The notes under the pieces: generated by a model
Database searches by the model: none
Seen by the model: only the letters and a program-made list of their open reading frames with translations
Told to the model about the DNA's origin: nothing
Program-made: the position numbers and the translations under genes
Sequence record: PP496441.1
Reading direction: 5' to 3' (one strand)
Length of the DNA stretch: 64,000 nt
Part shown: one piece after another, positions 1 to 64,000 of the stretch
Layout: each line of letters begins with the position of its first letter
Numbering within the stretch: the stretch's first letter is position 1

Positions 1-1121
1 TCACCAGACCGGACTAGGGTGATGACGGCGCCTTTCCCTATCTTGTTGTCCTTTATGAACTTGGCGTTATGCCCTGTGGCCCACGTAACTTTGACACCCG
101 CCAGTCGTACGGGAGTTATCTTGACGCGGGGCTTGAGCGTCCCGTATCTTGATTCGTTCCACTGGACTTCCTCAACAGTTGCTGTTGCCACCTCGGACAT
201 CAGTGCGGACTTGAAGGCGAACTGATAGTCCGGGTTACCTGAACCCGAGGGGACACGACCCACCTTGGTCGTGGACACGATGATGCCGTCCATCTCGTAT
301 ATCGACTTCTTGCGGCGGTCCAACAGGTAATCGGTCAGCTCATTGACATCCAGTCGCAGTACCTTCTTGACCATAGGGATCAGGAAGCCCATTGCCTTGA
401 GTTTGGCGAACTGCTTGTCCACGTCCATGGCAGGCTTGACGATCTGGTACATGACCACTTTGATCTTCTTGCCCTTGAACACCGGCGGAATGATCTTGCT
501 ATTCGCGGCACCGGCCACCAGATTGCGGGGGTTGGCGAAGTCGTCCTTGAACTGCTCGAAGGTGGCCACCGGCATGATCAGCTCACCCCGACCTTGCCAG
601 CCATTGGGGATCGGCGGCAGTTCCAAATAAGGTGCCACGTGGCTGATGTCCAAGCCTTGATTCCCGTCGCCACGGGTGTACAGCTCCGGCTTCTTAGGAT
701 TGGTTGTTCCCTTGATACCGATGGAGATGCCGTCCAGCTTGTCCGACAGCACGTAGGGGCCTGGGTTAGCTACCGCCCAGCGCAGGATGGACTTCTCGTC
801 CAGATACTTGTTCATGCTGCCCATGCCGAACGGTAGTGACGTCTTGTTCAGCTCGTTGGATTTCGAACCCACCTGATACAGCTTCTTGTCCACGGTGAGG
901 ATGACGGCCTCGAACTTGTCGAACTCTGCATCCGTCACGACAGGCACACCGGCGTAGTATGCGTCTTTCAGCAGTAGGTAGGCATCGGCCAGCTGCTTCT
1001 TGGGCACGGACTTCGCCGCTTCCACCTGCATGGCTTTGTTAGCCATGTGGATGATACCTAACACGAAATCTTTCAGTTCTTGGCGACCTTTCTTGGTGCC
1101 TATGGTGAACTTGGTCGCCAT
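1..1121 (-). CDS. ligA: NAD-dependent DNA ligase (3' end runs off the window; not in the ORF track)
   Basis: Manual translation from ATG 1121 (RBS TAAGGA): MATKFTIG...DAYYAGVPVVTDAEFDKFE (domain Ia Y/D motifs), MGSMNK, SDKLDG (adenylated Lys, KxDG), LYTRGDG. Confidence 0.93.
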   Translation of the reverse strand, partial: MATKFTIGTKKGRQELKDFVLGIIHMANKAMQVEAAKSVPKKQLADAYLLLKDAYYAGVPVVTDAEFDKFEAVILTVDKKLYQVGSKSNELNKTSLPFGMGSMNKYLDEKSILRWAVANPGPYVLSDKLDGISIGIKGTTNPKKPELYTRGDGNQGLDISHVAPYLELPPIPNGWQGRGELIMPVATFEQFKDDFANPRNLVAGAANSKIIPPVFKGKKIKVVMYQIVKPAMDVDKQFAKLKAMGFLIPMVKKVLRLDVNELTDYLLDRRKKSIYEMDGIIVSTTKVGRVPSGSGNPDYQFAFKSALMSEVATATVEEVQWNESRYGTLKPRVKITPVRLAGVKVTWATGHNAKFIKDNKIGKGAVITLVRSG

Positions 1122-1132
1122 CTAGATCGTCC

Positions 1133-1717
1133 TTATATGGGAATGGTGTCTATGTCAGCGAACCGCTGCATGCACCACTTGACGTAGGGTTTTACCTGCT
1201 CTGGCCATCGCTTCGTATACCCACGGGCGTACAACTCTACCATGCCGGGTACAGCCTCATAGTAGTTGCCGAAGGGATACACATCGAAGTTCTTGAGTTT
1301 CAAGCCGAGCAGCTGCATCAGTAATTTACCGTTCTGGATAGTCGTGGCATACGCCGGATTATCGTAGGTAAACCCCTTACGCCACTCGGTGAACTTCGGG
1401 TCTTGCGGGTTCTGGCCGAGCAAGGACAGCAGCAGGTCCCCGCTACGCAGTTGTTGCAGTGTCGTCCCTTCCTTCTCCAGCAGTGCGTGCGTACACTCAT
1501 GCAGCAAGGTGGCCCAAGCTTTCGGCTCGGTGAAGAAGGAGTCCCGGAGTAAGCAGGTGCCGCCGGTGAATGAAGCGGTAGGCTGGCCGTTGCCCGGAAT
1601 CAACGTGAAGGTGTGAGTCCGTGCATAACCGTAGACGGGCGCCCGCATGTTCTGCGGCATCTTATCGATGATCTTCAGTAACGCCGAGTTGTCAACCTCT
1701 TTCCCGCTTCGATCCAC
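1133..1717 (-). CDS. Putative zincin-like metallopeptidase (HExxH)
   Basis: LLHECTHALLE motif plus a downstream Glu (VELYA); GTG start uncertain. Confidence 0.5.
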   Translation of the reverse strand: MDRSGKEVDNSALLKIIDKMPQNMRAPVYGYARTHTFTLIPGNGQPTASFTGGTCLLRDSFFTEPKAWATLLHECTHALLEKEGTTLQQLRSGDLLLSLLGQNPQDPKFTEWRKGFTYDNPAYATTIQNGKLLMQLLGLKLKNFDVYPFGNYYEAVPGMVELYARGYTKRWPEQVKPYVKWCMQRFADIDTIPI

Positions 1718-1722
1718 CGTCG

Positions 1723-2289
1723 TTACTTTGGGACCTCGGCAACCTCCATCAGGTGTGCCACTTCCGCAAAGTTCTCAGCGCTAGACAGAGCCGACATGCG
1801 TTCCCGGTACAACTGAATCTCGATGGGTTCCTCCAGCTCTTTCAGGAACTTTTCCAACTTGGTCTTGAACCGCTCAGTGTACGGCTTCTGAATGGTGATG
1901 TGTGCCTTGTAGTCTGGGAACGTCGGCGCCGCACCGATACCCAGTAGCTGGTTGTGCAGGTCAGTCAGTTCCTTGCAGTTGACCAGCAGGACCAGAGTGT
2001 CTTCCTCGGGGCCGAACACGTCAACACCTGTAACTTCTGCGGTGTACTTGTGCGACGGATTGAGAACGCCACGGGCCGCTACGTCGTCGATGGTTGACGA
2101 AGAGTACATAACGGTGCAGTGCAGCTCAGACATAGGCATCACGTCCGGCTCACGATCTTGGCCGTACTTGCTCAGGGTCATCAACATCTTGGCGAGGGTC
2201 AGCTTAGAATCCGGGTGGATCTTGACATCCACGTAAGAACCTTCCTTGATCAACGACCGGGCCGTCTCCATTACCTTAACTGTTTTCAT
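1723..2289 (-). CDS. acb1: 2H phosphoesterase, Acb1/T4 gp57B-like anti-CBASS cyclic-nucleotide nuclease
   Basis: Two HxT motifs (LHCTVMYS, DYKAHITI) and the G-x-YV-x-x-K, TLVL and GA-x-x-x-F-x-DY pattern recalled from T4 gp57B. Confidence 0.8.
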   Translation of the reverse strand: MKTVKVMETARSLIKEGSYVDVKIHPDSKLTLAKMLMTLSKYGQDREPDVMPMSELHCTVMYSSSTIDDVAARGVLNPSHKYTAEVTGVDVFGPEEDTLVLLVNCKELTDLHNQLLGIGAAPTFPDYKAHITIQKPYTERFKTKLEKFLKELEEPIEIQLYRERMSALSSAENFAEVAHLMEVAEVPK

Positions 2290-2830
2290 TGGTGAACCCC
2301 TCGAGTGGGAATATCGTAGCCGTGGACTTGTCAGGGTTGACCTGAATACTCGCCGGGTTGACTTTCAGATACTGCTTCAAGATCTTTTCGATCCGCAGCA
2401 AGTCAACGTCCTCTCCTTCCTTTTTCTCTACCCACGGCAGCATCACGTAGGAGTACAGAGCGGGGTTGATCAGGACTACGTTGAAGAATGCAGTGATGGC
2501 GTGGATCAAGGTGTTGCCATCATGTTTGGTACTGGTCGGGTCTCCTTCCTTACTCCGGAGGATCACCCGAGGCTGGATAGTGTCGTAGGTGATAATCACC
2601 CCGAAACTGTCCGCAAGATTCGCTGGCACATTAACGCCTGCCGGGGCGCCGCGTGTCCAGAACGTAACGCGTGACTTGGTTCCGTCTGGGCGGTGGATTG
2701 TTGCCTTGGTGCAGTATTCCGAGGAAGTCCACAAGACCGGATAGGTCGGGAGGATATCCACCTGGGGGATAGACTTTATCATGGTTGCCTCTAAGCCAAC
2801 GGGGCCTTTCGACCCCGTGCCATTGTTCAC
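2276..2830 (-). CDS. Hypothetical protein (alternative start 2782)
   Basis: ORF coupled to its neighbours in a minus-strand operon. Confidence 0.7.
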   Translation of the reverse strand: MNNGTGSKGPVGLEATMIKSIPQVDILPTYPVLWTSSEYCTKATIHRPDGTKSRVTFWTRGAPAGVNVPANLADSFGVIITYDTIQPRVILRSKEGDPTSTKHDGNTLIHAITAFFNVVLINPALYSYVMLPWVEKKEGEDVDLLRIEKILKQYLKVNPASIQVNPDKSTATIFPLEGFTNENS

Positions 2831-3990
2831 TGGGGAACCAGAGGACTCAGTTTGGTCATGGTTTCCGACAGCTCTTTCAGGACGAATGCACGCTTGTCCT
2901 CCGGCAACTTCTTCATGCTGGATTGAAGCGAGGCGATCACCGCGATTGCCATCCCCAGTTCTTCCTGATACCGGCCCGTCCGGCCTTGGCGTGCACCGGA
3001 CGTTTCGGTCTCGCCGTCGTCCACAATCAGACGTTCACCACAACGCTTACACCACCGAGAGTCATCAGCGTTGTTCGCACCGCAGCGTGGACACTCGATC
3101 TCGTCGTCTTTAGGCGGGCCATCCAAGTCATCGCCTTCTTCTTCGAGTTCCTCATCGGTCATCCTTGCCGGGGCGTCGGGATCCTCTTCGCTTTCCGGTT
3201 CCGCCGAGTCTTCATCCTCCGTGGTTTCATCTTCGGCGTCGGGATCCTCTTCAGGATCAACTTCAGCCTCCGGGTCTTCCTCGGTTTCAGTGTCCGCTTC
3301 CGGATCATCCTCTTCCATTTCGGCGACCGGATCCTCTTCTTCGGTGGACGCTTCATCCTCGTCCGGTACTTCCGTTTCCTCTTCCTTCGCCTTTTTGTTC
3401 TTGGCTTTGGTCAGATTCTTGGAAGCTTCCTGCTCTTCATCCGTCGGGCGGAACGTAGGATCTTCCGCATCGTCGGTGAGGTCAGGAACGTCGGTGTCCA
3501 TTGCGATTGGACGTTCCACGAAGAACGGGGAGTCCTCGGAGTTGCCGTAGGACCGCCCGTACCATGGGCTGGCCTCGTCGAGGATGTCCGGGATAAGCGA
3601 CAGCTCGATCTCGCCCGTGCCTTTCAGGTTACCCCGTGCACGACCAATGATACCCACGCCAGACTTGGTTGGGCGGAAGCTCTGAACCGAACCCGTGTCA
3701 TCCAAGACTACAGAGGTCATGTCAGCGGCAACCCGAGTAACCGTGCCGAGGTAGAATTCGGGGTTGGCCCAAGACTTGCCCATGTTGACCAGCACACGCT
3801 CACCTTTGTTATAGCGAACGTAGTAGCCAACCTCCATGTGACGAATGGATGCCGCCAGCGTATGCACCTTGGTCCAGAAGCTCTTTCTCTCCTTGACCGG
3901 CACCTTGACGGCGGCGGTTACTTTGTATTGCGTCGAGACGCGATCCAGCGCTTGGCGGAAGGCCGCGTCCGAGGGATTGGCCATGGTCAT
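2827..3990 (-). CDS. Hypothetical protein with a D/E-rich linker and a C-terminal zinc ribbon
   Basis: Long acidic tract; CPRC...CKRC. Confidence 0.8.
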   Translation of the reverse strand: MTMANPSDAAFRQALDRVSTQYKVTAAVKVPVKERKSFWTKVHTLAASIRHMEVGYYVRYNKGERVLVNMGKSWANPEFYLGTVTRVAADMTSVVLDDTGSVQSFRPTKSGVGIIGRARGNLKGTGEIELSLIPDILDEASPWYGRSYGNSEDSPFFVERPIAMDTDVPDLTDDAEDPTFRPTDEEQEASKNLTKAKNKKAKEEETEVPDEDEASTEEEDPVAEMEEDDPEADTETEEDPEAEVDPEEDPDAEDETTEDEDSAEPESEEDPDAPARMTDEELEEEGDDLDGPPKDDEIECPRCGANNADDSRWCKRCGERLIVDDGETETSGARQGRTGRYQEELGMAIAVIASLQSSMKKLPEDKRAFVLKELSETMTKLSPLVPQ

Positions 3991-3991
3991 C

Positions 3992-4822
3992 TTAAGCCAC
4001 CGTCTGTTCGCTCAGCTGGTTATCCAGGTCCATGTAGAACTGGGGGTTGGCCTTGCAGAGTTCGCTGTAGTATTCCACAACGTCGCCCGATTGATCTTCA
4101 ACCGGCATCGGGATGTTAGCCAGTGAATCTGCACCAGCCAGTTGCACGACGGAGATCAGCTGACCCCGGTGCACGGACTCGGTCTGCATGGTGTCAGTCG
4201 AGTAGATCGTGTCGGCGGTGACCACGTAGCCGTAGTTAACCGAATCGGTCTCGGTGGAGAAGAACGAAGCGTATACGGCGTTACGTGGATCAGGCATAAC
4301 GTCGAGCAGGGGCATAACATCCGCCACGTGCTTGGCGCCTCGGTCTTCTACCGCAGCCATGCTGACCAGATCGGCCAGTTGGTGGTTGGACGCACGGGAC
4401 AAGGTGTGAGCACCCGATTCGGCGATGGTCAGGTCCCACAGGGTGTGGTCCACGTTGTCCATCATCACGTTACCCGCCATCTCGCGATAACGAGCGGTCT
4501 CAGCGTTGGTGCCGATCTCATCCTTGTTGATGCCACGAATCTCGCGGTTCAGGGCGAGGAAGCCGCTGACTTCGATGGCCGAAGAGTGGGCACCGCGACC
4601 GATCACGGTGAAAGACTCGGTGACCGGGCTAATGCGATTGTCGAAAGCCTTGGCGATGGCTACGCGAGCCTCTTCAACGGACTTCGGTGCCTTGCTGAAC
4701 TTGCCGACGACGCGAGCCGTGGAATCGTTGATCACCAGAGCACTGGTCACACTGAACACTGGAGCCATACCAGTCTTCATCTTAACGTGGTCGGTGACTT
4801 TATTCATATCAAGACGTGCCAT
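3992..4822 (-). CDS. Hypothetical (probably virion) protein
   Basis: RBS GGAGA, in the structural operon. Confidence 0.75.
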   Translation of the reverse strand: MARLDMNKVTDHVKMKTGMAPVFSVTSALVINDSTARVVGKFSKAPKSVEEARVAIAKAFDNRISPVTESFTVIGRGAHSSAIEVSGFLALNREIRGINKDEIGTNAETARYREMAGNVMMDNVDHTLWDLTIAESGAHTLSRASNHQLADLVSMAAVEDRGAKHVADVMPLLDVMPDPRNAVYASFFSTETDSVNYGYVVTADTIYSTDTMQTESVHRGQLISVVQLAGADSLANIPMPVEDQSGDVVEYYSELCKANPQFYMDLDNQLSEQTVA

Positions 4823-4841
4823 TTGTGTATCTCCTAGGGAG

Positions 4842-5564
4842 TTATCGAGGGAAGTTGTTCAGTCGGGAATCCAGAGCGCCCCAGTAGGAACTCAAGGGAC
4901 CAGCAGATACACCGGTTGCGCCGGGCACATGCTTGCGCCGACCTTTACCGTTGCCACCCGCCTCACTACCGTCACCGTTGGTAATCCCTACCCGGTTCAA
5001 ATAGGTCTTGATGCTCTCGACGTTCGCTTGAATGTAATCCATCACACTCTGATCCTGCGACTCGAGGTATTGCGTCATGTCCATGGTCAACTGGACCGCC
5101 GCGCCTTGGTAATCGAACTGGGTTCGACCTTCGTCCATGTACATCGTTCTCAGGGCTATGTGCTCCGCGTACTTGATCCACAAAGCGTAGATAGCGCCTT
5201 GAGCATTGATCATCGAGAACCCAGTAGGAATGACCGCACCGTTGAACATGTCCCGGCCTGCTTTGAGGCAGTTCAGGTAATCCTCATCGGTGAACGCCAA
5301 GTCATCCAGACGAAGCTTGCTGTTGATCCGATTGGTGAACTGTCTCAGCTCATCTATCGCCGTCAACATCGACGGATTGATCATATACAGTCTCTGTGTA
5401 CTGTAATTAGTACTGCCTTGCTGCTTGTACACCACCTGATAGGGCTCGAAGTTGGGCAGCAGGGTGTTGGCGGGCAGCACAGCTGACACCTTACCGTTTG
5501 CCGCGACATCGGCCACCAGTGACGACCTCAGCAAGTTGTCGAAGTAAACCTCGATGCTGATCAT
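4842..5564 (-). CDS. Putative head-tail adaptor/neck protein
   Basis: Position in the neck/tail module and size; function is inferred only. Confidence 0.4.
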   Translation of the reverse strand: MISIEVYFDNLLRSSLVADVAANGKVSAVLPANTLLPNFEPYQVVYKQQGSTNYSTQRLYMINPSMLTAIDELRQFTNRINSKLRLDDLAFTDEDYLNCLKAGRDMFNGAVIPTGFSMINAQGAIYALWIKYAEHIALRTMYMDEGRTQFDYQGAAVQLTMDMTQYLESQDQSVMDYIQANVESIKTYLNRVGITNGDGSEAGGNGKGRRKHVPGATGVSAGPLSSYWGALDSRLNNFPR

Positions 5565-6715
5565 ACGGGAACCTCCGGAAGTGCCGTGGTCAGTTCGATC
5601 ACCTTGACCGGAGTGAGTGGTTGCACCTCCTGACCGGATAGTGGCGGACTCTCAATCGTCAGATACGCTTCGGCGAAAGGCCCTAGCGGATAGGCGGTGA
5701 AGTACAGCGGCAGGTTGAACTCCGAGCTGGCCGACCCAATGACCACGGAGAACATCTGATCAGTGAAGTCGATGCCCGCGTGCCCGGAACCACCTGGAGT
5801 GTTACGCAAGTGCACACCAAGGGTGTAGGGTTCGACCAGTCCTTGTCCAGCAGAGTCCAGTACGGTCACCTTGAGCACTTCGTCACCCGGCGATAGCTTG
5901 CCGAAAGATACGGACAAGTAGCGTGGCACCTCTTCGTCCTCATGGGGCTGTCGAGCAATCAGGCGGGTTCGTGCATCCGGGATACCCGTACCTACCGGTG
6001 CCTTGAATGTGAGCATCGCATGATCTACAATGCCGCTGGTGCCCGGCGAACTTAGGTCAATGTTCTGACTCGGGAGGATCAAGGTGGTCGTGAGTTTGAA
6101 CGCCGGAATGGTCACGCTGCCTTGGATCGACTCGATGTACCCCGGATCTACCGATACGTCCCCGGCCACGACGGGCGGCAACTGTCTGGCGGTGTAGTTC
6201 AGGACAAGATCCTTAACGTACACCTGGGACAGCGCCAGCGTCAACTGGAACGGCTGACCTCTAATTACTTCCTGAGAGGCAGGAGCAATGACCCGAAGGT
6301 TGGTAGTGTTGGCGTCTTGATCAGTAGCGAACGCCAGCGTGGTGGACAACTCCACGTCTTGGTTGAACAACGCCACCAGTACGGAAGACCCACCCTGTTC
6401 CAGATCAACAGTCACCTGAATATCGGTGGATCCATCTTCATCGATGCCGACTAGTTCGTCCTTTAGGAAGAAATCAATCGTCAGCGAGTCATAGCTGGTG
6501 TCTGGCACCACGATGTTGGCCGTCACCTTGACCCGGTAACGGTTACCCGAGGGAAGCTTCTTGACAGACGTTACCAGTGCCGGTTCTTCCCCGGCTAGCA
6601 ATGCTCCAACCTCGTCGCTCACCGCGTAGTGCACGTGTAGGCCGTCGCTGGGTTGCTTGTCGATCAGGAAGGTATAACTGAGGGGGACCGTATCCCCAAC
6701 GGTGTAGGTTGTCAT
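5561..6715 (-). CDS. Beta-rich (Ig/Calx-beta-like) virion protein
   Basis: T/V/P-rich alternating beta-strand pattern; ATGA overlaps with neighbours. Confidence 0.5.
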   Translation of the reverse strand: MTTYTVGDTVPLSYTFLIDKQPSDGLHVHYAVSDEVGALLAGEEPALVTSVKKLPSGNRYRVKVTANIVVPDTSYDSLTIDFFLKDELVGIDEDGSTDIQVTVDLEQGGSSVLVALFNQDVELSTTLAFATDQDANTTNLRVIAPASQEVIRGQPFQLTLALSQVYVKDLVLNYTARQLPPVVAGDVSVDPGYIESIQGSVTIPAFKLTTTLILPSQNIDLSSPGTSGIVDHAMLTFKAPVGTGIPDARTRLIARQPHEDEEVPRYLSVSFGKLSPGDEVLKVTVLDSAGQGLVEPYTLGVHLRNTPGGSGHAGIDFTDQMFSVVIGSASSEFNLPLYFTAYPLGPFAEAYLTIESPPLSGQEVQPLTPVKVIELTTALPEVPV

Positions 6716-7149
6716 TGGCCTGACTCCGGTAAAGCGAAGACGATTGGAACCTCATGTTCCTCGGACAGGTCATTCAACGAGTAACGCACCAGCTCCTTTA
6801 GCCAGCGATAGGTCTTGCCGTTGAAGTACCGGTATCGGCCTTCGATCAGGGTGGGCGTGTACTCGGCGTTCAGATCAGCGATGATGGTGTCCGTCATGTC
6901 GCCGTTATCTTCCCGCACTTGCCGTACTAGAATGCTGTGCAGAACCCACACGTTGTTGCTGTTCTTGTTGTCCCCCAGCAGGACCAACTCATCTGTTGGC
7001 AGTGCCAGCCCTTGAGCCAGGTAGGAGGACACCGGGGCATGCGTGGGGGATTTGGTAAACGTCTGGCCGGGTAACCCGAACGACAAGGTTGTCGTTAAAC
7101 GCCTCAAGTACTGGGGGCGGGTCAGCGGCTGCGGGGCGATCTTTATCAT
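6712..7149 (-). CDS. Hypothetical protein (true start MIKIAP at 7149)
   Basis: ATGA overlap with the upstream stop at 7146-7149. Confidence 0.7.
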   Translation of the reverse strand: MIKIAPQPLTRPQYLRRLTTTLSFGLPGQTFTKSPTHAPVSSYLAQGLALPTDELVLLGDNKNSNNVWVLHSILVRQVREDNGDMTDTIIADLNAEYTPTLIEGRYRYFNGKTYRWLKELVRYSLNDLSEEHEVPIVFALPESGQ

Positions 7150-7901
7150 ACTAAATCGTACCTCGACAGTTGATGAACCACCGACGCACCGATGCTGTTC
7201 AGGTTGATACGATCCCCCGGATGGAATGCGCCTGCGTGAGTGTACGCGGGCAACAGGTTGAGCCATGCGTGGCCCATCTCCGGTACATACGTCAGCACCA
7301 GTACTACCTGATTGAACGTGTGCGTTCCAGAGGCTTCTTCGGGGAAGTTGATCTGATAGAACATGGTGAAGCGCGTGTGGTTGCGATTGTTCAGCAGGTG
7401 ATCCACGCTGCCGTCCACACTGATCGAGGTGAAGTGCTGGTTCAGATACCCGAGTACTTCCTCGTTCAATCTGGCCAGCTCCGCGTTTTCCTCGTTCAGC
7501 AGGTTGGTGTAGCAATCGGCGATGGTGTCGATGATGTGTTTGCGCGTTGCACGCAATCCCTTCTCGATAGTTTCCACCACCTTCTCATTGTCGAGCCCGG
7601 TGTACACGGAGTTCTCGGGAAGATGCTTGCGAACGTGGTTACGCAGCTGGGTCAGCAAGGTGAACGCGGATGTCATCGAGGCCAGTTGAATGAACGCGGC
7701 ATCGGTGTTGTGCGTTGAACCTTCATCCAGCGTAGAGTCAATCACCTGGGTGTTGTGCCCCGGTTCCTCCACGTACGCCTGCAGCAGCGGATTGATTACG
7801 TCTTTGGTGATCGGATACTTCAACAACCCCTCAACCACGCCCAGTGCTTCGGGCAAGGTACGGATATTGCCGATGCTCTCCATATCTACATGCTTAGTCA
7901 T
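7146..7901 (-). CDS. Hypothetical protein
   Basis: 251-aa ORF in the operon. Confidence 0.75.
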   Translation of the reverse strand: MTKHVDMESIGNIRTLPEALGVVEGLLKYPITKDVINPLLQAYVEEPGHNTQVIDSTLDEGSTHNTDAAFIQLASMTSAFTLLTQLRNHVRKHLPENSVYTGLDNEKVVETIEKGLRATRKHIIDTIADCYTNLLNEENAELARLNEEVLGYLNQHFTSISVDGSVDHLLNNRNHTRFTMFYQINFPEEASGTHTFNQVVLVLTYVPEMGHAWLNLLPAYTHAGAFHPGDRINLNSIGASVVHQLSRYDLV

Positions 7902-7902
7902 A

Positions 7903-9069
7903 TCACAGGATTCCGTTGAACACTTCCTGAGGTTGGATCAACCGGGCCGTCAGCTCGATGAAGATCACGGTATCCCCTTTGGAGTTGAGCTGGGGACGAG
8001 AGCTGGTTACGTACCACACTCTGTTGTATTTGAAGTCCCGGATCAGCGAGTGCTTGCCGATGTTCGAGACGTAGGAAGGAACGCTAACCTCGATGTCCGG
8101 GCTGTCGTCACCGGTGAGAGATTTGCTGAACGTCGCCACGTCAACCTGCGGGAAGTCGATACGGACCCGCACGCCTTGGCAGTCGAAGTTGGCTTCGAAG
8201 TGCGTGAACTCTTCGTCGCATGTTACCCGGAGGATGTGGGGAAGACCATCTGCCAAGTCGGCCAGTGATGCCACGGGGGTTGTCACGTCTGTAACCACGG
8301 TTGCCAAGGTGAAGCCCTTGATCTCCTCCGTATTGTTCATCAGACGATAGCTGAACAGGTTGCCGCCTTTCGGCACGATCATGTTGAAGTCCACGTAACC
8401 CCCGTCAACGTCTGTCGAAGCCAGCGCGAAAGAGTAAGGGCTGGCAATGGTGTTGACGCGGAAGTCCGACATCCCCACCTGATCGCCCACAGTAAGCAGC
8501 AGGTGATAGCCGCGATAGATCGAATAACCTTTGATGTAGCCCGTGCTCAGGCAAACGCCGCACGTGTTACCACCTGACTCAAGGAAGTCGTCGCCCATGA
8601 ACTCTTCATCGAACCGGAGTTCATCGTCGTCATCGATGTCAGTCTCGTCTTCATCCGTGAGCGGATCATCTACTACCATGGTCTGATCGAAGTCAACATC
8701 CCCTGCGCGGAACGACTTGCGCCTTTTCAGGTCGTTAGCGGAGCCCCGGCCAACGGGTTCCACTGCTCTGGACTCAAGTTCCTCTTCTTCCTTGTCCAGT
8801 TCGTCGGCGTTGTTGAAGAAGTTGTTGAGCTGATCGTTGCTCAGGTTGCCCTTCTTGTCCAGCAGTGGGGCACCTGATTGACATGTGCACCGGCGACCGG
8901 CACGGATAAACGGATAGAGGATAGCGTCGATGCCGGATACCTCAATGGCAATGTCCGTCTCCTTCCGTTTGCGCTCTTCATAGTAGGCCACGCCTTGTTC
9001 CACGGGTGTCCGTAATCGTTGATTTCGGGCAGTGGAGACTTGCCGGGGCGAGGGTGTGTATCTAGGCAT
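7903..9069 (-). CDS. Putative head-completion/neck protein with a CxC...CxxC zinc site
   Basis: RRCTC and CGVCLSTGY; C-terminal beta-barrel-like segment (NRVWYVTSSRP); first gene of the operon. Confidence 0.4.
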   Translation of the reverse strand: MPRYTPSPRQVSTARNQRLRTPVEQGVAYYEERKRKETDIAIEVSGIDAILYPFIRAGRRCTCQSGAPLLDKKGNLSNDQLNNFFNNADELDKEEEELESRAVEPVGRGSANDLKRRKSFRAGDVDFDQTMVVDDPLTDEDETDIDDDDELRFDEEFMGDDFLESGGNTCGVCLSTGYIKGYSIYRGYHLLLTVGDQVGMSDFRVNTIASPYSFALASTDVDGGYVDFNMIVPKGGNLFSYRLMNNTEEIKGFTLATVVTDVTTPVASLADLADGLPHILRVTCDEEFTHFEANFDCQGVRVRIDFPQVDVATFSKSLTGDDSPDIEVSVPSYVSNIGKHSLIRDFKYNRVWYVTSSRPQLNSKGDTVIFIELTARLIQPQEVFNGIL

Positions 9070-9083
9070 GAAAACCTCACACT

Positions 9084-9093
9084 AATTACATAC
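9084..9093 (-). promoter_or_regulatory. GTATGTAATT motif (candidate late promoter)
   Basis: Identical 10-mer at 19209-19218, also upstream of a virion operon. Confidence 0.45.
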
Positions 9094-9110
9094 ATACCGG
9101 AAAATCAACG

Positions 9111-9118
9111 GTAAATGA
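9111..9118 (+). promoter_or_regulatory. GTAAATGA phage promoter-like motif
   Basis: Recurrent intergenic motif upstream of the RuvC-like gene. Confidence 0.55.
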
Positions 9119-9194
9119 TGGGTATAACGTCATATTCCGAATTAGCATCTTTTGTCCGGTTTCCTTACTACTCAAAAATCTAGGATCGGTCACT

Positions 9195-9935
9195 ATGCAC
9201 AGTCAAATAACGGAGGTTTATTCGCTAGGATTTGACCCCGGAAAGAACAACTTTGCTTGGACCTTCACGCTGACTACCAACGTCGGCGGCAAGCTGGTGC
9301 CAGAGATCCTTGAAATGGGATACGTCCTCAGTCCTTTGAAGAACCTGACCGAAGACAACCTGATGGAAGGCACCGAGCATTTCTTCTTCGACATGCGTAT
9401 CCTCCTGCTCATGCTACTGCAGAAGTATGGCCGCATCGATATCGTCGTAGCGGAACGGTTTCAGGCTCGCGGCCAGAAGACCGGCACTACCAGTGAGGTG
9501 GTCAGCATGATGATCGGCTTACTGATCCGCTGCATCCGAGAGTGTCACATCAGTCCAGATGTTCGGTTGGTTATTGCCAGCAGCTGGAAGAACAGTTACA
9601 ACCGCTGCCTAGATGACAAGGAAGCTTTGCGTACTGCATACAAGCTGTGCCGTGCTGAGGCGCATGAACTCGACGCTAGCTTTATCTCCCTGTACGGAGC
9701 CAACAAGGTAATACAGCGATCCCTTGAATCATCTGGGTCCAAACGAATCGTAGCGTCTACCGCCCCGAACGTGTTCAAGCATTTCGTCAGTGAGGTAGCC
9801 CGCGACTTGTGGCTGTCCATCGTGGAATGCAAGACCGGGGGCCAATTGGTTAACCGAAAGGCCAAGCGCAAATATCACGCTGAGGCACCGAATGAGCAAA
9901 GCCGAAAGAAGGCCGCAAGCCATAGTCCAGCTTGA
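9195..9935 (+). CDS. RuvC-like Holliday junction resolvase
   Basis: RNase H-fold acidic motifs LGFDPGKNNFAW, VVAERFQ, HELDA. Confidence 0.75.
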   Translation: MHSQITEVYSLGFDPGKNNFAWTFTLTTNVGGKLVPEILEMGYVLSPLKNLTEDNLMEGTEHFFFDMRILLLMLLQKYGRIDIVVAERFQARGQKTGTTSEVVSMMIGLLIRCIRECHISPDVRLVIASSWKNSYNRCLDDKEALRTAYKLCRAEAHELDASFISLYGANKVIQRSLESSGSKRIVASTAPNVFKHFVSEVARDLWLSIVECKTGGQLVNRKAKRKYHAEAPNEQSRKKAASHSPA

Positions 9936-10326
9936 TCAGGAACATGCCGTCCGAGATAGCATTCCTGAGAAGCTGGCTGTACAACGCCGACTGGAAGGTG
10001 AGTTCCGCATCACCCACATCCTGATCCTTGACCGGTACCTGGAGTGGTTGAAGGATCGAAACCTTCCAGTGTATTCCGATGAAGATCTACGTCCACTGGA
10101 TAATCTGTTCCACGAATACCCGTTCAATGGGGGTCACTTCCCTCAGAACTATAGCTTATTAATTGCAGCGTTCAGTAGAGAGTACTGGCGCTTGTTCGTA
10201 GCAGAAACCGACATCGAAGCTGACCTGACTTCGGTGCTGGGGATACCGCCGAGATTGTTTCAGCAACTCAGCACGCTCAGGTTACAGCTAGTCCGCAGAT
10301 ACCACACTCCGACTCACCGCAAATGA
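9892..10326 (+). CDS. Hypothetical protein
   Basis: ORF overlapping both neighbours in the operon. Confidence 0.65.
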   Translation: MSKAERRPQAIVQLDQEHAVRDSIPEKLAVQRRLEGEFRITHILILDRYLEWLKDRNLPVYSDEDLRPLDNLFHEYPFNGGHFPQNYSLLIAAFSREYWRLFVAETDIEADLTSVLGIPPRLFQQLSTLRLQLVRRYHTPTHRK

Positions 10327-11009
10327 GGTTGACCATGAAATTTGTACCTAAAGCCATTGAACACCGCGACATCGATCCCACCGCACGAGAGTTGTGGGTT
10401 CTCAATACCACCAAGAAGCCAGCTTCGGGCGACGTGTTCTTCACCGTGCCGCGTATCCGTGGCAATGGCATGGATGACGTGCAGGTGATCAAGAGCTGGG
10501 CACCGCAGAACCTGTGTGAACAAGCGTCCGCCGGTCAACTCATGGACTCCACCGAGTTCCGTAAGATGATGACCTACGGGAACATCATCGTCATCAGCCC
10601 GGAAGACGCACAGAAGATCATCAGCAAGCGTCCCAGCGATTTTCAGGAAGAAGTAAAGCGCATCCTGAACCGTCGCCAGCGTCAGATCGATGTACAAGAC
10701 GCTGGCAGTCGTGTAGCCGAGCCCGCGTACACCAGCGGCCACGATCACATCAACGCGCAAGCCGCCGATGACCTGGACATGAAAGTCCAGAGCCTGATGC
10801 AGCCGATGGAAGAGGGGGAAACCATCAGCTCCGACGAAGAGATGCGACTGATCAACACCCTGCGCACCATGGAAGACGACGATGAGCTGGGTCCGGTTGA
10901 GACCAAGTTCATTCAGCGCATCGCCAAGAAGGCGGGCAAGAAGAAACTCCTGCGCTACATCAACGAAGTCATTCGTCAGAGCGTTGACGACGAAGAAGAC
11001 GATGACTGA
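10323..11009 (+). CDS. Hypothetical protein
   Basis: 228-aa ORF followed by a terminator. Confidence 0.75.
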   Translation: MRLTMKFVPKAIEHRDIDPTARELWVLNTTKKPASGDVFFTVPRIRGNGMDDVQVIKSWAPQNLCEQASAGQLMDSTEFRKMMTYGNIIVISPEDAQKIISKRPSDFQEEVKRILNRRQRQIDVQDAGSRVAEPAYTSGHDHINAQAADDLDMKVQSLMQPMEEGETISSDEEMRLINTLRTMEDDDELGPVETKFIQRIAKKAGKKKLLRYINEVIRQSVDDEEDDD

Positions 11010-11033
11010 TACGCAGCGCAGGAGTTTCTTCTT

Positions 11034-11060
11034 GCCCCGGCTCTTATGCTGGGGCTTTTT
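11034..11060 (+). terminator. Rho-independent terminator
   Basis: GCCCCGGC-loop-GCTGGGGC followed by T5. Confidence 0.75.
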
Positions 11061-11201
11061 CACCTCGGTACTCCGGGATTTCCGGCTAGGATCACGACCG
11101 CACAGGATCGCGCAGGCGCCACGATGCCCCATGGACCGCCACACTGACCAATGGAACCACGGAAAACCCGACCTGCAGCGGCTGGCGCGGATTCCGCCCA
11201 C

Positions 11202-11237
11202 AAAAAAGCCCCGTCCAATACCGGCACGGGGCTTTTT
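11202..11237. terminator. Bidirectional terminator between converging operons
   Basis: A6-GCCCCGT...ACGGGGC-T5. Confidence 0.8.
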
Positions 11238-11261
11238 CACCTCACTACGTTACCGGATGCC

Positions 11262-11777
11262 TTACAGCGGCGATTCGGTGAACGTGTCGATAGAGAGGGT
11301 GAGCGATGGGCGAACGATGTCCGAGTTCTCACCATCCAGCTGACCGCCTGCAGGATCGTAATCCTCCAAGAAGCAACCTTTGATGATGTACACGTACACC
11401 GGGATATCCTGACGGTTCTTACGAACCAACTGGAAGATCGCCTTCACATCAGCGTTGCGCGCTTGAACACCGTTCTGGATGTTGAAGCACTGTTGACGCC
11501 ACTGAGCAAGCGCCTGGAGGAAGCGATAATCCGCAGTCTCCGCAGCGATCATGTTCAGGTTGGGAGTAGCCGCCATGATGCCGGGCTGGCGGATACGAAT
11601 ACCGCGAATCCAGACATCGGTGGTTTGCCCTGCGTCGGTTTTGGGAACGTCGGTAGCCAGCAGCCGAATGTTCAGGTCGGTAGGCATGTCAACACCTACC
11701 GGGGACTTGAGGCAAGTCAAGTCCCATTTGTGCATGGGGGCGAAGTCCCCCAACGCATTGATCTGTTCATATTGCAT
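11262..11777 (-). CDS. Tail tube protein (T4 gp19-like)
   Basis: 171 aa immediately downstream of the sheath; KWDL, DVPK, IRQPG, AQWR, GCFLEDY pattern. Confidence 0.8.
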   Translation of the reverse strand: MQYEQINALGDFAPMHKWDLTCLKSPVGVDMPTDLNIRLLATDVPKTDAGQTTDVWIRGIRIRQPGIMAATPNLNMIAAETADYRFLQALAQWRQQCFNIQNGVQARNADVKAIFQLVRKNRQDIPVYVYIIKGCFLEDYDPAGGQLDGENSDIVRPSLTLSIDTFTESPL

Positions 11778-11789
11778 GGTCAGCCCTCC

Positions 11790-14633
11790 TTACACGCGGC
11801 CGAAAGCATCGTCGAAAGACATGCCGTAGCGGGTAACGACAGTCTTGAATCGGATGAACTCGGCATCGAGGGTTGGCTTGACGAACAGCCACACGTTGAT
11901 AACCTGATTCTCGATATCGTTGTCGCCGTTGTTGGACGTGTCGCAGACGGTGAAGTAATCGTACACACCTTTCCGCGCTTTGATCCCGTCCATGTAATCG
12001 TCGATCAGGACCTTGATCTCGTTCCGCACTTCCGGCGTGTTCAGTTCGAACACGTAATCTTCGAGTGCTTCCTTGATGGCAGGTTCGATCACGATCAGCA
12101 ACAGCCGAACGTTCAGACTGCGAGTTGCGGATTGAGTTGGGGACAGCGTCCGTTGACCCCAGACCACGATGCCTTTCCCTTTGGCGAACCAAATCGGGTT
12201 GACCTCGATGTCGTAGAGGAAGTCCATCTCCCCTTCGGTGAAGCGGATCAGCGTGTCGAGTACGTTCAGAACACCACGACGGAAACCGGCTGGTGGATAC
12301 CAGAGCTCGGAGTTCGCGCCAGTCTTGCTGATCACCGCGCCGACGAAACCATCCGGCGACACGTAGATGTCGCGGTTGTTGTACTTGTCAGTAACCTTGA
12401 CGTGCGGTGCATACAGCGCAGCGTACGAAGTGTTCGCGTTCAGAACCGACTGGCGGTAGTTCGCGATCTGATTCAAGTAGTCCGAAGACGATTCCGCAGC
12501 GTACGGGCAAGACAGGATAGCTACGCAGTCCATGCGCTGCTCTGCCAGTGCGATCAGTGCCTTGGCATACGATGCCGTAGCGCGGCCACCATCCAGAAGG
12601 AGGGTGATTGGCAGACCTTGCAGCTTGCCCAACGCCTTGATCATATCGGAGTCGGTCACCGCAGTGCCGTCATCGCCGCCGCCTACGTAGATACCGTAAG
12701 GAGCGGAGCCGTCGTCTTTGGTGACAAGGGAAGCATCACCTGCGTCCACGGTGAACGTGATGGTCACCTTGGCAGCGGCAGCAGTAACGGTATCTACTGT
12801 CGCAACGCTGTCGTACGAAGCGGCACCCAGCAGGGCAGCAACCTCGGCAGCGGTATCCGCGCTGTACGGAATGGTAACCTTGACGCCAGCCAGCTCAACA
12901 ACCTCGTCGTTGCCGGAAGTGTTACCCGACAGAACGATAAAGGATTGTTGCTCTGCTACTGCGTCCACGCCTGCCACGAAGCGGCGGACAATGGAGCAAG
13001 ACGTGGTGCTGATCGACGAAGGGGCGGTCTTTACCGGCAGGTTAGCGTCGTGGGCAGTGGTCTTGTAGGTGACCAGTACCTTGGCACCATCAGCGGCTAC
13101 TGAGGCGAAGTCCGCTACAGTGCTGTAGTTGCTGTTCGCGATGGATGCAGCAACGTCTGCCAAGTTGGTGCTGGCAGCAGTAACCTGAGTGACGACACCG
13201 TTCAGAGTGAAGTCTTCGACCGCGCCCGAGTTGTTAGCGGCGTTGACGTTGAACGACACGATCTTGGGTTTCTCAGCCTGCGGTGCCACGTACGGCTGGG
13301 TTACAGCAGGTGCGCCGAAAGTGGTGGTGTTGCCACCTGGGTTGGTCAGGCTGGTAGCCGCGTTCTCCGCAGCCACTTTGTACGTCACCTTGACCGTGGT
13401 GTTGTTTACCACAGACACGGACTGGATCAGCGTGTCAGCAGCATACGACGCCGAGGCAATCGCAGCAGCTACCGCAGCAGCAGTGGTCGCGGCCAGAGGC
13501 ACGGTGACCGTGGTGCTACCCAGAGTGAACTGTTCGTCCGCACCCGAGCTGTTGCCCGAGTTGACCAAGAAGGTCCACGTCTTACCAACACCTTGAACCG
13601 CAGGGGCGTAAGCCTGAACCACGGTGAAGCCGCTGGTACGAACACTCTCTGGCTTGCCAACGGTGAACGTCGCTACCGAGGCAGCGCTCTCTTTCATGGT
13701 CAGGGTGACCACGGCGCCGGAAGCCTCGACACGATCCACTGCCGGAATGTTGTCCCACTCTGGCGACGTAGCAATGACCGAAGCCAATGCAGACGTGGTA
13801 GTGGCATTCGCCGGGACGTCGATGTTGATGGTCTGGCCAGCGCCGGTGACCTTCAGCTTGAGCACTTGACCCGTGCTGTTACCAGATTGCACGGTGAACG
13901 ACTGTTGTTGAACAGTCGCAGCCTTGCTGGCAACGAAGTCGCGGGTTTGAGTCAGGTCGCCGAACGACACCGTGGTAACCTTGGTGTTTTTCGGGAACAG
14001 CTTCTCGTCCGCGATTGGGTTGGAGACCCAACGGATGTAAGCCGACGACTGCAGAGCGGTTTCGACGTACATCGATTGGCCCAGGCCGTTGACCGCGCCT
14101 TGCAAGCGGGACACCTCGAACGACTCGACCAGCGCGCCGTAGAAGTACACACGAATGCGGAACGGGTTGTACGAAGCAGTCTGCTTGGTGATACGGTCGA
14201 TGATCACCGAGATGTTAGACGACCACACACCTGGGCTCGATGCGTAGATCAAACCAGCATCATCCGCAGTGAACGGATACGACTCTGGGTCGTCCAGATC
14301 TTGGCTCGGAACGCGAACGTCCTGATCCGAAGTGGAGACCGGGATGATCAAGCCGCCAGCCAGCGTCTGTGAACCGGCGCGGATTACCCACAGCTTGTTG
14401 GAAGCCTGAAGGAATGTCGCGGCGGAATACATGGCCAGGTCGGCACCAATACGGATACTGGAGTTCTCCGTATAACTTTGAATCAGATCCTGCTCGGAAG
14501 TCGTCAACTTCGCTTCTTCCTGCGACCCTCGCGGGGCACCTGGGAGTACGATTGCGCCGTAAACGCCCGGCGAACTCGCAACCGAAGTAGCGAGATTGAT
14601 TTCCGAGAGGGTTACCTTTGCTGCACCACTCAT
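11790..14633 (-). CDS. Contractile tail sheath protein with four inserted repeat domains
   Basis: Sheath C-terminal motifs YAALYAPHVKV, WYPPAGFRRG, VVWGQRTL, LNVRLLLIVIE, YVFELNT, WLFVKP. Confidence 0.92.
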   Translation of the reverse strand: MSGAAKVTLSEINLATSVASSPGVYGAIVLPGAPRGSQEEAKLTTSEQDLIQSYTENSSIRIGADLAMYSAATFLQASNKLWVIRAGSQTLAGGLIIPVSTSDQDVRVPSQDLDDPESYPFTADDAGLIYASSPGVWSSNISVIIDRITKQTASYNPFRIRVYFYGALVESFEVSRLQGAVNGLGQSMYVETALQSSAYIRWVSNPIADEKLFPKNTKVTTVSFGDLTQTRDFVASKAATVQQQSFTVQSGNSTGQVLKLKVTGAGQTINIDVPANATTTSALASVIATSPEWDNIPAVDRVEASGAVVTLTMKESAASVATFTVGKPESVRTSGFTVVQAYAPAVQGVGKTWTFLVNSGNSSGADEQFTLGSTTVTVPLAATTAAAVAAAIASASYAADTLIQSVSVVNNTTVKVTYKVAAENAATSLTNPGGNTTTFGAPAVTQPYVAPQAEKPKIVSFNVNAANNSGAVEDFTLNGVVTQVTAASTNLADVAASIANSNYSTVADFASVAADGAKVLVTYKTTAHDANLPVKTAPSSISTTSCSIVRRFVAGVDAVAEQQSFIVLSGNTSGNDEVVELAGVKVTIPYSADTAAEVAALLGAASYDSVATVDTVTAAAAKVTITFTVDAGDASLVTKDDGSAPYGIYVGGGDDGTAVTDSDMIKALGKLQGLPITLLLDGGRATASYAKALIALAEQRMDCVAILSCPYAAESSSDYLNQIANYRQSVLNANTSYAALYAPHVKVTDKYNNRDIYVSPDGFVGAVISKTGANSELWYPPAGFRRGVLNVLDTLIRFTEGEMDFLYDIEVNPIWFAKGKGIVVWGQRTLSPTQSATRSLNVRLLLIVIEPAIKEALEDYVFELNTPEVRNEIKVLIDDYMDGIKARKGVYDYFTVCDTSNNGDNDIENQVINVWLFVKPTLDAEFIRFKTVVTRYGMSFDDAFGRV

Positions 14634-14654
14634 AGTGATTCCCTCGATGGAGTG

Positions 14655-14843
14655 TTAAGCCTGAACTTGTTCAGTAACCTTGCCCGGCAACGGGTAGGTC
14701 AACTGATCACGATCCAGACGTTTCAGGACGCCGAGCGGCGGCAGGGTAACGGAATCTTTTCCCTCTGGACCATAGGCCAGCTGGATGGGGTGCTTCGCCG
14801 TCGAATACAGATTGACGTAAACTTTTTCTTGATCAGACATCAC
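14655..14843 (-). CDS. Small hypothetical virion protein
   Basis: RBS AGGAGA; lies between the terminator-like and sheath genes. Confidence 0.7.
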   Translation of the reverse strand: MMSDQEKVYVNLYSTAKHPIQLAYGPEGKDSVTLPPLGVLKRLDRDQLTYPLPGKVTEQVQA

Positions 14844-14858
14844 ATCGTCTCCTAACCG

Positions 14859-15545
14859 TTATGGCGTCGGGGTCAGATCTATTTCCTTGCGGAACAGTAC
14901 CTCGCCCTTACCGTTTTCACCTTCATCAAGCTGGGCAACGAAGATAATCTTCGAGCTGTTCTTGAGCTTCGTGTCGTACTTGCCCCCATCACTGGAGACA
15001 TAACCGTGGACAGTGATGTCTACGTTGAACACGAACGCCGATACGTCCTGACCCGCCTTCGACTTGGGAGGCAATGTCAGGTCACCACCGACTTGAGACT
15101 CAATCGTGAACGGGATACCTCGGTACTCCAGCGTGAAATCCAGCAGGCTTAAATGCTGCATGAACTTCGCGTCACTGATGAACTTTAGCGCCTTCAGGTA
15201 ATCGTCGGTAGCGAACTCCAGAACCATACCCATTGTAACCGGGATGATACTGATTGCGTACTCTCGATCCCCCTCGTTGATGGCAAAGCGATTAACAATC
15301 CCTCGCGCTGTCACATTGGGGCGGTGTCGATTGGAATCACCTACGGTGCCGTAAGTCAGATAAGCGAAAGGGAACGTGGGTGCCTTTTCCCTTTTCTGAA
15401 CGAACACATCGTAAGCTTCTTCCCGCGTTCGAATCATGACGCTGCCTTTAGCTAGGTCCAGCCCTTCTTCGACACGACGGCATACACCCGCCAAGACGAA
15501 CACCTCGATGGGCTTGATCCTTGTACTTGCTGAAGACTTAGCCAT
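14859..15545 (-). CDS. Putative tail terminator/sheath stabiliser (gp15-like)
   Basis: FPFAYLTY...PVTMGMVLEF...FNVDITVHGYV pattern; position between capsid and sheath. Confidence 0.5.
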   Translation of the reverse strand: MAKSSASTRIKPIEVFVLAGVCRRVEEGLDLAKGSVMIRTREEAYDVFVQKREKAPTFPFAYLTYGTVGDSNRHRPNVTARGIVNRFAINEGDREYAISIIPVTMGMVLEFATDDYLKALKFISDAKFMQHLSLLDFTLEYRGIPFTIESQVGGDLTLPPKSKAGQDVSAFVFNVDITVHGYVSSDGGKYDTKLKNSSKIIFVAQLDEGENGKGEVLFRKEIDLTPTP

Positions 15546-15556
15546 TTTCTACCTCG

Positions 15557-15593
15557 AAAAAAAGGGTGGGTGGGCGGTAACACCCACCCACCC
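15557..15593 (-). terminator. Terminator after the major capsid gene
   Basis: Perfect 11-bp stem GGGTGGGTGGG/CCCACCCACCC with U7 on the minus strand. Confidence 0.8.
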
Positions 15594-15615
15594 TATATCA
15601 CCTGACGTGCTGTGG

Positions 15616-16704
15616 TTACTGGCGGATAGCCTTAGTCACAGTGCGAGAGTTGATGATGGACATCGCGGTCAGCTGGCTCATGGTCCAACCACGACCTGGG
15701 AAGCGCTCGGTGGTCTCGTCGATAGGGCGAGCCTCGATGCCATCACGGTCGGAGTACACACCATGGTTCTCTGGCGAGGAAACCACGTACATCTCGCCAC
15801 GGCCCAGCACCTTGTGCTGCGAATGACGGAACTGGTCAGTGATCACTTCCAGGCCGTACACGTTGCCGATGTTGCCGGTTTGAATCAGCTCTTCGGCGTA
15901 CGAGGTGGCGTTGAAAGTGTTGACCCAGCTTTCTTCGCTGATGATGTCGGTCAGGATGTCCGACGAGATCAACCAGAATGCCGCTGGCAGGCCCCACTGG
16001 GTGATGTTACTCACCATGTTGGCCAGAGCGCGGGTGGTCACTTGACCGGCGAGGATGGTCTGCTCGTTGGCTACGCCGACCGACGCATCGGCCAGACGTT
16101 TCCACAGGCGGTCTTCCGCAACCATGAACGCTTCCAGCGTGGAGATGTACGTACGGTCGAGCAGAGTGGCCGGGCCGCGAGCCAGGTCTTTCTGTTCGAT
16201 GTACGGACGCGCTTGGAGGTAAAACTCTTGCGGGTAGTACACGTTGTCGCGAACCAGGTGGGTCGCAACTTGGGCAGGACCAGTCGAGAGGACCGCGACG
16301 GACTGCTTCATGTCCACGGTGACTTTCGGCTCTTGGCCTTGTTCCAGTTCCATGCGTTGCAGCAGACGACGTGCGAAGCCGTCACGGTTGCCGGTCACTT
16401 GCATCTCGGCGGCGAACACTTCGCCCAGTGCAACCAGCTCTTCCTTGCTGGCGAATGCGGCTTCAACCATCTCACGCTTGCGAGCGGCAGCAGCCGAAGC
16501 AGTTTCAACCTGCTTCTCGGTGGTCAGCTGGTGACCGCTCTTGGCCGCAGCTGCGAGGGTTTGGAGCATGCCGAACAATTCTTTGTTCGAACTGGCGTTG
16601 AACTCGCCGTTCTGGCCAACCAGCTTACCTCCGCCTGCCATGGACAGTTCGGTGATGATGCTCGGACGGCTGACGGACAGCCCTTTAAGTTGCAATGCTT
16701 TCAT
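15616..16704 (-). CDS. Major capsid protein (HK97-fold, probable)
   Basis: 362 aa; downstream of scaffold and decoration genes and followed by a strong terminator; G-x-x-G-x-VYGLEVITD motif typical of capsid P-domain ends. Confidence 0.72.
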   Translation of the reverse strand: MKALQLKGLSVSRPSIITELSMAGGGKLVGQNGEFNASSNKELFGMLQTLAAAAKSGHQLTTEKQVETASAAAARKREMVEAAFASKEELVALGEVFAAEMQVTGNRDGFARRLLQRMELEQGQEPKVTVDMKQSVAVLSTGPAQVATHLVRDNVYYPQEFYLQARPYIEQKDLARGPATLLDRTYISTLEAFMVAEDRLWKRLADASVGVANEQTILAGQVTTRALANMVSNITQWGLPAAFWLISSDILTDIISEESWVNTFNATSYAEELIQTGNIGNVYGLEVITDQFRHSQHKVLGRGEMYVVSSPENHGVYSDRDGIEARPIDETTERFPGRGWTMSQLTAMSIINSRTVTKAIRQ

Positions 16705-16767
16705 GAGGTTTTAATCCTGTGCAGGAAAATCAGAAGACCTTGTCTGTATTGATAAGGCTAACTAGCC

Positions 16768-17475
16768 TTACAGCAGGACCAGTTTCAGGAACGGATAGCC
16801 TTCATCCGGGCCTTTCAGAACAGCGACGCCTTGCAGCACGGTGCCGTTGCCACCGCTGGTGAACAGGCCGTTCGCGCCGAGGGTGACCACGGTCTCAGGG
16901 GACCAGTCAACGTTGGTGTCGAATTCGGAAGTCGCCAGTTCGCCTTTGGTGATGGCGGTGGTAATCCCGAGGAAAGCAGCGGCGGTGCGACCAGCGGACT
17001 GTTCGCCTTGCAGCGAAGCAGCTTCTACGACGGTCGGGGTGTAGCGATAGCCAGCCTGAATCGCTTGGTCTTTCTGTGCAGCGTTCAGCGTGACGGTCTT
17101 GCCGTCCGACGCGAGGCTGAACTTACCAGCGGTGGCAGCATCACCAGCGGCCAGCGTGGTCTTGGTGCCGTTGGCAGCAGTAGCTACCAGGCGCAGCGAA
17201 CCGGCGTCGGCGACAGCCTTGTCCAGCACCAGAGTAGTGCTGTTACGGTTGGCTTCGAAACCTTGCAGCTTCGGCAGGAAGTCCGGGAACTGGGTCTGGT
17301 TGATGTTGATGCCGAAGAAGCGCTCACCGGCAACACCAGTGGAGGGCTTGACTGCCAACTCACCGTCAGCGCCGGTAGTGATAACCAGAGCGCAACCTTC
17401 GTTGGTCAATTCGATCCCTTCCGCCACTTGGACAGGTTGGGATTCGCGCAGATGAACGACGTCGAAACTGAGCAT
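16768..17475 (-). CDS. Putative head decoration/minor capsid protein
   Basis: A/T/G-rich beta protein directly upstream of the major capsid gene. Confidence 0.45.
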   Translation of the reverse strand: MLSFDVVHLRESQPVQVAEGIELTNEGCALVITTGADGELAVKPSTGVAGERFFGININQTQFPDFLPKLQGFEANRNSTTLVLDKAVADAGSLRLVATAANGTKTTLAAGDAATAGKFSLASDGKTVTLNAAQKDQAIQAGYRYTPTVVEAASLQGEQSAGRTAAAFLGITTAITKGELATSEFDTNVDWSPETVVTLGANGLFTSGGNGTVLQGVAVLKGPDEGYPFLKLVLL

Positions 17476-17536
17476 GGTACGTTCCTCAAAGGAAGGATAG
17501 ATAAAAACGGATGACTGTCTCGGGTTGAATCAACCC

Positions 17537-19066
17537 TTAACTGATGCGGAACAGTCCGCCTTGAGCGAGTTCACGCACACGCGAGTTTCCCTTCTGAACA
17601 GGTTCATTCAGGAAGGAAGCGGTGGTTACCTGGCGCAACGGGGTCTCGAGTTGGGTTTCCAGCTGCGCAGTAGAAGCCTGACGGCCATTGCTGCGAGTCG
17701 AGGAACCTACCGGAGTAGTGGACGCGATGGTTTCCGCCAGATCATTCAGGCTGCTCGGGTCACGGGCTGCCAGTGTCTGAGCCAGCGCGAGGACGTTTTG
17801 GTTATGTTCGTCTTCGGTTTCGGCCAAAGCGCTCTCAACCATGGCTTGCGCGTTCTGTACACCAGCGGTGGTCAGATCGGCAATCAGGCGTTCCTTCACT
17901 TTGTGTGGGGTGTTGCGGAAGAACCCACGGGTCATACCAGCTGTCGCCAGCTGAAGGCCATGCAGCAGTCGTTCGGTCTGATCGCCAACGGTGTCGGCGA
18001 CTTCGGCGGCAGCGACAGCCTTAGCCTTTTCTTGCACGAATGCCATCGCCATCGCGGCAGGGGCCTTGAAGCTGTTACGCTGGAAGCCGTAGCTAGCCAG
18101 AGTTGCGTCCAAGCCGTCCTTGTTGAACGTCTGGGCGATTGCTTCCATGTAAGCTGGCTCGCCGAAGATATCGGCGTTGGCGGTTTCTGCGGTCTTGTGC
18201 AGGACAGCCACGGTCTGATCGTTGACGTTAGCCAAGATCTTGCCGTTCAGCGGGATGAATTCAGCAGTCGCGTTTTCACTCAGGCCAACCGAGGACAGCG
18301 CTTCGAGAACGTCGATGTTCATATCTTCGGGCTCGTCACATTGGTCGGGATTCTGCGTGGACTGGATGACTTCGGCTTCTTCAACCGGTTCGTCTTCCGA
18401 CTCCTCTTCTTCCTCGTCATCAGCTTCGGCGGATGCAACCACCGGCTTCTGCTTCGGCATGATGATCATCGGATTGTCCTCGGCGGAAGCTTCTTCCTCC
18501 AAGTCCTCGTCAGACTCATTCGATTCGTCGTCTTCCAGTTCTTCGTCGTCGGCGCTGGTGTCGTCATCGCTTAGATCCGAATCGTCTTCCGACTCTTCTT
18601 CATCATCGGCGCTGGCTTCTTCGGCGGGTTGATCGCCGTCCCATGCCCAATCGGCGTTCGCGTCTTCTTCGTCGGTAGCAGTGGTATCATCCTCTGCACC
18701 TGCGAGAGTTACGCTGGGGTTCAGTACCATCCCCGTACCGCATTCAACACAGCAGATCTCTACGTGGCCTTCTTTGTTCACCGGCATTTGCGCCAGCTCT
18801 TCATCGAACATCACGTTAGCCACGGTGCACTGACGGCACTGCGCGCTGGTAAGGCTATCTTCTTCCGACTGGTTAAAGACGGAAGCAGTGATTGCCTCAG
18901 CACGCTGTTTCATGGCTGGACTGCCGCAGTGACCGCAGAACGGATCGCACCCCGCCAACGCTACCGTTTCCTCTTTGCAGTGACCGCACTGGTATGAAGC
19001 CAGTACAGCCTGCTTGAGGCTACGCATGGTTGGGGCGTGAGAAGCGATCATGGTGAGCTTCGGCAT
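17537..19066 (-). CDS. Putative scaffold/prohead-core protein with N-terminal CxxC pairs and an acidic linker
   Basis: RBS GAGGAG before ATG 19066; CGHC, CGHC, CRQC, CVEC; D/E tract; first gene of the head operon. Confidence 0.45.
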   Translation of the reverse strand: MPKLTMIASHAPTMRSLKQAVLASYQCGHCKEETVALAGCDPFCGHCGSPAMKQRAEAITASVFNQSEEDSLTSAQCRQCTVANVMFDEELAQMPVNKEGHVEICCVECGTGMVLNPSVTLAGAEDDTTATDEEDANADWAWDGDQPAEEASADDEEESEDDSDLSDDDTSADDEELEDDESNESDEDLEEEASAEDNPMIIMPKQKPVVASAEADDEEEEESEDEPVEEAEVIQSTQNPDQCDEPEDMNIDVLEALSSVGLSENATAEFIPLNGKILANVNDQTVAVLHKTAETANADIFGEPAYMEAIAQTFNKDGLDATLASYGFQRNSFKAPAAMAMAFVQEKAKAVAAAEVADTVGDQTERLLHGLQLATAGMTRGFFRNTPHKVKERLIADLTTAGVQNAQAMVESALAETEDEHNQNVLALAQTLAARDPSSLNDLAETIASTTPVGSSTRSNGRQASTAQLETQLETPLRQVTTASFLNEPVQKGNSRVRELAQGGLFRIS

Positions 19067-19208
19067 GCGAAGTGCTCCTCTTGCTGTCAATGGGCTGCTA
19101 CACACTATAAGCATGAGCAGATCTTCGAGCAGGCCACCTCGACGGCCCCTGCTACGGTAAACTCGGATTCACCCCTCCACGCGTATATAACGTTTTGGGA
19201 ACAATTCA

Positions 19209-19218
19209 AATTACATAC
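19209..19218 (-). promoter_or_regulatory. GTATGTAATT motif (candidate late promoter of the head-tail operon)
   Basis: Identical to 9084-9093. Confidence 0.45.
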
Positions 19219-19393
19219 GACCAGAGTGCCATGGTGTCCATACCTGCGTCAAAACGCCCGTTTGCCATCATGTCGGGATATGCCCAGCCATATGAGTGCT
19301 AAGTTATTGATTACCTTGACAATTTATTAGGGGGTATGTGGCCCCCTAATTCATGGAAATTAAGGTATTTTGGCTATATCTGCGTCAAAGTGC

Positions 19394-19422
19394 TTGACAA
19401 ACGCTGCCAGGCCCTGTATACT
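19394..19422 (+). promoter_or_regulatory. sigma70 promoter
   Basis: TTGACA-17 bp-TATACT. Confidence 0.85.
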
Positions 19423-19485
19423 GCACGGGCGAGCTACTATTCCAGCCCGCTACGTCCATGCCCACCGGGGCACGAAGGAACCAAC

Positions 19486-19962
19486 ATGAAGAGCATGATT
19501 CGCCGCAAAGATGGGTTTTACACGGAGTTGTTGGCCGGTGCTAAAGACCCTGTCGCCCTTTCCAAGACTGCATTCAACCGTGGACTGACCCGGATCGTTG
19601 CATCTATTACGAGCAGTGTTAAGCTGCGGTACGTAGTAGATTCCGAAACCGGTGATGCGGAATACCGGGTGAGAGTGAAGTTTCAGAAAAGCCAGTTGAC
19701 CCGCAAGGGTACTCCGGCTATCAAGGTGGGACGGGTACTGGTTCCTGTTGATCTCGACAGCATTGCAGTACATTGCACGTGTCAGGACTTTCGATTCACC
19801 TGGTACACCTATTTGAAGAACTCTGGGCACGCTGCCGGTTGGTTCAAGCAGGTGGAGTTGAAAGGATCTGGCCGCACTCGGGAAGCTGACCACGCAGGTT
19901 GCTGCAAACACGTCGCCGGTGTACTGGCAATGGTTGAGCAGAACGTTATCGTCAAGCTGTGA
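19486..19962 (+). CDS. SWIM zinc-finger protein
   Basis: HCTCQDF...CCKHV (CxC-n-CxH); RBS AAGGA. Confidence 0.75.
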   Translation: MKSMIRRKDGFYTELLAGAKDPVALSKTAFNRGLTRIVASITSSVKLRYVVDSETGDAEYRVRVKFQKSQLTRKGTPAIKVGRVLVPVDLDSIAVHCTCQDFRFTWYTYLKNSGHAAGWFKQVELKGSGRTREADHAGCCKHVAGVLAMVEQNVIVKL

Positions 19963-19997
19963 CCCAGATGCAGTGAGTGTTACATGATAGAGAAAAT

Positions 19998-20032
19998 AAA
20001 ACCCCACCGGTTCGCGCCGTGTGGGGTTTTTT
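19998..20032. terminator. Bidirectional terminator
   Basis: AAAACCCCAC...GTGGGGTTTTTT between converging genes. Confidence 0.8.
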
Positions 20033-20049
20033 ATGTCTGAAATTCAATC

Positions 20050-22836
20050 TTAGGTAAAGTCTTTCTGTGCCAGCACCAGTGGAACGCCGACAGTATCCAG
20101 TGCTATCTGTGTGAACTCCTTCAATTCTGATCTGGTAAGCTTCCGGCTCAGCATCACCCCATCGTGCTCTTGTGCTACCACGATGTCTTTGTGTCGCATG
20201 TTGAACTCTATCATCACCGCTTGCTCCATACCGCAGGTGATGAAGTGCAGCAGCTTCGACTTCTCCTTTTGTGTCGTCCACCCATTCAGCAGCTTGTCCG
20301 TGTAGAAGAATGCAACGGACCCCAGAGCATTGCGTACGCTCACTGCGCTGGCGGTAGCATTGTCTGGATCAAGCCCCGCATCCTTGATTGATCTGGACAG
20401 CGACTTGTACAGGAAGTAGTTCTGCTTGGCGATCAGGTCTCGATTGACCGGCAGCTTGACGTGTTCAGTTACCTTGTAGTCCGGGTGTGCAAGGATCATG
20501 CTGGGCAATGCCTGCATCGTCCTGATCACGGGGAAGATCAACCGGTTGGTGGTGTAGATCAAAGCGATTGCCAGCTCCATCATCTTAATCTTGAGGGCTT
20601 GCACGTGGCTCTCGTTCAACTCCAGTTCAATCGGTGCAACCAAACCACGGATAAGTTTGTCTATGGTGTCGGGCACCACGGAAGATTTCAGGATGGACTC
20701 ATGCGATGTCTTGAGGCTGGACCCGTACATGACGGACAGGAACATCAGCTTGCAGACTCCGTCGATAACCCGGATGAACTCCTTCTCCTTGCGCCACGTT
20801 TGACCCATCGTCCCCCCTGCGCTTTTCCATACCTGATGCAGCACCAGTCGGTCATTCCATCTTGACTCACTTCCAGACCACTTCGGTGCGCCGTATACCC
20901 CAGCTCTCCATGGGTTCCGTACCATGACCAGCGCCGACTCCAGCAGCCCTTTGAATCCGGAGTCTTCCATCTCAGTCAGCACATGATCCGTCCACGTCTT
21001 GGATTCGTACATGCCGAAGATGGTCAACGCACTATCCACGTCCCGGTCCGTGAGAAACACCTTCCCGTATTCGTCTATCGTCTCGACCAGTTCCTTGCGA
21101 TACTTCTTGACCAGCCCACCGATCAACATCGGGTGGCAAGATTTGACATCGTAGTTGACGTATCCACTCTTGGTGAGGATCACCTGCTTGAGTTGGTTGG
21201 GCAGCGAACCAAAGCCCACCGGGGAGTTTATCCGGGGCGAGCGCAAGGTGGTGAAGTGATGTGCACGGTGCATTACGATCTGGTTGTGGCGGTCGCTGCT
21301 TCCTTGCTGACACCCCAAGTTCTCCGGGTTGATCATGCGGGCCAGCGTACGGAAGGCTCCGGAGGATATGGCATCACCTGACGTGTGGTGCATCCAGCTC
21401 AGTTCCGCCAGCAGATCGTTTACGGGTAGGCGCACGCTCTTGGTGGACAGCATGCGGATATAGGCCTTCACGTTGACCGGAACAACTGGCCGGGTCGAAA
21501 GGTTTATATTGTCGCTGATCTCCTTGTACGTCGGGTTGTTCACCACGCAAGACTGAACCATTGAGACACGGCGCATCATCGTGCACGCCTTGACCGGCAC
21601 CTTCTTGTCATGGAACATGTACAGCTTGCCCGGCTGGCCGGTCAGGTTATCATTCGCCACCAAAGACTCACCGTAGGGCAGCTGAGAGCTGAATACCATT
21701 ACTGCCTGCCCCCGTTCGGCGAACGCGTAGATCGCATTAGGCAGTACCCGGTTGCTACCCTTCAGATTGGTTAGCCAGCGGCCCAGCGGTTTAACGTCAC
21801 GAGGCCGGCCCATCAAACGCCCATGCAGGTAGGCATCAACCTTATCCATGTACGAGTCAACGAACTGGGTGACCACAGGACCAGGTTCGAACGTGAACGT
21901 CTTGTGCTTCCAGTAATCTGCTTCCGTGGTTACGGCCATCAGCCCCATGGTCTCCAGCACAGCGCGCACGGTATCCCAGTGATACGTCATCTGACCTTTC
22001 TTCGATCCTTCGATGTTCCGCCAGTTGATCAGATTGTTGAACCGTTTTTCACCTTGATGCGAGCCGAGCCCGTAGCCTTCCTTGACCTGATCCTTCTTTA
22101 TCGCGAACTGGGTATCGTGGCTATGATCCAGATCAACGTGAAGGAACCGGGAAACAGACCGAGCGTGGTTCAGTTCCATGGGGAACGCCAGCTTGTTGGT
22201 CAGGTCCTTGGGGTTGAACGCAGGGTTCCATTGAAAGCCGTCCTTCGAGGTTCCCTTGTGTACGGCGGACACTAGATGCCGGGCCATTGAGTCGCGGGAG
22301 TCGAAGTGGCCTTTGTCGTTCACCTTATCCAGCAGCATGGGATATGCCACGACAAGGCGGGCGATCAGGAAGGCGAAGCAGTAGGCAGCAGACGGACCGG
22401 GCGCACAGTTGCGCTCCGCCATCTTCTGGAGGAAGGTTTCGTATTGATCAAGGATGAAGTAGCCCAGACCGGGGGTGACCGCTACCGGCAGGCCGACGAC
22501 GCGGCTGTCCAGCCAGCTTTTGCCGCTAGGGTACAGGTTATGCTTGGGGTTCAGCGAAGGTTCAACCACCATCATCCGCACATAGGGGACGTAGGACTGC
22601 ACCCATTCAACGTTGGATTGATCTTTAGCTTCGGGGAAGTCACGGGTTACCTTTCCCACTTTGGCAATGAGATCAGTATTGAAGCGCCCTACATCCTTTA
22701 CCTCAGGGGCCAGTGCGGGGTTTAGTCGAGCCGTAGCCTTGATGATGGGTATTTGGTCATACACGGGATACAAGTCTAGGGGCTTGGACAGTATGCCTGC
22801 ATATTCCTTTTCCGAGAGTGGGGTATAGTCAGCCAT
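20050..22836 (-). CDS. PolA/T7-superfamily nucleic-acid polymerase, divergent, no recognisable exonuclease domain
   Basis: RINSPVGFGSLPNQLK, then motif A NYDVKSCHP, motif B R-x6-KLMFLSVMYG, motif C AQEHDGVML, in the correct order. Confidence 0.7.
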   Translation of the reverse strand: MADYTPLSEKEYAGILSKPLDLYPVYDQIPIIKATARLNPALAPEVKDVGRFNTDLIAKVGKVTRDFPEAKDQSNVEWVQSYVPYVRMMVVEPSLNPKHNLYPSGKSWLDSRVVGLPVAVTPGLGYFILDQYETFLQKMAERNCAPGPSAAYCFAFLIARLVVAYPMLLDKVNDKGHFDSRDSMARHLVSAVHKGTSKDGFQWNPAFNPKDLTNKLAFPMELNHARSVSRFLHVDLDHSHDTQFAIKKDQVKEGYGLGSHQGEKRFNNLINWRNIEGSKKGQMTYHWDTVRAVLETMGLMAVTTEADYWKHKTFTFEPGPVVTQFVDSYMDKVDAYLHGRLMGRPRDVKPLGRWLTNLKGSNRVLPNAIYAFAERGQAVMVFSSQLPYGESLVANDNLTGQPGKLYMFHDKKVPVKACTMMRRVSMVQSCVVNNPTYKEISDNINLSTRPVVPVNVKAYIRMLSTKSVRLPVNDLLAELSWMHHTSGDAISSGAFRTLARMINPENLGCQQGSSDRHNQIVMHRAHHFTTLRSPRINSPVGFGSLPNQLKQVILTKSGYVNYDVKSCHPMLIGGLVKKYRKELVETIDEYGKVFLTDRDVDSALTIFGMYESKTWTDHVLTEMEDSGFKGLLESALVMVRNPWRAGVYGAPKWSGSESRWNDRLVLHQVWKSAGGTMGQTWRKEKEFIRVIDGVCKLMFLSVMYGSSLKTSHESILKSSVVPDTIDKLIRGLVAPIELELNESHVQALKIKMMELAIALIYTTNRLIFPVIRTMQALPSMILAHPDYKVTEHVKLPVNRDLIAKQNYFLYKSLSRSIKDAGLDPDNATASAVSVRNALGSVAFFYTDKLLNGWTTQKEKSKLLHFITCGMEQAVMIEFNMRHKDIVVAQEHDGVMLSRKLTRSELKEFTQIALDTVGVPLVLAQKDFT

Positions 22837-22885
22837 TGGATAGCTCGCGTATTACCGGAGTGAATGGAATTGGACGTTATCAGCC

Positions 22886-22892
22886 CATTTAC
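22886..22892 (-). promoter_or_regulatory. GTAAATG phage promoter-like motif
   Basis: About 50 nt upstream of the polymerase-like ATG. Confidence 0.55.
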
Positions 22893-23108
22893 CAGACTAT
22901 ATACAGAGTATCTTATGGGGGTTAAAAAGGACCATCTTGCAATTATTTGGGTCATTAATTACCTTCCAGAACATAAACCTCTATCTGTGGATACGGGGGT
23001 AGTTAGCCCTAGATACATCCCTATTACCTGTGTATATTGCCCATGTAGACTCTATTCCCCTATCGGGAAGTATAACCTCGAAAAAGGTTCCTAGCTTGCA
23101 TGGGCTGG

Positions 23109-23213
23109 CCCACCCACCCCCGTGACCCACCCGACCGCCCGGTTAAGGCCATACCTAGGGATTCCTTTCTCCCAGAGGGACCCCCAGCCGCCCATCCTTC
23201 CCCTGCTCCTCCC
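23109..23213 (-). other. Two G-quadruplex-consensus motifs in a non-coding region
   Basis: Plus-strand C-tracts: CCCACCCACCCCCGTGACCCACCC (23109-23132) and five C3-5 runs with 5-7 nt loops (23171-23213). Confidence 0.6.
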
Positions 23214-23428
23214 TTTCCTTCATCATCTACACCCACCCAGCTATTGACTTACCATCTAGTGATCCTCCTTCCTCCAGCTTCTACATAGGCAGTTAGCTTC
23301 CCCATGCCTCTAAGCTCCTCCGCTTCATCATGCACTTATGCTCTGTAGTACTGATTCCCCACATGCCCGTGACTTATGCTCTGGTGTCAGTATTCCCAGC
23401 CTCCCAGGTGAAAAGGGTGTCCATGCGC

Positions 23429-23500
23429 TGGGGAGTTGTCCGGGGAATAGCGCCCGTGAATAGGGCTTCCAGGCGTGCGATATGGGGAGTTTTCCGGGGA
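23429..23500 (+). repeat. 18-bp direct repeat with 1 mismatch
   Basis: TGGGGAGTTGTCCGGGGA (23429-23446) and TGGGGAGTTTTCCGGGGA (23483-23500). Confidence 0.75.
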
Positions 23501-23610
23501 TGGATGAGTCAGTATGGCGGGGAATGGGGAATGAAGCGCCTGCGAGCTTGTAGGAGCCCGTGGTTATTGGCTGGATACACGGGGCGGGGCGTGGGTTTCC
23601 TGCGGAGGTG

Positions 23611-23644
23611 AAAAAGCCCGCACGGCTTGGGACCGATACGGGCT
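23611..23644 (-). terminator. Terminator ending the small-gene block
   Basis: AGCCCG...CGGGCT stem with T5 on the minus strand. Confidence 0.65.
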
Positions 23645-23659
23645 CTGGTATTACTTGAC

Positions 23660-23794
23660 TTACTCGGGATGCCTCACTTGTGGGTGACACACGAAGTCGA
23701 TGGACTGCACTGGTAAGATGAGTGGCACCGTGCCCTTGTACTTGCGGATCAGCTGGACGTATATCTCACCGTCCCACTTGCCCAGCTCGTTCAC
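23660..23794 (-). CDS. Possible 44-aa ORF (GTG start) or out-of-frame continuation of 23803-24246
   Basis: Coding-like translation NELGKWDGEIYVQLIRKYKG...; no clear RBS. Confidence 0.35.
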   Translation of the reverse strand: MNELGKWDGEIYVQLIRKYKGTVPLILPVQSIDFVCHPQVRHPE

Positions 23795-23802
23795 CTGACT
23801 AA

Positions 23803-24246
23803 CTATCTCGTCGAGGGAGAGCCGAGTTGCCGCTGGCTCAGGATGATCTCGTACAGCTCGCCGCCCGGTTTCAACGTGTCGGGGTTCTCAGTGTGCAGCA
23901 CCGCGATCAGATCCATGATGTCCGTGTTGTGTCCCAGTTCCGCCGACGGGATCATCTGGAATTCCTGACTCACGCCGGGGATCGGATCTTGCGGTCGGTA
24001 CAGCGCGACCACCCTGCCTTTGCCCGGCTCGGCGCCCAGCTTGCTACCGTCTCGTCCCACCCACATCTCACGGGAGCCCGGCACACTAGCTGGCACGTAT
24101 TCGATAGAACCTTCAGGGTAATGCGCGGAGAACGTGGCAACGAACCACCGCGAACTGCCCTTGTAGCAGCGGAACGGTTTGGTCTCTCTGGCGTGACGGG
24201 TCAGTGGGTTGTTCATAGGCGTAGAGTGTTCGACGATCAGTGACAT
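23803..24246 (-). CDS. Hypothetical protein
   Basis: RBS GAGGA. Confidence 0.7.
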   Translation of the reverse strand: MSLIVEHSTPMNNPLTRHARETKPFRCYKGSSRWFVATFSAHYPEGSIEYVPASVPGSREMWVGRDGSKLGAEPGKGRVVALYRPQDPIPGVSQEFQMIPSAELGHNTDIMDLIAVLHTENPDTLKPGGELYEIILSQRQLGSPSTR

Positions 24247-24280
24247 GGTGTATTCCTCTTCGGGGTAGTGGGGGCTGCGG

Positions 24281-24607
24281 TTAGTCGTTGAATTCTTTGG
24301 GATCGAAGCCGTGCCGTTCGCACCAATCTCGGCGCTCCACGCTCAAGTCGCGGCCCTGATCTTTTTGCAATGCGCCCCGGCGGACCCACTCGACCAGGTC
24401 CCCCATACGCTCCCAGCGCTGGAAGCCTTGGTAGAAGTCCTCCAGATCCGCGGTGTTGTCCTTGATCAGTTGCGCGATGTGGACGGAAGGAGATGTCAGC
24501 GTCATCAGCTCGGCGTGGTCTTTCGCGAACTGGGCCAGCTTGTCGCCCACCCACTTGTCAGATTTGATCTGCAATTCGGTTGGGCCAAGTTCTGCTTCGT
24601 CGATCAT
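24281..24607 (-). CDS. Hypothetical protein
   Basis: RBS GAGGAG. Confidence 0.75.
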   Translation of the reverse strand: MIDEAELGPTELQIKSDKWVGDKLAQFAKDHAELMTLTSPSVHIAQLIKDNTADLEDFYQGFQRWERMGDLVEWVRRGALQKDQGRDLSVERRDWCERHGFDPKEFND

Positions 24608-24619
24608 GGTGTGCTCCTC

Positions 24620-25156
24620 TTAGTATTTCTTGATGTTCTGGCGTGCGGATGTGAGTGGTTCGTACGGAGGTGTCTCAAACCACGATACCGGATTTCCGCG
24701 TTGCAGCCCCTGCGACCACCCGGCATAGAAGTCTTCCTTAACCGAGGACTGGCGGCGGTTGGTGATCTCAATGCGTCCGGTTGTCATCAAAGTCTTGATG
24801 TCCACGAAACCCGCACGCTCAACCTCGATGTCAACTTTGCTCCAGTGCTCTTTCGTCTTGGCGAAGTCGGACACGGCTTTCGGCTTGAACAGTTTCTTGT
24901 CGGTGAAGTACACAGCGGGGTTGTTGATCTTTCCCAGTTTCCTGTCGGCTTTGCGGGTTTGGTACACGGCCTCTCTAACTACGCTGCCGATATCTGCTGC
25001 ACCAATACGTGCACCCAGACATTGCCATACGGTCGGGGAGAAACACACGCGCAGCGTCTCGGCGCATTCATCGTGATTCCTCCCGGATGGCACCTTGGCT
25101 TTCAGGGTGACGTGCTTGCCAATGTCTTTTTCAGACACGTGATAAAAGCGTGGCAT
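24620..25156 (-). CDS. Hypothetical protein, possible ADP-ribosyltransferase-fold
   Basis: N-terminal FYHVS and RVCFSPTVWQCL resemble the first two ART strands; RBS AAGGAG. Confidence 0.35.
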   Translation of the reverse strand: MPRFYHVSEKDIGKHVTLKAKVPSGRNHDECAETLRVCFSPTVWQCLGARIGAADIGSVVREAVYQTRKADRKLGKINNPAVYFTDKKLFKPKAVSDFAKTKEHWSKVDIEVERAGFVDIKTLMTTGRIEITNRRQSSVKEDFYAGWSQGLQRGNPVSWFETPPYEPLTSARQNIKKY

Positions 25157-25165
25157 GGGGACTCC

Positions 25166-25390
25166 TTACTCTTGGCGCAGTTTAGCGTTGAGTGTGGCGG
25201 TCCCTCTGCTGAGGATTTTCACTCGATCAACGTGGTCTAGACCTTGTTCCACCCGACTGAGTGACTTGGGGTCTATGTCGATCAGGGTCGCTAACTGGCC
25301 GGAGCTTACGCCAGCCTTGATACGCAGCGCACGCAGTGCAGCACCATGGGCAATCTGACGCATGCGGGCTGGGGTTTGGATAGATGGCAT
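25166..25390 (-). CDS. XRE-family HTH transcription regulator
   Basis: LRALRIKAGVSSGQLATLIDIDPKSLSRVEQG. Confidence 0.85.
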   Translation of the reverse strand: MPSIQTPARMRQIAHGAALRALRIKAGVSSGQLATLIDIDPKSLSRVEQGLDHVDRVKILSRGTATLNAKLRQE

Positions 25391-25439
25391 ATTGCATTCC
25401 TCTTGGGATAGTGGTGCGCCGTCCGTGGCGCGTTGTCGC

Positions 25440-25601
25440 TTAGTTGATGGCCGGGAATTCGATCAGCAAATCCTTCACCTCTTGCACCGACAGCGGCAAG
25501 CCGGTGATGGGGTGAACTCTCTCGTCCCGGATGATGTCGCGCAGCCGCTGGCGCTGCTCACGGGGCGATTGGGCCTTACTGGGGGTTTTGCGTGCTGGCA
25601 T
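25440..25601 (-). CDS. Small hypothetical protein (53 aa; not in the ORF track)
   Basis: MPARKTPSKAQ...EFPAIN; RBS AGGAAT; directly after a sigma70 promoter. Confidence 0.65.
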   Translation of the reverse strand: MPARKTPSKAQSPREQRQRLRDIIRDERVHPITGLPLSVQEVKDLLIEFPAIN

Positions 25602-25648
25602 GGTGGGGATTCCTATTGGACAGTGGGGCGGCAGCGTGCCGCACGTGC

Positions 25649-25678
25649 ATGATATCAGAGGGGAACCATGGGTGTCAA
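25649..25678 (-). promoter_or_regulatory. sigma70 promoter
   Basis: TTGACA-18 bp-TATCAT with an extended TG. Confidence 0.7.
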
Positions 25679-25697
25679 CACCCGACCGACGCAGGTG

Positions 25698-25732
25698 AAA
25701 AAGCCCACGCAGCGGTTAGGCAGGTGGGCTTT
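25698..25732 (-). terminator. Terminator
   Basis: AAAGCCCAC...GTGGGCTTT with U5 on the minus strand. Confidence 0.75.
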
Positions 25733-25734
25733 GG

Positions 25735-26025
25735 TCAAACTAATCTCAATACCGGCTTGGGTTTTTCACTTAAATCAACGGACGCGTGCAGTTCCAGATC
25801 AAGTGCGAGCCGTATCACGTCTGAGTAGGGTTCACGAGAATGCGCCCAAACATCTGGCAGTGTCGTACGATAGATGTGGACAATCGTGTGAAGCTCTTCC
25901 TTGGCGTGAACACCTGCCCGCATCAACTGAGTAACCCGTGCACGCACCTTGGGTGTGATCCACGTTATCAGGTCATCATAAGTTCCGGTCCAGATCATTA
26001 CCTGATGGTTAACGCGCTTCGCCAT
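25735..26025 (-). CDS. Hypothetical protein
   Basis: RBS GAGGTG; coupled to the upstream gene. Confidence 0.7.
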   Translation of the reverse strand: MAKRVNHQVMIWTGTYDDLITWITPKVRARVTQLMRAGVHAKEELHTIVHIYRTTLPDVWAHSREPYSDVIRLALDLELHASVDLSEKPKPVLRLV

Positions 26026-26350
26026 CAGCCACCTCTTTGTTGGTCAGTACCCAGCCGATGCTCAGGACCAGACGTGGCCCATGGCAAAGAACTCGGTGTC
26101 GGTTGATGTCGGGACGGAACAGATTGAAGCGCCCCTTGATCTTGGCTTCGGGACATTGGAATGCGGACGTTGATCCCTTGAGCACGATGTTCAGACGCCA
26201 GTGCCGTTTACCTTCCACTGGATCAACGTGCCACGCGATGCCTTGCTTGTCCATGTACCGGATCAGATAACAATCACCAGAGCGCCATTGGAACAGCAGC
26301 ATCTTGCGGTACTGCCCGGCCCGACCTTGAACCCACGTGAACCATTTCAT
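26009..26350 (-). CDS. Hypothetical protein
   Basis: ATGA overlap. Confidence 0.7.
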   Translation of the reverse strand: MKWFTWVQGRAGQYRKMLLFQWRSGDCYLIRYMDKQGIAWHVDPVEGKRHWRLNIVLKGSTSAFQCPEAKIKGRFNLFRPDINRHRVLCHGPRLVLSIGWVLTNKEVADGEAR

Positions 26351-26709
26351 TTTGAAGACTCCGCCAGTGGCTTCCCTGATACAACAAACCAGAATCCGCT
26401 TTCCTCATCCACTTCGAACTCAGTCAGCGTGCCTTTGCTATTGGTCAGTAGAGAGACTCTACGAATAAGGTTAGTACGATCGAAGAACACCTTAAGATAC
26501 GGTCCGCTATTGTCCGTTATCAACATAGGCCTTTCGTAATCGAACGGGATTATAACACCTGGAAGGGAGAAGCCTACATGAAGAGGGTAATGCTCAGGAC
26601 CTTTATAGTCCTCGGGAGGATTGGTAGTTTCTTCAGGTACGTAGTAACCGAATCTACCTTTAACTACCTTGATTGACATTACCGCCTCCGGATACTGACT
26701 CGATGGCAA
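26347..26709 (-). CDS. Hypothetical protein (start may be MSIKVV)
   Basis: ORF in the operon. Confidence 0.65.
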   Translation of the reverse strand: MPSSQYPEAVMSIKVVKGRFGYYVPEETTNPPEDYKGPEHYPLHVGFSLPGVIIPFDYERPMLITDNSGPYLKVFFDRTNLIRRVSLLTNSKGTLTEFEVDEESGFWFVVSGKPLAESSK

Positions 26710-26998
26710 TTATCTCGGCACCGATGAGCAGGCTCTTCAGCCATTCCTCACCACGCTCGTCTCTGTCTTCTACCCGAGTGTCTCCCATCATAATGAATGG
26801 GCAGTCGTTGTGCACCTCGAGCCGGTCGTAGGCTATACCCACGGCAGAATCGATGATATCCCAGCCAGTACAATTGCCGCCGATCTTAACTTGCATCTCG
26901 GCACGAAGCAATCCTGACGCGAAGGTAAGTATAACGGTCTGGAGGCAATTGCCCATAGTGTAGAACTTACCCATCTGTTCGTGATCATAGTTCAACAT
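26660..26998 (-). CDS. Hypothetical protein (start MLNYDH)
   Basis: TAATG coupling at 26996-27000. Confidence 0.65.
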   Translation of the reverse strand: MLNYDHEQMGKFYTMGNCLQTVILTFASGLLRAEMQVKIGGNCTGWDIIDSAVGIAYDRLEVHNDCPFIMMGDTRVEDRDERGEEWLKSLLIGAEIIAIESVSGGGNVNQGS

Positions 26999-27822
26999 TA
27001 GTCTGTCCTCTTGATGTTGCCGGGTAGGGTGTAGGACCACGGCTTGACGTAATCTGCCGGGCGGGTGTAGCCTATCAGGTCTTCACCTTCGTAAGGGCCA
27101 TACTTCCATGGGTCAGTAATCTCTGCGCGTTCAAACCCGATGGACTCGTATAACTTGATCGCACCTTCGTTGTCCGGATCCACGTTGAGATGGTGTGGCA
27201 GTCCTTGGGTCAGTTCCCAAGACAGCAGGAAGTCCAGCATGCCGCTGGCGACACCGCGACGGCGGTAGTCTGGATCAACACTGATCTCCTTGACGAAGCA
27301 CGCATCCACCTTCTCGCTGTCCTCGTCTTCCTTGAACATCACAACGTCCATCAGTCCGACGACCTTGTTGTGCGCGGTAACTGATACCCGTATCTCTTCC
27401 TGATCCGGAATATCCCCGCTCCAGCCATTCCATCGAGCCATGGTCACCGTGTACAGATGGTGTTGCCCGTCATGCTTGGGGCCGTGCACCTGATGCAGTG
27501 CCCGTGCATTCTTCAACTCCGTCTTGGGGCCGGGCTTGATGACCGGTAATTCCAGATGTTTGATTTCCTTTTCAAGCATGATACCAATCTCGGAGTCTTT
27601 CGCTTTCTTGTCTTTGATGGTGGCTCGGTACACTGTGTCTGTGTCCGTGTTGTAAACACCCACCTTATCCGTCATCACCGTAATAGACGGCACAGCGGAC
27701 CAGATGTACTCTTTGCAATGAGCTTTATCTGGGAATGCGAAGCCAACGGACTTGCCGTCTACAATGACCAGCCACGGGCAATGGCCGGGATGCGGAAACC
27801 GAAGGATCTTTTGTGTGGGCAT
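26998..27822 (-). CDS. GNAT acetyltransferase (C-terminal) fused to an unknown N-terminal domain
   Basis: ISVDPDYRRRGVASGML (acetyl-CoA R/QxxGxA motif) and NEGAIKLYESIGF. Confidence 0.85.
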   Translation of the reverse strand: MPTQKILRFPHPGHCPWLVIVDGKSVGFAFPDKAHCKEYIWSAVPSITVMTDKVGVYNTDTDTVYRATIKDKKAKDSEIGIMLEKEIKHLELPVIKPGPKTELKNARALHQVHGPKHDGQHHLYTVTMARWNGWSGDIPDQEEIRVSVTAHNKVVGLMDVVMFKEDEDSEKVDACFVKEISVDPDYRRRGVASGMLDFLLSWELTQGLPHHLNVDPDNEGAIKLYESIGFERAEITDPWKYGPYEGEDLIGYTRPADYVKPWSYTLPGNIKRTD

Positions 27823-27827
27823 GACAC

Positions 27828-28160
27828 TTACCTCGAAGGGGCAGGGGATTTGATTGGTGTCACCAGCTTAAGACCGGGCGAACTGGCATTCAGACGTGGG
27901 ACCGGGTTGATGGTCATCTTGGTCAACGGTGTCAATCCCAGCACACGGACTACTTCTTCCGGCAGCTCGGCACGCGTCCACACAACTACGTCTGGAGACA
28001 CAGTGGACATCACGTAGATGGGCAAGTCATTGATCGCCCGTGCTTCCACTCGGTGCACGGTCTTCAGCCGGTCCAGTGCTTCCTTGGTCAGAAAGGTGGT
28101 GAGTGACTCGACGCTACCCATCCAGGTCATGATGGGGATGTTGCGGCTAGCAGAATTCAT
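27828..28160 (-). CDS. Hypothetical protein
   Basis: ORF in the operon. Confidence 0.7.
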   Translation of the reverse strand: MNSASRNIPIMTWMGSVESLTTFLTKEALDRLKTVHRVEARAINDLPIYVMSTVSPDVVVWTRAELPEEVVRVLGLTPLTKMTINPVPRLNASSPGLKLVTPIKSPAPSR

Positions 28161-28366
28161 TGTTCAATCCCTTGATCGAGTGGAGTTTCAAGTCTGGCGA
28201 TAACCGAATTCAACCAGATGATGCGGTTGTTATAGCGCTGTTTCAGACGGCCTACCGGTGGATTATTCCCTTGCAGCACCCCGCACATTCTTTGCAGCTC
28301 AAGGCGAAGGGAAGCAATAGCCTGCTCGACGTGATTGCGGTCAGGATTAGAGTTCTCAGTGCTCAT
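28157..28366 (-). CDS. Hypothetical protein
   Basis: RBS AAGGAAAG. Confidence 0.7.
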   Translation of the reverse strand: MSTENSNPDRNHVEQAIASLRLELQRMCGVLQGNNPPVGRLKQRYNNRIIWLNSVIARLETPLDQGIEQ

Positions 28367-28380
28367 GTATCTTTCCTTTA

Positions 28381-28722
28381 TTACGGTTGGGTCAATGCAG
28401 ATTCAAGTTTCTTGTAGCATGCTGCGACGATGCCTCTGGACATGCGGTCAGCCGCCCAAGAGTTTTGTAGCAGCAAGTGACTGTAGTGGAACAGATCACC
28501 TTGGAGCAACAAGTCGGACAGTTCCATCCGGTTAGCCAGATGAATAGAATAGTCCTCGTCTGCCAGATCTGCCACCTTCGGACCCCACGTGGCAATCACA
28601 GCATCGAGATTGGTTGGAACGACGGCCAGTGTCAGCACCGTCTCTCCCTTCACAACACGCAGCCCCGCCAGCGTCTTGCTCACATACCGTTCAATGGTGA
28701 TGCTCATATCAGATGTCCGCAA
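28381..28722 (-). CDS. Hypothetical protein
   Basis: ORF in the operon. Confidence 0.65.
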   Translation of the reverse strand: MRTSDMSITIERYVSKTLAGLRVVKGETVLTLAVVPTNLDAVIATWGPKVADLADEDYSIHLANRMELSDLLLQGDLFHYSHLLLQNSWAADRMSRGIVAACYKKLESALTQP

Positions 28723-29347
28723 TGATCTTCAGGATGAACGAACGTGCTGCTTCGTTCAGTGTCTCGATACCCTCCAGTGCTTTCTTCTTGGCTGGCTTAT
28801 ACGGTGACAGACGTTGCTCGTCTACGTGTTCTATTGCACCGTCATAGTCGAAGTCGATGAACTCTGCTGACAGCAACCAATAGGCACACGCACGAGACGC
28901 AGCGAAGTGGAACTCCAAGAGTCCAGCGGGGTATTCTCGCATAATACCCTGACCCTCATCATCGTGAAGACAGTACAGGGTGTTGTAATCTTTGGGACCG
29001 CCGGTGGTGAACTGGAAGGTGCGTTCCCTGATGTCCATCTTCTCGAACTCAGCAAAATCTGCTTCGTTGAACGGCCAGTCAACGGCCTCGATGGATTGAA
29101 CTACGCCACCTATAGTCCAAGTATAGGTGATTATTGGAGAGTCACCCATCTTATTTATGCTGCCCTTGGAAACGGTCAGGACAGATACGTCTGGGTGCTG
29201 CATGGTCAGGAACAGGTTGCCGGTTTGCACATGAGACGGAACAAGTCCGATCTGCATGGCACGCTGATACTCGTGGCGGCAGTCCAACCTGACGTGCAAT
29301 TTCGGTTTGGGTTTGCTTACGGTTGACCTGGATAACTTTGTGGGCAT
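28709..29347 (-). CDS. Hypothetical protein
   Basis: RBS GAGGAAG; first gene after a promoter. Confidence 0.75.
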   Translation of the reverse strand: MPTKLSRSTVSKPKPKLHVRLDCRHEYQRAMQIGLVPSHVQTGNLFLTMQHPDVSVLTVSKGSINKMGDSPIITYTWTIGGVVQSIEAVDWPFNEADFAEFEKMDIRERTFQFTTGGPKDYNTLYCLHDDEGQGIMREYPAGLLEFHFAASRACAYWLLSAEFIDFDYDGAIEHVDEQRLSPYKPAKKKALEGIETLNEAARSFILKIIADI

Positions 29348-29399
29348 GGTGTCTTCCTCATTGGGTCAGTGGGCGGCGGCTTAGTGGCGCCGTGCTACC

Positions 29400-29428
29400 A
29401 GTATGGACTCATTTACCCAGTCTGTCAA
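29400..29428 (-). promoter_or_regulatory. sigma70 promoter with a GTAAATGA motif in the spacer
   Basis: TTGACA-17 bp-CATACT; GTAAATG at 29410-29416. Confidence 0.75.
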
Positions 29429-29435
29429 GCCCAAC

Positions 29436-29469
29436 AAAAAAGCCCACCGCCGGTTAGGGTCAGTGGGCT
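29436..29469 (-). terminator. Terminator after RNase H
   Basis: AGCCCAC...GTGGGCT with U6 on the minus strand. Confidence 0.75.
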
Positions 29470-29473
29470 CAGG

Positions 29474-30136
29474 TCAAAACAAACTGTTCTTCGGTACACG
29501 TTGCGTCAATGCCTGCAATTCATCAAACGTAAATTGGAACCATTCATGATCTCCGGATACCAGACTATCCGTGGGCTTGGCCTTCTTAGCCTGCTTCAAG
29601 ATCAGCTTTCGCTGTTCCCCAGCCAGCACATCTGCCCGCTCATTCCCCACGTTGCCTTTGTGACCTCTTACCCATGACACCTTGGCATTGGTTTTCTCTT
29701 TCAACGCTTTGGCGCATAACCACAGATCAAAATTGGCGACTGCTTCCCCGTTAGCCTTGAGTCCACCTCGACGCATCCAGCCATCCAGATGCTCGGTGAA
29801 TCCCTTCTGCACGTATTGGCTGTCGGTGATCACCTGAACGGGTCGTGGCACTTGCCCGAAGATCTGTCGGTGCAACATGTTGTAGCGGAAGGCGTCAGCC
29901 ATGGCTGCGATAACACCTGACAGTTCCATGCGTGAGATCGTGGTGTCGTTGTATCCGGCGGCACGGTGACTGACCTCCAGTACATTGGTCAGGTCATTGA
30001 ACTGTGCACGCAGTGGAGAGAACACGGGGGCATTCAGATCCACCATGCGGACAGCAGCCCAACCGCCGATACGATCTTTCGATCCGCAAGACCCATCGGT
30101 GTAGTACGTCAACGGTATGTTCTTCTTGCCACGCAT
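29474..30136 (-). CDS. rnhA: Ribonuclease HI
   Basis: YTDGSC, SRMELSG, ITDSQYV, WVRGHKGNVGNERADVLA. Confidence 0.95.
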   Translation of the reverse strand: MRGKKNIPLTYYTDGSCGSKDRIGGWAAVRMVDLNAPVFSPLRAQFNDLTNVLEVSHRAAGYNDTTISRMELSGVIAAMADAFRYNMLHRQIFGQVPRPVQVITDSQYVQKGFTEHLDGWMRRGGLKANGEAVANFDLWLCAKALKEKTNAKVSWVRGHKGNVGNERADVLAGEQRKLILKQAKKAKPTDSLVSGDHEWFQFTFDELQALTQRVPKNSLF

Positions 30137-30145
30137 GGTAGGACC

Positions 30146-30880
30146 TTACTTGGTGATTATCTTGTAGGTGAACAACGCATCGGACAAGATGCGGTGAACC
30201 CCGTCGGCTTTGGTTACGAACAGGTCGGCAATAGCTTCCGCGTTGAGTGCGGGGTCGATCTGCCGAACGGCGCCGTCACCCATTACGTAGCCTTGATCCT
30301 GATCGCGAGTGCGTTCCTTGTCTTTCAGGATCGACAGGTGTATTGTGCTGCCGTACCGAAACATGATCTGTGCACGTCCGTGTGTGGTACTCTGGATACG
30401 ATCAACGCTGTCCACTACCACCTGGCCGTACGTTTGTGCAGCTTCCATGACGTGGGCGATCATCGGAGACGCATAACCGGGAGTGCACGCATAGCTAGAA
30501 CATTTCTGCCCCAAGGTATGTTTCAGTGGATTGAACAACTGGAGGACTGGCACGGTCTTGCTCATCGAGTGTAGACCGTTGTGGACATCAGTCTTGTCCG
30601 CCATCACATGCCAGTTGCGCAGGAAAATCTGGCTACTGGAATGGACAAGATACGGTAGTCGCATCAAGTCCTCCATCTGATCCACGAACAGGTGAATATC
30701 TATGAGGAACTTGTTCTCAATCTTAGTCCACCGACCGGGGTTGGTACGCTCGATCTCGAGGAACCCAGTTAGGGTCAGGGCCTCTAGGATTACACCCTTG
30801 GCAAGCAGTGCGTCCCGGTCGGTCAGGTTGAACAAAGATTCGGAATGATCCCTGTCGGTGATTAAGGTAATGTAATTCAT
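30146..30880 (-). CDS. Hypothetical protein
   Basis: 244-aa ORF in the operon. Confidence 0.7.
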   Translation of the reverse strand: MNYITLITDRDHSESLFNLTDRDALLAKGVILEALTLTGFLEIERTNPGRWTKIENKFLIDIHLFVDQMEDLMRLPYLVHSSSQIFLRNWHVMADKTDVHNGLHSMSKTVPVLQLFNPLKHTLGQKCSSYACTPGYASPMIAHVMEAAQTYGQVVVDSVDRIQSTTHGRAQIMFRYGSTIHLSILKDKERTRDQDQGYVMGDGAVRQIDPALNAEAIADLFVTKADGVHRILSDALFTYKIITK

Positions 30881-30898
30881 GGTAGGGTACCTGGGTGT

Positions 30899-31291
30899 TT
30901 ACAACTTCTGAGGGCTGACGGTGACGACGCGGATGTCGGCCACGCCCGCACTGATCTGCAGCTCGACTTTGATGAACAGGCTCTTGTCTTCGTTGGTGTA
31001 GTAGAAGACTCCGTTGGTACGCTTGAGGAAAAACTTGCCTTTGTTCTCACTGCGATACACAGTGAAGTCTTCCATGTTGTCTTTCTTGAACCGGGTGTAG
31101 ATCATTTCACTGGTGATCTTGGCGACGGCTTTGGTGCCGAGGTCATCCAAGTCCCACTTGATGCCTACACCGGCGGACTGTTGCACGAAACTTGCGAGGG
31201 TAGTCATTTGGTCTCCAAGGGATCTTAGTTGGGAAGTGGTTAGCGAACCAACATCCACAGGCAGGTTGAAAAGCTGAAGGTATCTCGGCAT
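30899..31291 (-). CDS. Hypothetical protein
   Basis: 130-aa ORF. Confidence 0.65.
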   Translation of the reverse strand: MPRYLQLFNLPVDVGSLTTSQLRSLGDQMTTLASFVQQSAGVGIKWDLDDLGTKAVAKITSEMIYTRFKKDNMEDFTVYRSENKGKFFLKRTNGVFYYTNEDKSLFIKVELQISAGVADIRVVTVSPQKL

Positions 31292-31392
31292 TCAGCCCAC
31301 GTGAAGTACTCCCAGGTGAAGGCGGCGATGATGATCACGGCGATTGCGAGTAACCCGAGATTAGTATTTAGCGCGGTATCTTTCTTACTCAT
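31240..31392 (-). CDS. Small membrane protein (50 aa; not in the ORF track)
   Basis: MSKKDTALNTNLGLLAIAVIIIAAFTWEYF...; RBS GGAG; one hydrophobic segment. Confidence 0.55.
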   Translation of the reverse strand: MSKKDTALNTNLGLLAIAVIIIAAFTWEYFTWAECRDTFSFSTCLWMLVR

Positions 31393-31595
31393 GGTTGACT
31401 CTCCACGCATTGGCTGAATGTTTCCTTACCTGTGTATTGAATGGCGGACCTTCCCTTGTTCTTAACAATGCGCTGCATTGCCTTGTCGATGGCTCGGTTG
31501 AAGAGTGCATAGGTTATACGCTGCCTCATCTCGGCCCGCAACTTGGGAGTGGCCCGCACAGGTAGTGTCAACGTGTATCTGTCTGCCAGTTTCAT
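31389..31595 (-). CDS. Hypothetical basic protein
   Basis: ATGA overlap; RBS GGAGA. Confidence 0.65.
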   Translation of the reverse strand: MKLADRYTLTLPVRATPKLRAEMRQRITYALFNRAIDKAMQRIVKNKGRSAIQYTGKETFSQCVESQP

Positions 31596-31810
31596 GGTCT
31601 ATCTCCAGTCATGGGCGTGACCCCAAGATAACGACCGAGTGCCGGGATGAACAATGGGCAAGCGCTGACACAGACCCAAGCAACGGACATGGGAAGCGAT
31701 ACCTCGTTTAGCATCTGCCAACCACATGCGAACAGGATGATCAGACTGAGAACTGCGTAGTACGCGGACCAGATGATCAACCACCAAGCCTTACGGGACA
31801 CGTTCTTCAT
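31592..31810 (-). CDS. Small membrane protein with two transmembrane segments
   Basis: MKNVSRKAWWLIIWSAYYAVLSLIILF...; ATGA overlap with the helicase stop. Confidence 0.65.
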   Translation of the reverse strand: MKNVSRKAWWLIIWSAYYAVLSLIILFACGWQMLNEVSLPMSVAWVCVSACPLFIPALGRYLGVTPMTGDRP

Positions 31811-33414
31811 TTGTTCCACTCCTTGCGAGCCTTCAATTGGGCCTCGGTAGGGGCCACCCGGAACCGTGTGTTCTGGGGTGACAAGTTCTTGAGCAGTGTG
31901 GTGGTCACGCATTCGTGCGGCGTGATATGCAGCAGCAGGTCACTGGCTCGGGTGTACGAGACGTATTGCACGTGGGGTAGCTGACCGTCTTCACAGTCGA
32001 ACCAGTCATCGATCACCGCGACCCGTTCGCTCTCCATACCCTTCGCACCCCATGAGGTGTTCAGCTCCACACCTTTGCCATGGTCGTTGGCAATGATCTT
32101 GGTGATGAACGTCTTCACTTCGGCGGCGCTACCCAGGTCCCAGTTGGTGACGATGTACAGCGCAGCGTCTGCGGCATCCTTGATCAGTGGTTCCTTTGCC
32201 TCCTTACGCAAATCATCCAACGCTTTAACGAAGTCAAGAGTGGACTTGCGACCACAACGCATGGCGACACCGATCACTTGTTCCAGCACCTTGGCTTTCT
32301 TGAAGGTAACCTCTAGCCCCCGATCCATGTACTCCAGTGCGATACGGATCAGATGCTTGTTGCGAGCGCTGACCACACGTTGCACGTCGAACTTTATCAT
32401 GCTCTTGATGCGGTACGGATCTTTCTTGGTGTGCGCCGTCAGCATCTTGACTTGCCCACCCTCGGCGAAGGCTTCCAGCGGCACATTGGGGAAGCGACCT
32501 TTGACGAATTCAACTATCTTCGACTTGGACCGGTATGTGGTGGTCGATGGCAGGCGCTTGGCGTTGAACTCCTTGAACATGTCAGCCATGCCCGCACTCA
32601 ACCCGCCTCGGAACGCATAGATGGCCTGCCATGGATCACCGACGAAGACGAACAACATGCCGGGCTTCAATCGACGGAACAGGCGAAGCGTGTCGTGCTG
32701 CACAAGGTTGAAGTCTTGGAACTCATCGACGAACAACACGTCCGGCAGGATCTTCGCCAGCTTGGCGTACTGCGTGCGGATAAAGCTGTTGGCCAGAACC
32801 ATGCGGCTCATATCGTTGAAGTCTACCGACGACGTGGTCTCGTCACTGGCTTCCAGCGCCTCACAGATTTCAGGGAGCAGTGGCACCACTTTCTCATGCG
32901 GGATCAGGAAGCGGTACTTGCCGGTGATCAACTCTTTGATCCGCTTGGGGTCGCTGTAGGGAATGCCCAATTCACGGATACGCTCTCCGTGCCAGCGAAT
33001 GTCCTTGTTCACCCGTGGCCCATCTTGGGGGAACAGTGCGTCCACCACCTGGAACCACTTGTCGAACATGATCGGTACGGCCTTGGAACCCGTCAAGGTT
33101 TTGAACAACTCCAGACCGTAGCTGTGCATGGTGGAACTGTAGACTGCCCGATCCTTGATGCGCTGATCGAATACTCTGGCGTTGTCCGTGTTGAACACGA
33201 TGGCGCGCATGGTCAGCTTCGGGCACTCTTTACGAATGCGGCGGATAGTCTCGATGATCAGGGTGGTCTTACCCGATCCGGCACCGGCGTCGATACCCAC
33301 TGCGTCTTGTGGCTTGCCAGTGTACAAGTCTTTAGGCATCGACTTGGCTTTCTTCAAGATCTCGTTGAAGATGTCATTCTGTTGCTTGGACCAAACTCTT
33401 TCAGTAGTGGACAT
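31807..33414 (-). CDS. uvrD: UvrD/Rep-like superfamily 1 helicase
   Basis: AGAGSGKT, FVDEFQD, VGDPWQAIYAFRG, TTYRS, KGMESE, YVSYTRA. Confidence 0.93.
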   Translation of the reverse strand: MSTTERVWSKQQNDIFNEILKKAKSMPKDLYTGKPQDAVGIDAGAGSGKTTLIIETIRRIRKECPKLTMRAIVFNTDNARVFDQRIKDRAVYSSTMHSYGLELFKTLTGSKAVPIMFDKWFQVVDALFPQDGPRVNKDIRWHGERIRELGIPYSDPKRIKELITGKYRFLIPHEKVVPLLPEICEALEASDETTSSVDFNDMSRMVLANSFIRTQYAKLAKILPDVLFVDEFQDFNLVQHDTLRLFRRLKPGMLFVFVGDPWQAIYAFRGGLSAGMADMFKEFNAKRLPSTTTYRSKSKIVEFVKGRFPNVPLEAFAEGGQVKMLTAHTKKDPYRIKSMIKFDVQRVVSARNKHLIRIALEYMDRGLEVTFKKAKVLEQVIGVAMRCGRKSTLDFVKALDDLRKEAKEPLIKDAADAALYIVTNWDLGSAAEVKTFITKIIANDHGKGVELNTSWGAKGMESERVAVIDDWFDCEDGQLPHVQYVSYTRASDLLLHITPHECVTTTLLKNLSPQNTRFRVAPTEAQLKARKEWNK

Positions 33415-33445
33415 GGGTTTACCTTAACGCTTCACGGTTTCCATC

Positions 33446-33480
33446 CATTTACACGAGGCCTATGCGCGTGGGGTAAATGA
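33446..33480. promoter_or_regulatory. Back-to-back divergent GTAAATG motifs
   Basis: Minus 33446-33452 (helicase) and plus 33473-33480 (ligase-like gene). Confidence 0.6.
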
Positions 33481-33541
33481 GCGTATAGCAATCGAATGCG
33501 TGGAATTAGCCCTTAACGGCGTCCCCACTAGTGGAGAACAC

Positions 33542-35020
33542 ATGAAATCTGTAGCCGTTGACTACCAAAAGATAGCCAAGGAATGCCAGTGCACCGAGCT
33601 GCCTTCCAAGGTAAGAGTTACTCGTGCACGGGTCTATCCAAACTTGAGGACGTGCCTACTCTTCCTCAAGTACGATGCCAAAGGTGAACTGGTACAAGCC
33701 GAGATCACTGCGCCGTACGACACGTCCACCGAGCCAAAGGTGAGGGTGCTCAAGCACCCGGACAAGAAGTCCGACTTCCTTTCATTATACAGGGCGCTGA
33801 TCCGCCACCAGATCATACCCGAGTCTATTCCGAAGAAAGGTAACGGGATTGCACCAACGCTGGAGGTCATCGGCACACTGGTGAGCCTGCTGCCGGAACG
33901 GGATGTCGAAACCTTCCGTACGCTGACCCCGGCCATCCAGACTGGCAGCGTCATGTACGTCCCGCTGGTCACGTCCCGGCCAATGCCCATGGTGCAACAC
34001 TGGATACCTGTTGACCAGCATTCAGAGCTGGGCATGATCGAGCTAGTCGATACGGATAGCAAGCCTTTCCTTAATCAGTGGGTCAACAGGTTGAGCAACA
34101 CCGCCACTGGTTATGTGATCTACACCCCCGAAGGCTCACACGGTCAGGAACTAGCCTGCTTCCGGGTGCCCAATGTGCAAGGGGAGGAACTGTGTGTGGT
34201 CAAGAAGGTTGACTTCACCCTGACTGTTGCTCGCACGCTCAAGCCGGTACTGACTGTATCCACCAAGAGTACTCGGGCAGTGTCCCGCATTCCCCTACCC
34301 CACTATCTGATGCTACGCAATCACCACATCAAGGTGGGCACGGTTATTTCCCTGCGTCGTAACGACCGAGGTGGGTTGGTGTACCATGAGACGGTGGCCG
34401 AGGAAGGCATGACACCCCTCCCACTGTGCCCGCACTGCCACAGTGGGTCTGTGCTGCGAGGTAGTAGCAATGACGTGTACTGCAATAACGATTCATGCCG
34501 AGGCCTAGCCATTGTGCGACTTCGCTACATCTTGAACAACAAGCTGGACGTCAAGTACCTGAGCGACAATAAGGTAACGGCGCTGATCAATGACAAGCAG
34601 GACCTGTTCAGCTTGCTTAAGACCCCGACGCACCAGTTACGGCACAGACCTGGCTTTGGTGCACGTACCGTGGACGCACTGGAGGAGAAGCTTAACACTA
34701 TTGCCGGTCTTCCACTGCACACACTGGCCGAGATGTCCTGCGCTTTCTACAACGTGGGCGTGCCCCCACTGGATGAGATGGTGTTCAAGAAGATCTTTTC
34801 CGTTATGTCGCTTGACTACCTGAAAGCGCTGCCGTCTACCGGCAAGATGTACAGTCAGCTGCTCGACATCGAAGGTATCCGCAACAACCGCGCAGTGGCT
34901 TTCCTTGCTGGCTGGCCTGCATTTCAACAGTGGATGATAGACCTGAACGCTGCCCTACAGTCTCGCATCGCAATCTCCTCCACGGTAAATAACCCGAAAC
35001 AAATTCGAGGTGTGAAATGA
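33542..35020 (+). CDS. Degenerate LigA-like protein (OB fold, C4 zinc finger, HhH) lacking the KxDG catalytic motif
   Basis: RBS GGAGAA; VKKVDFTL...LKPVLTV and IKVGTVISLRR (OB); CPHCHS...YCNNDSC; PGFGARTV and LLDIEGI (HhH); YPNLRT at the expected EPKLDG position. Confidence 0.7.
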   Translation: MKSVAVDYQKIAKECQCTELPSKVRVTRARVYPNLRTCLLFLKYDAKGELVQAEITAPYDTSTEPKVRVLKHPDKKSDFLSLYRALIRHQIIPESIPKKGNGIAPTLEVIGTLVSLLPERDVETFRTLTPAIQTGSVMYVPLVTSRPMPMVQHWIPVDQHSELGMIELVDTDSKPFLNQWVNRLSNTATGYVIYTPEGSHGQELACFRVPNVQGEELCVVKKVDFTLTVARTLKPVLTVSTKSTRAVSRIPLPHYLMLRNHHIKVGTVISLRRNDRGGLVYHETVAEEGMTPLPLCPHCHSGSVLRGSSNDVYCNNDSCRGLAIVRLRYILNNKLDVKYLSDNKVTALINDKQDLFSLLKTPTHQLRHRPGFGARTVDALEEKLNTIAGLPLHTLAEMSCAFYNVGVPPLDEMVFKKIFSVMSLDYLKALPSTGKMYSQLLDIEGIRNNRAVAFLAGWPAFQQWMIDLNAALQSRIAISSTVNNPKQIRGVK

Positions 35021-35781
35021 ACAATCAAAACAGAACTCGTATCGCTGTGCTTGTCGGCGGCGGTCTGGACTCACATGCGTACATGGTATTGAAAGCCGAC
35101 CAGCCTCAGACAGACTTCATTCATGTGGACTACGGCCAGCGGGTTGCAGTAGCCGAGAGAAACGCCGTGTTGCAAATGGCTGAGAAGCTGGGCATTGCCC
35201 GCAGCCGGGTGTACACGCTGATCTGCAACAAGAAGAATCACATGCGCAAGGTCAATGACGGTGTGGGTGTGTTGTTTGGCACCGGCCCGGTCGAGATGGA
35301 CAATGCGTTTGTTAAGGGACGTAACCTGTTCCTGATTCAGAAGGCCATCGAGCTGGGCTACGGTCACGTGCACTTGACGCTGACCCAAGAGCGTGGCCGG
35401 ATGTTCCCCGATGCCGATCTGGCATTCGTCCAGCTGGTTGACAACCTGATGCACCGCAGTTATGACGTGAGGGTATCCGCCCCCTACATCATGGAAGACA
35501 AGCATCGGGTGATGTTCAAGGCGTATCGGCATTGCCCCGAGTTCCTCGATATGTCTTTCACGTGCTGGGTAGGTCCTTATGTGGAATGTGGCACGTGCCC
35601 GCACTGCGTCAAGAAGGAAAAGATTCGAGCCGAGATGATCGTTGAGAAGATTGAATACGATCTCAGCAAGGATGAACGTGAGGCGCAGTGGGAGCAAGTC
35701 AAGGCAGGCTACGGCGACGCGTTGAAGCCCGCTGAGACCATCAACATGAACATTCAGGTTGTTGACGGAGGACTGAAATGA
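35017..35781 (+). CDS. queC: QueC-like ATP pyrophosphatase (AANH), copy 1
   Basis: VLVGGGLDS (PP-loop variant), VDYGQR, VKGRNLFL, FPDA, SFTCW...CGTCPHC. Confidence 0.82.
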   Translation: MNNQNRTRIAVLVGGGLDSHAYMVLKADQPQTDFIHVDYGQRVAVAERNAVLQMAEKLGIARSRVYTLICNKKNHMRKVNDGVGVLFGTGPVEMDNAFVKGRNLFLIQKAIELGYGHVHLTLTQERGRMFPDADLAFVQLVDNLMHRSYDVRVSAPYIMEDKHRVMFKAYRHCPEFLDMSFTCWVGPYVECGTCPHCVKKEKIRAEMIVEKIEYDLSKDEREAQWEQVKAGYGDALKPAETINMNIQVVDGGLK

Positions 35782-36488
35782 ACAAGTTCTTAGGTTGGTT
35801 CAAGCGTCTGCTGGATAAGAAGCACAAGTCGATCACGATGACGTTGACCGACGCCGAAGGTAAGTTGGTCACCATCCACATACCGCAAGGTGCGGGTGTC
35901 GAATACACGCTCTCGAAGTCGGGCACCCACTTGAACGTCTCAGTTAAAGACGACGTCTTCATGTTGCGCACGAATGGCGCTGGAGGCGGTGGCAGTGGAA
36001 GTTCCAAGCCCGGTCTCAACGGTGGCCCCGGCCATACACCTATCCCCCGGTCCCCAAGCTTCACGGGCGCTGGTACGCCGAACTACGGTCACGCAGGCGA
36101 CCCGCCTGTTGGTGCTCAAGCTTCGTTCCCTATCGGCGCCCGAGCAACTGTTTCTGGTGGTGGGCGCGTTGGTGGCCTGTCAGGTGGAAGCGCAAACGGC
36201 ACAATGGCTGGTGGTGGAGATGGCTTCGTTCCCTCTCCAATCCGTAGCTCTGATCGAGCTTACCTGATTAGAGGTTTGTATTACGTCATCACGACGAAGA
36301 AGATAACGGGAGAGCAATACCCGATCCATGAGCTTCTGCATTGGGGTAAGAAGTCAATCGAACTCATGGGCAAGTTCTCCACCGTCCGAGACGCTATCGA
36401 CGAACTCAAATTGAAGACGGGTATCCCATTCGAAGACCTGACGGACTATCAGGTTGATTCCCTTCCCAAACGACTGTGCAAGCCTTGA
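35778..36488 (+). CDS. Hypothetical protein with a central Gly/Ser/Pro-rich low-complexity segment
   Basis: ATGA-coupled to QueC copy 1; GAGGGGSG...GGGDG tract. Confidence 0.7.
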   Translation: MNKFLGWFKRLLDKKHKSITMTLTDAEGKLVTIHIPQGAGVEYTLSKSGTHLNVSVKDDVFMLRTNGAGGGGSGSSKPGLNGGPGHTPIPRSPSFTGAGTPNYGHAGDPPVGAQASFPIGARATVSGGGRVGGLSGGSANGTMAGGGDGFVPSPIRSSDRAYLIRGLYYVITTKKITGEQYPIHELLHWGKKSIELMGKFSTVRDAIDELKLKTGIPFEDLTDYQVDSLPKRLCKP

Positions 36489-36492
36489 TCGG

Positions 36493-36500
36493 GTAAATGG
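36493..36500 (+). promoter_or_regulatory. GTAAATGG motif
   Basis: About 27 nt upstream of QueC copy 2. Confidence 0.55.
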
Positions 36501-36526
36501 CCCGTAACTAATCCGGAGACACCAGC

Positions 36527-37345
36527 ATGACCACTGCGCCCCCAAAGATTATCGTTGCATTCAGCGCCGGTACAGATTCAACTACAGCGGCCTACTACTA
36601 TCGCAAGCTCGGCTATCAGGTAACGCTGGCCGTGTTCGATGACGGCGCATGCAACGATCCACTTGACCCTCTGTACGATCCGAACAAGCCGAAGGACTTG
36701 ACCAACTTCTCGGATGAGTTCTACGATTACGTACGGATTCACCAAGAGCACACGGAAGGCCATCTTCAGTTCGACTTCGTGGAGATTCGTTATCCGCAAC
36801 TCGCATTGCTGGAAGCCAACAAGACAGCCAAGCCCGGTCGGGACAATGCAGCAGCAGCAGAGGCTGACGGCTTGGGCTTCTGGGTCGGCTTCAAGGGCCT
36901 GATGGCAATGTTGCTGATGAGCCACGGCGCCGCCAATGGTTACGAGGCAGTAGTCTTCGGCCACATGCCGTACAACAACCATTACGAAGATGAGCTGCCC
37001 CAGAACTTCGAGCTGCTGCGTCAGTACATGGTTACGGCCTATGGCAGCCGAGTGGAAATTCCTCAGATCTACCACCCGTTCTATCGACCTAATTTCGATA
37101 CCAAGGAAAAGGTTATTGAGCTGGCGCAGGCAATCGGCGTGCCCTTGCGAGATACCTATTCGTGTCGCCGAGGTGAAGTAGAAACCCGAGGTATCCTCCT
37201 GCCACTTCTGCGTGGCGGTAACTCCAACTACGTGAGCCCCACCTACCGTTGGAAGCATTGTGGTACGTGTGAGAACTGTGTCGAACGCAAGCGAGCCTTC
37301 GCGGCGCTGGGCATGAAAGATCCTGCCCCTTATATGGAACATTGA
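36527..37345 (+). CDS. queC: QueC-like ATP pyrophosphatase (AANH), copy 2
   Basis: VAFSAGTDS, TKEKVIELA...GVPLRDTYSCRRG, HCGTCENCVERKRAF...DPAPY. Confidence 0.82.
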   Translation: MTTAPPKIIVAFSAGTDSTTAAYYYRKLGYQVTLAVFDDGACNDPLDPLYDPNKPKDLTNFSDEFYDYVRIHQEHTEGHLQFDFVEIRYPQLALLEANKTAKPGRDNAAAAEADGLGFWVGFKGLMAMLLMSHGAANGYEAVVFGHMPYNNHYEDELPQNFELLRQYMVTAYGSRVEIPQIYHPFYRPNFDTKEKVIELAQAIGVPLRDTYSCRRGEVETRGILLPLLRGGNSNYVSPTYRWKHCGTCENCVERKRAFAALGMKDPAPYMEH

Positions 37346-37346
37346 T

Positions 37347-38363
37347 ATGGCCCTTTCAATCTGGCCGCTGACCGAAGGTGAACTCGGTCAGGGCCTCGTC
37401 AACGAACTGAATCGTACCAGCAAGGCGCTGGTGAACCGGAGTATGTGGTCTTTGCCATTGCTCCGGCGGTTGTTTTATCGGCGCACCGAGATTGGTGTCC
37501 CGGAGCTACTCCACGTCTGTACCAGCATTCATCGGGGCAAGACTTACTTCTGCCTGTTGGTGAACTTCCGAGACGTGGTGATGGGCAACCCCGAGCAATA
37601 CGGATGGGACCTAGCTGGCCGGTGGTTGTTCTACGATGTGGATCTGCTGGATACCCCGGAATTTAAACAGGTAAACGCGGCTATTCGTAAGGTGGCTACG
37701 GTCAACACGGTTACCTACGGTCAAGCATTCGTTCCGGATGAAGGTGGTATGGGGGAGGAGCACTGGATCAAGAAACTGAAAGGTAACTACCGCCCCCACA
37801 TCTTCGGCGAAAAGTCAAAACAGGTTATCGTCAGTCAGACCTGCGGACACGCGGCTACTCACGTGCTGACCGAGGCAGTGATGTCATTCGGTATCCAGCG
37901 CGCTGAGAGATTTCTCGCGGAAGGTCAGTCGGATGTCATGCCGGAGTTGTATGACCTACCCATGCAGCTAGCCGGTCTAGGCTCGATCCCCGGAACCCGG
38001 ATTGGCACCGTGTCGCTCACCTGCCGGGATACCCATGCGCTGATCGGTACCCTGTCGTTCTACGTTGTGGCGGGCTTGGGTCACAGTGATATCTTGTATA
38101 TGCACGAGATGCTGATTGATCCGGATCCGAAGTGGAAGCATCTATCGGTGGCCGTCAACTTGCACATTCAGGCAATCATGTATGTGCGCTATCTAAACAA
38201 CCGATCTGATCGGGCTTCGGACTTGGTTATCAACCTCGGATTCAACTTGGACGAGAAGTACAACACATACAAAGAGGTGTTCCGTCCGAACAAGTCCGAA
38301 ATGGAAATCTATACCGGCATGCACACCGAGCCAGGCGTCCCACTGTCCTGTTTCAAGGGGTAA
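37347..38363 (+). CDS. Divergent GNAT-fold protein, ATE1/Bpt/Fem-like (putative aminoacyl-tRNA transferase)
   Basis: C-terminal INLGFNLDEKYNTYKEVFRP resembles the ATE1/Bpt YLGY...YKxxFRP end. Confidence 0.45.
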   Translation: MALSIWPLTEGELGQGLVNELNRTSKALVNRSMWSLPLLRRLFYRRTEIGVPELLHVCTSIHRGKTYFCLLVNFRDVVMGNPEQYGWDLAGRWLFYDVDLLDTPEFKQVNAAIRKVATVNTVTYGQAFVPDEGGMGEEHWIKKLKGNYRPHIFGEKSKQVIVSQTCGHAATHVLTEAVMSFGIQRAERFLAEGQSDVMPELYDLPMQLAGLGSIPGTRIGTVSLTCRDTHALIGTLSFYVVAGLGHSDILYMHEMLIDPDPKWKHLSVAVNLHIQAIMYVRYLNNRSDRASDLVINLGFNLDEKYNTYKEVFRPNKSEMEIYTGMHTEPGVPLSCFKG

Positions 38364-38366
38364 GAC

Positions 38367-39368
38367 ATGTACACTCCGTATTCCCAAAACAGTCTGATGC
38401 AATCGATCCCGCTGGATGACCAAGGTACATTCGCCCATCCACCGTACACGATGGAAGGAGAGTTCACCGACGTGTGGACGAATCCAAACCTATATGGATT
38501 CGTCAGCCTGTTGAACGGCCAGAGCAATAGCCGGGCATATCGAGACTGGATGACCACCCACAATCTTCCAGCCCTGTTCCTCGGTCCGCACCATGAAGAC
38601 AACTTCTGGTTTGAATTCAGCACTGGTCTCGATTCCAACTGCACGCTGGATTACAACGAGATCAACGTCCAAGGCAACCTGCAGGACTTCCTTGGGAGAT
38701 TGACGTCATCTCGCCGTCGCTCCGTGCTCAAGGCAAAGGAAACGGATACAATGATCCACAAGGCAGGCTCGGTAGCCAACTTCAACCTGTATCATCCGGT
38801 GGAGGGTAGGCTGTATAGTCTGACCGTGATTCACGAACGCCGGGTGATGAAAGATATTTCCGAGTTTATCGAATCGAAACTCTGGAGTATGAAGCATACG
38901 CCTACTGACCTCACGTACGGTGCATTCACCACTCTGATGGACTACATCCGGTTGAAGCAGCGAGATGACACGCCGCTGGGCCACCGGTTGCGCAACGTAC
39001 AGCTCTTGGTCATTCGAGATGAACGCTCCGGGTTTATCGTGTCAGTTCATCTGGTGGCGATCAACACGTTGAAAGATGATTCCATGAACCCCACCAAGAC
39101 GTACATGCACTCCTTCGCACGCATCACTGTTCTCCCTGCACGTATCGCCTTACTTGCGTTGATCAAGGCGGTTCAAGAGTTAAACGTCACCAGTCAGTAC
39201 GCGTCCCGTGCACTGGCGAAGATCGACTATCTTGATGTGAGCAACGTGGTGCTGTCCGAGCGAGAGCAGTACAAGTCGGACTTCTTAACCGGCAAATGCC
39301 AAGTGCGTGCGTGGGCGTCCCCGGCGCTGCTGGAACGGCAGTTACCTTTCGTTACGCCGATCCCGTAA
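38367..39368 (+). CDS. Divergent Fem/Acetyltransf_6-like dupli-GNAT protein
   Basis: DFLGRLTSSRRRSVLKA (Fem-type basic helix); C-terminal YLDV...YKSDF. Confidence 0.45.
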   Translation: MYTPYSQNSLMQSIPLDDQGTFAHPPYTMEGEFTDVWTNPNLYGFVSLLNGQSNSRAYRDWMTTHNLPALFLGPHHEDNFWFEFSTGLDSNCTLDYNEINVQGNLQDFLGRLTSSRRRSVLKAKETDTMIHKAGSVANFNLYHPVEGRLYSLTVIHERRVMKDISEFIESKLWSMKHTPTDLTYGAFTTLMDYIRLKQRDDTPLGHRLRNVQLLVIRDERSGFIVSVHLVAINTLKDDSMNPTKTYMHSFARITVLPARIALLALIKAVQELNVTSQYASRALAKIDYLDVSNVVLSEREQYKSDFLTGKCQVRAWASPALLERQLPFVTPIP

Positions 39369-39372
39369 CTCT

Positions 39373-39380
39373 GTAAATGA
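39373..39380 (+). promoter_or_regulatory. GTAAATGA motif
   Basis: Intergenic, upstream of 39423. Confidence 0.55.
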
Positions 39381-39422
39381 TGGGAACAGCCCCACCATCA
39401 CTTCATCTCTAGGGTAGTTCCC

Positions 39423-40475
39423 ATGCAAGACTTCGATAAGATCATGATCGACAGTAGTTTGACATCAAATCTGGTGTACGCAGGCTTGGGTAGCTTGATC
39501 ACACCCCGTGCACTTGACCTGCTGATCGAACATCAGGCTGCACTGGAAAACGTATACGCCAATCTGGAAACAGCGTATCAGATTACCCCACCCTTCCCCT
39601 GTGAAGCTGCATTCAATTCCCCTGACAAAGATCCTGTGCTGGTCGCCGACTATCTGAATGCTACTCCCGCCATCCGTTGCGGAGAGCTGGCTGGATTCGA
39701 GGCAAAGCCCGGCAGTTACTACCACGCCCCCGCTGCTGGCATCTGCCCGGAACATCGCATCGACGTACGAGGTATGTCTTTGCGTGAGTTCGATCACTAT
39801 CTGGTTGAGCGGGCGGAGGTGTCACGGATCACTACCAATCTGGTGGCCGACAAGTTCCGCTGTGAGACTCATGTGTACAAAGTGGATGAAGATCATATCC
39901 TGATCCATGACGCCGAACGAGTTGGGATCAGCCAGACGGACTTCCGCCGCATGTGGGCGCAGACCCGCCGCCGGGAAATCGCTGATAATTATCTGCAGCA
40001 CATGCCCATCGAAGACTCCGCCAAGGATGATCAGGTGGTGCGACTGATCAACGAAGACGTAGCACGGGTGTTCGCCCAGAACGTCGACTACGACCGCATG
40101 ATTCCGCCCGAGCTGATCTTCGATGGTCAGGGCAAGCCGGTGCTGACCGTGCTGAAAGATTGCAACGCCAAGGTATTGGGCATTGGTGTGTACGTCATCT
40201 ACAAGTCAGCTGACCCAGAGCATGACAGCGAACTGCACTGGCGTGGCGCTTTCTACGATCACGAAGATCCGCGTACTGCATCCATGGGCATTGAACACGC
40301 TCTGGTTGCCAGCGCACTGCACACAGCGTACGCCTGCAACGCAGTTCTCTATCTGACCAAGGCACCGAAGTCCGTGTGTGACGCATGGAAGACGGAAGTG
40401 CACCAAGGTTACGGGCTGGTCCGTAATGCGATGCCGGAACTGTCTGACACCCCTTACATTCTGGCTATCCAGTAA
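39423..40475 (+). CDS. Divergent ATE1/Bpt-like GNAT-fold protein
   Basis: AFYDHEDPRTASMGIEHAL...VLYL resembles ATE1/Bpt FYDP...SLG...L...YLG. Confidence 0.45.
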   Translation: MQDFDKIMIDSSLTSNLVYAGLGSLITPRALDLLIEHQAALENVYANLETAYQITPPFPCEAAFNSPDKDPVLVADYLNATPAIRCGELAGFEAKPGSYYHAPAAGICPEHRIDVRGMSLREFDHYLVERAEVSRITTNLVADKFRCETHVYKVDEDHILIHDAERVGISQTDFRRMWAQTRRREIADNYLQHMPIEDSAKDDQVVRLINEDVARVFAQNVDYDRMIPPELIFDGQGKPVLTVLKDCNAKVLGIGVYVIYKSADPEHDSELHWRGAFYDHEDPRTASMGIEHALVASALHTAYACNAVLYLTKAPKSVCDAWKTEVHQGYGLVRNAMPELSDTPYILAIQ

Positions 40476-40479
40476 ATAG
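40472..40479 (+). promoter_or_regulatory. GTAAATAG motif
   Basis: Overlaps the stop codon; about 30 nt upstream of the ATP-grasp gene. Confidence 0.5.
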
Positions 40480-40508
40480 CCGGTAACTCCATCCATTGAG
40501 GTACTTCC

Positions 40509-42593
40509 ATGAAATCCGTGAACCCCATCTTCAAGCACGTTCCCCAGTTCGACTGGCCTGTCATCCCTCGTGCACAGTGGGAAGAGATCATCAAGGGAAA
40601 AGAGCATGTGATGTTCGACTCCTTCTCGCAGCTCGCTCAAGTGTTGGCTATCCCGGTGAGCAGTTACCAGTTCTACTTCGAAGATGGGTCCACGTTGTTC
40701 GCCGGTCCCGAAGCAACCTTCACCGCCGCGCCGTACCCGCTGTATCAGGACCTTGAATTCGTCCTGACCCCTGACGAGACGTTGGTGCCGGGTCTTGCAC
40801 TGGATACCAAACCGTGGGGCCTGTACACCGACGAATGGGTGGACAACTACGAAGGTGCGGACAAGGAAGACATCGGCAACAAGACCGGGTTCGAATTCAT
40901 TCCGCTGTCGGACGCCTTGAAACTGGTGGTCCTCAACACGGAGACCATGCAGCTCCAGTACACTGCCATCGAGAGCTTCACGTACGACGGCGTGACTTAC
41001 GTATACCTGCTGGCCGATGGCGTGTGCTGGGTACTGGCGGGCAAGTCCGGTGGTCTGGTTGCCAGCGAGCATGACAAAGGTGCTGCGTTCATCATGGTGT
41101 CCCATCCCGAGTTCGCCGGGTGCAGCGTAGACAACATGTATCCAAGTGAGTTCGGTGAAGCGGAAGCGACGTTCTACGTTCAAGACGAGGAACACAATTA
41201 CCTGGACGCGGCTAACCGCATCTTCGAGGAAGCCAAGGACGTAGGCGCTGGCACGTTCCTGACCATTGAGACCGGTGATGGATTGCCGACCGCGCTGGCG
41301 TACAACCTGCGGTACAGTGATGTGGCCCACGTTAACCTGCCGATGCACAACATCCACCAGTTCACTTCTCTGCACGTACGACTGGGTGAGACTCCTAACT
41401 TTTCCGAGGCCCCGGAAGCGTGCCGCATGAAAGAGGTGATGGAGTATCTGGCGGACCCTGAGTCCCCGGTAGATCATTACTGGTCGGCCATCATGGTACT
41501 GGAGAAGAACTTCCCCGGTTTCGCCGACGCCCTGAAAGACTCCAGTGTCCCGACCCGTGACATCGTGCACTCCAAACAGGCGTTCAGCTTGGAGATCGAT
41601 CGCCAGTTCGGCAAGGAAGTGGCAAGCAAGATCGGCCTGAACACTGGCGTATTCGCCCAAGTGAAAGACCGTGATGAGTGGCTGACCCGTCAAGACGATT
41701 TTCCTACCGACAAGGTGGCCGTCAAGTACAACACCAAACACTTCATCGGCATCTTCGACAAGGACGAGGTATCGAATTCCATCAACATGTGGCTGGCCGG
41801 TCAACCCGGAGAGTCGCTGATGATCGAAGAGTACTTCGGTGAGGGCAATCAGGAATTCAACCTGTGCTATGTGATCAACGAAGAGTTTGTGCAGCCGACG
41901 CTGTTCCTGTGCGAAGTCAACAAGATCCTCGGTAATGACACCGGCGGCAAAGGTGGCAACACGCTGGCCTGCCATGATGCTCGTATTAACAAGTACCCTG
42001 AGTTCTTCGAGCCGGTAAATAATGCGCTTGCTAACCTGCATGAGCACGTGGAAGGTGTGAAGGGCTGGGTTGACCTGAGCTTCATGGTCCGCGACGGCAT
42101 CCCTTACTTCACAGAGTGGTGCATTCGCATCGGCTGCTCCAACAACGCCACCATCGTGCGCCAGATGGAGACCCCTCTCGACGTTCTTTTGACTAACGTG
42201 GTTAACAAGGTGCATACCGAGCTGTCTTGGAAGCACTCCATGTCTGTTAGCGTGGACATCTACAGCATGCCGCTGTCCGCAGGCAATGATGCCAACATGC
42301 AGTTCACCGACTCGCTGACCACTCCGGTAGAGATGGTGTCCCCACTCAATCTGGAATTGGCAGCGGAGAGTTTCTTCGACCCGATTGATTCGGCCTGGAA
42401 CGCGGTGTACGACGGCTACATTGTCGAGGCGTACAACCGATATGGCACCGTCTCGGGGTATTCCACCAACTGGAACTTCGCCTGCAATGCGGCGTACAAT
42501 CACTTGAAAGATCAGTCGGTGTTGTACGGGGCATACCGCGAAGCGCCTGCCCACCACGACCCACTGACTCTGTTCCCTTTCCTCAAGGCGTAA
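40509..42593 (+). CDS. ATP-grasp amide ligase, PurD (GAR synthetase)-like, with an N-terminal extension
   Basis: VAVK, MIEEYFGEGNQEF, CEVNKILGNDTGGKGG (cf. PurD DHKR...GDTGPNTGGMG), GIPYFTEWCIRIG (cf. ExNxRFG). Confidence 0.72.
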   Translation: MKSVNPIFKHVPQFDWPVIPRAQWEEIIKGKEHVMFDSFSQLAQVLAIPVSSYQFYFEDGSTLFAGPEATFTAAPYPLYQDLEFVLTPDETLVPGLALDTKPWGLYTDEWVDNYEGADKEDIGNKTGFEFIPLSDALKLVVLNTETMQLQYTAIESFTYDGVTYVYLLADGVCWVLAGKSGGLVASEHDKGAAFIMVSHPEFAGCSVDNMYPSEFGEAEATFYVQDEEHNYLDAANRIFEEAKDVGAGTFLTIETGDGLPTALAYNLRYSDVAHVNLPMHNIHQFTSLHVRLGETPNFSEAPEACRMKEVMEYLADPESPVDHYWSAIMVLEKNFPGFADALKDSSVPTRDIVHSKQAFSLEIDRQFGKEVASKIGLNTGVFAQVKDRDEWLTRQDDFPTDKVAVKYNTKHFIGIFDKDEVSNSINMWLAGQPGESLMIEEYFGEGNQEFNLCYVINEEFVQPTLFLCEVNKILGNDTGGKGGNTLACHDARINKYPEFFEPVNNALANLHEHVEGVKGWVDLSFMVRDGIPYFTEWCIRIGCSNNATIVRQMETPLDVLLTNVVNKVHTELSWKHSMSVSVDIYSMPLSAGNDANMQFTDSLTTPVEMVSPLNLELAAESFFDPIDSAWNAVYDGYIVEAYNRYGTVSGYSTNWNFACNAAYNHLKDQSVLYGAYREAPAHHDPLTLFPFLKA

Positions 42594-42596
42594 TCC

Positions 42597-43760
42597 ATGA
42601 GCACTCCATTCCAAGAGTTCACCCTAGAAGGGTGGATTCGCTACATGAGAGATGAAAGCATCATCTGGCGCGCGTACGCTGATGGTCATCCGGATAAGGT
42701 CGAGTTCAGCCCGGAGTGGCGTGACGAGATGTATCGGTTGATGGTGCAGTTCAAAGATCTGCTGCCGATGTCGTTTTCCAATCCGGTGTACGGCTTCACT
42801 GAAGGTTGGCTGGAAGGGCTCGGACTCCAGCCCTTTTATGGCGATGATCCGTTCAATCCGATGGTGCAACCGCTTAGCCACCCTCTGGTGCATGTGGGGC
42901 TTCCGTTTACTCTGAGCGAGCTGACGGCGGGCGTATGGGACTGTCAGTCCCTGAGCGCTCACCTGGAGCGTCCGCTGCTGGTCGATACATTCGAACCGAT
43001 CCCAGTGCCATCTATTAGCCTGGACGCTTACAAAGCCGTCCTGACCGTACGGGACCGGGAAGAGATCGTGATGAGTGCGGGAACCCCGGTGAACTACTTC
43101 CTCTGGTTGAATAGTCCGATCACCGAACTCAAAGACGACTTCGACGTTTATCTGGCCAGCCTGACCAAGAAGCGCCGCTACAAAGTGAAGCAGGCACTGG
43201 CGACAGTGGGCACCGAAGAGAACCCGGCTATCAGCGTCAGTACTGGATCTCGTTTCGGCGAAGGGTTGTTGTCCGATCAGGTGAACAGCATCCTCGCGAC
43301 TTTCGAAGATCCGGTGGACATAGAGTGCATGCTTCTTCAGCTGCTGTTCGGGGTGGCAACCTGCAATACCCATCCGCATCTTGTCGATCTGGTTTGTGCA
43401 GACCAGCAGTTGGGGATCTTCATCAAGCGCAACGGCCACACGATGAATTTCCTCTACAACCGTGACCCGGACAACCGCGCTGACTCAGGCATCAACCTGC
43501 TGACCCAGTACGTGCGCCATCTGCACATGAACCGCCCGGAAGGTGTGATGTACGTGGACCCGACATGTCGATATCGGCCTGACGAGGACAGTATGAACAC
43601 CTACAAGCGGGTGATCACCAACGAGAACCGGTATCACCCAATGCCGTTCGTCTCGGCTGATCCTGCGCACATCGAAGGTGTTATTACCCCGGCGTTCATT
43701 GCAGGTCATTGGCAGATGTCGGCGTCCAATGGCCCGGCCAATCCTGAGATGATGGAGTAA
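42597..43760 (+). CDS. Fem/Acetyltransf_6-like dupli-GNAT protein
   Basis: DVYLASLTKKRRYKVKQAL; C-terminal SGINLL...YVD...YKR. Confidence 0.55.
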   Translation: MSTPFQEFTLEGWIRYMRDESIIWRAYADGHPDKVEFSPEWRDEMYRLMVQFKDLLPMSFSNPVYGFTEGWLEGLGLQPFYGDDPFNPMVQPLSHPLVHVGLPFTLSELTAGVWDCQSLSAHLERPLLVDTFEPIPVPSISLDAYKAVLTVRDREEIVMSAGTPVNYFLWLNSPITELKDDFDVYLASLTKKRRYKVKQALATVGTEENPAISVSTGSRFGEGLLSDQVNSILATFEDPVDIECMLLQLLFGVATCNTHPHLVDLVCADQQLGIFIKRNGHTMNFLYNRDPDNRADSGINLLTQYVRHLHMNRPEGVMYVDPTCRYRPDEDSMNTYKRVITNENRYHPMPFVSADPAHIEGVITPAFIAGHWQMSASNGPANPEMME

Positions 43761-43762
43761 CC

Positions 43763-44710
43763 ATGGCAAAGCACAAGGTCAAAAGGTTGGAAATCAACCA
43801 CATCTACGACTTCTACCCGTTGTATCAGGTGATGTACGGGCGTGGCATGGAGACCAAAGCGTTCGAGGTCTCCAAGTTCGCCAAGATGGTGCTGGACTTC
43901 GAAGCATCAACCAGTACTCGCCGGAAGTGGGACGTGCTGGAACCTTTCAGCGGTATCAGCGAGCATGAACACTTCTTCGCTGCTACTGGCCTGAACATCG
44001 AGCACTACACCGGCATGGACATCGTGGTTCCAGATGGGGCCAAAAACGTCATTCAAGGTGACATCATCACCGACACCCTTCCGTTTCACGTCAACGCGGT
44101 GTTCGCCTTCTACTACAGCTTGCAGAATGTACGGGACGCCAAGACTGGCATGCACACGCGGGAAAAGCTGGTGGAGTTCTTCGACAACATCCTCGGCCAT
44201 CTGCAAGTCAATGCGAACAAGAGCCGTATGCCCGCAGTGTTCGCTTTCCACCTTGACCAGCCTGAAGACCCTAATTACTATCTGACGTCCCGTGCCGACG
44301 TTGGAGGTGAACAGTCATGGACCGCACCCGCGTGTGGTCTGCTGGGGCAGTGGGTCAAGTGCAAACCGACCGACACTCTGGAAGTGAAGTGCAATCTGGA
44401 CACCTGGTACAACCGTGTGCAGTGCACCGCGTACGATCAGGCGGAGGATATCCAGATTCTGGTAAATGGGCGAGTAGTGGCGACCGTTGAGATCGAACAG
44501 CCGTTCACCCATCGGGTCTGGACCGAGCATGAGGTGATCGACATCCTGCGGGGTCTGGACTACAATCTGCACTTCCACATGTACAACGGCACCATCTCCA
44601 ATTACGACTTCTTGATGACCCGTTTGGAAGACAAGCCCGTTCCCGGCGATGAAGAGGCTAATACTAATCAGATGACAACTGATATGCTGGTTGTCGTTAA
44701 TCCGAGGTAA
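43763..44710 (+). CDS. Class I SAM-dependent methyltransferase, copy 1
   Basis: DVLEPFSG (motif I variant), MDI, IQGDI, VNAVFAFYYSL. Confidence 0.65.
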   Translation: MAKHKVKRLEINHIYDFYPLYQVMYGRGMETKAFEVSKFAKMVLDFEASTSTRRKWDVLEPFSGISEHEHFFAATGLNIEHYTGMDIVVPDGAKNVIQGDIITDTLPFHVNAVFAFYYSLQNVRDAKTGMHTREKLVEFFDNILGHLQVNANKSRMPAVFAFHLDQPEDPNYYLTSRADVGGEQSWTAPACGLLGQWVKCKPTDTLEVKCNLDTWYNRVQCTAYDQAEDIQILVNGRVVATVEIEQPFTHRVWTEHEVIDILRGLDYNLHFHMYNGTISNYDFLMTRLEDKPVPGDEEANTNQMTTDMLVVVNPR

Positions 44711-44712
44711 GA

Positions 44713-45630
44713 ATGGCTAAGCCCAAGATCCCTACACGAACCATCCCCACGTTGTACCAAGACTGGGGGTTGTACAGCGCCATCTGCGAACTGCCGCAGG
44801 AGACGATGCTGATGATGTCGCGCTTCGTGGCAGACCGGACCATCGAACATGCCGAGCGCCATGACCTGGAAAGTGTGGCGATCATGGAGCCCTTTAGCGG
44901 GCCGATCCCGTATTACGAGCCAGACATCCGAAGCTTCCTGACTCGCGCCCGTGTTGACCTGGATACGTACGATCATGTCGAGTACCTTGATCACGGTGGA
45001 TTGTCGGAAGACAACAATATCATCATCGGTGACATCACCACCATCGACCTGAAACAGAAATACGACGTCATCTACGGCAGTTACGGCAGCTTGGCCTGCC
45101 TGCTGCTGGATCACACGCACAACAAAGCGTATGAGAAGTCACACGCAGCTCTGGTCAACATTCGCGAGCACCTGAAACCCAACGGCATCTTCGTCCTGAA
45201 CGCCAACGGATCCAGCGAAAGCCTGCTGAATAACCTGTTGAACTCCGATGAGCCGGATCAAGAGATTCGCGTCCGTCCGGGATCGCAGTTGGGCAAGGCG
45301 TTCCGAATCAAACCAGACAGTAACGCGCTGCTTCGTTTCTCCTACAACGTGGAGTACGACCGACGCACCACCTGCACCATGTGCCATTACAGCGATATGG
45401 TGCTGTCTGTAAATGGGGTTGACATCCAGCGCTGGGAGGTGGAATCCCCGACGTATCTTGCGCCGCTGGATGAACCCGAACTAATTCGAATGGCAGGTAT
45501 GGCTGGTTTCAATCTGGACAACACCGAGTTCTACGGATTGGACACCACCGGTTATCCTGCCTTCTTCAAAATGGATACGGTCTGCGACGGGTCATGGTCA
45601 CCCGCCGAGTTCGTAGTCTTTCGCACCTAA
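44713..45630 (+). CDS. Class I SAM-dependent methyltransferase, copy 2
   Basis: IMEPFSG, IGDITTIDLKQKYDVIYGSYGSL, EHLKPNGIFVL. Confidence 0.8.
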   Translation: MAKPKIPTRTIPTLYQDWGLYSAICELPQETMLMMSRFVADRTIEHAERHDLESVAIMEPFSGPIPYYEPDIRSFLTRARVDLDTYDHVEYLDHGGLSEDNNIIIGDITTIDLKQKYDVIYGSYGSLACLLLDHTHNKAYEKSHAALVNIREHLKPNGIFVLNANGSSESLLNNLLNSDEPDQEIRVRPGSQLGKAFRIKPDSNALLRFSYNVEYDRRTTCTMCHYSDMVLSVNGVDIQRWEVESPTYLAPLDEPELIRMAGMAGFNLDNTEFYGLDTTGYPAFFKMDTVCDGSWSPAEFVVFRT

Positions 45631-45640
45631 CGAGGTTCCT

Positions 45641-46876
45641 ATGAGCGTTATCATCCCCACCGTAGCGATGGAGAGTGGTCAGCCAGACATGATCATTCAA
45701 GGCTGTTCCACGGGTCGCCTCTCTATGGCCGAGCCTAACGAGAGCGCCAAACCCAAGTCTTCCAAGAAGCTGTACGAACGTGAAGACCTGATGGCGTACG
45801 ACAGCGAGTCGGAGCACTGGCAGAAGCAGTTGGCCCGCCGCTACGCGCATCACGGTGAGATGGTCGGCGTGTTGAACAACGTCGAGGTGGTGCCGGAAGC
45901 CACCTATCAGAACTTCGACATGAAGATCACCCCGTACACCGCGCAGTTGATGGACCAGAACGACCCCAACTGCCCGATCCGTTTGCAGTACATGCCGACC
46001 AACAAAGAGCTGGAGTCTATTCAGCGCGAAGAGACCATGCACAACGAGCTGGGCGAGGAAGAGGACACCATCCCCGGTACCTCGGTCGTGCACCGCTACC
46101 CGCGTCGCGTCTTGTTCCTGACCACTACCCAATGCGCCAGCTTCTGCCGTTACTGCACCCGTGCACGCATCGTCTCCCACGGCGGCGAAGCGGCGATCAC
46201 CAAGAAGCACCTTGACGCCAGCATCGACTACATCGCCGGGAACAAGGACATCGAAGACGTGCTGCTGTCCGGCGGTGACCCGTTCATCCTCCCAGACAAC
46301 AAGCTCGACGAGATCCTCGGTCGTATCCGCGCCGAAGCACCTCACGTTCGCTTCCTGCGTATCGGTAGCCGACTGCCGGTACAGATGCCGACCCGTATCA
46401 CTCCAGAGCTGTGCGAGATTCTGGAACGCCACAACGTCAACATGGTCAACATCCATGTGAACCATCCGAAAGAAGTAACCCCTCTGCTGGCCTCCCGGAT
46501 GAAGATGTTGCGCAAAGCTGGCGTGATGATCGGCAATCAGGCCGTCATGCTGAAAGGCGTGAACGACTCCATCGAGGTGATGACCGAGCTGTGCTTGCGT
46601 ATGGTCGAGATGGGCGTGCGTCCGTACTATGTCTACTCCAACGATCCGGTGGCGCAGGCTGCGCACTTCACCGTGTCGCTGAAAGAGATGCTGAACATCA
46701 ACGAGGGTATGCGCGGCTTCCTGTCTGGCCCGGCTATGCCAACCTTCGTGGTAGACGGTGTGGGTGGCTTGGGCAAGATGCCGGTGCAGAAAGAGTACGT
46801 CAGCTTCGATAAGAACGGCGGTATCTTCGCCCAGAACTTCGAAGGGAAAACGGCCCGCATGCCCCATCTGGAATAA
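45641..46876 (+). CDS. kamA: Lysine 2,3-aminomutase (KamA family radical SAM/PLP enzyme)
   Basis: HRYPRRVL, CASFCRYCTR (CxxxCxxC), LLSGGDP, RIGSR, HVNHP, NQAVMLKGVND, RPYYVYSND, FVVDGVGGLGKMP (PLP Lys). Confidence 0.93.
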   Translation: MSVIIPTVAMESGQPDMIIQGCSTGRLSMAEPNESAKPKSSKKLYEREDLMAYDSESEHWQKQLARRYAHHGEMVGVLNNVEVVPEATYQNFDMKITPYTAQLMDQNDPNCPIRLQYMPTNKELESIQREETMHNELGEEEDTIPGTSVVHRYPRRVLFLTTTQCASFCRYCTRARIVSHGGEAAITKKHLDASIDYIAGNKDIEDVLLSGGDPFILPDNKLDEILGRIRAEAPHVRFLRIGSRLPVQMPTRITPELCEILERHNVNMVNIHVNHPKEVTPLLASRMKMLRKAGVMIGNQAVMLKGVNDSIEVMTELCLRMVEMGVRPYYVYSNDPVAQAAHFTVSLKEMLNINEGMRGFLSGPAMPTFVVDGVGGLGKMPVQKEYVSFDKNGGIFAQNFEGKTARMPHLE

Positions 46877-47026
46877 GCGTTCCAGACACTCCCTAGTTCC
46901 AGTGTACAAGCTTCAAATGCCCCATTTGCGCTAGGTCCTGTAAATGGGGTTGCTTATCCGCGTTGCAATGTGTTACGCTGGATTGGACCCATATTATTCC
47001 GATAACCGAACCACCGAGGTATCACC

Positions 47027-47458
47027 ATGAGCTTCTCCGTAACCGTAGCTGCACAGACCATCGCTGCCCCCGAGTCGCTGGGTAGCCCGAAAGGCATCAG
47101 CGTCCTCGAAGCCAACGAAGGCTTTGCTGTCATCGAATTCCAACGTCCTCGCGCCTCGAAGCGTGACCAGATCGCCGTCCCTCGCGTCCAGATCCTCTCC
47201 CTGAGCCACGGCAGCGCCGACGGCGACAGCGGTTACCTGATCGCTCAAGGCATGGCCGGTGTGGCCGACGAATTCGAAGCCGCAAGCTTCACCATCGAAG
47301 GCAACGTTGCCACGTTCGTGACCGCTGAAGGCGCCACTATCGAAACCGACGCACGTCTTACCCGTATCCTCGCTTACGGCGTGGAAGAGGGCGAAAACAG
47401 CCTGCTGGGTAAGCCGGAAAAGAAAGTAAAACCGAAAGCAAGCACCAAGAAGAAGTAA
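47027..47458 (+). CDS. Hypothetical protein with a Lys-rich tail (highly expressed codon style)
   Basis: RBS GAGGT; followed by a terminator. Confidence 0.8.
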   Translation: MSFSVTVAAQTIAAPESLGSPKGISVLEANEGFAVIEFQRPRASKRDQIAVPRVQILSLSHGSADGDSGYLIAQGMAGVADEFEAASFTIEGNVATFVTAEGATIETDARLTRILAYGVEEGENSLLGKPEKKVKPKASTKKK

Positions 47459-47487
47459 TCAACACGGCCCGCGCCGGTTGAACTAAG

Positions 47488-47519
47488 AAAAAGCCCCTTC
47501 CGTTCGGTTGGGGCTTTTT
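47488..47519 (+). terminator. Terminator (potentially bidirectional)
   Basis: A5-GCCCC...GGGGC-T5. Confidence 0.75.
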
Positions 47520-47538
47520 CGTTATACCGAGGTGTCCC

Positions 47539-47859
47539 ATGGCTAAAGACAGATTCCTGATCTACTCCAAAAACTGCTTAGGGTGTAAACACCTCGTTGA
47601 TGGAGCCAAGAAGACCTACACTGCGTGTCACTACAGTGAAGGCAACGAACGCTGCCCCGCGCAGTACGTCCAGATTATTACGGGTGTGGATATCCATGCC
47701 TTGGCTACTGAGTTGGCAGACGCCATCAGGGCCAATGATTCCAAGAAGTATGATCGGGTGAATACCAAGATCGGTAAATTGGACACTGTGATTGCCAGCA
47801 GCGTGAAGCTGGCCGCAGACAACCTAATAGCAGGGGCCGGTGATGGCGAAGGTAAATAG
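47539..47859 (+). CDS. Hypothetical Cys-containing protein
   Basis: RBS GAGGTG; CLGC, C, C. Confidence 0.7.
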   Translation: MAKDRFLIYSKNCLGCKHLVDGAKKTYTACHYSEGNERCPAQYVQIITGVDIHALATELADAIRANDSKKYDRVNTKIGKLDTVIASSVKLAADNLIAGAGDGEGK

Positions 47860-49813
47860 TAAGCAGGAAGGTTACAGCGCGGATAGCGTTCGGGCGCTGA
47901 GCGGTCTGGAAGTAATCCGCAACAACATCTCGATGTACATCGGGTCCACTGACTCTGACGCACTGTTCACTCTGGCTCGCGAACCGTTGGATAACGCGGT
48001 GGACGAGGCGCTGGCTGGTCGTAACGATGAAGTGTTCTTCCGTGCACACGGCACATGGAAAGGTTCAGCGTTCACGCCGACCGTCATGCTGATCGCAGAC
48101 AACGGCACCGGTATTCCGATTGAGAAGCCGAAGGGTGAGACGCGTTCCGCACTGGAGATCGTGACCAGTCACGTGCACGGCGGCGGCAAGTTCAAAGACG
48201 CAGGCGCATACGCTGCATCGATTGGCACGCACGGCGTGGGCATCAAGGCAACCAACGCCCTGTCCTCCTCGTTCTCGGCGTACACGTTCCGCAACAAGAA
48301 GTGGCACGTGATTCACTACAAGGATTCCAAGCTGGTCAAGCCGCCAGCGGAAGCCAGCGCGCTAGAACTGAAGTCGCTGTGGGGTGAGCTGGGTGAGACC
48401 AGGAAGCGCGGCACCGTAATTCGCTTCTCTCCAGACTACAGCTTCTTCGACAAGGGCTCGTTCCTGTCCATTGCGGACCTGACCCACTGGTTCGAGCTGC
48501 GCGCCTACTTCAACTCAGGCATCAAGTTCCGCATGGAGTATTCCCAGTCCAAGAAGGAAGACTTCAAGGTACTGGAGTTCTACCACGATGATGGTCTGAA
48601 CGACTACATGAAGATGCGCTTGAAGGAACTCAAGTGTGAGCTGATGACCGACAACCACTTCTCGGTCCACACGCCGCATCTTGACGTGATCCTCGCATTC
48701 AGTGACGCCGATGGCTGCAAGGTGGACAGCTACACCAACACCATGTACAACTCTGTAGGCGGCAACCACCAGCGCTCCACGTTCAACATGATCTCCGACG
48801 CGCTGGCGCCGTACGCAGGCAAGCACGACTTCCACAAGGACGACATTCGGGAAGGTGTGGTCGGCCTGATCAACTTCAAGATCGACACGCCGAAGTTCGC
48901 CAGTCAGACCAAGGAACGTTTGGCTGACCCCCGCTTTGAGATCCTGTGCACCGAGGAACTGGAGCAAGCACTCGCCAAGTTCTTCAAGAAGAACAAGGAG
49001 CTGGCACAGCAACTCTGTGAGCGTGCGGCTCGACTGCGTAGTCTCAAGGAGCAGTTCAGCCTGACCAAGAAGGCAGCTGGCGCCCTCAAGAAGATGCGCA
49101 CTGGTTCCAACCTCCTGCCGGGTAAGCTGACCGAGGTGAAGGAATGCCCGGTAGCTGAACGTGAACTGTTCACAGTGGAAGGTGACTCCGCTGCAGGTAC
49201 TGCCAAGTCCGCCCGGATGAAGAGCCCGTATCGCTATCAGGAGACGTTGGCCCTCAAGGGTAAGATCCTGAACGTGATCAAGGAAGTCCAGAAGGGTAAG
49301 GGTGACGCTATCTGGGATTCCGTGGAGGTGCAGTGCATCTTAGTGTCCATGGGCTACAAGCCGGAATCCAAAGATCCTCTCAAGGACTTGCGCATCGGCA
49401 AGTTCATCATCATGGCAGACGCCGACGATGACGGTGCCCACATCGCCATGCTGCAGATCGCCCTGATCGCCAAGTTCTTGCCCGCCATGTTCGACATGGG
49501 CATGGTGTACATCGCTGACCTGCCGAAGCGCATGGTGACAATCAAGGAGAAGGGTCGGGACAAGATGTACTTCGGCAACACGGTCGATGAAATCCAAAAG
49601 CAGATCCCTCATATCAAGAACCCACCTATCGTGTACCTGAAAGGGCTGGGTGAGATGAGTGAAAACGCTTTGCGTGAGACGGCGTTCGACCCGGCCACCC
49701 GCAAGCTGATCAAGATCATGCCCGCGTCTGCCAGTGAACTGCTGGACATCGACCGACTCATGGGCGTAGATACGAGCGAGCGTAAGCGCTTGCTGGGCAT
49801 CGAGTCGGAATAA
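47843..49813 (+). CDS. gyrB: Type IIA DNA topoisomerase subunit B (GyrB/ParE-like)
   Basis: MYIG, EPLDNAVDE, DNGTGIP, HGGGKF, GTHGVG (GHKL); EGDSA, LKGKILN, MADADDDGAHI, YLKGLGEM (TOPRIM). Confidence 0.95.
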   Translation: MAKVNSKQEGYSADSVRALSGLEVIRNNISMYIGSTDSDALFTLAREPLDNAVDEALAGRNDEVFFRAHGTWKGSAFTPTVMLIADNGTGIPIEKPKGETRSALEIVTSHVHGGGKFKDAGAYAASIGTHGVGIKATNALSSSFSAYTFRNKKWHVIHYKDSKLVKPPAEASALELKSLWGELGETRKRGTVIRFSPDYSFFDKGSFLSIADLTHWFELRAYFNSGIKFRMEYSQSKKEDFKVLEFYHDDGLNDYMKMRLKELKCELMTDNHFSVHTPHLDVILAFSDADGCKVDSYTNTMYNSVGGNHQRSTFNMISDALAPYAGKHDFHKDDIREGVVGLINFKIDTPKFASQTKERLADPRFEILCTEELEQALAKFFKKNKELAQQLCERAARLRSLKEQFSLTKKAAGALKKMRTGSNLLPGKLTEVKECPVAERELFTVEGDSAAGTAKSARMKSPYRYQETLALKGKILNVIKEVQKGKGDAIWDSVEVQCILVSMGYKPESKDPLKDLRIGKFIIMADADDDGAHIAMLQIALIAKFLPAMFDMGMVYIADLPKRMVTIKEKGRDKMYFGNTVDEIQKQIPHIKNPPIVYLKGLGEMSENALRETAFDPATRKLIKIMPASASELLDIDRLMGVDTSERKRLLGIESE

Positions 49814-49872
49814 TCCGCCCCATTGCATACCCCGATCCGTTGCGCCCCGCCTGGAGCGTTATACGCGGTCGG

Positions 49873-49880
49873 GTAAATGC
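49873..49880 (+). promoter_or_regulatory. GTAAATGC motif
   Basis: Intergenic, upstream of the zinc-finger/topoisomerase A pair. Confidence 0.5.
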
Positions 49881-49898
49881 TGGGTAGTGAGGTGAGTC

Positions 49899-50114
49899 AT
49901 GCGCAATACAACGATGAAGTCGGTCAAGTGCACGACGTGCAAAGGTGAGGGATTCACGGTGGACACGTCTCGGTCCAAAGGATCGATGGATGAACAGATC
50001 AACAAGTGCTACACGTGCAAAGGCGAGAAAGTAGTAATCGTCAAGATTGTTGATCCGTCCCCGGAAGATCAAGTCAATCCGTACGCTGCCCTATACGAAC
50101 AGGATAAGAAGTAA
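49899..50114 (+). CDS. Small CxxCxG zinc-finger protein
   Basis: CTTCKGEG and CYTCKGEK; TAATG-coupled to topoisomerase A. Confidence 0.7.
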   Translation: MRNTTMKSVKCTTCKGEGFTVDTSRSKGSMDEQINKCYTCKGEKVVIVKIVDPSPEDQVNPYAALYEQDKK

Positions 50115-51622
50115 TGGCGAAGGTAATCAGCAAGACGAAACTGGCCAAGGCTAAAAGTGGTATCGCGGCAGACCTGAACATCCGGGAAGTACCGCTTCTG
50201 GAATGGTCCATTGATGCCTACATCGGCACGTACGCCACCATGACGTTGGCAGACCGAGCCATCCCGGATATGTACGATGGTCTGATGCCATCCGAGCGTC
50301 GAGCCATCTGGGCTGCTCACGTAGTAGGGGCCACCCCGGATAAGAAGTTCATGAAGTCTGCCCGTGTGGTAGGTGACATGATCGGTAAGTTCCACCCGCA
50401 TGGTGATACCTCAGCGTACGGCACCGTGGTCAAGAGCGTGAAGCATGTGAGCAATCCGTACTTCCTCGGCCAAGGTAACTGGGGCACGTTCGAAGATCCG
50501 AAGGGTTTCGCCGCAATGCGATACACCGAGACTAAGTTGTCCAAGTACGCCATGCAGGTGTTGCTGGACAGTGACTATCTCGCGGTCACCGAGATGATCC
50601 CCAACTATGACGGATCGCTGGAAGAGCCATTCATCCTGCCCGCACTGCTCCCCAACCTGCTGCTCAATGGTTCCTATGGCGTGGCTACCGGGGCCACCAC
50701 CTACTGTCCGTCGTTCGAAGCGGAAGGCGTAATCACGCTGATCCAGAAGCTGCTCAAAGGTCGTAAGCTCAAAGCCCGCGACTGCATGGCTAGCCTGGTG
50801 TTCGATAATCCGTACGGCGGCTACGCGGTCATTGACGAAGATGACGAAGAGAGTACGGAGGAACTGGTCGCCCTGTTCGAAGGTGGGCAAGGACGGGTCT
50901 ACTACTCTTGCGATTACGAGTTGCTGGAGGATGAGCATGCCGCGTACATCCGAGGCTTCGTCCCCTACCAGTCGATCCTCAAGGGTGTTGAGAAGATCGC
51001 GGAGGACGAACGGGTAGCCAGCATCATCGATGATTCAGATATCGATGACAACGGGAAAGGGTTCATCGCCTACAAGATCATTTTCAAGCGCAGCGTCAGC
51101 AAGATGATGTTGCAGGAAGTGGCGGATGATGTTCTGAGTGTCTTCGACAAGATGCAGAACTTCAAGATGAACGTCAACGAACGGGCCTGGAACGAGTACG
51201 AAGGAAAGGCCGACTGTAAATTCGGGATGATGGGTGTCATCGGTATCCTCGAGAAGTGGGTGGCATGGCGACTGGCGCTGGAACAGCGCTACCTCGAATA
51301 CAAGACCGCCAAGCTGGAGCAACGCAACTGGTCGCTCAACACCCTGCTGCTGGCATGCAATGCGCTGGACATCATTGTAGCCGCCTTGAAGCGTGACGAC
51401 ACCGAAGCGTATCTGGCCAAGACGATGAAGATCACGCCAGAACAGGCAGAGTACATCCTTGACCGGCAAGTGCGGTCCCTGAAGAAGCTGAATCAGGATA
51501 AGATGAAGGCGGAACTCAAAGCCAATCTGGACACCATCAAGCAGCACAAGGAATGGATCAAGACTCCTGAAGTTCCTGTGGCGGCACAACTCAAAGACTT
51601 CGCCAAGCTGTTGGCTGAGTAA
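50114..51622 (+). CDS. gyrA: Type IIA DNA topoisomerase subunit A (GyrA/ParC-like, no beta-pinwheel CTD)
   Basis: RAIPDMYDGL, KSARVVG, FHPHGD, AAMRYTE (catalytic Tyr), PNYDG, LPNLLLNG; ends at 502 aa. Confidence 0.93.
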   Translation: MAKVISKTKLAKAKSGIAADLNIREVPLLEWSIDAYIGTYATMTLADRAIPDMYDGLMPSERRAIWAAHVVGATPDKKFMKSARVVGDMIGKFHPHGDTSAYGTVVKSVKHVSNPYFLGQGNWGTFEDPKGFAAMRYTETKLSKYAMQVLLDSDYLAVTEMIPNYDGSLEEPFILPALLPNLLLNGSYGVATGATTYCPSFEAEGVITLIQKLLKGRKLKARDCMASLVFDNPYGGYAVIDEDDEESTEELVALFEGGQGRVYYSCDYELLEDEHAAYIRGFVPYQSILKGVEKIAEDERVASIIDDSDIDDNGKGFIAYKIIFKRSVSKMMLQEVADDVLSVFDKMQNFKMNVNERAWNEYEGKADCKFGMMGVIGILEKWVAWRLALEQRYLEYKTAKLEQRNWSLNTLLLACNALDIIVAALKRDDTEAYLAKTMKITPEQAEYILDRQVRSLKKLNQDKMKAELKANLDTIKQHKEWIKTPEVPVAAQLKDFAKLLAE

Positions 51623-51649
51623 CCCAATCCGAAACACGAGGCACATCCC

Positions 51650-52342
51650 ATGGCGAGCACGATGGGCATTAAAGAAGCACAAGACATACTGGGGCTGGAA
51701 CCGGGCGCTGACCTTGCCGATGTCAAAAAGGCCGTACGCAAGCTGTGCCAGAAGTTCCACCCGGACAAGGAAGGCGGTGACCCTGAGATGTTCCGGCGTG
51801 TGCGGGAAGCCGGGGAAATGCTGGAGGAAATTCTGGCGGATCACGACATCATCCCGAATGAGGAATACCTGGACGCGCTCAGCTACGTCATCACCATGCT
51901 CGGCCAGAAGTACGTGGCGGCTGAGATGAACGGGATGAATGCCCGGCGTCGTGTCGCGATCAAGATGACCAACGACGTGTTCAGCTTCCACAACCTGCAG
52001 CAAGCGGCTTTCGCAGCGGCAGCACCACCCAGTGCAGAGTCCTACGTGTTGAACGAACTCGAACAAGAGATCAAAGTCAACATCGATGAGTTCGACGCCT
52101 CAATCGAACGGCACTCCGTTCAGGGTAAAGGGCTACGAATGCTGATGCAGAACATGCGGGCGCCTAAGATGGCGTACTCCGTGTGGCAAGACGCTCGGGA
52201 CTCCTTGGCGCAGGCTATTCGCCAGCAACGCAACAACATCCGCATGGCGAAGATACGGATGCAAGCACTGGAAGAGTTCGAAGCCATCCAGCACAAGCGC
52301 AAGCAGGAAGCCATTCGTCTGGCCCATGGGGTGCGCTCATGA
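51650..52342 (+). CDS. J-domain (DnaJ-like) protein
   Basis: ILGLEPGA...KFHPDKEGGD. Confidence 0.85.
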   Translation: MASTMGIKEAQDILGLEPGADLADVKKAVRKLCQKFHPDKEGGDPEMFRRVREAGEMLEEILADHDIIPNEEYLDALSYVITMLGQKYVAAEMNGMNARRRVAIKMTNDVFSFHNLQQAAFAAAAPPSAESYVLNELEQEIKVNIDEFDASIERHSVQGKGLRMLMQNMRAPKMAYSVWQDARDSLAQAIRQQRNNIRMAKIRMQALEEFEAIQHKRKQEAIRLAHGVRS

Positions 52343-52950
52343 TCTCGGAGCAAATGTTGCACTGGTTGAAGACCTCCGCCCCGTGGAAGCCCGTGCTGAT
52401 CGTGGACATCGACGGCGTTATCTTGAACAACGAACATCGCCTGCATCACATCGTGCACACGGTAGACGGAATTCAGGTGAACCGTACGGATGCGGACTGG
52501 GAAGCCTTCCACGCCAAAGGGTCCATGGATACGCCGGGCGCGGCAGCAGCGTTCATTGAGGCATCTTACAACACGTTCACTCCGATCTTCGTTACGGCCC
52601 GTGTGGCCTTTGGTGAGCAGCGCAAGCACGTGCACGATATGCTGGTTAAGACGTTGCCCAAGATCAAGGACATCAACTGGCGTACGGGTTGCCCGTCCAA
52701 GGATGAGATCTTCCCGTTGTTCATGCGCGCGCCCAACGAGAACTGGGACACACAGAAGGTGGGCGGTGGGGACGCCATCGTGCACCACTCTGATTATAAG
52801 CGAGTGGCAATCCAGTGGCTTCGGGCTCAAGGTATAAATCCCATGGCTGGTCTGGATGACTCCCTTACCATTTGCAAGATGTTCGCGGAGGAAGGCCTCC
52901 TGAGCTTGCGAGTGCACAACCATGTAGCAGACGCGGCGCTGATGCGCTGA
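52339..52950 (+). CDS. HAD-family phosphatase (polynucleotide 3'-phosphatase-like)
   Basis: LIVDIDG (DxD), FVTAR, GLDDS; ATGA overlap. Confidence 0.8.
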   Translation: MISEQMLHWLKTSAPWKPVLIVDIDGVILNNEHRLHHIVHTVDGIQVNRTDADWEAFHAKGSMDTPGAAAAFIEASYNTFTPIFVTARVAFGEQRKHVHDMLVKTLPKIKDINWRTGCPSKDEIFPLFMRAPNENWDTQKVGGGDAIVHHSDYKRVAIQWLRAQGINPMAGLDDSLTICKMFAEEGLLSLRVHNHVADAALMR

Positions 52951-52960
52951 GGATAAGAAC

Positions 52961-53341
52961 ATGAAGACTGAACAAGAAATGCAGCGCGCCAAGGTTTCCC
53001 AATCGATGGCCGCGCTTCTTAACGATGCCGTCGGTGGATCGATAGGACCTTCGTTGCGTGACCTGGGCAATGCGGTCATGGGTAAACCTGAAGCAGCTCA
53101 CGAAGGTGGTATGTCCGCCACCATGCGACAGGAGAAAGAGTCGCTGGAAAAGTTCGGTGATAACTACCTCACCATGATGAGCAGACCTAAACACAAGCGC
53201 AAGGTGGTGAACCGAGCGATCAAGCGGGTCAATGCCATCGTCTCCAAACACGGCGTGTGCCCAAAGGTTCTGGCGCCGGTCCGCTTCGTGTCGTCCAAGA
53301 AGGACGTGTTCAAACTGGCTAAGATCAAATCGATCTGCTAA
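52961..53341 (+). CDS. Hypothetical protein
   Basis: RBS GAGGA. Confidence 0.7.
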   Translation: MKTEQEMQRAKVSQSMAALLNDAVGGSIGPSLRDLGNAVMGKPEAAHEGGMSATMRQEKESLEKFGDNYLTMMSRPKHKRKVVNRAIKRVNAIVSKHGVCPKVLAPVRFVSSKKDVFKLAKIKSIC

Positions 53342-53355
53342 TCGAGGGCAAGACC

Positions 53356-53496
53356 ATGAATGACTATCCCGTGTATCCGTACCACTCTGCACAGGCAAAA
53401 GATTTTCGTAAGAACTTCGCAGAGGCACGTGCCGCTGGACTCCCTGAGTTCACGTGGGAAGGTCGACTTTACACCACCAAACGAGCAGACGATTAA
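53356..53496 (+). CDS. Small hypothetical protein (46 aa; not in the ORF track)
   Basis: MNDYPV...FAEARAAGLPEFTWEGRLYTTKRADD; RBS GAGGG. Confidence 0.6.
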   Translation: MNDYPVYPYHSAQAKDFRKNFAEARAAGLPEFTWEGRLYTTKRADD

Positions 53497-53533
53497 ACCA
53501 ATGCCCGGCCTAACCGTCGGGCATTGTCGCCTG

Positions 53534-53563
53534 TTGACATCCCGCTTCGACGTGTGGCATACT
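53534..53563 (+). promoter_or_regulatory. sigma70 promoter
   Basis: TTGACA-18 bp-CATACT with an extended TG. Confidence 0.7.
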
Positions 53564-53632
53564 GGCACCATGGGGCTACCATGGCCCCGGAAATGCTGGA
53601 CCGACCAGCCACTGTCCTAAGAGGAATGCACC

Positions 53633-54055
53633 ATGTCCAAGCCCGTACCGACCCTGTTCATAAAGGCCCCGTTCGAACTCGTCTGGGGTAAACCGGAGGA
53701 TGGCAACGAACTGCCGGGATCTCCGTTTGACGGCATCAACGTCAAAGGCAATGACTACGCTGCCAGCGCACAAGATCTGATGCTGCTGCACACGATGGTC
53801 GATGACTGGGCCTTCGTTCGCTTCACCGTGTTCGGCTTCGAGTTGACTCTGGATCAGATGCTGATGCTTTGCTGGTGGGAAGACAAGTGCCCGGCACACT
53901 GGTCAATGGCAGAGCATGTGGACAATCCCCAGGTTAATACTGCCAGTCATAATGAGGCAACTCTCGCCCAGCGCTGTGCCCAGATTCTTTCAGTGGCATT
54001 GGGTAGCGCGGGAAATTGCATTCTTGATATCGAGTCAAATCCCAGCAAGGTCTAA
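53633..54055 (+). CDS. Hypothetical protein
   Basis: RBS GAGGA. Confidence 0.75.
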   Translation: MSKPVPTLFIKAPFELVWGKPEDGNELPGSPFDGINVKGNDYAASAQDLMLLHTMVDDWAFVRFTVFGFELTLDQMLMLCWWEDKCPAHWSMAEHVDNPQVNTASHNEATLAQRCAQILSVALGSAGNCILDIESNPSKV

Positions 54056-54062
54056 TTCACAC

Positions 54063-54090
54063 ACGGACCTTTCGGGGTCCGTTCACTTTC
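54063..54090 (+). terminator. Hairpin with a UUCG loop, probable terminator
   Basis: ACGGACCT-TTCG-GGGTCCGT followed by a T-rich tract. Confidence 0.55.
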
Positions 54091-54111
54091 TGTCCCAAAG
54101 AGGAATGCAAC

Positions 54112-54468
54112 ATGAGCAGAGCACCCGTCCGCAATAAGGTCTACACGTATGGCGAAATCATCGACGATCTGTTCCTGCGTGACACCCCGTGTCTGATGGT
54201 GTACGTCGGTGATGGGGGTAGCCCGATCAAGAGCTACTATCCCGTCAACTCTGATCTCACTTACGAGGAACTGCGTAAGCTGCCGGGCTGGGAAGACAGC
54301 CGCTGGACGTTCGTTCGTGAGACCAGTGAATGGATTCCAGTCTTCCACTGGGACAATGATCAAGGTAGCCCGACGCAACTGGTGCAGGTGAACCGTAGTG
54401 AGTACTACGATCTGGAGCACACGTCCATGGATCGTCTTATCGTAACACCGAAAGAGGCAGCTCGATGA
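54112..54468 (+). CDS. Hypothetical protein
   Basis: RBS GAGGA. Confidence 0.75.
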   Translation: MSRAPVRNKVYTYGEIIDDLFLRDTPCLMVYVGDGGSPIKSYYPVNSDLTYEELRKLPGWEDSRWTFVRETSEWIPVFHWDNDQGSPTQLVQVNRSEYYDLEHTSMDRLIVTPKEAAR

Positions 54469-54953
54469 AGATCCAACGGATTGAAAAGACTACAGTAACT
54501 GATCTGATGCTCCGTGCGTTGGATCAAGGATTCTTAGTCAGCTCGTATCACGACAAGAAGAAACGTCCTGTGGTCATGGTGGTGCGTATCCATGAGGACA
54601 AGATGAAACTGGTCAGTAATACGACGGGCAAGAGCTACGTCCACATGCTGGTTCAGTCGCTCGCTGATTCGCACGCCCTGTTCCCCGGCGTTCGGGACGT
54701 AGATGCACCCGTGGCTAAGAAAGACCTTACCCCACTGCTGGTGCAGGCAATGGAACGCGGATTCCGTGTTCACGGCGGCGGTCCATGGGAGAAAGGTGAC
54801 ACCACCTATTCAGTGATGATCTCACGGGATACTGACACCGAGGTCCTTGTCCTCGCAGCTGCGACGGAACCAGATCACTGCGACGCGCTGGAGAGGGCGT
54901 TGACACGGGCGCTGGAGCGCTTCGGCCAGGTAGTCCCGATCACCAAAAAATAA
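54465..54953 (+). CDS. Hypothetical protein
   Basis: ATGA overlap. Confidence 0.7.
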   Translation: MKIQRIEKTTVTDLMLRALDQGFLVSSYHDKKKRPVVMVVRIHEDKMKLVSNTTGKSYVHMLVQSLADSHALFPGVRDVDAPVAKKDLTPLLVQAMERGFRVHGGGPWEKGDTTYSVMISRDTDTEVLVLAAATEPDHCDALERALTRALERFGQVVPITKK

Positions 54954-54956
54954 AGT

Positions 54957-54985
54957 TTGACAGCCAAAACTGTCTCTGGTACAAT
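54957..54985 (+). promoter_or_regulatory. sigma70 promoter
   Basis: TTGACA-17 bp-TACAAT. Confidence 0.85.
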
Positions 54986-55035
54986 GTATGTGCCGCGCCG
55001 TAAAGCGGCACACTACCCGAAGTGAAGGAACCGAG

Positions 55036-55938
55036 ATGACCAAAACATTAGCGCTGGCTCCTATGGAGAAAGCAAATCTGATACAGGACGCTGAGTTCGC
55101 CGCGACCGCCATCAAAGAGTTGCTGACCCTGCTGATCGAGACCACTACCGAGTTGAAGAAAGAGCACGAAGACCCAATGTCTGCGGCCAAAGCTCGGTGT
55201 GATGAGTTGAATAAGACGGTGACCAAGATTGTGTCGTCGCACAACGCCAAGAACCCTGAATTCATGTTGGCTATCGAGTCTGTGACCCGAGTGATCAACC
55301 ATACCGTCTCAATCATGGACTTGACCAAACGTCGAGGATTGAGAGTCGGTAAACCCTATCTCCTAAGCTACAAGAAAGAGCTGGCTGACAAGCTGGTTCA
55401 ACTCGTAGACTTTCATCAGTTCTCTAAAGGACTGCCCGTAAAAGGGACGAAAGACGCCTTGTCTGATACCGTGGTAGCACTCGCCGCCGATGCCGACAGC
55501 ATCGATGCAAAGGTGAAGGCTAGCTCGGACAACTCCAAGAACCCTGTGTTCATGATGGAGATGAATATCGTCCCGCCGTTCAACTACTTCTACGTACAAC
55601 CCCGCAAGTTCCTGCTCCACAAGCTCGCCTTCGACCGCATCGGCAAAGGTGACAACAGCGACTTCATCGTGCTGAAGAAGCAAAAGGTTCTGGTGGTGGA
55701 CAACGTTGCCGCCGAGAACTACAAGATGGAACCGCTGGAGCTGGCCGCTACGCTGATCGAAGCCATCAATCTGAAACGCCCCGCTGGCACATCAGAGCTG
55801 GCGATGGTGATGGAAGAGCATGCGTCACTCAAAGGTAGTTCAGGCTACACGTTCTACTGGGTGGTTCCTCTGCCCACGCTTCACGTGCTGCAACCCATCA
55901 TCGGCCAAGGTACCCTCGCTTGGGGCTTGGCAGTCTAA
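55036..55938 (+). CDS. Hypothetical protein
   Basis: RBS AAGGA; start MTKTLAL. Confidence 0.75.
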   Translation: MTKTLALAPMEKANLIQDAEFAATAIKELLTLLIETTTELKKEHEDPMSAAKARCDELNKTVTKIVSSHNAKNPEFMLAIESVTRVINHTVSIMDLTKRRGLRVGKPYLLSYKKELADKLVQLVDFHQFSKGLPVKGTKDALSDTVVALAADADSIDAKVKASSDNSKNPVFMMEMNIVPPFNYFYVQPRKFLLHKLAFDRIGKGDNSDFIVLKKQKVLVVDNVAAENYKMEPLELAATLIEAINLKRPAGTSELAMVMEEHASLKGSSGYTFYWVVPLPTLHVLQPIIGQGTLAWGLAV

Positions 55939-55968
55939 TCCGTTCACCCACCATAAAGAGTAATTGAA

Positions 55969-56475
55969 ATGGCAAAAGGTAAAACCCCGCTGTATCTGAG
56001 CTACATTGACACCATCAATGGTCTGCTCAACTCCATCAAGTTCTCGGCAGAACTGCCGGTGCACAAGAAGTCCATCGACCGTTCGGGTCGTAACGTTGAG
56101 TGGTTGCGCAAGGGGATCAAGCGTGGTAAGCTGACCATCCCCGGTGTCGATATCGGCAACGAGTTCTGGAAGCTGGCTCAACTGCTGGAGGTGGAAGCAC
56201 CGGTCTACGGCACAGACGTTGTTCCTGTGATGACTGCTGTAGACCTTGGTAAGAAAGAGAGCGGTGGGTTGAAGCCTGGTGAGTTCGCCACCGTCTCGGC
56301 AACCACGGACCCGTCCAAGTCTGAAGTAGCTCTGAGCAGTATCGAGCAACGTGAAGGTCGTATCCCTGCGCATAAGCGTTCGATCAGCAAGAGCCGTCAC
56401 TTCGCCGAGAACTACGGCACCAATGCAGACGTGACGGCCAGCACCAAGACCCTCGACAAGTATGAAACCCGCTAA
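55969..56475 (+). CDS. Hypothetical basic protein
   Basis: 168-aa ORF. Confidence 0.75.
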   Translation: MAKGKTPLYLSYIDTINGLLNSIKFSAELPVHKKSIDRSGRNVEWLRKGIKRGKLTIPGVDIGNEFWKLAQLLEVEAPVYGTDVVPVMTAVDLGKKESGGLKPGEFATVSATTDPSKSEVALSSIEQREGRIPAHKRSISKSRHFAENYGTNADVTASTKTLDKYETR

Positions 56476-56953
56476 CCTCAAAGCTCTCGGGATTGACACC
56501 CGACCCGGAGCGATGAACATTCCTGACGGAAGGTGCTGGGTGTGCCCGGCGGTAGCGGGGCTGGAAGACCATCACATCATTCCGCGACACTGCGGCGGTG
56601 AAGGTGGGCCACAAGTCAGATTGTGCGGCGTGTGTCATACGTCGATTCACAATCTGGCCAACAACAAGAAAGTGCTGGCGCAAGAGATTGAACCACTGGA
56701 GATCCATGAGTACAACAAGGCTTGGTCCGACGCGCTGATGTTGCGCAAAGGTCATGCACTGGCGTATGTCATTGCGAAGTCCAACAAGGTGACGAAGGGG
56801 GACGCCAACAGGAAGGTTAAGTTCGCCACCACGTTCGACGGACTCACCAGCAGGCAGTTGAAGCAACTCAAGAAGAGCATGGGCTGCACAAGCCTTGACC
56901 AAACAATAGTGACGTTGATAAAACAGGCCCACGGGCGACTGTTTAGGGGATAG
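56462..56953 (+). CDS. HNH endonuclease
   Basis: CWVC...EDHHIIPRHCGG...LCGVCHTSIH. Confidence 0.85.
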   Translation: MKPANLKALGIDTRPGAMNIPDGRCWVCPAVAGLEDHHIIPRHCGGEGGPQVRLCGVCHTSIHNLANNKKVLAQEIEPLEIHEYNKAWSDALMLRKGHALAYVIAKSNKVTKGDANRKVKFATTFDGLTSRQLKQLKKSMGCTSLDQTIVTLIKQAHGRLFRG

Positions 56954-56955
56954 AG

Positions 56956-57879
56956 ATGACCAAAAGTACTTCAGCTAACCAGAAGCAATTGAAAGACGTA
57001 GTTAGCTCACCGAAGCCATTCAATACAAAGCTAGAGCTGTATGTAGAAGATCATTTGTATTTCGATACGAAGAAGCCGTCGATCAAGGCGTCTTTCTCCG
57101 AGCTGGGGTTACAGCCGTTCGCCAAGGCACCGTCCAAAGGGTTCATCCCTAATCTGTCCAAGCTGGCCCGCTCCACCAACGGACCCGAACTGTTCCAGCA
57201 TCTGGGCTCCCTCACCCAGAACCTAGATGCCAGCCAACTACGGCTGCTGTCCGTGGTGTTCAACAACATGGCGAAGATGGAAGCCCATGGCTTGAATTTC
57301 GGCCAGAAGGTTTACGTCAACGTCTCAAGCCCGCGCATCGAGTTCGTCGAGTGCTACGTCGAGGCCATCGTGATCGGCGTCGAGTCGGAACATCCAGAGT
57401 CCCCGGTGTTCCTGAGCGTAGCCTTCGAGAAGATGGCGGCAGATGCTCCGATGTGTTGGTCAATGCCCACCAGTTCTTTCCTGACCGAACGCCAGTTCCG
57501 GCTGCTGCGTAAGAGGCTGCGTGCGGAAGGCAAGACCAGTGTACCGGACAAGATTCGCAAGGAACACTTGTGCTGGGAACGCGAGAACTTCGGTAAGCCG
57601 TCGAACCGGTTGTCCGTTGACGAGACTGTTCAAACCATCGACACCGTCTCGGAGGACTGGCTCAACAGCAACGTCCTCTCACTGCTCGATCCGTATGTGG
57701 ATCCGACAGCACTGGAAGAGACCGAAGTGGCCGATGTCGAAGTGGTTGAAGAGAAGAAGACGCGAACCCGTGGTCCACGGAATCGTCGTGCAGAAGATAA
57801 GCAGACGCTTAGCCAAACTAAGGTCAAGTCGTCTGGTTCAGTGAAGATGAGCAACAACAGCATCTCCATCGTTCACTGA
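56956..57879 (+). CDS. Hypothetical protein
   Basis: 307-aa ORF in the operon. Confidence 0.75.
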   Translation: MTKSTSANQKQLKDVVSSPKPFNTKLELYVEDHLYFDTKKPSIKASFSELGLQPFAKAPSKGFIPNLSKLARSTNGPELFQHLGSLTQNLDASQLRLLSVVFNNMAKMEAHGLNFGQKVYVNVSSPRIEFVECYVEAIVIGVESEHPESPVFLSVAFEKMAADAPMCWSMPTSSFLTERQFRLLRKRLRAEGKTSVPDKIRKEHLCWERENFGKPSNRLSVDETVQTIDTVSEDWLNSNVLSLLDPYVDPTALEETEVADVEVVEEKKTRTRGPRNRRAEDKQTLSQTKVKSSGSVKMSNNSISIVH

Positions 57880-57943
57880 TACCGATCCGCTGTATACCTT
57901 AAGTTGCTTATACCTTCAATACAACGAACCGAGATTCTGATAC

Positions 57944-59023
57944 ATGAAGATTACAAATGTGCATTCCACCCTACTCAATCTTGGAGTTAACCGATCACTG
58001 CTGGAGCAAGCGGTTCAGGTTACATTGAGTGCGTTGATGCGACTGATCTCAGTTGACGCATACTGTAAGAAGATGAAGAAAGACTTCGGCATCGTGATGA
58101 ACACTCAAGTGTTCAACGACACCTTCGACAACGGCTACTATCTGAAACATGTCAAGCTTTATCTGGCGTGGTGTGTCGGCAAGAAGCTGACGGACAGCAT
58201 CGACATCCGCCGGGCAGGTCGCCAGTTCGAACTGGACGCCAAAGATCGTCAGCTGGTCAACCTGATGAAACCCGCCGACCGCAAGATGGTACTGAGCAAG
58301 ATCAATCCGGAAGTCGAACTGTACGCGTCACCCAAGGTGATGGACATCAAGATTGGTGCGGCCATCGACTCGCTGACAGATCACATCGGCAAGTTCACCA
58401 ACAAGAAGTTGACCTTCACCACGAAGGGTACTGGCCGGGATAAGGATGACGTGCACAGTGATCTTCGTATCGCCGCGTTGCGTGCCGCCTACAAGACCTA
58501 CCCGTTCCAGCTGTGTGACTTGCATCTCCTCAACTCGATGAAGTCTGCCATCCACAACGTCGGCATCAACCTGATCCAGTCCGCCACGACCAAGAGTCGT
58601 CAAGTAATGGTCAAGGAAGATGATGAGTTCATAATGTTGCGCGAGAACTTCGACTTCTACGGCAGCCATAACGACGTGGCGTCGGTCGTGAGCAGTTGCG
58701 GGCTGGACGGGGGCGCCGCTATGGGCTCAGGCGGGTGTTCCACCACTGACAGCATTACGTATCAGCAGTTGGTGTCCCAAGTCAAAGGCCGGGCAGCACA
58801 GTTCCTCGTAATGCTGGCCGGTCACTACTCGGAAAGGTTCTCCGCGTACTTGCGACAGATCGGCATCAACAAAGACAATGATGAATGGTCCCAAGCAGTT
58901 CTCACCGGTCGGCGCACGTCCATCCAGCGCTACTGTGAGATCATCGCAGACTATTGCAAAGTCCCCCACGAGATTGCCAACAAACTGCTAGCAGGTTATC
59001 GCCAGCAGATGGCCGTAATGTAA
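57944..59023 (+). CDS. Hypothetical protein, possible divergent sigma70-family factor
   Basis: DKDDVHSDLRIAALRAAYKTY...MKSAIHNVGINLIQSATTKSR resembles sigma region 2; helical C-terminus. Confidence 0.4.
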   Translation: MKITNVHSTLLNLGVNRSLLEQAVQVTLSALMRLISVDAYCKKMKKDFGIVMNTQVFNDTFDNGYYLKHVKLYLAWCVGKKLTDSIDIRRAGRQFELDAKDRQLVNLMKPADRKMVLSKINPEVELYASPKVMDIKIGAAIDSLTDHIGKFTNKKLTFTTKGTGRDKDDVHSDLRIAALRAAYKTYPFQLCDLHLLNSMKSAIHNVGINLIQSATTKSRQVMVKEDDEFIMLRENFDFYGSHNDVASVVSSCGLDGGAAMGSGGCSTTDSITYQQLVSQVKGRAAQFLVMLAGHYSERFSAYLRQIGINKDNDEWSQAVLTGRRTSIQRYCEIIADYCKVPHEIANKLLAGYRQQMAVM

Positions 59024-59034
59024 GGAGAGCTGTC

Positions 59035-59250
59035 ATGCCCCGTATCGTAGTCCATCCCTCTGAGAGTCACTGGTTCAGGGGGTTAAAGTTCGCCGAGAAG
59101 TTGTATCTAAAAGATGGACTCACTTTAGAAGAAGTTGAGACGTGTCTGAATATCAACCGACGCGCCCTTCTCCGAGATGAAGAATACCTACGGGGCGTTG
59201 ATGACTATCTGGGGTATGCCCGTGAGAAGCTCCGGGCTGTCCATCACTAA
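59035..59250 (+). CDS. Hypothetical protein
   Basis: RBS AAGGAG. Confidence 0.75.
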   Translation: MPRIVVHPSESHWFRGLKFAEKLYLKDGLTLEEVETCLNINRRALLRDEEYLRGVDDYLGYAREKLRAVHH

Positions 59251-59267
59251 TAAAAGAGGAAACGACC

Positions 59268-59405
59268 ATGCGTCGAGCCCAACGTACATCTCAAGGCTTC
59301 AAGAACGGTTCCCACAATCGCAAGATGAAGGACCACCGCAAACAACTCAACCAACCTCAAACCGAAGTACCGAAGGTTTGGGAAGCACTGGCGGAACTGG
59401 CATGA
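59268..59405 (+). CDS. Small basic protein (45 aa; not in the ORF track)
   Basis: MRRAQRTSQGFK...EALAELA; RBS GAGGA; ATGA overlap with the next gene. Confidence 0.6.
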   Translation: MRRAQRTSQGFKNGSHNRKMKDHRKQLNQPQTEVPKVWEALAELA

Positions 59406-60091
59406 AAGACTACACACTGATCGTAATCTCCGGCACGCATCGCACCGGTAAGACCACCATGATGCAGGAGTTCGTCAAACAGAACCCTGAGTTCCAGATA
59501 CTGCCGTTCACTGTGACCAACATCTGGCACAATGTGTTCGGCGACCGTCCGTACACCATGGATCTGGAACCCTATGATCGTCTGCTGCTCCAGTTCGGTC
59601 TGCTTAATGCGTGGATTATGTGTGTTACAGATCACGTTGCCAAAGGTGGAAAGTGGATCGTTGATCGAGGTCCACTTGACTTCGCCACATACATGCGTCT
59701 CGGATTGATCGACTGCATGAACCACGATGTCAATCTGCAAGCCGAACAGTTCGTGCTCAACTGCATCCAGGCCACGGCGGGGCTTGTCAGTTACGAAATC
59801 TTGGTCAGTCCTGTTCTGCACCGGATCAACGGGGATATGGTAGAGGATGATGTCACGAAGCTCACCGGCAAGGTGGGGCTGATGAATCAGACGGTGTTCC
59901 ATTCCATCCTGCGTGACGTGGCCCAAGACACCCTCCGGTCCAGCATCTGCAGCGGGTACTCGGTTGGGCAACTGATCAATCTGCAGGAGTTGCCTACCGA
60001 GATCATTCATCTTGGGGATCGTGTCAATTGGCTGCGGGAGGTGATCGATGCCAAACAAAAAGGAAAGGCCCGCCTACAGCCAACCCGCTAA
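59402..60091 (+). CDS. P-loop NMP/dNMP-kinase-like protein (AAA_28/thymidylate-kinase type)
   Basis: VISGTHRTGKTT, WIVDRGPLDFATY. Confidence 0.7.
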   Translation: MKDYTLIVISGTHRTGKTTMMQEFVKQNPEFQILPFTVTNIWHNVFGDRPYTMDLEPYDRLLLQFGLLNAWIMCVTDHVAKGGKWIVDRGPLDFATYMRLGLIDCMNHDVNLQAEQFVLNCIQATAGLVSYEILVSPVLHRINGDMVEDDVTKLTGKVGLMNQTVFHSILRDVAQDTLRSSICSGYSVGQLINLQELPTEIIHLGDRVNWLREVIDAKQKGKARLQPTR

Positions 60092-61580
60092 GGCGTTCTC
60101 CGTCGGCGTACGGTTACTGGGGCGCCTGTGGTGGGAGCCTGCCAGCGGCAAGCATCGGCGGTTCGCCACAGTCAATCTGCCCCACGCCGCGCTCACGCTG
60201 TACATGGCAGATAGTGCGGGTGGTACGCAACTGAGTGTGACCACTCGTCTGAGCCGCCGCACATCCAAGAAAGATAAGAAGCCCAAGTCCGCGTATATAG
60301 ACCTTGGACACTATCTCGACTACCAACATGCCAGCAAGGCAGCGCTCGGGAAGCTCAAAGAGTTTCTCGACAATAATCCGGAGCACTGTGTCATGCCTGA
60401 AGTCAACACCGCAACAAAGCTGGACATCACGCTGGATCAGATGAAGTCGTTACTCGACGCTGCCGGGGTGAAAGAACATACTGCTGACACCCTGTGCCGC
60501 GTGTTCATGCCGGTCCCAATCAAAGGTGATCCTACCGATGGTCAGTCCAAACTCTCCATTGCGCTGGCAAAGCTGACCGACGACATCGACGCGATCTCCG
60601 GGATGTTCGACGCGGCAGAAGGTTTTACCGCCATGGACTTCTGTCAGGCGGACGTGGCCTTCCAGAAGTTAATGCGACTGATCAACATCAAACCCCATGA
60701 CCTGGACTCGGGTGGCGAAGAGATCAGCAAGTCGATCAATCGTTTGGTCACCAGCATGTGGCGGTTCAAGATTGATCCGGCACCCTATCTGCTGGAACTG
60801 GGTTTGGACCCAGATCAGTCCACTGTGCTTGCCATGGAGAAGAAGCTGGTGGAAGTGTACGATGTTGAACCTGAGTTCATGCAGATGATGGAGTCCCAGT
60901 TGTCTAAGGCAGACATAGTTCGGGCTAACCAGCTTCGGTGGGGTTCAACAGACCTGAAACGTTACTTGCGAGACAACGGGTTACATATCCGTATGATCTT
61001 TAGCGACCCCGACAAAACCCCCTACGTAAAACGGTCCGTGTTCGTGTGCGATCTTGATGTCGTCAGCGTGGACGCGTTGGTAGATTCAGGTATTCTTTCG
61101 GCCAGTACCACTGAGCCTGATCTCATGTACCGAGCTTTCAACAGTCAGACGTGGAACCGTAAGCAAGCTCGTTACCTAGTAATCCAGAAAGAGACGTGGG
61201 ATTTCCTTGATGCCAAAGGGTTAGAGTCCTTGGAAATTGAGGTAGCAGGATTACAACCGCATGTACTGGAAGGGTATGTTACACCGGAAAATGGAGAGTG
61301 GCCGGAAGATGTTGCCAACTATTTGGTAGACCTGGGATTCCGGAAACACGGGCATGCAGGTAGTGAATGTTACGTCATGCGACAACCATCTGGGATTAGC
61401 AAGAACGATTTCATTCGTAATCTGATCGACGCCCGTATACTTCGGGTCGACGGTACAGGGCACTATGCCAAAGTACGAGCCTTCACCGACGGTTTCAAGT
61501 CGAAGATTTACAAGTCCGACATCGATGAGTATCTGATCCTCCACGTTGACAACTGGCAGACGTCGTCCACGGCGCGCTGA
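60048..61580 (+). CDS. Hypothetical protein (510 aa)
   Basis: Long ORF followed by a terminator; no motif recognised. Confidence 0.8.
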   Translation: MPNKKERPAYSQPAKAFSVGVRLLGRLWWEPASGKHRRFATVNLPHAALTLYMADSAGGTQLSVTTRLSRRTSKKDKKPKSAYIDLGHYLDYQHASKAALGKLKEFLDNNPEHCVMPEVNTATKLDITLDQMKSLLDAAGVKEHTADTLCRVFMPVPIKGDPTDGQSKLSIALAKLTDDIDAISGMFDAAEGFTAMDFCQADVAFQKLMRLINIKPHDLDSGGEEISKSINRLVTSMWRFKIDPAPYLLELGLDPDQSTVLAMEKKLVEVYDVEPEFMQMMESQLSKADIVRANQLRWGSTDLKRYLRDNGLHIRMIFSDPDKTPYVKRSVFVCDLDVVSVDALVDSGILSASTTEPDLMYRAFNSQTWNRKQARYLVIQKETWDFLDAKGLESLEIEVAGLQPHVLEGYVTPENGEWPEDVANYLVDLGFRKHGHAGSECYVMRQPSGISKNDFIRNLIDARILRVDGTGHYAKVRAFTDGFKSKIYKSDIDEYLILHVDNWQTSSTAR

Positions 61581-61593
61581 CCGAGTGACCAAG

Positions 61594-61624
61594 AGCCCTG
61601 TGCCAGTACGGACGGGGCTTTTTT
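61594..61624 (+). terminator. Terminator
   Basis: AGCCCTG...CGGGGCT followed by a T run. Confidence 0.7.
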
Positions 61625-61641
61625 GCATCTGAAAATAAATG

Positions 61642-61671
61642 TTGCACGCCGTAATGCCCATGTGCTATACT
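61642..61671 (+). promoter_or_regulatory. sigma70 promoter
   Basis: AT-rich UP element, TTGCAC-18 bp-TG-n-TATACT. Confidence 0.7.
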
Positions 61672-61716
61672 GGAATCACGGGAACTCCCCGCCACTATCC
61701 CACTGAGGAAAACGCC

Positions 61717-61980
61717 ATGACTACTACCCAGATGAAAGCCCCAGCCCGCCCGGTCCAGTATCAGGTCGCTGTCGCCATTTTCATTACGTGCACCGCAATC
61801 TCCGTCGTGATCGGTTTGCACCACTTGTTCTGGATGATGGTGTTCGGCTTCACCCCGGCAGGTGTGGTTGACTTTTCTTCACCGATCATCTTCGGCCATG
61901 CCAACGTCACCGCCCCACTCCTGATCGTCACGGCTCTGGTTGCCGTGTTCACTTGGCAGCTCGTTGACGTGGAGGCTTGA
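61717..61980 (+). CDS. Small membrane protein with two transmembrane segments
   Basis: RBS GAGGA; two hydrophobic segments. Confidence 0.7.
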   Translation: MTTTQMKAPARPVQYQVAVAIFITCTAISVVIGLHHLFWMMVFGFTPAGVVDFSSPIIFGHANVTAPLLIVTALVAVFTWQLVDVEA

Positions 61981-61982
61981 TC

Positions 61983-62327
61983 ATGGGCCATCGTAGCAAG
62001 TTCCCATCGCTGGACAAGCAGGCCCGTGAACTGGAAGCCATGCGCAAGTATCTGGGCTTGGGTACATCGGTCGTCACCCCGCTGGTCGAACAAAATCTGG
62101 TTCCGGTCACCACCGTCAAGCGGGCAGGTTGGAACGTGTCGCTGTGGATCATGCCGAAAGACGGATACGTTCCCGAGTTTCTGGAAGTGTTCATCACCAT
62201 CATGGACAGACAGCTCGCATGGGACTCGGCTATCCAGTCGATCCCTAAGACCCACAAGCTGCACTTCGTCGTTGACTGCATCTACGTTTACGAAGTCAAA
62301 GAATGGCACCCGGAGACATCGCGATGA
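61983..62327 (+). CDS. Hypothetical protein
   Basis: RBS GGAGG. Confidence 0.7.
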   Translation: MGHRSKFPSLDKQARELEAMRKYLGLGTSVVTPLVEQNLVPVTTVKRAGWNVSLWIMPKDGYVPEFLEVFITIMDRQLAWDSAIQSIPKTHKLHFVVDCIYVYEVKEWHPETSR

Positions 62328-62581
62328 ATGCCCAAGAAAGAGCTGCACCTAAGTTCGTGATCAAGAAAGACGGCAAGTATCACGCCGGTTCTTCTTACGC
62401 CACGGGGTACGGCTACCGCAACAGCTGGAGCAAGACGATCGAGGGTGCACGAATCTTCGTCCCGGCGAACTCCCGTGTTAATAGTGACGCCGGTGCGCTT
62501 GAGAACATCGCCGCCCGGCTAAAAGGCAAGATTATTCAAGTTACCCTCAATGCAGCTAACCGATACGTAGAGGTACTCTGA
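62324..62581 (+). CDS. Hypothetical protein
   Basis: ATGA overlap; RBS GGAG. Confidence 0.7.
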   Translation: MNAQERAAPKFVIKKDGKYHAGSSYATGYGYRNSWSKTIEGARIFVPANSRVNSDAGALENIAARLKGKIIQVTLNAANRYVEVL

Positions 62582-62582
62582 C

Positions 62583-63011
62583 ATGCAACTGACCAATCAG
62601 CAACTGACCGCCCGTGAAAAAGAGTACTGTGTGAACCGCTTGAAAGGTTACCGCAATGAGATCAAGACGCTGCGCAACTGGGAGCATCGGGACAAGGTCA
62701 AGCGGCCGCATCGCGTCCCTAGTCTTCGTGCACAGCGCATCAATGACATCCGCCGGGCGGTGTTCTACCGAGGCATCCTGCGCGGCACCGTTGAACTGCC
62801 GCTTGCCAATCTGGGCCACAACCGATTCATCACGCCCGCCGTGCCACTCGGATACACCATCACCCAGAACCGAGACGGCGTGTGGGGATGGGAGTCCGCC
62901 ACTGCCCCCGAGTCGCATCACAAGTCTGGCTTCGATATGTATCTAGTGGCGCTAATGGATTGCGTCCGGGCACAAGGTCCGACCTACGCCGCTGCCGCCG
63001 TATCGTACTAA
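62583..63011 (+). CDS. Hypothetical protein
   Basis: RBS GAGGT; followed by a terminator. Confidence 0.7.
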   Translation: MQLTNQQLTAREKEYCVNRLKGYRNEIKTLRNWEHRDKVKRPHRVPSLRAQRINDIRRAVFYRGILRGTVELPLANLGHNRFITPAVPLGYTITQNRDGVWGWESATAPESHHKSGFDMYLVALMDCVRAQGPTYAAAAVSY

Positions 63012-63016
63012 CAGAC

Positions 63017-63047
63017 AGCCCATGTGGTTTCGGCCCATGGGCTTTTT
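63017..63047 (+). terminator. Terminator
   Basis: AGCCCATG...CATGGGCT-T4. Confidence 0.8.
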
Positions 63048-63054
63048 CCTCTTT

Positions 63055-63062
63055 GTAAATAG
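63055..63062 (+). promoter_or_regulatory. GTAAATAG motif
   Basis: Immediately after the terminator, about 28 nt before the ATG. Confidence 0.55.
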
Positions 63063-63089
63063 TCCGCATAACCCAACGAGGTACCTGCT

Positions 63090-63581
63090 ATGAAATTTCC
63101 AACGACTAACGATGTGGTAGAGATGTTGACCAACTCTGAATGGTATGTGATGACCATCGGATGGATACTTGTCTTCGTGATCGCCATGCAGTTCTCATGG
63201 ATCCTCTGGAACGTGGTGCTCCGCTTCCTCAAGTGTTATGCTAGAGGGTTCAGCTTTGGGCTGATGACTACCTACGTGGCTATCCGTTCTGGCGCGCCGA
63301 TCCAGTACGTCCTGTTCTATCTCTTGGTTGAGACGATATTACTTGCACCTTTCCATTTTATACGAGAGGAGATGTTCTCTGGTGTTCATTACTCCAGTAT
63401 GACTCTGGCCAACGGCGGTACATGGTCCGGGACCTTCCAGTGGTACATCCGTAAGGAGATAACCCGCAAAAGCTGGAACCAATGGGAAGCAGAGATGCTG
63501 GAGGAAAAAGCCAAGCGGGCAGAGATCGCTAAGCGTAACCGTGAAGACTATCTGCGTGACCCTGACAACTTCGACGTGTGA
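63090..63581 (+). CDS. Membrane protein
   Basis: RBS GAGGT; multiple hydrophobic segments. Confidence 0.7.
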   Translation: MKFPTTNDVVEMLTNSEWYVMTIGWILVFVIAMQFSWILWNVVLRFLKCYARGFSFGLMTTYVAIRSGAPIQYVLFYLLVETILLAPFHFIREEMFSGVHYSSMTLANGGTWSGTFQWYIRKEITRKSWNQWEAEMLEEKAKRAEIAKRNREDYLRDPDNFDV

Positions 63582-63590
63582 GATCCCCGA

Positions 63591-64000
63591 GTGAATATAT
63601 TCTTCGTCCACGCTGATCCTGTTATTGCCGCAAGCATGCTCTGCGACCAGCATGTGACTAAGATGATAACCGAGTCAATCCAGATGCTGTGTACGGCGCA
63701 CCGATGGTTCGGTAACGAAGATATGCCGTATGCCTCGATGAACCCGAACCATCGGTGCAACATCTGGGTCCGGGAGTCCACTGAGAACTATCGGTGGTTA
63801 TGGCGGCACGCCCATGCGCTGGCGCTGGTGGCAGCGTCCCGATACGGGGCTGTACGCTCGCAGGCGGTGACTTTGTTGTCCCGACTGATCGATGCCCCGG
63901 CTGGCGTCGAACGCGGCGCCTTGACGATCCCAGCGGCTGCTATAAGTGAGCCGCCCGGTTCCCCAATCCCACCGGAGTACTTGCAAGCATGGCGGGAGAG
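63591..64000 (+). CDS. Pyrimidine-dimer DNA glycosylase/endonuclease V family (partial; not in the ORF track)
   Basis: GTG start: MNIFFVHADPVIAASMLCDQHVTKMITESIQML...NHRCNIWVRES...NYRWL. Confidence 0.8.
   Translation, partial: MNIFFVHADPVIAASMLCDQHVTKMITESIQMLCTAHRWFGNEDMPYASMNPNHRCNIWVRESTENYRWLWRHAHALALVAASRYGAVRSQAVTLLSRLIDAPAGVERGALTIPAAAISEPPGSPIPPEYLQAWRE

Follow-up and report, generated by a model that had tools for sequence, protein, structure and literature searches.

The gene cluster of ~12 kb analysed here, carried by the Pseudomonas putida jumbo phage vB_PpuM-Pori-4, most likely decorates a 7-deazaguanine base bound for the phage DNA with amino acids and methyl groups, and beta-lysine is probably among the amino acids attached. 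We consider it somewhat better than an even bet that the cluster adds a new branch to 7-deazaguanine DNA modification in phages, one in which amino acids are attached to the base; no description of a 7-deazaguanine DNA modification with amino acids was found in the literature searched. Phage DNA was among the targets named in the original prediction, and it is a sensible one.

A conserved gene block within the replication module

We analysed a 64-kb window of Pori-4 (PP496441.1; record coordinate = window coordinate + 124000), and all positions given below are those of the window. Eleven tightly packed co-oriented genes, g1 to g11, had been predicted at 35017-46876. All are open reading frames of the + strand, their bounds are exact and agree with the GenBank CDS of PP496441.1, and the intergenic gaps range from -4 to 54 bp. 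The genes are also kept together in related phages: the block is found at 88-100% identity in nine P. putida jumbo phages (9/9 sequenced relatives).

The conserved neighbour upstream of the cluster is g0 (33542..35020, + strand; start taken from the GenBank CDS), the first gene in the co-oriented block, encoding a LigA-derived protein with a zinc finger and HhH region. Its NCBIfam LigA match is confined to residues 309-409 (E 1.6e-6), and its orthologue in Vibrio phages (28% identity) is the 'ligA' gene that immediately precedes the cluster described below. g0 is probably not a pathway enzyme. Within the block, g2 (35778..36488, + strand) encodes a glycine-rich, lineage-specific and fast-evolving protein that matched nothing in Pfam, PHROGs or NCBIfam; its identity is only 71-72% in Illi-2 and Peetri, and no other instance of the module has an orthologue of it.

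A shared GTAAATR-type motif had been proposed, and GTAAATG was indeed recovered, enriched, in gaps of the cluster and by replication genes, with 11 copies in the window for 4.4 +/- 1.9 expected. On the + strand, copies lie upstream of g0 (33473..33479), in the gaps of 38 and 54 bp that precede g3 (36493..36499) and g6 (39373..39379), respectively, and in the 150-bp gap between g11 and g12 (46940..46946). A second copy near g0, on the - strand (33446-33452), faces the helicase gene, and further GTAAATG was found downstream of the topoisomerase large-subunit gene. The cluster is located within the replication module, and an enriched intergenic motif is common to the cluster, the helicase and the topoisomerase genes.

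Enzymes encoded by the cluster

The idea of a phage-encoded multi-enzyme amide-forming pathway is supported, and so is the presence in it of a lysine-type 2,3-aminomutase, an ATP-grasp ligase, QueC-family PP-loop enzymes and one or more tandem GNATs resembling aminoacyl-tRNA transferases. Ten of the genes had been called enzymes by motif; five of these are confirmed (g1, g3, g7, g8 and g11), two are plausible and the remaining three (g4, g5 and g6) are tentative.

The two predicted QueC enzymes, g1 (35017..35781, + strand; 'family A') and the divergent g3 (36527..37345, + strand; 'family B'), both match Pfam QueC above the cut-off of 22 bits (68.6 and 47.1 bits, respectively). The g3 match spans the C-terminal half of the protein, and g3 aligns to family A with 98% probability (hhalign). 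When the motifs were compared with the QueC signature taken from PMC13082051, the full canonical signature was found in neither protein. g1 retains GGGxDS, YxQ..E, xxxRN, FPD and C(x)8CxxCxxC, but its YxQxH is without the His and its YPDC without the Cys. The residues essential in QueC, namely the Y of YxQ, the R of RN and the aromatic residue of YPDC (PMC13082051), are all present in g1. In g3, SxGxDS and the zinc motif are retained, YxQxH is gone, RN is changed to aromatic-K and YPDC to (Y/F)xDE. A PDB search returned Cap9 as the sole match of g1 (9nto_B, E 2.6e-8) and no match for g3. Cap9 shows that the amine to which a QueC-family enzyme hands activated 7-carboxy-7-deazaguanine (CDG) need not be ammonia, and its deazaguanine-contacting residues R86, Y115 and D117 align to R, F and D of g1. 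g1 is predicted to be a Cap9-like ligase that activates CDG and couples it to an amine. Orthologues of g1 occur in the phage contigs L010, L011, L012 and L021 and in Vibrio phages; g3 and the second of the QueC-like proteins in L021 share 44% identity.

The predicted ATP-grasp enzyme is g7 (40509..42593, + strand), a PurD-like carboxylate-amine ligase (NCBIfam purD, residues 354-585, E 2.4e-7) with a lineage-specific N-terminal extension of ~230 residues. It has orthologues at 36-39% identity in L008 and Vibrio phages, and its shorter orthologues match Pfam GARS_A (five of seven) and GARS_C (three). Next to it, g8 (42597..43760, + strand) gave an AlphaFold model of good quality (pLDDT 85.5, pTM 0.87) with the fold of a Fem/MprF-type tandem GNAT. 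In a Foldseek search of the PDB, Sbb17 and Sba18, two peptide synthases that depend on aminoacyl-tRNA, rank first (E 1e-6); A-PGS/MprF, FemX, a tandem GNAT and Ate1 come next. A search of 1.84 billion representatives found 37 relatives of g8, two of which match Acetyltransf_6 and two FemAB_like. On structural grounds g8 is predicted to be an aminoacyl-tRNA-dependent aminoacyl transferase; the substrates of its nearest structural relatives, however, are small molecules and lipids rather than nucleic acids.

The predicted lysine 2,3-aminomutase, g11 (45641..46876, + strand), is a radical SAM/PLP aminomutase of the KamA family (TIGR00238, 275 bits, cut-off 199). It falls below the NCBIfam equivalog cut-offs for lysine, glutamate and arginine, and aligns to the lysine 2,3-aminomutase 2a5h with 270 bits. 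The cluster cysteines, the PLP lysine and the lysine-binding Asp pair are conserved: Cys125/129/132, Arg134, Asp293, Asp330 and Lys337 of 2a5h correspond to C165/169/172, R174, D335, D372 and K379 of g11. g11 is predicted to be the source of beta-lysine. A Vibrio phage encodes an orthologue in the matching position (51% identity), and because the KamA gene is restricted to the Pori-4 and Vibrio lineages, beta-lysine cannot belong to the core chemistry.

For two further enzyme classes, the numbers originally given were firmer than the evidence. As to two methyltransferases, g9 (43763..44710, + strand) and g10 (44713..45630, + strand) are indeed paralogues (blastp E 1e-7; hhalign 99.2%). g9, a conserved module protein, has orthologues in L008, L010, L011, L012 and L021 (27-36% identity) and an invariant E60, G64, D86, G99-D100 pattern that resembles a SAM-binding site, as well as a motif-I-like stretch. 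The g9 family hits Methyltransf_31 and Methyltransf_12 at sub-threshold E-values (0.034-0.098), and g9 matched nothing in a PDB search; g10, of which L008 carries an orthologue fragment, faintly matches a daptide methyltransferase model (E 0.016). With E-values of 0.016-0.1 and the motif-I-like stretch, it is plausible that both are methyltransferases, of class I in the case of g9.

As to four Fem/ATE1-type GNATs, g8 stands by its AlphaFold model and Foldseek matches; for g4 (37347..38363), g5 (38367..39368) and g6 (39423..40475), all on the + strand, short motifs and sub-threshold matches point to possible Fem-like GNATs. For these three orphans, Pfam, PHROGs and NCBIfam gave no family match, profile comparison linked them significantly neither to g8 nor to one another, and the only homologues beyond the phage genus lie in one short contig. 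g4, with only three relatives among 5.8 billion clusters and an unusable AlphaFold model (pLDDT 37.8), resembles the g8 family in a C-terminal TYK motif. It is a mosaic hot spot: its identity in Illi-2 is 68%, compared with 98-99% for the neighbouring genes. g5, probably a distant Fem-like GNAT at the motif level, has in common with the g8 family (F/Y)LxxLTxxRR and, at the C-terminus, YK (hhalign probability just 9.6%), and g6 only a C-terminal WK. Homologues of g5 and g6 were found within the genus only.

7-deazaguanine genes and recurrence of the module

Canonical 7-deazaguanine chemistry had been dismissed because QueE, FolE and DpdA/TGT seemed absent, an artefact of only the 64-kb window being visible. 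Outside it, Pori-4 encodes FolE (GTP cyclohydrolase I; Pfam, 134 bits) and a QueE-like radical SAM protein (PHROG 2076, 142 bits, full length) with relatives in known 7-deazaguanine phages, e.g. nt-1, KVP40, Campylobacter phages and haloviruses. A TGT/DpdA-family transglycosylase (Pfam TGT, 33 bits, cut-off 26.3) is encoded ~75 kb from the cluster; its residues 42-292 align to archaeosine tRNA-guanine transglycosylase, including the 'dsggfql' and 'cncpvc' stretches, and we infer that it acts on DNA rather than on tRNA or protein. QueD, QueF and DUF5591 were not found in Pori-4, and in the absence of a recognisable QueD the supply of CDG would rely on the host or on an unrecognised enzyme.

The Vibrio phages GR7B and GR11A carry FolE, QueE-like and TGT-family orthologues (40%, 48% and 52% identity), together with a syntenic cluster flanked by ligA and topoisomerase II. 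Besides orthologues of g8, g7 and g11, this cluster encodes a protein of the DUF5591/ArcS2 type, a QueC with the full canonical signature and a QueC-like protein of family A. A core made up of two QueC-like genes, a g8-like gene, an ATP-grasp gene and a g9-like gene recurs in unrelated phage contigs. The g8-like gene adjoins the PurD-like ATP-grasp gene, or is one or two genes away, in 9/9 distinct contexts, and a QueC-family gene lies within ~6 kb of this pair in all seven contigs long enough. In L020, QueE-like, FolE, ATP-grasp and g8-like genes are followed by two genes whose products carry a methyltransferase motif and a Fem-like motif, respectively, and then by QueF, QueC, DpdA-like and DpdM-like genes.

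Alternatives and proposed pathway

Peptidyl-nucleoside and beta-lysine antibiotics follow a logic that combines a KamA-type aminomutase, an ATP-grasp enzyme, a methyltransferase and a tRNA-dependent transferase. The cluster could similarly make a free, diffusible peptidyl-deazapurine/beta-lysine metabolite, antibiotic-like or anti-defence, that is never installed in DNA; indeed, the best structural matches of g8 are enzymes of streptothricin-group natural products (Sbb17 and Sba18 bound to streptothrisamine). We regard this as unlikely, since both Pori-4 and the Vibrio phages carry a TGT/DpdA-family gene, the L020 cluster includes a DpdA-like gene, all module instances are located in a phage replication module and no exporter or self-resistance gene was seen.

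Slightly less probable still are two unrelated adjacent functions, the QueC-like enzymes serving an ordinary dADG/dPreQ0-type modification while g4-g11 act, for example, on a thymidine side chain, the cell wall or a protein. The thymidylate-synthase homologue of Pori-4 is unusually long and is accompanied in the genome by DHFR, a dNMP phosphatase and a MazG-like gene, and Fem/MprF relatives usually act on the cell envelope; however, the g8-like/ATP-grasp pair accompanies QueC-family genes in 7/7 informative contigs of otherwise unrelated phages and is interleaved with Que genes in L020.

The match of g1 to Cap9 raises the question of protein deazaguanylation, in which QueC-like enzymes, as Cap9/QatC in bacterial defence, would modify a phage or host protein, the phage using or imitating the defence reaction, and the conjugate would then be modified by the other enzymes. 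Cap9 partners the remodelled TGT-family protein Cap10, and the glycine-rich g2 sits between both QueC-like genes. This is very unlikely: FolE and QueE-like genes of the phage's own suggest bulk base synthesis, the TGT-like protein aligns to a true tRNA-guanine transglycosylase through catalytic and zinc motifs, g2 is absent from all other module instances, and no CD-NTase or QatB-like partner was seen. Finally, the target could be host tRNA, with a hypermodification resembling queuosine or archaeosine that would retune translation in infection. This would fit the tRNA- or translation-linked roles of TGT, QueC, ArcS and KamA relatives and the DUF5591/ArcS-type protein of the Vibrio phages, but is the least probable of these readings, as the standalone DUF5591 proteins of phages (ArcS2) have a demonstrated role in DNA modification, no tRNA genes were found in Pori-4, the cluster is located among replication genes and FolE/QueE/DpdA sets in phages have so far always marked DNA modification.

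If amino acids are attached to a 7-deazaguanine for DNA, as we favour, the cluster would be the tailoring part of a pathway to a hypermodified base for the phage's own DNA. CDG would be formed by FolE, QueD (from the host or unrecognised) and QueE. Its 7-carboxylate would be adenylated by g1, as in QueC and Cap9, and then passed to an amine instead of being converted to a nitrile; either ammonia or an amino acid, e.g. beta-lysine from g11, could serve as this amine. The second PP-loop enzyme, g3, and the ATP-grasp enzyme g7 would form further amide bonds at carboxylates, while g8, and possibly g4-g6, would transfer amino acids from aminoacyl-tRNA onto free amines. The product may then be methylated by g9 and g10, and, before or after decoration, the DpdA-like enzyme would swap guanine in DNA for the deazaguanine. 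The single hint of a modified nucleoside is anecdotal and comes from the isolation paper, in which a standard phage kit gave a low DNA yield for these jumbo phages. If this explanation is true, the cluster would produce a kind of DNA base modification so far undescribed, and its product would shield the phage DNA against restriction and other DNA-targeting defences.

Organization and divergence of the cluster

In the genome of Pseudomonas phage vB_PpuM-Pori-4 (PP496441.1, 202,632 bp), eleven open reading frames (g1-g11) occupy exactly positions 35017-46876 of the window on the + strand (record coordinates equal window positions plus 124000; megablast identity to Pori-4 100%). They agree with the GenBank CDS calls and confirm the eleven tightly packed, co-oriented genes of the original prediction. 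Between adjacent genes of the cluster there is either a 4-bp overlap or a gap of 1-54 bp. The co-oriented series starts one gene upstream, with the LigA-derived g0 (33542-35020), and extends past the cluster into the topoisomerase II genes; a divergent intergenic region lies between g0 and the helicase gene. g0 matches LigA in the zinc-finger/HhH part only; instead of being a ligase, it may be a LigA derivative that binds DNA. A g0 homologue is found upstream of the cluster in Vibrio phages as well. The Pori-4 genome also encodes a full-length NAD-dependent DNA ligase (record 123142-125121, window 1-1121, - strand).

An unbiased look at the intergenic gaps revealed the motif GTAAATG upstream of g0, g3, g6 and g12 (the gene downstream of the cluster) and after the gene for the topoisomerase large subunit (+ strand, starts at 33473, 36493, 39373, 46940 and 49873). 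Another copy, on the - strand (33446-33452), faces the helicase gene, and two lie inside g9 and g10 (44462 and 45409). The window contains 11 copies versus 4.4 +/- 1.9 expected, a number reached in none of 100 shuffles. The motif that the cluster had been said to share with the replication genes was recovered in the gaps of both. Pori-4 encodes its own sigma factor, and GTAAATG may be a candidate phage-specific promoter element; its pattern fits a predicted expression of the cluster alongside the replication genes. Scans for generic sigma-70 promoters and terminators stayed at chance level.

The block 35017-46876 is 88-98% identical to eight other P. putida jumbo phages of the Estonian CEPEST collection, with a coverage of at least 93% in each (megablast). 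Divergence within the genus is unevenly spread. Between Pori-4 and Illi-2, identity falls to 68% in g4, 71% in g2 and 87% in g8, versus 98-99% in the flanking g3, g5, g6 and g7, and the comparison with Peetri gives another pattern (g1 77%, g2 72%, g4 90%). This mosaic suggests allele exchange or diversifying selection acting on particular tailoring genes.

7-Deazaguanine genes and the QueC-family proteins

The original prediction discounted 7-deazaguanine chemistry, since the window lacks FolE, QueE and DpdA/TGT. We read the whole annotated Pori-4 record and scanned candidate proteins, and this exclusion does not hold: all three genes are located elsewhere in the genome. Pfam identifies GTP cyclohydrolase I (FolE) at record 197362-198102 with 134 bits. 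A QueE-like radical SAM protein at record 194422-195393 reaches 142 bits in PHROG, and the TGT-family protein Pori4_00105, which also lies outside the window (record 82055-83425), scores 33 bits with Pfam TGT, above the cut-off of 26.3. Pori4_00105 aligns with the archaeosine tRNA-guanine transglycosylase 1iq8 (phmmer E 1.5e-3), catalytic and zinc motifs included, and has orthologues in the Vibrio coralliilyticus phages GR7B and GR11A (52%) and in other jumbo phages. It qualifies as a phage-encoded transglycosylase of the DpdA/TGT family, with a predicted activity on DNA. Moreover, FolE, QueE-like and TGT-family orthologues are all three present in the Vibrio phages. Cui et al. regard a DpdA-family gene as the hallmark of 7-deazaguanine modification in viral DNA.

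For QueD, no PTPS match was obtained among the scanned Pori-4 proteins, small ORFs being covered in part, and QueF and DUF5591 were not found in Pori-4. A conserved 129-aa protein encoded between QueE and FolE was rejected as QueD, having no conserved His triad, and a 408-aa neighbour of QueE was rejected as DpdA, as it matches a sliding-clamp PHROG. A DpdA comparator was also sought around the QueE gene of Vibrio phage nt-1, and none is present there.

Within the cluster, g1 and g3 match Pfam QueC (68.6 and 47.1 bits, respectively) and are mutual paralogues (hhalign, 98%). We compared both with the experimentally defined QueC signature (SGGxDS, YxQxHxxE, VPxRN, YPDC and C(x)8CxxCxxC; PMC13082051), and neither carries the full canonical set. 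g1 (family A) retains GGGxDS, a YxQ that lacks the His, xxxRN, FPDA, where the Cys position is lost, and the zinc motif. Of the canonical set g3 (family B) has only the P-loop (SxGxDS) and the zinc motif, with its own conserved replacements elsewhere. All canonical motifs are found in a 268-aa protein of the Vibrio phages. The sole PDB match of g1 is Cap9, a QueC-family ligase that adenylates 7-carboxy-7-deazaguanine (CDG) and passes it to an amine other than ammonia; a sequence search of the PDB with g3 gave no match. In Cap9, the side chains of R86, Y115 and D117 are reported to hold the deazaguanine, and in the alignment these correspond to R, F and D in g1. g1 thus combines membership of the QueC family with deazaguanine- and ATP-binding residues. 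No partner protein of the Cap9 type, modified at its N-terminus, could be identified for g1, which may therefore work like Cap9 without belonging to a Cap9 system.

A thymidylate-synthase homologue encoded outside the window (record 26846-28012) is unusually long, with 388 aa and a Pfam match across residues 33-382. Nearby genes encode DHFR, a dNMP phosphatase and a 362-aa MazG-like pyrophosphohydrolase. Pori-4 might conceivably carry a second modification, directed to a pyrimidine.

The other cluster proteins and the conserved core

g7 has a PurD-type ATP-grasp core (NCBIfam purD, E 2.4e-7). GARS_A is matched by five of the seven members of its family (best E 9e-10) and GARS_C by three, these matches coming from the shorter orthologues; the family thus shows the PurD-like architecture of a GARS_A domain followed by GARS_C. 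g7 is no PurD orthologue (30 bits against a cut-off of 288), and a sequence search of the PDB returned nothing.

Family scans against Pfam, PHROGs and NCBIfam produced no match above threshold for g2, g4-g6 or g8-g10. For g8, phmmer retrieved 37 relatives among 1.84 billion representatives, and an AlphaFold model built from their alignment was confident (pLDDT 85.5). In a Foldseek comparison with the PDB it comes closest to Sbb17 and Sba18, which are aminoacyl-tRNA-dependent peptide synthases; next come the alanyl- and lysyl-phosphatidylglycerol synthases (MprF), FemX, a tandem GNAT and Ate1. The Foldseek probability is 1.00 to Sbb17, A-PGS, MprF and FemX; TM-scores reach only 0.38-0.48 and identities 13-14%. 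A BFVD search returned GNAT-like phage proteins, and the g8 family profile matched nothing among the PDB sequences. As modelled, g8 has the tandem GNAT fold of the Fem/MprF type. Seven kb upstream of the cluster, an annotated acetyltransferase (26998-27822, - strand) has a clear GNAT domain (Acetyltransf_1, E 1.6e-13, pooled scan).

g11 belongs to the KamA family of radical SAM enzymes, as judged from both its family score (TIGR00238, 275 against a cut-off of 199) and its aligned residues. It matches the Clostridium lysine 2,3-aminomutase 2a5h with 270 bits (HMMER), and the cluster cysteines, Arg134, Asp293, Asp330 and Lys337 of 2a5h all have identical counterparts in g11. Among these residues are what we take to be the CxxxCxxC cluster, the PLP lysine and the Asp pair for the epsilon-ammonium group. 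In glutamate 2,3-aminomutases both aspartates are reported to be replaced; the retention of the pair in g11 thus suggests that its substrate is lysine or at any rate a basic amino acid. g11 scores below every NCBIfam equivalog cut-off (312 against 525 for the lysine equivalog), and therefore we only infer its substrate and stereochemistry.

The remaining proteins are less readily classified. g2 is glycine-rich and without matches. Homologue searches with g4, g5 and g6 found relatives only in their own phage genus, with the addition of one short contig for g4, and the AlphaFold model of g4, made from 3 sequences, is unusable (pLDDT 37.8). In profile-profile comparisons by hhalign, g4-g6 showed no significant match to the g8 family, family C, DUF5591 or the classic GNAT. 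g5 has two short motifs common to the g8 family, while g4 and g6 have the C-terminal aromatic-lysine motif only; as to a Fem-type fold of g4-g6, the pooled set matched Acetyltransf_6, ATE_C and MOZ_SAS, all below threshold. The paralogues g9 and g10 gave only sub-threshold methyltransferase matches and share a conserved E..G / D / GD pattern resembling a SAM site, which is compatible with a class I SAM-binding Rossmann domain. The g9 family profile found nothing in the PDB. Ten of the genes had been called enzymes by motif, among them four Fem/ATE1-type GNATs and two methyltransferases. On the evidence of family scans, alignments and one structure model, five of these calls stand, including by its model the Fem-type fold of g8; the two methyltransferases, g9 and g10, are plausible, and g4-g6 count only as candidate GNATs.

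Using tblastn with g7, g8 and g11, we found a shorter syntenic cluster in GR7B and GR11A, also between a ligA-like gene and topoisomerase II. It comprises, in order, DUF5591 (Pfam, 28 bits), a canonical QueC, a family-A QueC-like protein, a 340-aa protein, the g8, g7 and g11 orthologues (51% identity for g11) and a small classic GNAT. Seven further independent instances occur on contigs encoding g8 relatives (L008, L010, L011, L012, L021, L024 and L025). All share a core in which QueC-like proteins A and B are joined by a PurD-like ATP-grasp, by g8-like and g9-like proteins and by one or two others of 250-350 aa, and all seven adjoin genes for DNA polymerase, ribonucleotide reductase or gyrase/topoisomerase. 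KamA is limited to the Pori-4 and Vibrio lineages. A small classic GNAT lies inside the module in L011 and in the Vibrio phages, where it directly follows KamA, as a GNAT stands next to a KamA-type aminomutase in AblA-AblB. IMG/VR searches (with g7 and with the KamA and g8 alignments) and pattern scans of GTDB genomes gave no relatives; a metagenome pattern scan gave one marginal locus, L019.

In the most telling case, a metagenomic phage contig (L020; ENA WOOD18-1 scaffold_2765, 1210-19135), the ATP-grasp and g8-like genes lie among Que genes. Their neighbours encode a QueE-like protein, FolE, a protein with a methyltransferase motif, a second protein with a Fem-like motif, QueF, QueC, a DpdA-like and a DpdM-like protein (CxxCxxCC). 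As read from these predicted families, the ATP-grasp, the two Fem-like and the methyltransferase-motif genes interrupt a recognisable DNA modification cluster of the dPreQ1 type. Aminoacylation would find a natural acceptor there in the preQ1 aminomethyl group.

Several fusions and neighbours were observed at these loci. In L025 (11080-12945) a PurD-like ATP-grasp is fused to a classic GNAT (GARS_A and Acetyltransf_1, 621 aa) and followed by a SET-domain protein; a SET-domain gene lies near the GR11A cluster too. On the MAG contig L010, which has a minimal module, the encoded family-A DNA polymerase carries a fused UDG domain (3901-6825), and a recent paper describes UDG-polymerase fusions in SPO1- and SP15-like phages, linked to T-modified genomes, and in N4-like phages. 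Two huge uncultured phages (LR756500.1, 11983-13131, and LR756501.1; 462 and 735 kb) encode KamA homologues with 34-41% identity to g11 and the Vibrio proteins. These loci were rejected as instances of the module, since their surroundings differ and contain no further gene of it.

A possible tailoring pathway for a DNA base

Phage 7-deazaguanine DNA pathways combine DpdA with FolE, QueD, QueE and QueC, with or without QueF, ArcS2, Gat-QueC, DpdM, DpdN and DpdL, and the eight known derivatives carry a substituent of at most one carbon, sometimes methylated or formylated (Hutinet 2019; Cui 2023). Pori-4 resembles these systems in its FolE, QueE-like, QueC-family and TGT/DpdA-family genes and in the location within a lytic phage replication module; its Vibrio relatives further encode a canonical QueC and a protein of the DUF5591/ArcS2 type. 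Unlike the described pathways, it has an ATP-grasp ligase, a Fem-type GNAT, a KamA aminomutase and a non-canonical QueC pair, and the QueD of their gene set was not found among its scanned proteins. Full-text literature searches found no description of this gene combination; neither the survey of phage 7-deazaguanines from 2023 nor that of the QueC family from 2026 mentions ATP-grasp, aminomutase or GNAT partners.

The observed enzyme families, their co-occurrence and their conserved active-site residues lead us to consider it on balance probable that the cluster is the tailoring arm of a 7-deazaguanine pathway, whose substrates, order and product we infer as follows. CDG would be made by FolE, QueE and a host or unrecognised QueD. 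g1 would then activate CDG and couple it to an amine, g3 and the ATP-grasp g7 would form additional amide bonds, and g8, perhaps with g4-g6, would add amino acids from aminoacyl-tRNA. g11 would supply beta-lysine, g9 and g10 might methylate, and the TGT-like enzyme would exchange the base into DNA. More tentatively, and with considerable doubt, we propose that the phage DNA contains 7-deazaguanine bearing a short, partly methylated aminoacyl/beta-lysyl chain, assembled by QueC-derived ligases, ATP-grasp and aminoacyl-tRNA-dependent Fem-type transferases. The paper on the CEPEST collection leaves the cluster genes undiscussed; its methods mention extremely low DNA yields from the standard phage kit in some cases, with low yields for the G3 jumbo phages, for which another column was more efficient. 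These low yields, although anecdotal, are compatible with chemically unusual DNA.

A parallel for side chains of this kind is thymidine hypermodification in phages such as M6, ViI, SP10 and PhiW-14 (Lee 2018, 2022). What is proposed for Pori-4 has in common with it amino-acid-derived base side chains and a multi-enzyme phage cluster in a replication region; the thymidine pathways act on a different base with different enzymes. Those enzymes include a 5-hmdU kinase and aGPT-Pplase.

The cluster could instead make a free metabolite, which we regard as unlikely. In its modelled tandem GNAT fold g8 resembles Sbb17/Sba18, FemX, A-PGS/L-PGS and Ate1, and its best match aminoacylates the amine of a streptothricin-type intermediate; for g8 itself the donor may be aminoacyl-tRNA or acyl-CoA, and the acceptor is a prediction. 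g11 likewise has the architecture and lysine-binding residues of KamA/AblA, and unlike AblA/AblB, EpmB/EpmA and the systems that supply beta-lysine for streptothricin, its genomic partners are Que genes. That g4-g11 serve a function unrelated to 7-deazaguanine has a low probability, as relatives of g7 and g8 recur together with QueC-like genes. Protein deazaguanylation, as carried out by Cap9 (type IV CBASS) and QatC, seems quite improbable. g1 is closest in sequence to Cap9 and is predicted to share its chemistry, adenylation of the CDG carboxylate and capture by a non-ammonia amine. Cap9 and QatC are bacterial defence proteins that act on the N-terminus of a partner protein (PMC13082051), whereas g1 and g3 are phage-encoded paralogues without a CD-NTase or QatB partner, and the predicted acceptor for g1 is an amino acid or a nucleic-acid-bound base. 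Least probable is tRNA modification; plain queuosine salvage was rejected as an explanation. Beta-lysylation of EF-P was rejected as well, in keeping with the original prediction: domain scans of the 11 genes and flanks found no EpmA (LysRS-like) ligase, and g11 is below the EpmB cut-off (223 against 369).

If the cluster does build an aminoacylated 7-deazaguanine for the phage DNA, this would set two precedents, a peptide-like modification of a DNA base and the use of aminoacyl-tRNA for chemistry on such a base. The eight 7-deazaguanine derivatives known in phage DNA all carry small substituents; an amino-acid branch, drawing on enzymes that elsewhere serve in the synthesis of cell walls, lipids and antibiotics, would widen natural DNA chemistry and give QueC-family amide ligases a second role besides bacterial defence. 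The combination of g8-like, PurD-like ATP-grasp and QueC-like genes is a signature by which further cases could be sought in metagenomes. The phage DNA would then be predicted to be hard to sequence and resistant to restriction and CRISPR nucleases. Engaged in an arms race with modification-dependent nucleases, the phages would vary the side chain through the fast-evolving transferase genes g4 and g8.

Follow-up and report, generated by a model that had tools for sequence, protein, structure and literature searches.

Amino-acid decoration of phage DNA suggested by a Fem-like double-GNAT protein in a 7-deazaguanine gene operon of a Pseudomonas jumbo phage

Introduction

Hypermodification of phage DNA protects viral genomes from restriction and CRISPR and is a source of new DNA-chemistry enzymes. 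To our knowledge, before the work on Mom of phage Mu no DNA modification had been known to draw on charged tRNA. Mom is a phage GNAT that uses host Gly-tRNAGly for base hypermodification in double-stranded DNA, as a single enzyme for which no other pathway genes are needed (PMC13219725); its target is adenine N6. A different set of proteins makes up the phage 7-deazaguanine systems, namely FolE, QueD, QueE, QueC and DpdA, with Gat-QueC, ArcS2 and DpdL/M/N, and ArcS2 makes dG+ in phage DNA (PMC10516641).

Amino acids are also taken from charged tRNA by several groups of double-GNAT enzymes. FemX, FemA and FemB carry a basic helix that opens the second GNAT domain and an aromatic residue followed by Lys near the C-terminus, and the Fem enzymes provide a precedent for several paralogues working in sequence. 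The catalytic Lys follows an aromatic residue in DhpH-C (Phe328-Lys329) and corresponds to Lys305 in FemX. The aminoacyl-phosphatidylglycerol synthases (A-PGS, L-PGS and the C-terminal domain of MprF; DUF2156) are likewise double-GNAT and aminoacyl-tRNA-dependent, and are membrane-linked and lipid-modifying. Sbb17 and Sba18 (Orf11-type; 9wqw, 9wqx, 9wqy) are aminoacyl-tRNA-dependent peptide synthases of streptothricin-analogue biosynthesis, in which the amino acid passes from aminoacyl-tRNA to the amine of a non-peptidoglycan acceptor; a tRNA-binding helix and a catalytic Lys have been described for the aminoacyl-tRNA-dependent class (PMC12945691).

Here we analyze four neighboring genes, A to D, of a jumbo phage. 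A preliminary description had presented their products as divergent paralogous double-GNAT proteins, proposed to be tRNA-dependent peptide ligases that would work one after another or as a hetero-oligomer, and unusual in a phage. The last point was overstated, given the precedent of Mu Mom (PMC13219725) and the existence of phage proteins annotated as FemAB.

Results

A 12-gene operon with QueC-like, ATP-grasp and KamA-family genes

The window, that is, the whole stretch of 64,000 nucleotides that was analyzed, comes from the Pseudomonas putida jumbo phage vB_PpuM-Pori-4 (PP496441.1; hereafter Pori-4). Genes A (37347..38363), B (38367..39368), C (39423..40475) and D (42597..43760), encoding proteins of 338, 333, 350 and 387 aa, respectively, lie within one tightly packed operon of 12 genes on the + strand (33542-46876), in which consecutive genes are separated by anything from a 4-base overlap to a 54-base gap; the operon is flanked by helicase and topoisomerase genes. 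The four correspond to the GenBank CDSs Pori4_00192, 193, 194 and 196, each annotated as a 'hypothetical protein', and are real genes under purifying selection, with dN/dS of 0.05-0.26 relative to two sister phages (A, 0.10-0.26; B, 0.10; C, 0.05-0.12). Long antisense ORFs (e.g., 40206-42614 on the minus strand) were rejected as by-products of GC-rich coding sequence, because the + strand genes match GenBank and evolve under purifying selection.

The first gene of the operon (33542..35020, +; GenBank CDS Pori4_00188) encodes a LigA-derived protein (partial match to NCBIfam LigA, E 1.6e-6) with an OB fold, a Zn finger and a helix-hairpin-helix. The profile search of PDB matched LigA residues ~320-500 only (E 6.6e-10), the LigA adenylation domain gave no match in this protein, and its N-terminal ~180 aa have no assigned function; in GR11A and GR7B, two Vibrio phages, a homologue likewise stands at the head of the operon. 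We presume that this is a DNA-binding component. It is followed by two QueC-like PP-loop ATPases, Q1 (35017..35781, +; Pfam QueC, E 6.9e-19; PHROG 1550), with a Cys cluster at the C-terminus and an orthologue in contig L009 (E 1.2e-21), and Q2 (36527..37345, +; Pfam QueC, E 2.8e-12), of a type that metagenomic contig L014 carries as a fusion with an A-like domain. Between them lies gene X (35778..36488, +), encoding a glycine-rich protein which gave no match in family searches and is kept in the sister phages (dN/dS 0.18).

Genes C and D are separated by gene G (40509..42593, +), which encodes a protein with a PurD-like ATP-grasp amide ligase as its C-terminal half (NCBIfam purD, E 2.4e-7, residues 354-585; weak match to Pfam GARS_A) and N-terminal ~350 aa without assigned function. 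Downstream of D are M1 (43763..44710, +), a methyltransferase-like protein and conserved partner of D, for which the profile search of PDB gave nothing significant, and its paralogue M2 (44713..45630, +; BLASTP 1.35e-6), with weak matches to Methyltransf_31 and Methyltransf_12 (E 0.04-0.1) and to daptide_MTase. The last gene, K (45641..46876, +), encodes a KamA-family radical SAM amino-acid 2,3-aminomutase (TIGR00238 above cutoff, 7.7e-82; lysine, glutamate and arginine 2,3-aminomutase models, 4e-93 to 3e-87), with an orthologue in GR11A (E 1.1e-119).

Elsewhere in the Pori-4 genome, FolE (3.8e-39) and QueE-like (4.5e-41) proteins are encoded, and we therefore rejected the possibility that the QueC-like genes stand alone. 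Annotation, Pfam and PHROGs revealed neither QueD nor a DpdA/TGT-type transglycosylase in Pori-4. Pori-4 resembles the 7-deazaguanine systems in its FolE, its QueE-like protein and its two QueC-like proteins, and differs from them in that DpdA and QueD were not detected. Conversely, Fem-like, ATP-grasp, KamA and M1-like proteins are not among the pathway proteins named in the available part of PMC10516641, and a text search of that paper returned neither 'ATP-grasp' nor 'aminomutase'. The context of 7-deazaguanine, ATP-grasp and KamA genes, absent from the preliminary description, is the most informative point about the locus.

Fold and family of protein D

Direct searches of A, B, C and D against Pfam, PHROGs, NCBIfam and PDB sequences yielded no matches; in Pfam, including Acetyltransf_6 and FemAB_like, there was none at E up to 1. 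Profile search collected 84 relatives of D. Among the 75 that were scanned against Pfam, 9 match PF13480 Acetyltransf_6 (best 3.8e-8) and 6 match PF04339 FemAB_like, so that on sequence comparison the membership of D in these families is transitive, via its relatives. The D profile found nothing significant among PDB sequences.

The structure comparison proposed in the preliminary description was run on D and points to a two-domain GNAT whose closest counterparts are aminoacyl-tRNA-dependent transferases. The AlphaFold model (pLDDT 87.2, pTM 0.87) has GNAT topology at residues 213-349, and in Foldseek it aligned over 310-395 columns to double-GNAT structures with probability about 1.0. The top matches (E 2.7e-6 to 1e-3) were Sbb17/Sba18, A-PGS, L-PGS, MprF, FemX and FemA, with moderate TM-scores to solved structures (0.35-0.49), and the nine best matches of known function are all users of aminoacyl-tRNA. 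Sbb17 and Sba18 came first (E 2.7e-6 to 7.6e-5, ~315 columns) and share the double-GNAT architecture of the D model, but identity is only 12-15%, with TM-scores of 0.37-0.49, and they are bacterial antibiotic-pathway enzymes with no link to QueC or 7-deazaguanine. The aminoacyl-phosphatidylglycerol synthases, from which D differs in having no membrane domain, were also strong matches (E 9e-5 to 1e-2). ATE1 stood lower in the list, as a weak partial match (E about 1e-2).

Domain 2 of D begins with a basic helix (residues 191-202, containing KKRRYKVKQAL), the candidate equivalent of the helix of FemX, FemA and FemB, and an aromatic-Lys dipeptide near the C-terminus, Y336-K337, is located within helix 332-340 and is the candidate equivalent of the catalytic positions of FemX and DhpH-C. 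Four residues, R194, K337, R338 and N342, are conserved in at least 90% of the family (75 sequences). R194 in this helix and K337 appear to be the same type of feature as the tRNA-binding helix and the catalytic Lys of the class (PMC12945691). We confidently predict from the model that D is a double-GNAT enzyme, and its relatives, model and motifs together support its assignment to those enzymes of this fold that use charged tRNA as their source of amino acids. All of the nearest solved relatives of D take the aminoacyl group from aminoacyl-tRNA and pass it to an acceptor amine or hydroxyl; the peptidoglycan precursor used by FemABX cannot be the acceptor in the context of the Pori-4 operon. 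No tRNA genes were found in Pori-4, so the possibility that the phage supplies its own tRNAs was rejected, and aminoacyl-tRNA donors would have to be those of the host.

Relation of A, B and C to D

The motifs on which the preliminary description relied are present: the basic helix as DFLGRLTSSRRRSVLKA in B and DVYLASLTKKRRYKVKQA in D, FYDHEDPRTASMG...VLYL in C and NLGF...YKEVFRP in A. An aromatic-Lys dipeptide indeed occurs in all four proteins, 25-50 residues from the C-terminus (A, Y308-K309; B, Y302-K303; C, W322-K323; D, Y336-K337), but such a dipeptide is expected by chance 1-4 times per protein, so the motif alone carries little weight. The R/QxxGxA/G motif, present as RRRGVA in the ordinary GNAT encoded at 26998-27822, is missing from B, C and D as described, whereas A has two loose versions, QTCGHA (164) and QLAGLG (207), outside the expected place. 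The proposed likeness of A and C to the ATE1/Bpt C-terminus found no backing, since neither matched Pfam ATE_C; in other loci, two paralogues of D are ATE_C-like, both below cutoff (L017:2-1003, E 2.1e-4; L009:9159-10004, E 0.007).

BLASTP of A, B, C and D all against all detected no pairwise similarity, and the paralogy claimed for them is thus not demonstrated. We also rejected recent duplication as their origin, given this result and the absence of B and C from the distant syntenic clusters. Profile-profile comparison with hhalign was calibrated on unrelated pairs from the same operon (56 control comparisons), the best of which reached P about 0.03. Against the D family, A aligned colinearly across some 155 columns with P of 0.0013-0.035 (probability 19% at P 0.0013), B gave P of 0.002-0.004 over 28-29 columns covering the basic helix only, and C gave P of 0.3-0.56, compared with 0.03 for controls.

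Protein A has relatives in the L014 QueC fusion (phmmer 3.5e-5) and in a fragment from L003 that itself weakly matches PF13480 (E 0.11), and L297, G298, N300, Y308 and K309 are invariant in the A7 alignment of its distant relatives. Its profile found nothing significant in PDB. Going by the weak but colinear profile match and these conserved residues, A is probably a divergent GNAT transferase of the Acetyltransf_6/Fem-like kind. For B, in which SSRRRSVLKA (within residues 99-127) is the candidate counterpart of the D helix, the case for this kind is marginal. For C there is no support: its profile showed no similarity to that of A, and its AlphaFold model, built on a three-sequence alignment, has pLDDT 32 and no usable fold. 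The double-GNAT fold ascribed to all four proteins therefore holds for D, the only one for which it was shown, and the reading as tRNA-dependent transferases holds for D, is plausible for A and is hinted at for B.

It is a real possibility, which we consider nearly as seriously as the functional reading proposed below, that B and/or C are lineage-specific non-GNAT proteins inserted between the conserved genes A and G, with their shared motifs due to chance. The high background frequency of the aromatic-Lys dipeptide fits this explanation, as does the restriction of B and C to nine sister phages, beyond which tblastn of the phage database and word-indexed homologue searches recovered no homologues. 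The distant syntenic clusters lack both genes and have one or two transferase-like genes rather than four, C has no significant profile match and B matches over only 28 residues. However, at P 0.0036 the B helix matches D about ten times better than any of the 56 controls did. For C, a strand-strand-helix-strand-helix arrangement around W322-K323 and a BLASTP alignment with the C-terminal end of GR51, a Vibrio-phage protein, would point the same way, but the first comes from the model of pLDDT 32, whose secondary structure we did not count as evidence, and the second is not significant (E 0.35).

Conservation of the module around D

In the phage database, tblastn found A-D in the nine sister phages and D additionally in two Vibrio phages. 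In other large phage contigs, homologues of D adjoin genes for PurD-like ATP-grasp, QueC-like (or Gat-QueC, or ArcS2 together with QueC) and M1-like proteins, and in every contig with visible neighbors the ATP-grasp gene is next to the D homologue or one gene away. The module was found in Vibrio phages GR11A and GR7B, where it includes ArcS2/DUF5591, and in contigs L003, L009, L010, L014, L015 and L018-L020; orthologues of M1 adjoin the D homologues in L003, L009, L014, L015, L019 and L020. Pattern scans of metagenomes identified three loci, and those of IMG/VR and GTDB genomes none. The close subfamily of D was seen on phage or phage-like contigs only, with none in the GTDB pattern scan.

Discussion

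The presence of D in a conserved operon with 7-deazaguanine enzymes suggests a not yet described amino-acid decoration of phage DNA. The explanation that we favor, with a probability of roughly 45%, is that the products of the operon equip a base derived from 7-deazaguanine with a side chain of an amino acid or a short peptide, either before or after this base has become part of phage DNA. The QueC-like enzymes would process 7-carboxy-7-deazaguanine, KamA would supply a beta-amino acid and the ATP-grasp ligase would form a single amide bond. Amino acids taken from host aminoacyl-tRNA would be attached to a free amine of the growing appendage, one each by D, probably by A and possibly by B and C; M1 and M2 would methylate the product, and the ligase-derived DNA-binding protein would bring the chemistry to DNA. 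Which acceptor and which amino acids are used, and in what order the steps proceed, is conjecture. Mu Mom provides a functional precedent by analogy for this chemistry, but has no deazaguanine, ATP-grasp or KamA partners.

Several observations count against this explanation. With DpdA/TGT and QueD not found, it gives no account of how deazaguanine enters DNA; D falls below Pfam thresholds, has moderate TM-scores and also matches CoA-dependent tandem GNATs; and neither B nor C could be shown to be related to D.

An unlikely alternative is that the operon depends on tRNA as proposed but makes something other than a DNA base, such as a free small molecule of the peptidyl-deazapurine type, or modifies host tRNA or a protein. 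KamA, ATP-grasp and tRNA-dependent transferase genes in one operon are reminiscent of peptidyl-nucleoside pathways, Sbb17 and Sba18, the closest solved relatives of D, act on a small-molecule antibiotic intermediate, and DpdA was not found. By contrast, a LigA-derived DNA-binding protein heads the operon, helicase and topoisomerase genes flank it, the close subfamily of D keeps to phage or phage-like contigs, and the operon of the Vibrio phages includes a gene for ArcS2, whose substrate in phage nt-1 is DNA (PMC10516641).

Less likely still, D and any of A-C with its fold could be tandem-GNAT acyltransferases that use acetyl- or acyl-CoA to N-acylate a pathway intermediate, as the weaker Foldseek matches of D to the acetyl-CoA-dependent VipF (E 2e-3 to 2e-2) and clavulanic-acid 2wpw proteins and to the Bacillus anthracis acetyltransferase 3n7z, along with the fact that most Acetyltransf_6 members have, as far as we know, no tested function, might suggest, but the nine best matches of known function use aminoacyl-tRNA, D lacks the Q/RxxGxG/A loop, and its conserved basic helix and aromatic-Lys are of the sort that characterizes tRNA-dependent enzymes (PMC12945691).

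Returning to the side chain built on a deazaguanine base, a broader version, which we regard as doubtful, is that large Pseudomonas and Vibrio phages and their uncultured relatives share a not yet described 'peptidyl-deazaguanine' DNA hypermodification assembly line. It would consist of QueC-like, PurD-like ATP-grasp and KamA enzymes and between one and four Fem-like transferases supplied with aminoacyl-tRNA by the host, and would leave 7-deazaguanine in the genomic DNA carrying a beta-amino-acid or peptide chain; our literature search for this gene combination found nothing. If the proposed function is correct, tRNA-fed DNA modification would extend from a single enzyme acting on adenine to multi-step peptide-building on guanine analogues, and an unknown nucleoside would be predicted in the DNA of this phage, whose host, P. 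putida KT2440, is safe for laboratory use.

Origin and coding status of the four genes

The window is 100% identical to the genome of Pseudomonas phage vB_PpuM-Pori-4 (PP496441.1), and its positions are the record positions minus 124,000. Pori-4 is a P. putida myovirus of 202.6 kb, assigned to genus cluster G3 of the CEPEST collection (PMC7616413). The methods of the same publication mention that some phages gave very little DNA with the standard phage DNA kit and that a different column performed better for the G3 jumbo phages, which could be either unrelated or a sign of unusual DNA chemistry.

The four candidate transferase genes, A (37347-38363), B (38367-39368), C (39423-40475) and D (42597-43760), all on the plus strand, coincide with GenBank CDSs annotated as 'hypothetical protein', and both the open reading frames and every string quoted from them in the preliminary description were confirmed. 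The same genes are present in eight sister phages (DNA identity 87-98%), and codon-level comparison with two phages, Peetri and Aura, yielded dN/dS values of 0.05-0.26; A-D are therefore genuine protein-coding genes. Gene A is 65-69% identical in the sister phages SKa-4, Lauda, Illi-2 and Aura, in which the flanking B and C are 94-98% identical, and its dN/dS against Aura is 0.26. Judging from these sequences, A alone seems to have undergone allele replacement or to have evolved faster. Long antisense frames, including one of 802 aa opposite the ATP-grasp gene (40206-42614, minus strand) and comparable ones over D and both QueC-like genes, are absent from the GenBank annotation and were interpreted as a by-product of coding sequence with a high GC content.

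D belongs to a family of double-GNAT enzymes

None of the four proteins matched Pfam, PHROGs, NCBIfam or PDB sequences. An HMMER search of 1.84 billion representatives with a five-sequence D profile, by contrast, recovered 84 relatives, mostly of 300-370 aa (60 below 1e-10). Among the 75 relatives scanned individually, 9 matched Acetyltransf_6 of Pfam (best 3.8e-8) and 6 matched FemAB_like. Alignment of the relatives revealed seven positions conserved in at least 90% of the family (P174, L189, R194, K337, R338, N342 and P365) and two family-wide motifs, YL.SL..KRRYK and DPTC...YKR..N.

The AlphaFold2 model of D, built from this alignment (pLDDT 87.2, pTM 0.87), displays the strand and helix order of a GNAT domain at residues 213-349, with the basic helix at 191-202 and Y336-K337 inside helix 332-340. 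When the model was compared with the PDB using Foldseek, Sbb17 and Sba18, deposited under the title 'aminoacyl-tRNA-dependent peptide synthase', ranked at the top (E 2.7e-6 to 7.6e-5), and the first-ranked matches also included alanyl-phosphatidylglycerol synthase, Weissella FemX, MprF, lysyl-phosphatidylglycerol synthase and FemA. In this class, each enzyme combines a pair of GNAT domains, the second of which carries a positively charged helix that binds tRNA, with a catalytic Lys, namely Lys305 in FemX and the Lys of Phe328-Lys329 in DhpH-C (PMC12945691). The modelled features of D appear to fit this class, the likeness being one of kind rather than of residue-by-residue superposition. The proposal that A-D are tRNA-dependent transferases holds for D, given its family matches, model and Foldseek results, and is plausible for A; assignment of D to the aminoacyl-tRNA-dependent structural class, as predicted from the model, stands on firmer ground than any identification of its acceptor.

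A metagenomic contig (L017:2-2064) carries two tandem D-type genes, the upstream of which gave the best match to ATE_C (arginyl-tRNA-protein transferase) in this work (E 2.1e-4) and aligned with the D family in hhalign at P 8e-8.

Relationships of A, B and C to D

The preliminary description regarded A-D as divergent paralogs that act sequentially or as a hetero-oligomer. Sequential or hetero-oligomeric action is conjectural, and paralogy is not demonstrable, as BLASTP detected no pairwise similarity among them. An aromatic-Lys dipeptide is indeed found near the C-terminus of all four, but any one protein contains 1-4 of these dipeptides, and taken alone the motif is weak. The R/QxxGxA/G string, carried as RRRGVA by the ordinary GNAT at 26998-27822, is missing from B, C and D, but A has two loose matches elsewhere in the protein.

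For a more sensitive comparison, all pairs were aligned with hhalign, and eight operon proteins unrelated to A-D served as controls; the best control pair scored P 0.031. A aligned with the D family over ~155 colinear columns, from the basic helix through the YK motif, with P 0.035 in this controlled comparison and 0.0013 under the tool's own settings. Two distant relatives of A were also found: the C-terminal ~290 residues of a protein with an N-terminal QueC-like domain (residues 1-190) of the Q2 type (L014:2-1480; Logan contig SRR13837215_66984), and a fragment upstream of an ATP-grasp gene (L003) which weakly matched Acetyltransf_6 (E 0.11). L297, G298, N300, Y308 and K309 are invariant in the alignment of five A sequences. 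Because of these relatives, the invariant residues and the weak Acetyltransf_6 match, A probably belongs to the same superfamily as D. The fusion joins the domains of genes adjacent in Pori-4, Q2 (36527-37345) and A, which ties A functionally to the QueC-like enzyme.

For B and C, a search of 5.8 billion proteins detected no homologues beyond the sister phages. B aligned with the D family at P 0.0036, the similarity being confined to the 28-residue basic helix; for C, the corresponding P was 0.56 and the AlphaFold model had a pLDDT of 32. That at least one of the two is not a GNAT, independently of the other alternatives considered below, is somewhat less than an even prospect.

A conserved operon with deazaguanine-related genes

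A-D are located in an operon (33542-46876) in which all genes are on the plus strand and adjacent ones overlap by as many as 4 bases or lie up to 54 bases apart. The first gene (33542-35020) encodes a LigA-derived protein in which the region of OB fold, zinc finger and HhH is all that remains of NAD-dependent LigA; the adenylation domain of LigA is not matched, and the N-terminal ~180 aa have no assignment. The genome annotation also includes a complete NAD-dependent ligase at another site (record 123142-125121). The QueC-like genes Q1 and Q2 follow as the second and fourth, separated by a gene for a glycine-rich protein of 236 aa (35778-36488), which has no family match, is conserved (72% identity, dN/dS 0.18) and was not seen in the Vibrio-phage cluster described below. 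Next are A, B, C, gene G with a PurD-like ATP-grasp C-terminal half, D, two paralogous methyltransferase-like genes, M1 and M2, and, as the twelfth gene, a KamA-family amino-acid 2,3-aminomutase. Beyond the window, the Pori-4 genome carries genes for GTP cyclohydrolase I (3.8e-39) and for a radical SAM enzyme resembling QueE (4.5e-41); neither QueD nor DpdA was detected in Pori-4, and its genome has no tRNA genes. The QueE-like and cyclohydrolase genes adjoin the DNA polymerase gene, with three unassigned ORFs in between (L013:12723-16403; record 194422-198102).

A syntenic operon is present in Vibrio phages GR11A and GR7B, in the order ligase-like protein, DUF5591 (as identified in GR11A), two QueC, an unassigned 351-aa protein, D homologue, G homologue, KamA and small GNAT, and, as in Pori-4, it lies between the helicase and topoisomerase II genes. 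The operon core recurs in metagenomic and MAG contigs: QueC, QueC, a 281-aa protein with a weak ATE_C match, D, ATP-grasp and M1 (L009); Gat-QueC, sugar-type enzymes, D and ATP-grasp (L010); the QueC-A fusion, G, M1 and D (L014); ATP-grasp, D and M1 (L015 and L019); and QueC followed by D (L018).

A possible pathway to an amino acid-bearing deazaguanine

The fold and family of D, its conserved neighborhood, the QueC-A fusion and the presence of deazaguanine genes are firm. Building on them, we propose, with a probability of roughly 0.45, that the operon elaborates 7-deazaguanine with amino acids through host aminoacyl-tRNA. The QueC-like enzymes would act at the 7-carboxy or 7-cyano group of the base, KamA would supply a beta-amino acid, and the ATP-grasp ligase would form one amide. 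Fem-like enzymes, one or two in the distant clusters and possibly up to four in the Pori-4 lineage, would then transfer amino acids from host aminoacyl-tRNA to a free amine, and M1 and M2 would carry out methylation.

Two features suggest that DNA is the target, namely the presumed DNA-binding protein of ligase origin and the location of the operon amid replication genes. Charged tRNA has a precedent as a donor in phage DNA hypermodification, the Mom system of Mu (PMC13219725). The same two features argue against a product other than DNA, be it a free peptidyl-deazapurine, a modified tRNA or a modified protein, which we consider unlikely. Still less likely, the D-type enzymes could be CoA-dependent tandem GNATs, since such proteins (VipF and 2wpw), along with ATE1, are among the Foldseek matches of D but score more weakly than the aminoacyl-tRNA-dependent enzymes.

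Full-text literature searches uncovered no description of this gene combination, and the words 'ATP-grasp' and 'aminomutase' do not occur in the searched text of the main paper on 7-deazaguanines in phages (PMC10516641). Each enzyme type is known, as is tRNA-dependent DNA hypermodification by a GNAT (Mom), and it is rather doubtful that the operon yields a genuinely novel DNA modification in which deazaguanine bears a peptide.

DUF5591 corresponds to ArcS2, which has been shown to make dG+ in DNA in the case of Vibrio phage nt-1 (PMC10516641). A protein of this type is encoded in GR11A (L002:6224-7186) within the operon of the D, G and KamA homologues, with a positional counterpart in GR7B (L006:6233-7240), whereas Pori-4 has no ArcS2-type gene. 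Thus, the Pori-4 and Vibrio-phage lineages may make different end products.

Follow-up and report, generated by a model that had tools for sequence, protein, structure and literature searches.

A predicted lysine 2,3-aminomutase encoded with amide-forming and QueC-like enzymes in Pseudomonas phage vB_PpuM-Pori-4

Beta-lysine has three known fates: modification of EF-P, osmolyte synthesis and fermentation. In clostridial lysine 2,3-aminomutase (LAM) Arg134 interacts with the substrate carboxylate, Asp293 and Asp330 with the epsilon-ammonium group and Lys337 with PLP, while in glutamate 2,3-aminomutase the two lysine-binding aspartates are replaced by Lys/Asn. The known 7-deazaguanine systems of phages combine FolE, QueD, QueE and QueC, Gat-QueC or ArcS with DpdA, and their products are dPreQ0, dADG, dG+, dPreQ1 and derivatives. 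To date, sets of FolE, QueE and QueC in phages have been connected with DNA modification (PMC6884629; PMC10516641). Two enzymes that join 7-deazaguanines to amines are relevant here: ArcS places L-lysine on preQ0, whether the latter is part of tRNA, a nucleoside or a 5'-monophosphate (PMC11298593), and Cap9, of the QueC family, ligates CDG to an amine at a protein N-terminus (bioRxiv 10.1101/2025.04.06.647259). Here we describe a phage aminomutase that is ordinary in itself and whose gene setting is unusual.

The aminomutase and its substrate

The window, by which we mean the whole stretch of 64,000 nucleotides that was analysed, is 100% identical to positions 124001-188000 of PP496441.1, the record of Pseudomonas phage vB_PpuM-Pori-4 (host Pseudomonas putida, genome 202.6 kb), and the phage origin given in the preliminary description is thereby confirmed. 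Pori4_00199 is labelled 'hypothetical protein' in the deposited record. The gene starts with ATG, has a GAGG Shine-Dalgarno sequence 7 nt upstream and, as had been claimed, is a single intact ORF; its 411-residue product scores 274.9 bits against TIGR00238, 'KamA family radical SAM protein', for which the cut-off is 199.2. The motifs named earlier are all in place (CASFCRYCTR at residues 165-174, SGGDP at 210-214, YSND at 332-335 and FVVDGVGGLGK at 369-379) and, given a TIGR00238 score above the cut-off, reflect homology rather than chance. An antisense ORF of 447 aa at 45566-46909, which carries no family signal, was set aside as a shadow ORF. Scans for promoters and terminators returned sites no more numerous than in shuffled sequence, and public sequencing runs gave weak, partial matches only.

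The protein aligns with Clostridium subterminale LAM (PDB 2A5H) with a phmmer E value of 4.5e-79. Residue equivalences were numbered from the printed phmmer alignment, in which Cys165, Cys169 and Cys172 of the phage enzyme correspond to LAM Cys125, Cys129 and Cys132, Arg174 to Arg134, Asp335 to Asp293, Asp372 to Asp330 and Lys379 to Lys337; the SGGD motif is Ser210-Asp213. The position equivalent to Asp330 is occupied by Asp in the phage protein, by Thr in BlsG (an arginine 2,3-aminomutase by its PGAP name, from a blasticidin-type cluster) and by Glu in E. coli EpmB.

The closest relatives, 59-61% identical, are Burkholderiales genes within kamA-kdd-kamDE-thioesterase-kce lysine-degradation operons. 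In a maximum-likelihood tree Pori4_00199 forms a clade, with support of 100/100, with KamAs of Dechloromonas and Rhodoferax that head kamA-kdd-kamDE-kce operons. A phylogeny against KamA, EpmB, AblA and Eam had been proposed as a check; our tree covers the first three of these families, and in it the phage protein groups with the kam-operon KamAs, with EpmB distant and the AblA references outside. The retained aspartates, the clade and the operon context of the relatives together make the assignment of Pori4_00199 as a lysine-specific 2,3-aminomutase, first suggested on the strength of the two aspartates, a well supported prediction from sequence.

The protein scores 312.3 bits against TIGR03820 (lys_2_3_AblA), below the cut-off of 525.4. 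Operon-embedded bacterial KamAs score alike (314.7 and 320.6 bits), and so this model misses the whole clade; because enzymes whose context supports their role as KamAs fall short in the same way, the low score is not evidence against lysine specificity. The models for glutamate and arginine 2,3-aminomutase gave 301 against a cut-off of 650 and 293 against 600, respectively. At its N-terminus the phage enzyme carries an extension of about 45 residues, variable in sequence and absent from the bacterial relatives, and residues 25-34 (10 aa) are deleted in the homologue of phage KoPa-5. Comparison with phage Peetri gives a dN/dS of 0.16.

P. putida is aerobic and clostridial KamA is oxygen-labile. 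Concern on this point is eased by the observation that the phage has a radical-SAM enzyme of its own in QueE, and that the sister clade has facultative and aerobic hosts.

The phage encodes none of the three known routes for beta-lysine. A search of the whole genome for EpmA or EF-P, proposed earlier as a check, returned no homologue of EpmA/GenX or EF-P in the 202.6 kb (phmmer, six-frame ORFs, E of 0.1 or better), and the same six-frame phmmer approach found no AblB-like ORF. KamD/KamE, Kdd and Kce are absent from the cluster (Pfam/NCBIfam) and from the phage genome (phmmer, annotation). The remark in the preliminary description that such partners are missing nearby can thus be extended genome-wide. 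A GNAT encoded at 26998-27822 of the window, and a small GNAT encoded directly after KamA in Vibrio phages, match generic GNAT models and not AblB.

The operon and its distribution

Pori4_00199 lies at the end of 12 co-oriented, closely spaced genes (Table 1) located between helicase and topoisomerase II genes. The gene content is identical in phages Peetri and KoPa-5 (dN/dS 0.07-0.24), and the operon is under purifying selection in nine phages. These nine phages and the P. putida host are kept in the public collection CEPEST. Six of the 12 proteins lack a confident assignment.

Table 1. Genes of the Pori-4 operon, with coordinates in the window
Gene	Coordinates	Strand	Features
Pori4_00188	33542..35020	+	First operon gene; LigA-like zinc finger and helix-hairpin-helix; N-terminus of ~290 aa without match
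Pori4_00189	35017..35781	+	QueC-family PP-loop ATPase 1; GGGLDS P-loop, C-x7-CxxCxxC zinc motif, 7-deazaguanine-binding residues
Pori4_00190	35778..36488	+	Gly-rich low-complexity core
Pori4_00191	36527..37345	+	QueC-family PP-loop ATPase 2, divergent; SAGTDS P-loop, insertion, C...CGTCENC zinc motif
Pori4_00192	37347..38363	+	Candidate tandem-GNAT (Mig-14/Acetyltransf_6/FemAB-like)
Pori4_00193	38367..39368	+	'FLxxLTxxRRxxVxKA' motif, common to 00196
Pori4_00194	39423..40475	+	Near-orphan
Pori4_00195	40509..42593	+	PurD-like ATP-grasp amide ligase (residues ~230-690); N-terminal 230 aa without match
Pori4_00196	42597..43760	+	Probable GNAT-fold FemAB/CelD-like acyl or aminoacyl transferase
Pori4_00197	43763..44710	+	Paralogue of 00198; 'EPFSG' motif by eye
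Pori4_00198	44713..45630	+	Paralogue of 00197; weak NCBIfam methyltransferase match (E 0.016); dN/dS 0.09
Pori4_00199	45641..46876	+	KamA family radical-SAM/PLP enzyme, 411 aa; final gene of operon

The first protein, Pori4_00188, matches positions 394-497 of the LigA model TIGR00575 (E 1.5e-6), with no recognisable adenylation domain, and its homologue in Vibrio phage GR7B (GR7B_120, with a counterpart in GR11A) has DNA_ligase_OB and HHH matches. A deep homologue search returned its own cluster only, and its dN/dS is 0.07. From these matches it is probably a DNA-binding component.

The operon encodes two PF06508 (QueC-family) proteins, both under the QueC equivalog cut-off. Pori4_00189 scores 68.6 bits against PF06508 and 61.8 bits against TIGR00364 (cut-off 150.3), and so is not a canonical QueC by score. 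It is 26-28% identical to phage QueC and Gat-QueC, and its sole match in the PDB is Cap9 (9NTO_B, E 2.6e-8), of which the equivalents of Arg86 and Asp117 are kept and Tyr115 is replaced by Phe. Pori4_00191 matches PF06508 over its C-terminal half only (47.1 bits), with 23.7 bits against TIGR00364 and an E value of 2.7e-14 against phrog_1550. Elsewhere in the genome Pori-4 encodes QueE (phrog_2076, 4.5e-41) and FolE (PF01227, 3.8e-39), as does GR7B. The pair of QueC-family enzymes and the genomic FolE and QueE, which the preliminary description had missed, point to a 7-deazaguanine product. The Vibrio phage clusters add a true QueC (GR7B_118, above the equivalog cut-off) and an ArcS-like domain (GR7B_119, a DUF5591/ArcS match with 28.2 bits against 26 for PF17884 and an E value of 9.4e-12 for NF040592); no ArcS-like domain was found in the whole Pori-4 genome.

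QueD was detectable nowhere in the genome (Pfam, PHROGs, phmmer), and the host could supply it. No DpdA/TGT-like transglycosylase was found among Pfam and PHROG matches in the cluster or beside QueE and FolE, nor by phmmer in the whole genome with the DpdA of Gordonia phage Sour and with Quinobequin-P09 gp42, a hypothetical protein taken as DpdA from its position only; a very divergent DpdA could escape such a search, and entry at the nucleotide level is conceivable. Both negative results weigh against a destination in DNA. The DNA of these G3 jumbo phages gave an 'extremely low' yield with a standard phage-DNA kit (PMC7616413), which is a weak hint in its favour. Literature searches returned no chemical analysis of DNA from these phages, and we found no paper that links aminomutases to phage DNA modification or deazaguanines, nor one on the biology of GR7B and GR11A.

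The strongest candidate for activation of the beta-lysine carboxylate is Pori4_00195. It matches TIGR00877 (purD) with an E value of 2.4e-7 and the PurD structures 1VKZ and 2XCL with E of ~0.06, and Atlas feature matches to viral GARS_A clusters reach 0.95.

Pori4_00196 is probably GNAT/FemAB-like, an assignment based on language-model leads, a motif and Foldseek matches of E > 0.01 from low-confidence models, each of them below significance alone. The Atlas lead is Acetyltransf_6/FemAB (0.93), the motif is the invariant 'YLASLTKKRRYKV', and the model (pLDDT 49.5, pTM 0.54) gave Foldseek matches to the GNAT superfamily only, with E of 0.03-0.3. The top matches are the tRNA-dependent peptide synthases Sbb17 and Sba18, the latter solved with streptothrisamine. 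A deep search returned five homologues. Pori4_00192 has no HMM match, and its Atlas feature matches (0.96-0.94), which we treat as a lead only, include a viral cluster also matched by 00196. Pori4_00193 may belong to the same GNAT-like superfamily since it shares a motif with 00196, with an hhalign probability of only 9% for residues 99-126 against 00196 residues 176-203.

The paralogy of Pori4_00197 and Pori4_00198 (hhalign 94.7%) makes them the sole neighbour pair confirmed by profile-profile comparison. Pori4_00197 has no Pfam or PDB match, and the joint profile of the two found no PDB relative; a Rossmann methyltransferase-like fold is possible. Pori4_00190, which had no family matches in profile searches, shows the lowest constraint in the cluster (78% amino-acid identity to Peetri, dN/dS 0.18). 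Pori4_00194 has two representatives among 1.84 billion proteins, the distant one in the same gene order on contig L020, and its AF2 model (pLDDT 43) is unusable.

Vibrio phages GR7B and GR11A also carry the ATP-grasp ligase, the 00196 family and KamA together, and metagenomic scaffold L036 has them in the same order. Partial contigs L020 and L035 have the same order over the genes covered and both end short of KamA. On IMG/VR contig L013 an independently acquired KamA lies three genes from a PurD-like ATP-grasp. Homologues of 00195 are found in GR7B/GR11A, L013, L036, L020 and L035, and those of 00196 in GR7B/GR11A, L035, L020 and, in two copies, L036; 00193 has a homologue on L020, and 00197 on L035 and, weakly, on L036 just upstream of KamA. 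In three lineages the operon lies among replication genes (helicase, topoisomerase II, DnaB). The suggestion made earlier that beta-lysine feeds the adjacent ligases gains from this conserved order, with PurD-like ATP-grasp, 00196 family and KamA together in four phage lineages. No recognisable PP-loop gene was found in the 7.4 kb upstream of the module on L036 or in the L013 neighbourhood, which indicates that the beta-lysine module can occur without QueC genes. When IMG/VR, JGI metagenomes and GTDB genomes were scanned for patterns of the ATP-grasp family nothing was returned, and a KamA scan of IMG/VR returned one locus; the operon is rare and restricted to phages. The KamA of huge-phage LR756500 was excluded from the system, having a different neighbourhood with no ATP-grasp.

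A proposed use for beta-lysine

The position of Pori4_00199 in a conserved operon of amide-forming and QueC-like genes suggests that beta-lysine is probably a building block of an undescribed modification. On balance we favour the idea, with moderate confidence, that the phage makes beta-lysine and ligates it into a 7-deazaguanine-based hypermodification, probably of its own DNA. The jumbo phages would have acquired the aminomutase from a proteobacterial catabolic KamA lineage, and in the infected cell it would convert free L-lysine to beta-lysine. The PurD-like ligase would then activate the beta-lysine carboxylate as an acyl phosphate and join it to an amine, and the GNAT/FemAB-like 00196, possibly with 00192 and 00193, may attach additional acyl or aminoacyl groups or cap them. 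A 7-deazaguanine is the most likely acceptor; phage FolE and QueE would supply 7-carboxy-7-deazaguanine for it, and QueD would presumably be a host enzyme. The pathway would end in a positively charged 7-deazaguanine bearing beta-lysine. This base would probably reside in phage DNA and protect it from host nucleases; a destination in DNA is suggested by the LigA-like DNA-binding protein that starts the operon and by the flanking helicase and topoisomerase II genes.

More tentatively, we propose as a possibility that in Pori-4-like and GR7B-like jumbo phages the guanine of the DNA is replaced or decorated with a previously unknown beta-lysine-bearing 7-deazaguanine, without a recognisable DpdA. 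The substituent might be a short chain of beta-lysyl or aminoacyl units with a cap added by GNAT or methyltransferase-like enzymes, and its assembly might involve a QueC/Cap9-like or ArcS-like enzyme, the PurD-like ATP-grasp ligase and FemAB-like transferases. If true, no purine hypermodification of DNA that bears an amino acid would have preceded it, and a lysine aminomutase would for the first time have a role in nucleic-acid modification; a beta-lysyl-7-deazaguanine in DNA would extend phage hypermodification from amino-acid-decorated thymidines to purines. Such a cationic base would likely resist restriction and CRISPR nucleases, and the pathway would offer new enzymes for DNA functionalisation, namely QueC homologues that accept amines, a PurD-like ligase for beta-lysine and possibly transferases that depend on tRNA.

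Instead of a DNA base the operon might make a free small molecule, for example a beta-lysine peptidyl-nucleobase or oligo-amide comparable to streptothricin or to blasticidin-type compounds, which might target the host or competing phages and bacteria, or might serve as a cofactor or counter-ion. We consider this unlikely, although it accounts for several features. A KamA-type aminomutase with ATP-grasp and tRNA-dependent FemAB-like ligases is typical of peptidyl-nucleoside and streptothricin-type pathways, the 00196 model has Sbb17 and Sba18 as its best Foldseek matches and BlsG derives from a blasticidin-type cluster. The failure to find DpdA in the genome and the occurrence of the module without QueC genes on L036 and L013 would also fit. 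Against it stand the LigA-like OB/Zn/HhH DNA-binding protein that opens the operon and the location among replication genes in three lineages, and no exporter or self-resistance gene was seen. In addition, the phage FolE/QueE/QueC sets described so far are linked to DNA modification (PMC6884629; PMC10516641).

It is less probable again that the target is a protein, through either EF-P-like beta-lysylation or a Cap9/QatC-style deazaguanylation of a protein amine, for host takeover or for jamming QatABCD or type IV CBASS defence. Pseudomonas EF-P carries Arg32, which is rhamnosylated by EarP, and so there is no lysine there to beta-lysylate; the genome, moreover, lacks an EpmA/GenX or EF-P homologue. 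QueC-family enzymes do modify proteins in defence systems (PMC13329287), GNAT and ATP-grasp enzymes often act on proteins (PMC7824862) and the sole solved relative of 00189, Cap9, conjugates CDG to a protein N-terminus. Yet 00189 is equally related to the QueC and Gat-QueC of DNA-modifying phages, and the searches revealed neither a Cap10/TGT-like nor a QatB-like partner.

In the thymidine hypermodification of phage M6 a radical-SAM isomerase acts on a group that is already attached. By analogy the aminomutase might use a lysyl or aminoacyl group on a base or nucleotide in place of free lysine, a reading that we judge improbable. The residues for free lysine (equivalents of Arg134, Asp293 and Asp330) and the PLP lysine (Lys337) are all kept at 60% identity to catabolic enzymes that use free lysine, and M6-type enzymes are absent among the tblastn matches. 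The N-terminal extension, lacking in bacterial relatives, could be taken in favour of this reading, but it is variable and has lost 10 residues in KoPa-5. ArcS-type enzymes place alpha-lysine on preQ0 first (PMC11298593) and an aminomutase could follow, although an ArcS-like gene is missing from Pori-4. A role as a plain auxiliary metabolic gene, in lysine catabolism as an energy source or in synthesis of the osmolyte N-epsilon-acetyl-beta-lysine, is very improbable despite the catabolic nature of the closest relatives and the GNAT genes of Pori-4 and, right after KamA, of the Vibrio phages, since kamD/kamE/kdd/kce are absent from the phage, both GNATs fail to match the AblB model and the genes to which the linkage is conserved encode ligases, not catabolic enzymes.

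Comparison with known systems

We return to the favoured proposal, in which beta-lysine would become part of a modified 7-deazaguanine. With the catabolic KamAs, represented by the 2A5H enzyme and the Burkholderiales operons, Pori4_00199 shares its family, the Fe-S cysteines, the SGGD motif and the four substrate and PLP residues and, with the Burkholderiales enzymes, the identity of 59-61% and the 100/100 clade. It differs in being phage-encoded, with the variable extension of ~45 aa, and in its linkage to ATP-grasp, GNAT-like and QueC-like genes in place of downstream catabolic genes.

The EpmB (YjeK)/EpmA pair offers a parallel, in that a KamA-family enzyme makes beta-lysine for an ATP-dependent ligase that joins it to an amine. 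EpmB is nevertheless on a distant branch (30% identity), with Glu at the Asp330 site, and Pori4_00199 scores 222.8 against a cut-off of 369.3 for the EpmB model TIGR03821. The candidate ligase of the phage is an ATP-grasp enzyme, whereas EpmA is a class II aaRS paralogue. The AblA/AblB pair resembles the Vibrio phage version, where the aminomutase adjoins a GNAT, but the AblA references from Bacillus and Peptoclostridium are outside the phage clade and the phage GNATs do not match AblB.

Like the phage 7-deazaguanine systems, Pori-4 encodes FolE, QueE and QueC-family proteins and has genes of the pathway among replication genes. Unlike them, it has no detected DpdA or QueD and both of its QueC homologues score below the cut-off; PMC6884629 and PMC10516641 do not deal with the additional aminomutase, ATP-grasp and GNAT-like genes. 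Cap9 and QatC belong to bacterial defence operons (type IV CBASS and Qat) and act on a partner protein, for which no gene is present here. A CDG-beta-lysine amide would need the chemistry of Cap9, in which an amine takes the place of ammonia and attacks an ATP-activated CDG carboxylate.

The ArcS/RaSEA archaeosine pathway provides a precedent for lysine on a 7-deazaguanine, even at the level of the 5'-mononucleotide (PMC11298593), and the catalytic domain of ArcS is present in the sister clusters of the Vibrio phages, though not in Pori-4. The archaeal lysine is a transient handle, removed by a radical-SAM enzyme that is not a KamA. In contrast, the presence of a lysine-isomerising enzyme and of further ligases in the phage operon suggests that here the amino acid is kept and elaborated.

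The aminomutase and its substrate

The window matches positions 124001-188000 of PP496441.1, the 202,632 bp genome of Pseudomonas phage vB_PpuM-Pori-4, with 100% identity. Pori-4 belongs to a set of nine Estonian jumbo myoviruses of Pseudomonas putida that are closely related to each other (collection in PMC7616413). Pori4_00199, deposited as a 'hypothetical protein', is a single intact 411-codon ORF whose ATG is preceded, 7 nt away, by a GAGG ribosome-binding site. It scores 274.9 bits against the KamA-family model TIGR00238 (curated cut-off 199.2), matches Pfam Radical_SAM and LAM_C, and has a sole solved relative, the lysine 2,3-aminomutase of Clostridium subterminale (2A5H; E 4.5e-79). The motifs cited in the preliminary description are all in place: CASFCRYCTR (residues 165-174), SGGDP (210-214), YSND (332-335) and FVVDGVGGLGK (369-379). 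Aligned with 2A5H, the cluster cysteines C125/C129/C132 become C165/C169/C172, R134 becomes R174 and the PLP lysine K337 becomes K379. In comparison with the related phage Peetri (dN/dS 0.16) the catalytic core is near-invariant and substitutions lie mostly in the C-terminal tail and N-terminal extension; within that extension the KoPa-5 enzyme has a 10-residue deletion. The 447-aa ORF that spans the entire gene on the opposite strand matches no family and is best regarded as a shadow ORF.

Pori4_00199 falls below all NCBIfam equivalog cut-offs (AblA-type lysine, 312 versus 525; glutamate, 301 versus 650; arginine, 293 versus 600; EpmB, 223 versus 369), which by itself would leave the substrate open. 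In a set of 5.8 billion proteins its nearest homologues come from bacteria (Burkholderiales and Lysobacter), measure about 393 aa and are 59-66% identical. Those of Dechloromonas and Rhodoferax are the first genes of operons ordered kamA-kdd-hypothetical-kamD/kamE-thioesterase-kce, in which kdd encodes 3,5-diaminohexanoate dehydrogenase, kamD/kamE beta-lysine 5,6-aminomutase and kce a BKACE protein; the operon as a whole represents the classical lysine degradation route. Since these context-validated KamAs have similar sub-threshold scores, the missed AblA-type cut-off reflects the seed of the model and not function.

The suggested phylogeny was carried out by maximum likelihood with PGAP-named references: AblA of Bacillus and Peptoclostridium (each adjoining AblB), the arginine 2,3-aminomutase BlsG of Kitasatospora, E. 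coli EpmB (adjoining efp) and a Rhizobium AblA-like-2 gene (adjoining GenX and EF-P). The Pori-4 protein, two Vibrio phage proteins, the Lysobacter genes and the kam-operon genes form one clade with 100/100 support. In the alignment both side-chain Asp sites are kept in every lysine enzyme, and the site of D330 is Thr in BlsG and Glu in E. coli EpmB. Glutamate 2,3-aminomutase has Lys/Asn in place of the two Asp. As had been claimed, Pori4_00199 keeps both Asp residues (D335 for D293, D372 for D330 of 2A5H). The Asp pair and the shared clade with kam-operon enzymes support the earlier reading of lysine to beta-lysine conversion, and we consider the protein very probably a functional L-lysine 2,3-aminomutase.

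The operon and its counterparts in other phages

Pori4_00199 is the last of 12 co-oriented genes (Pori4_00188 to 00199) that overlap or lie only a few bases apart. Upstream is a divergent UvrD-type helicase; two small genes and then the topoisomerase II subunits follow downstream, and just past these a J-domain protein (N-terminal DnaJ) is encoded. Peetri and KoPa-5 have the same genes in the same order, and all 12 are under purifying selection (dN/dS 0.07-0.24). Public data contain extremely few relatives of the operon proteins; in a set of 1.84 billion proteins, 00194 has just two representatives. No family could be assigned to 00190 or 00194. The Vibrio homologue of the first gene, 00188, also matches the ligase OB fold, and a complete NAD-dependent ligase is encoded elsewhere in the window. 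The least conserved gene is 00190 (78% amino-acid identity to Peetri).

00189 is a QueC-family PP-loop enzyme (Pfam, 68.6 bits; QueC equivalog, 61.8 versus a cut-off of 150.3). Its sole solved relative is Cap9, a QueC-family enzyme of defence systems (9NTO_B; E 2.6e-8). The equivalents of the deazaguanine-holding residues R86 and D117 are kept and Y115 is Phe; identity to QueC and Gat-QueC from phages known to modify DNA is 26-28%. 00191 is a second, more divergent family member. 00195 is a PurD-like ATP-grasp ligase (residues ~230-690). Language-model leads and an invariant YLASLTKKRRYKV motif point weakly to 00196 being a probable GNAT-fold FemAB/CelD-like transferase; Foldseek matches of a low-confidence model are all to the GNAT superfamily (E 0.03 to 0.3), with Sbb17/Sba18 at the top. 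Still weaker signs hint at the same superfamily for 00192 and 00193. 00197 and 00198 are diverged tandem paralogues (hhalign 94.7%) and faintly methyltransferase-like: an 'EPFSG...GD' pattern resembles Rossmann methyltransferases, with no supporting Pfam or PDB sequence match.

Clusters syntenic with the operon, also between helicase and topoisomerase II, occur in the Vibrio coralliilyticus phages vB_VcorM_GR7B and GR11A (~200 kb; KamA 50% identical to that of Pori-4). Their order is LigA-like, 335-aa protein, two QueC-family genes, 340-aa protein, 00196 homologue, 00195 homologue, KamA and small GNAT. An 18-kb metagenomic phage-like scaffold (L036; KamA 60% identical) follows the Pori-4 order, with 196-like, 195-like ATP-grasp, second 196-like, 197-like and KamA genes, then AAA, DEAD and DnaB helicase genes. 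Two short contigs carry 193-194-195-196 (L020) and 195-196-197-198 (L035). In a 231-kb IMG/VR contig (L013) KamA falls outside the Pori-4 clade and was thus acquired separately; a PurD-like ATP-grasp gene is three genes away from it, and topoisomerase II is adjacent. That contig also encodes a gyrase B piece and a SET-domain protein. The KamA of uncultured phage LR756500 (462 kb) was discarded as a further case, its neighbourhood being unrelated. The shared gene order marks the ATP-grasp ligase and the 196 family as recurrent partners of phage KamA. It lends support to the earlier proposal that beta-lysine feeds the adjacent ligases, whose substrate it likely is.

Coordinates of the features discussed
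Sequence	Coordinates	Strand	Feature
Window	1-1121	-	Complete NAD-dependent ligase, apart from 00188
Window	33542-46876	+	Operon, Pori4_00188 to 00199
Window	33542-35020	+	00188: LigA-like zinc finger and helix-hairpin-helix; adenylation domain not recognisable; N-terminal ~290 aa without assignment
Window	35778-36488	+	00190: long glycine-rich low-complexity core flanked by two short ordered ends
Window	43763-45630	+	00197 and 00198
Window	45641-46876	+	Pori4_00199, aminomutase
Window	45566-46909	-	Antisense ORF
Window	51650-52342	+	J-domain protein
PP496441.1	194422-198693 (L018 12523-16794)		QueE-like radical-SAM and FolE genes, flanking a clamp-like 408-aa protein, beside DNA polymerase
PP496441.1 (L015)	26846-28012, 41914-42477, 47245-48333		Nucleotide-metabolism enzyme set, outside the window
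GR7B (L003)	8040-9047		ArcS-like DUF5591 protein
GR7B (L003)	16116-16595		Small generic GNAT, directly 3' of KamA
L013	118-972		Gyrase B C-terminal piece with intein splicing-domain remnant
L013	9415-9843		142-aa SET-domain protein, directly upstream of KamA

A possible connection to 7-deazaguanine

Outside the window Pori-4 encodes QueE (phrog_2076, E 4.5e-41) and GTP cyclohydrolase I, FolE (PF01227, E 3.8e-39). The pair is similarly arranged in GR7B and in Phage NCTB, the latter not among the KamA tblastn matches. With these genes the phages could drive synthesis of 7-carboxy-7-deazaguanine (CDG), QueD presumably being supplied by the host. One GR7B QueC homologue exceeds the equivalog cut-off (185.1 versus 150.3). 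Next to it lies the 335-aa protein, which has matches to DUF5591 (28.2 versus 26 bits) and to the model of the ArcS alpha subunit, NF040592 (E 9.4e-12), and bears a PCAPDKPY motif; Pori-4 has no counterpart of this protein or of the GNAT trailing KamA. QueC genes are not near the beta-lysine module in L036 and L013.

Thermococcus ArcS loads L-lysine onto preQ0 that is part of tRNA, of the free nucleoside or of the 5'-monophosphate, the last of these efficiently (PMC11298593). In Cap9 the QueC mechanism serves to couple the carboxylate of CDG with a non-ammonia amine (bioRxiv 10.1101/2025.04.06.647259; PMC13329287). Experimental precedent therefore exists for both routes by which a lysine-type amine could be attached to a 7-deazaguanine, and putative genes for both co-occur in operons with phage KamA. 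No DpdA (a TGT-like DNA transglycosylase), other TGT-like protein or QueD is recognisable anywhere in the Pori-4 genome; entry into DNA could be through a very divergent transglycosylase among the unassigned proteins, which make up half of the operon, or by incorporation at the nucleotide level.

Elsewhere in its genome Pori-4 has an enzyme set often tied to exclusion or replacement of a canonical nucleotide: a homologue of thymidylate synthase (388 aa, including an insertion of ~100 aa), a 5'-deoxynucleotidase-like protein with an HD domain and a dUTPase_2-like pyrophosphohydrolase of 362 aa. A standard phage DNA kit gave extremely low yields for some phages, and DNA of the G3 jumbo phages, including Pori-4, was taken on the columns of another kit (PMC7616413). 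This anecdotal hint could mean unusual DNA chemistry, or simply size.

Proposed pathway and comparison with known systems

We propose that FolE, host QueD and QueE would yield CDG, which QueC-family enzymes would convert or conjugate. KamA would provide beta-lysine, and the ATP-grasp ligase and GNAT-like enzymes would make the amide bonds. The product would be a cationic 7-deazaguanine bearing beta-lysine, most likely ending in phage DNA. We lean slightly towards this layered explanation as a whole; the deazaguanine adduct in DNA is rated somewhat less likely than not. Weak points of the proposal are that DpdA and QueD were not detected, that Pori-4 lacks the ArcS-like gene and that L036 and L013 show the beta-lysine module apart from QueC genes.

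Sbb17/Sba18, the closest structural matches of 00196, are aminoacyl-tRNA-dependent peptide synthases of streptothricin-type pathways; a free small molecule containing beta-lysine is nevertheless an unlikely product. Protein modification, or counter-defence through deazaguanylation, is less likely still. Searches with GenX/EpmA, an AblB fragment and two EF-Ps against every six-frame ORF (60 aa or longer) of the whole genome gave nothing better than E 0.1. In Pseudomonas, EF-P carries Arg32 and is rhamnosylated by EarP, so the host would also lack a target for beta-lysylation. That the aminomutase acts on a lysyl group already attached seems improbable. Plain catabolic or osmolyte metabolism is the least credible alternative: kamDE, kdd and kce are absent from the Pori-4 family scans and annotation, and the reported lack of EpmA, AblB and lysine-fermentation partners near the gene holds genome-wide for EpmA, EF-P and AblB.

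Our full-text literature search found no link between aminomutases and phage DNA modification or phage deazaguanines, and two papers on phage deazaguanines do not mention aminomutase or ATP-grasp genes (PMC6884629; PMC10516641). Pori4_00199 is a new member of a known enzyme family. The system around it corresponds neither to any use of beta-lysine described so far nor to any described 7-deazaguanine pathway of phages, and there is a realistic chance that it represents a new class of DNA hypermodification.
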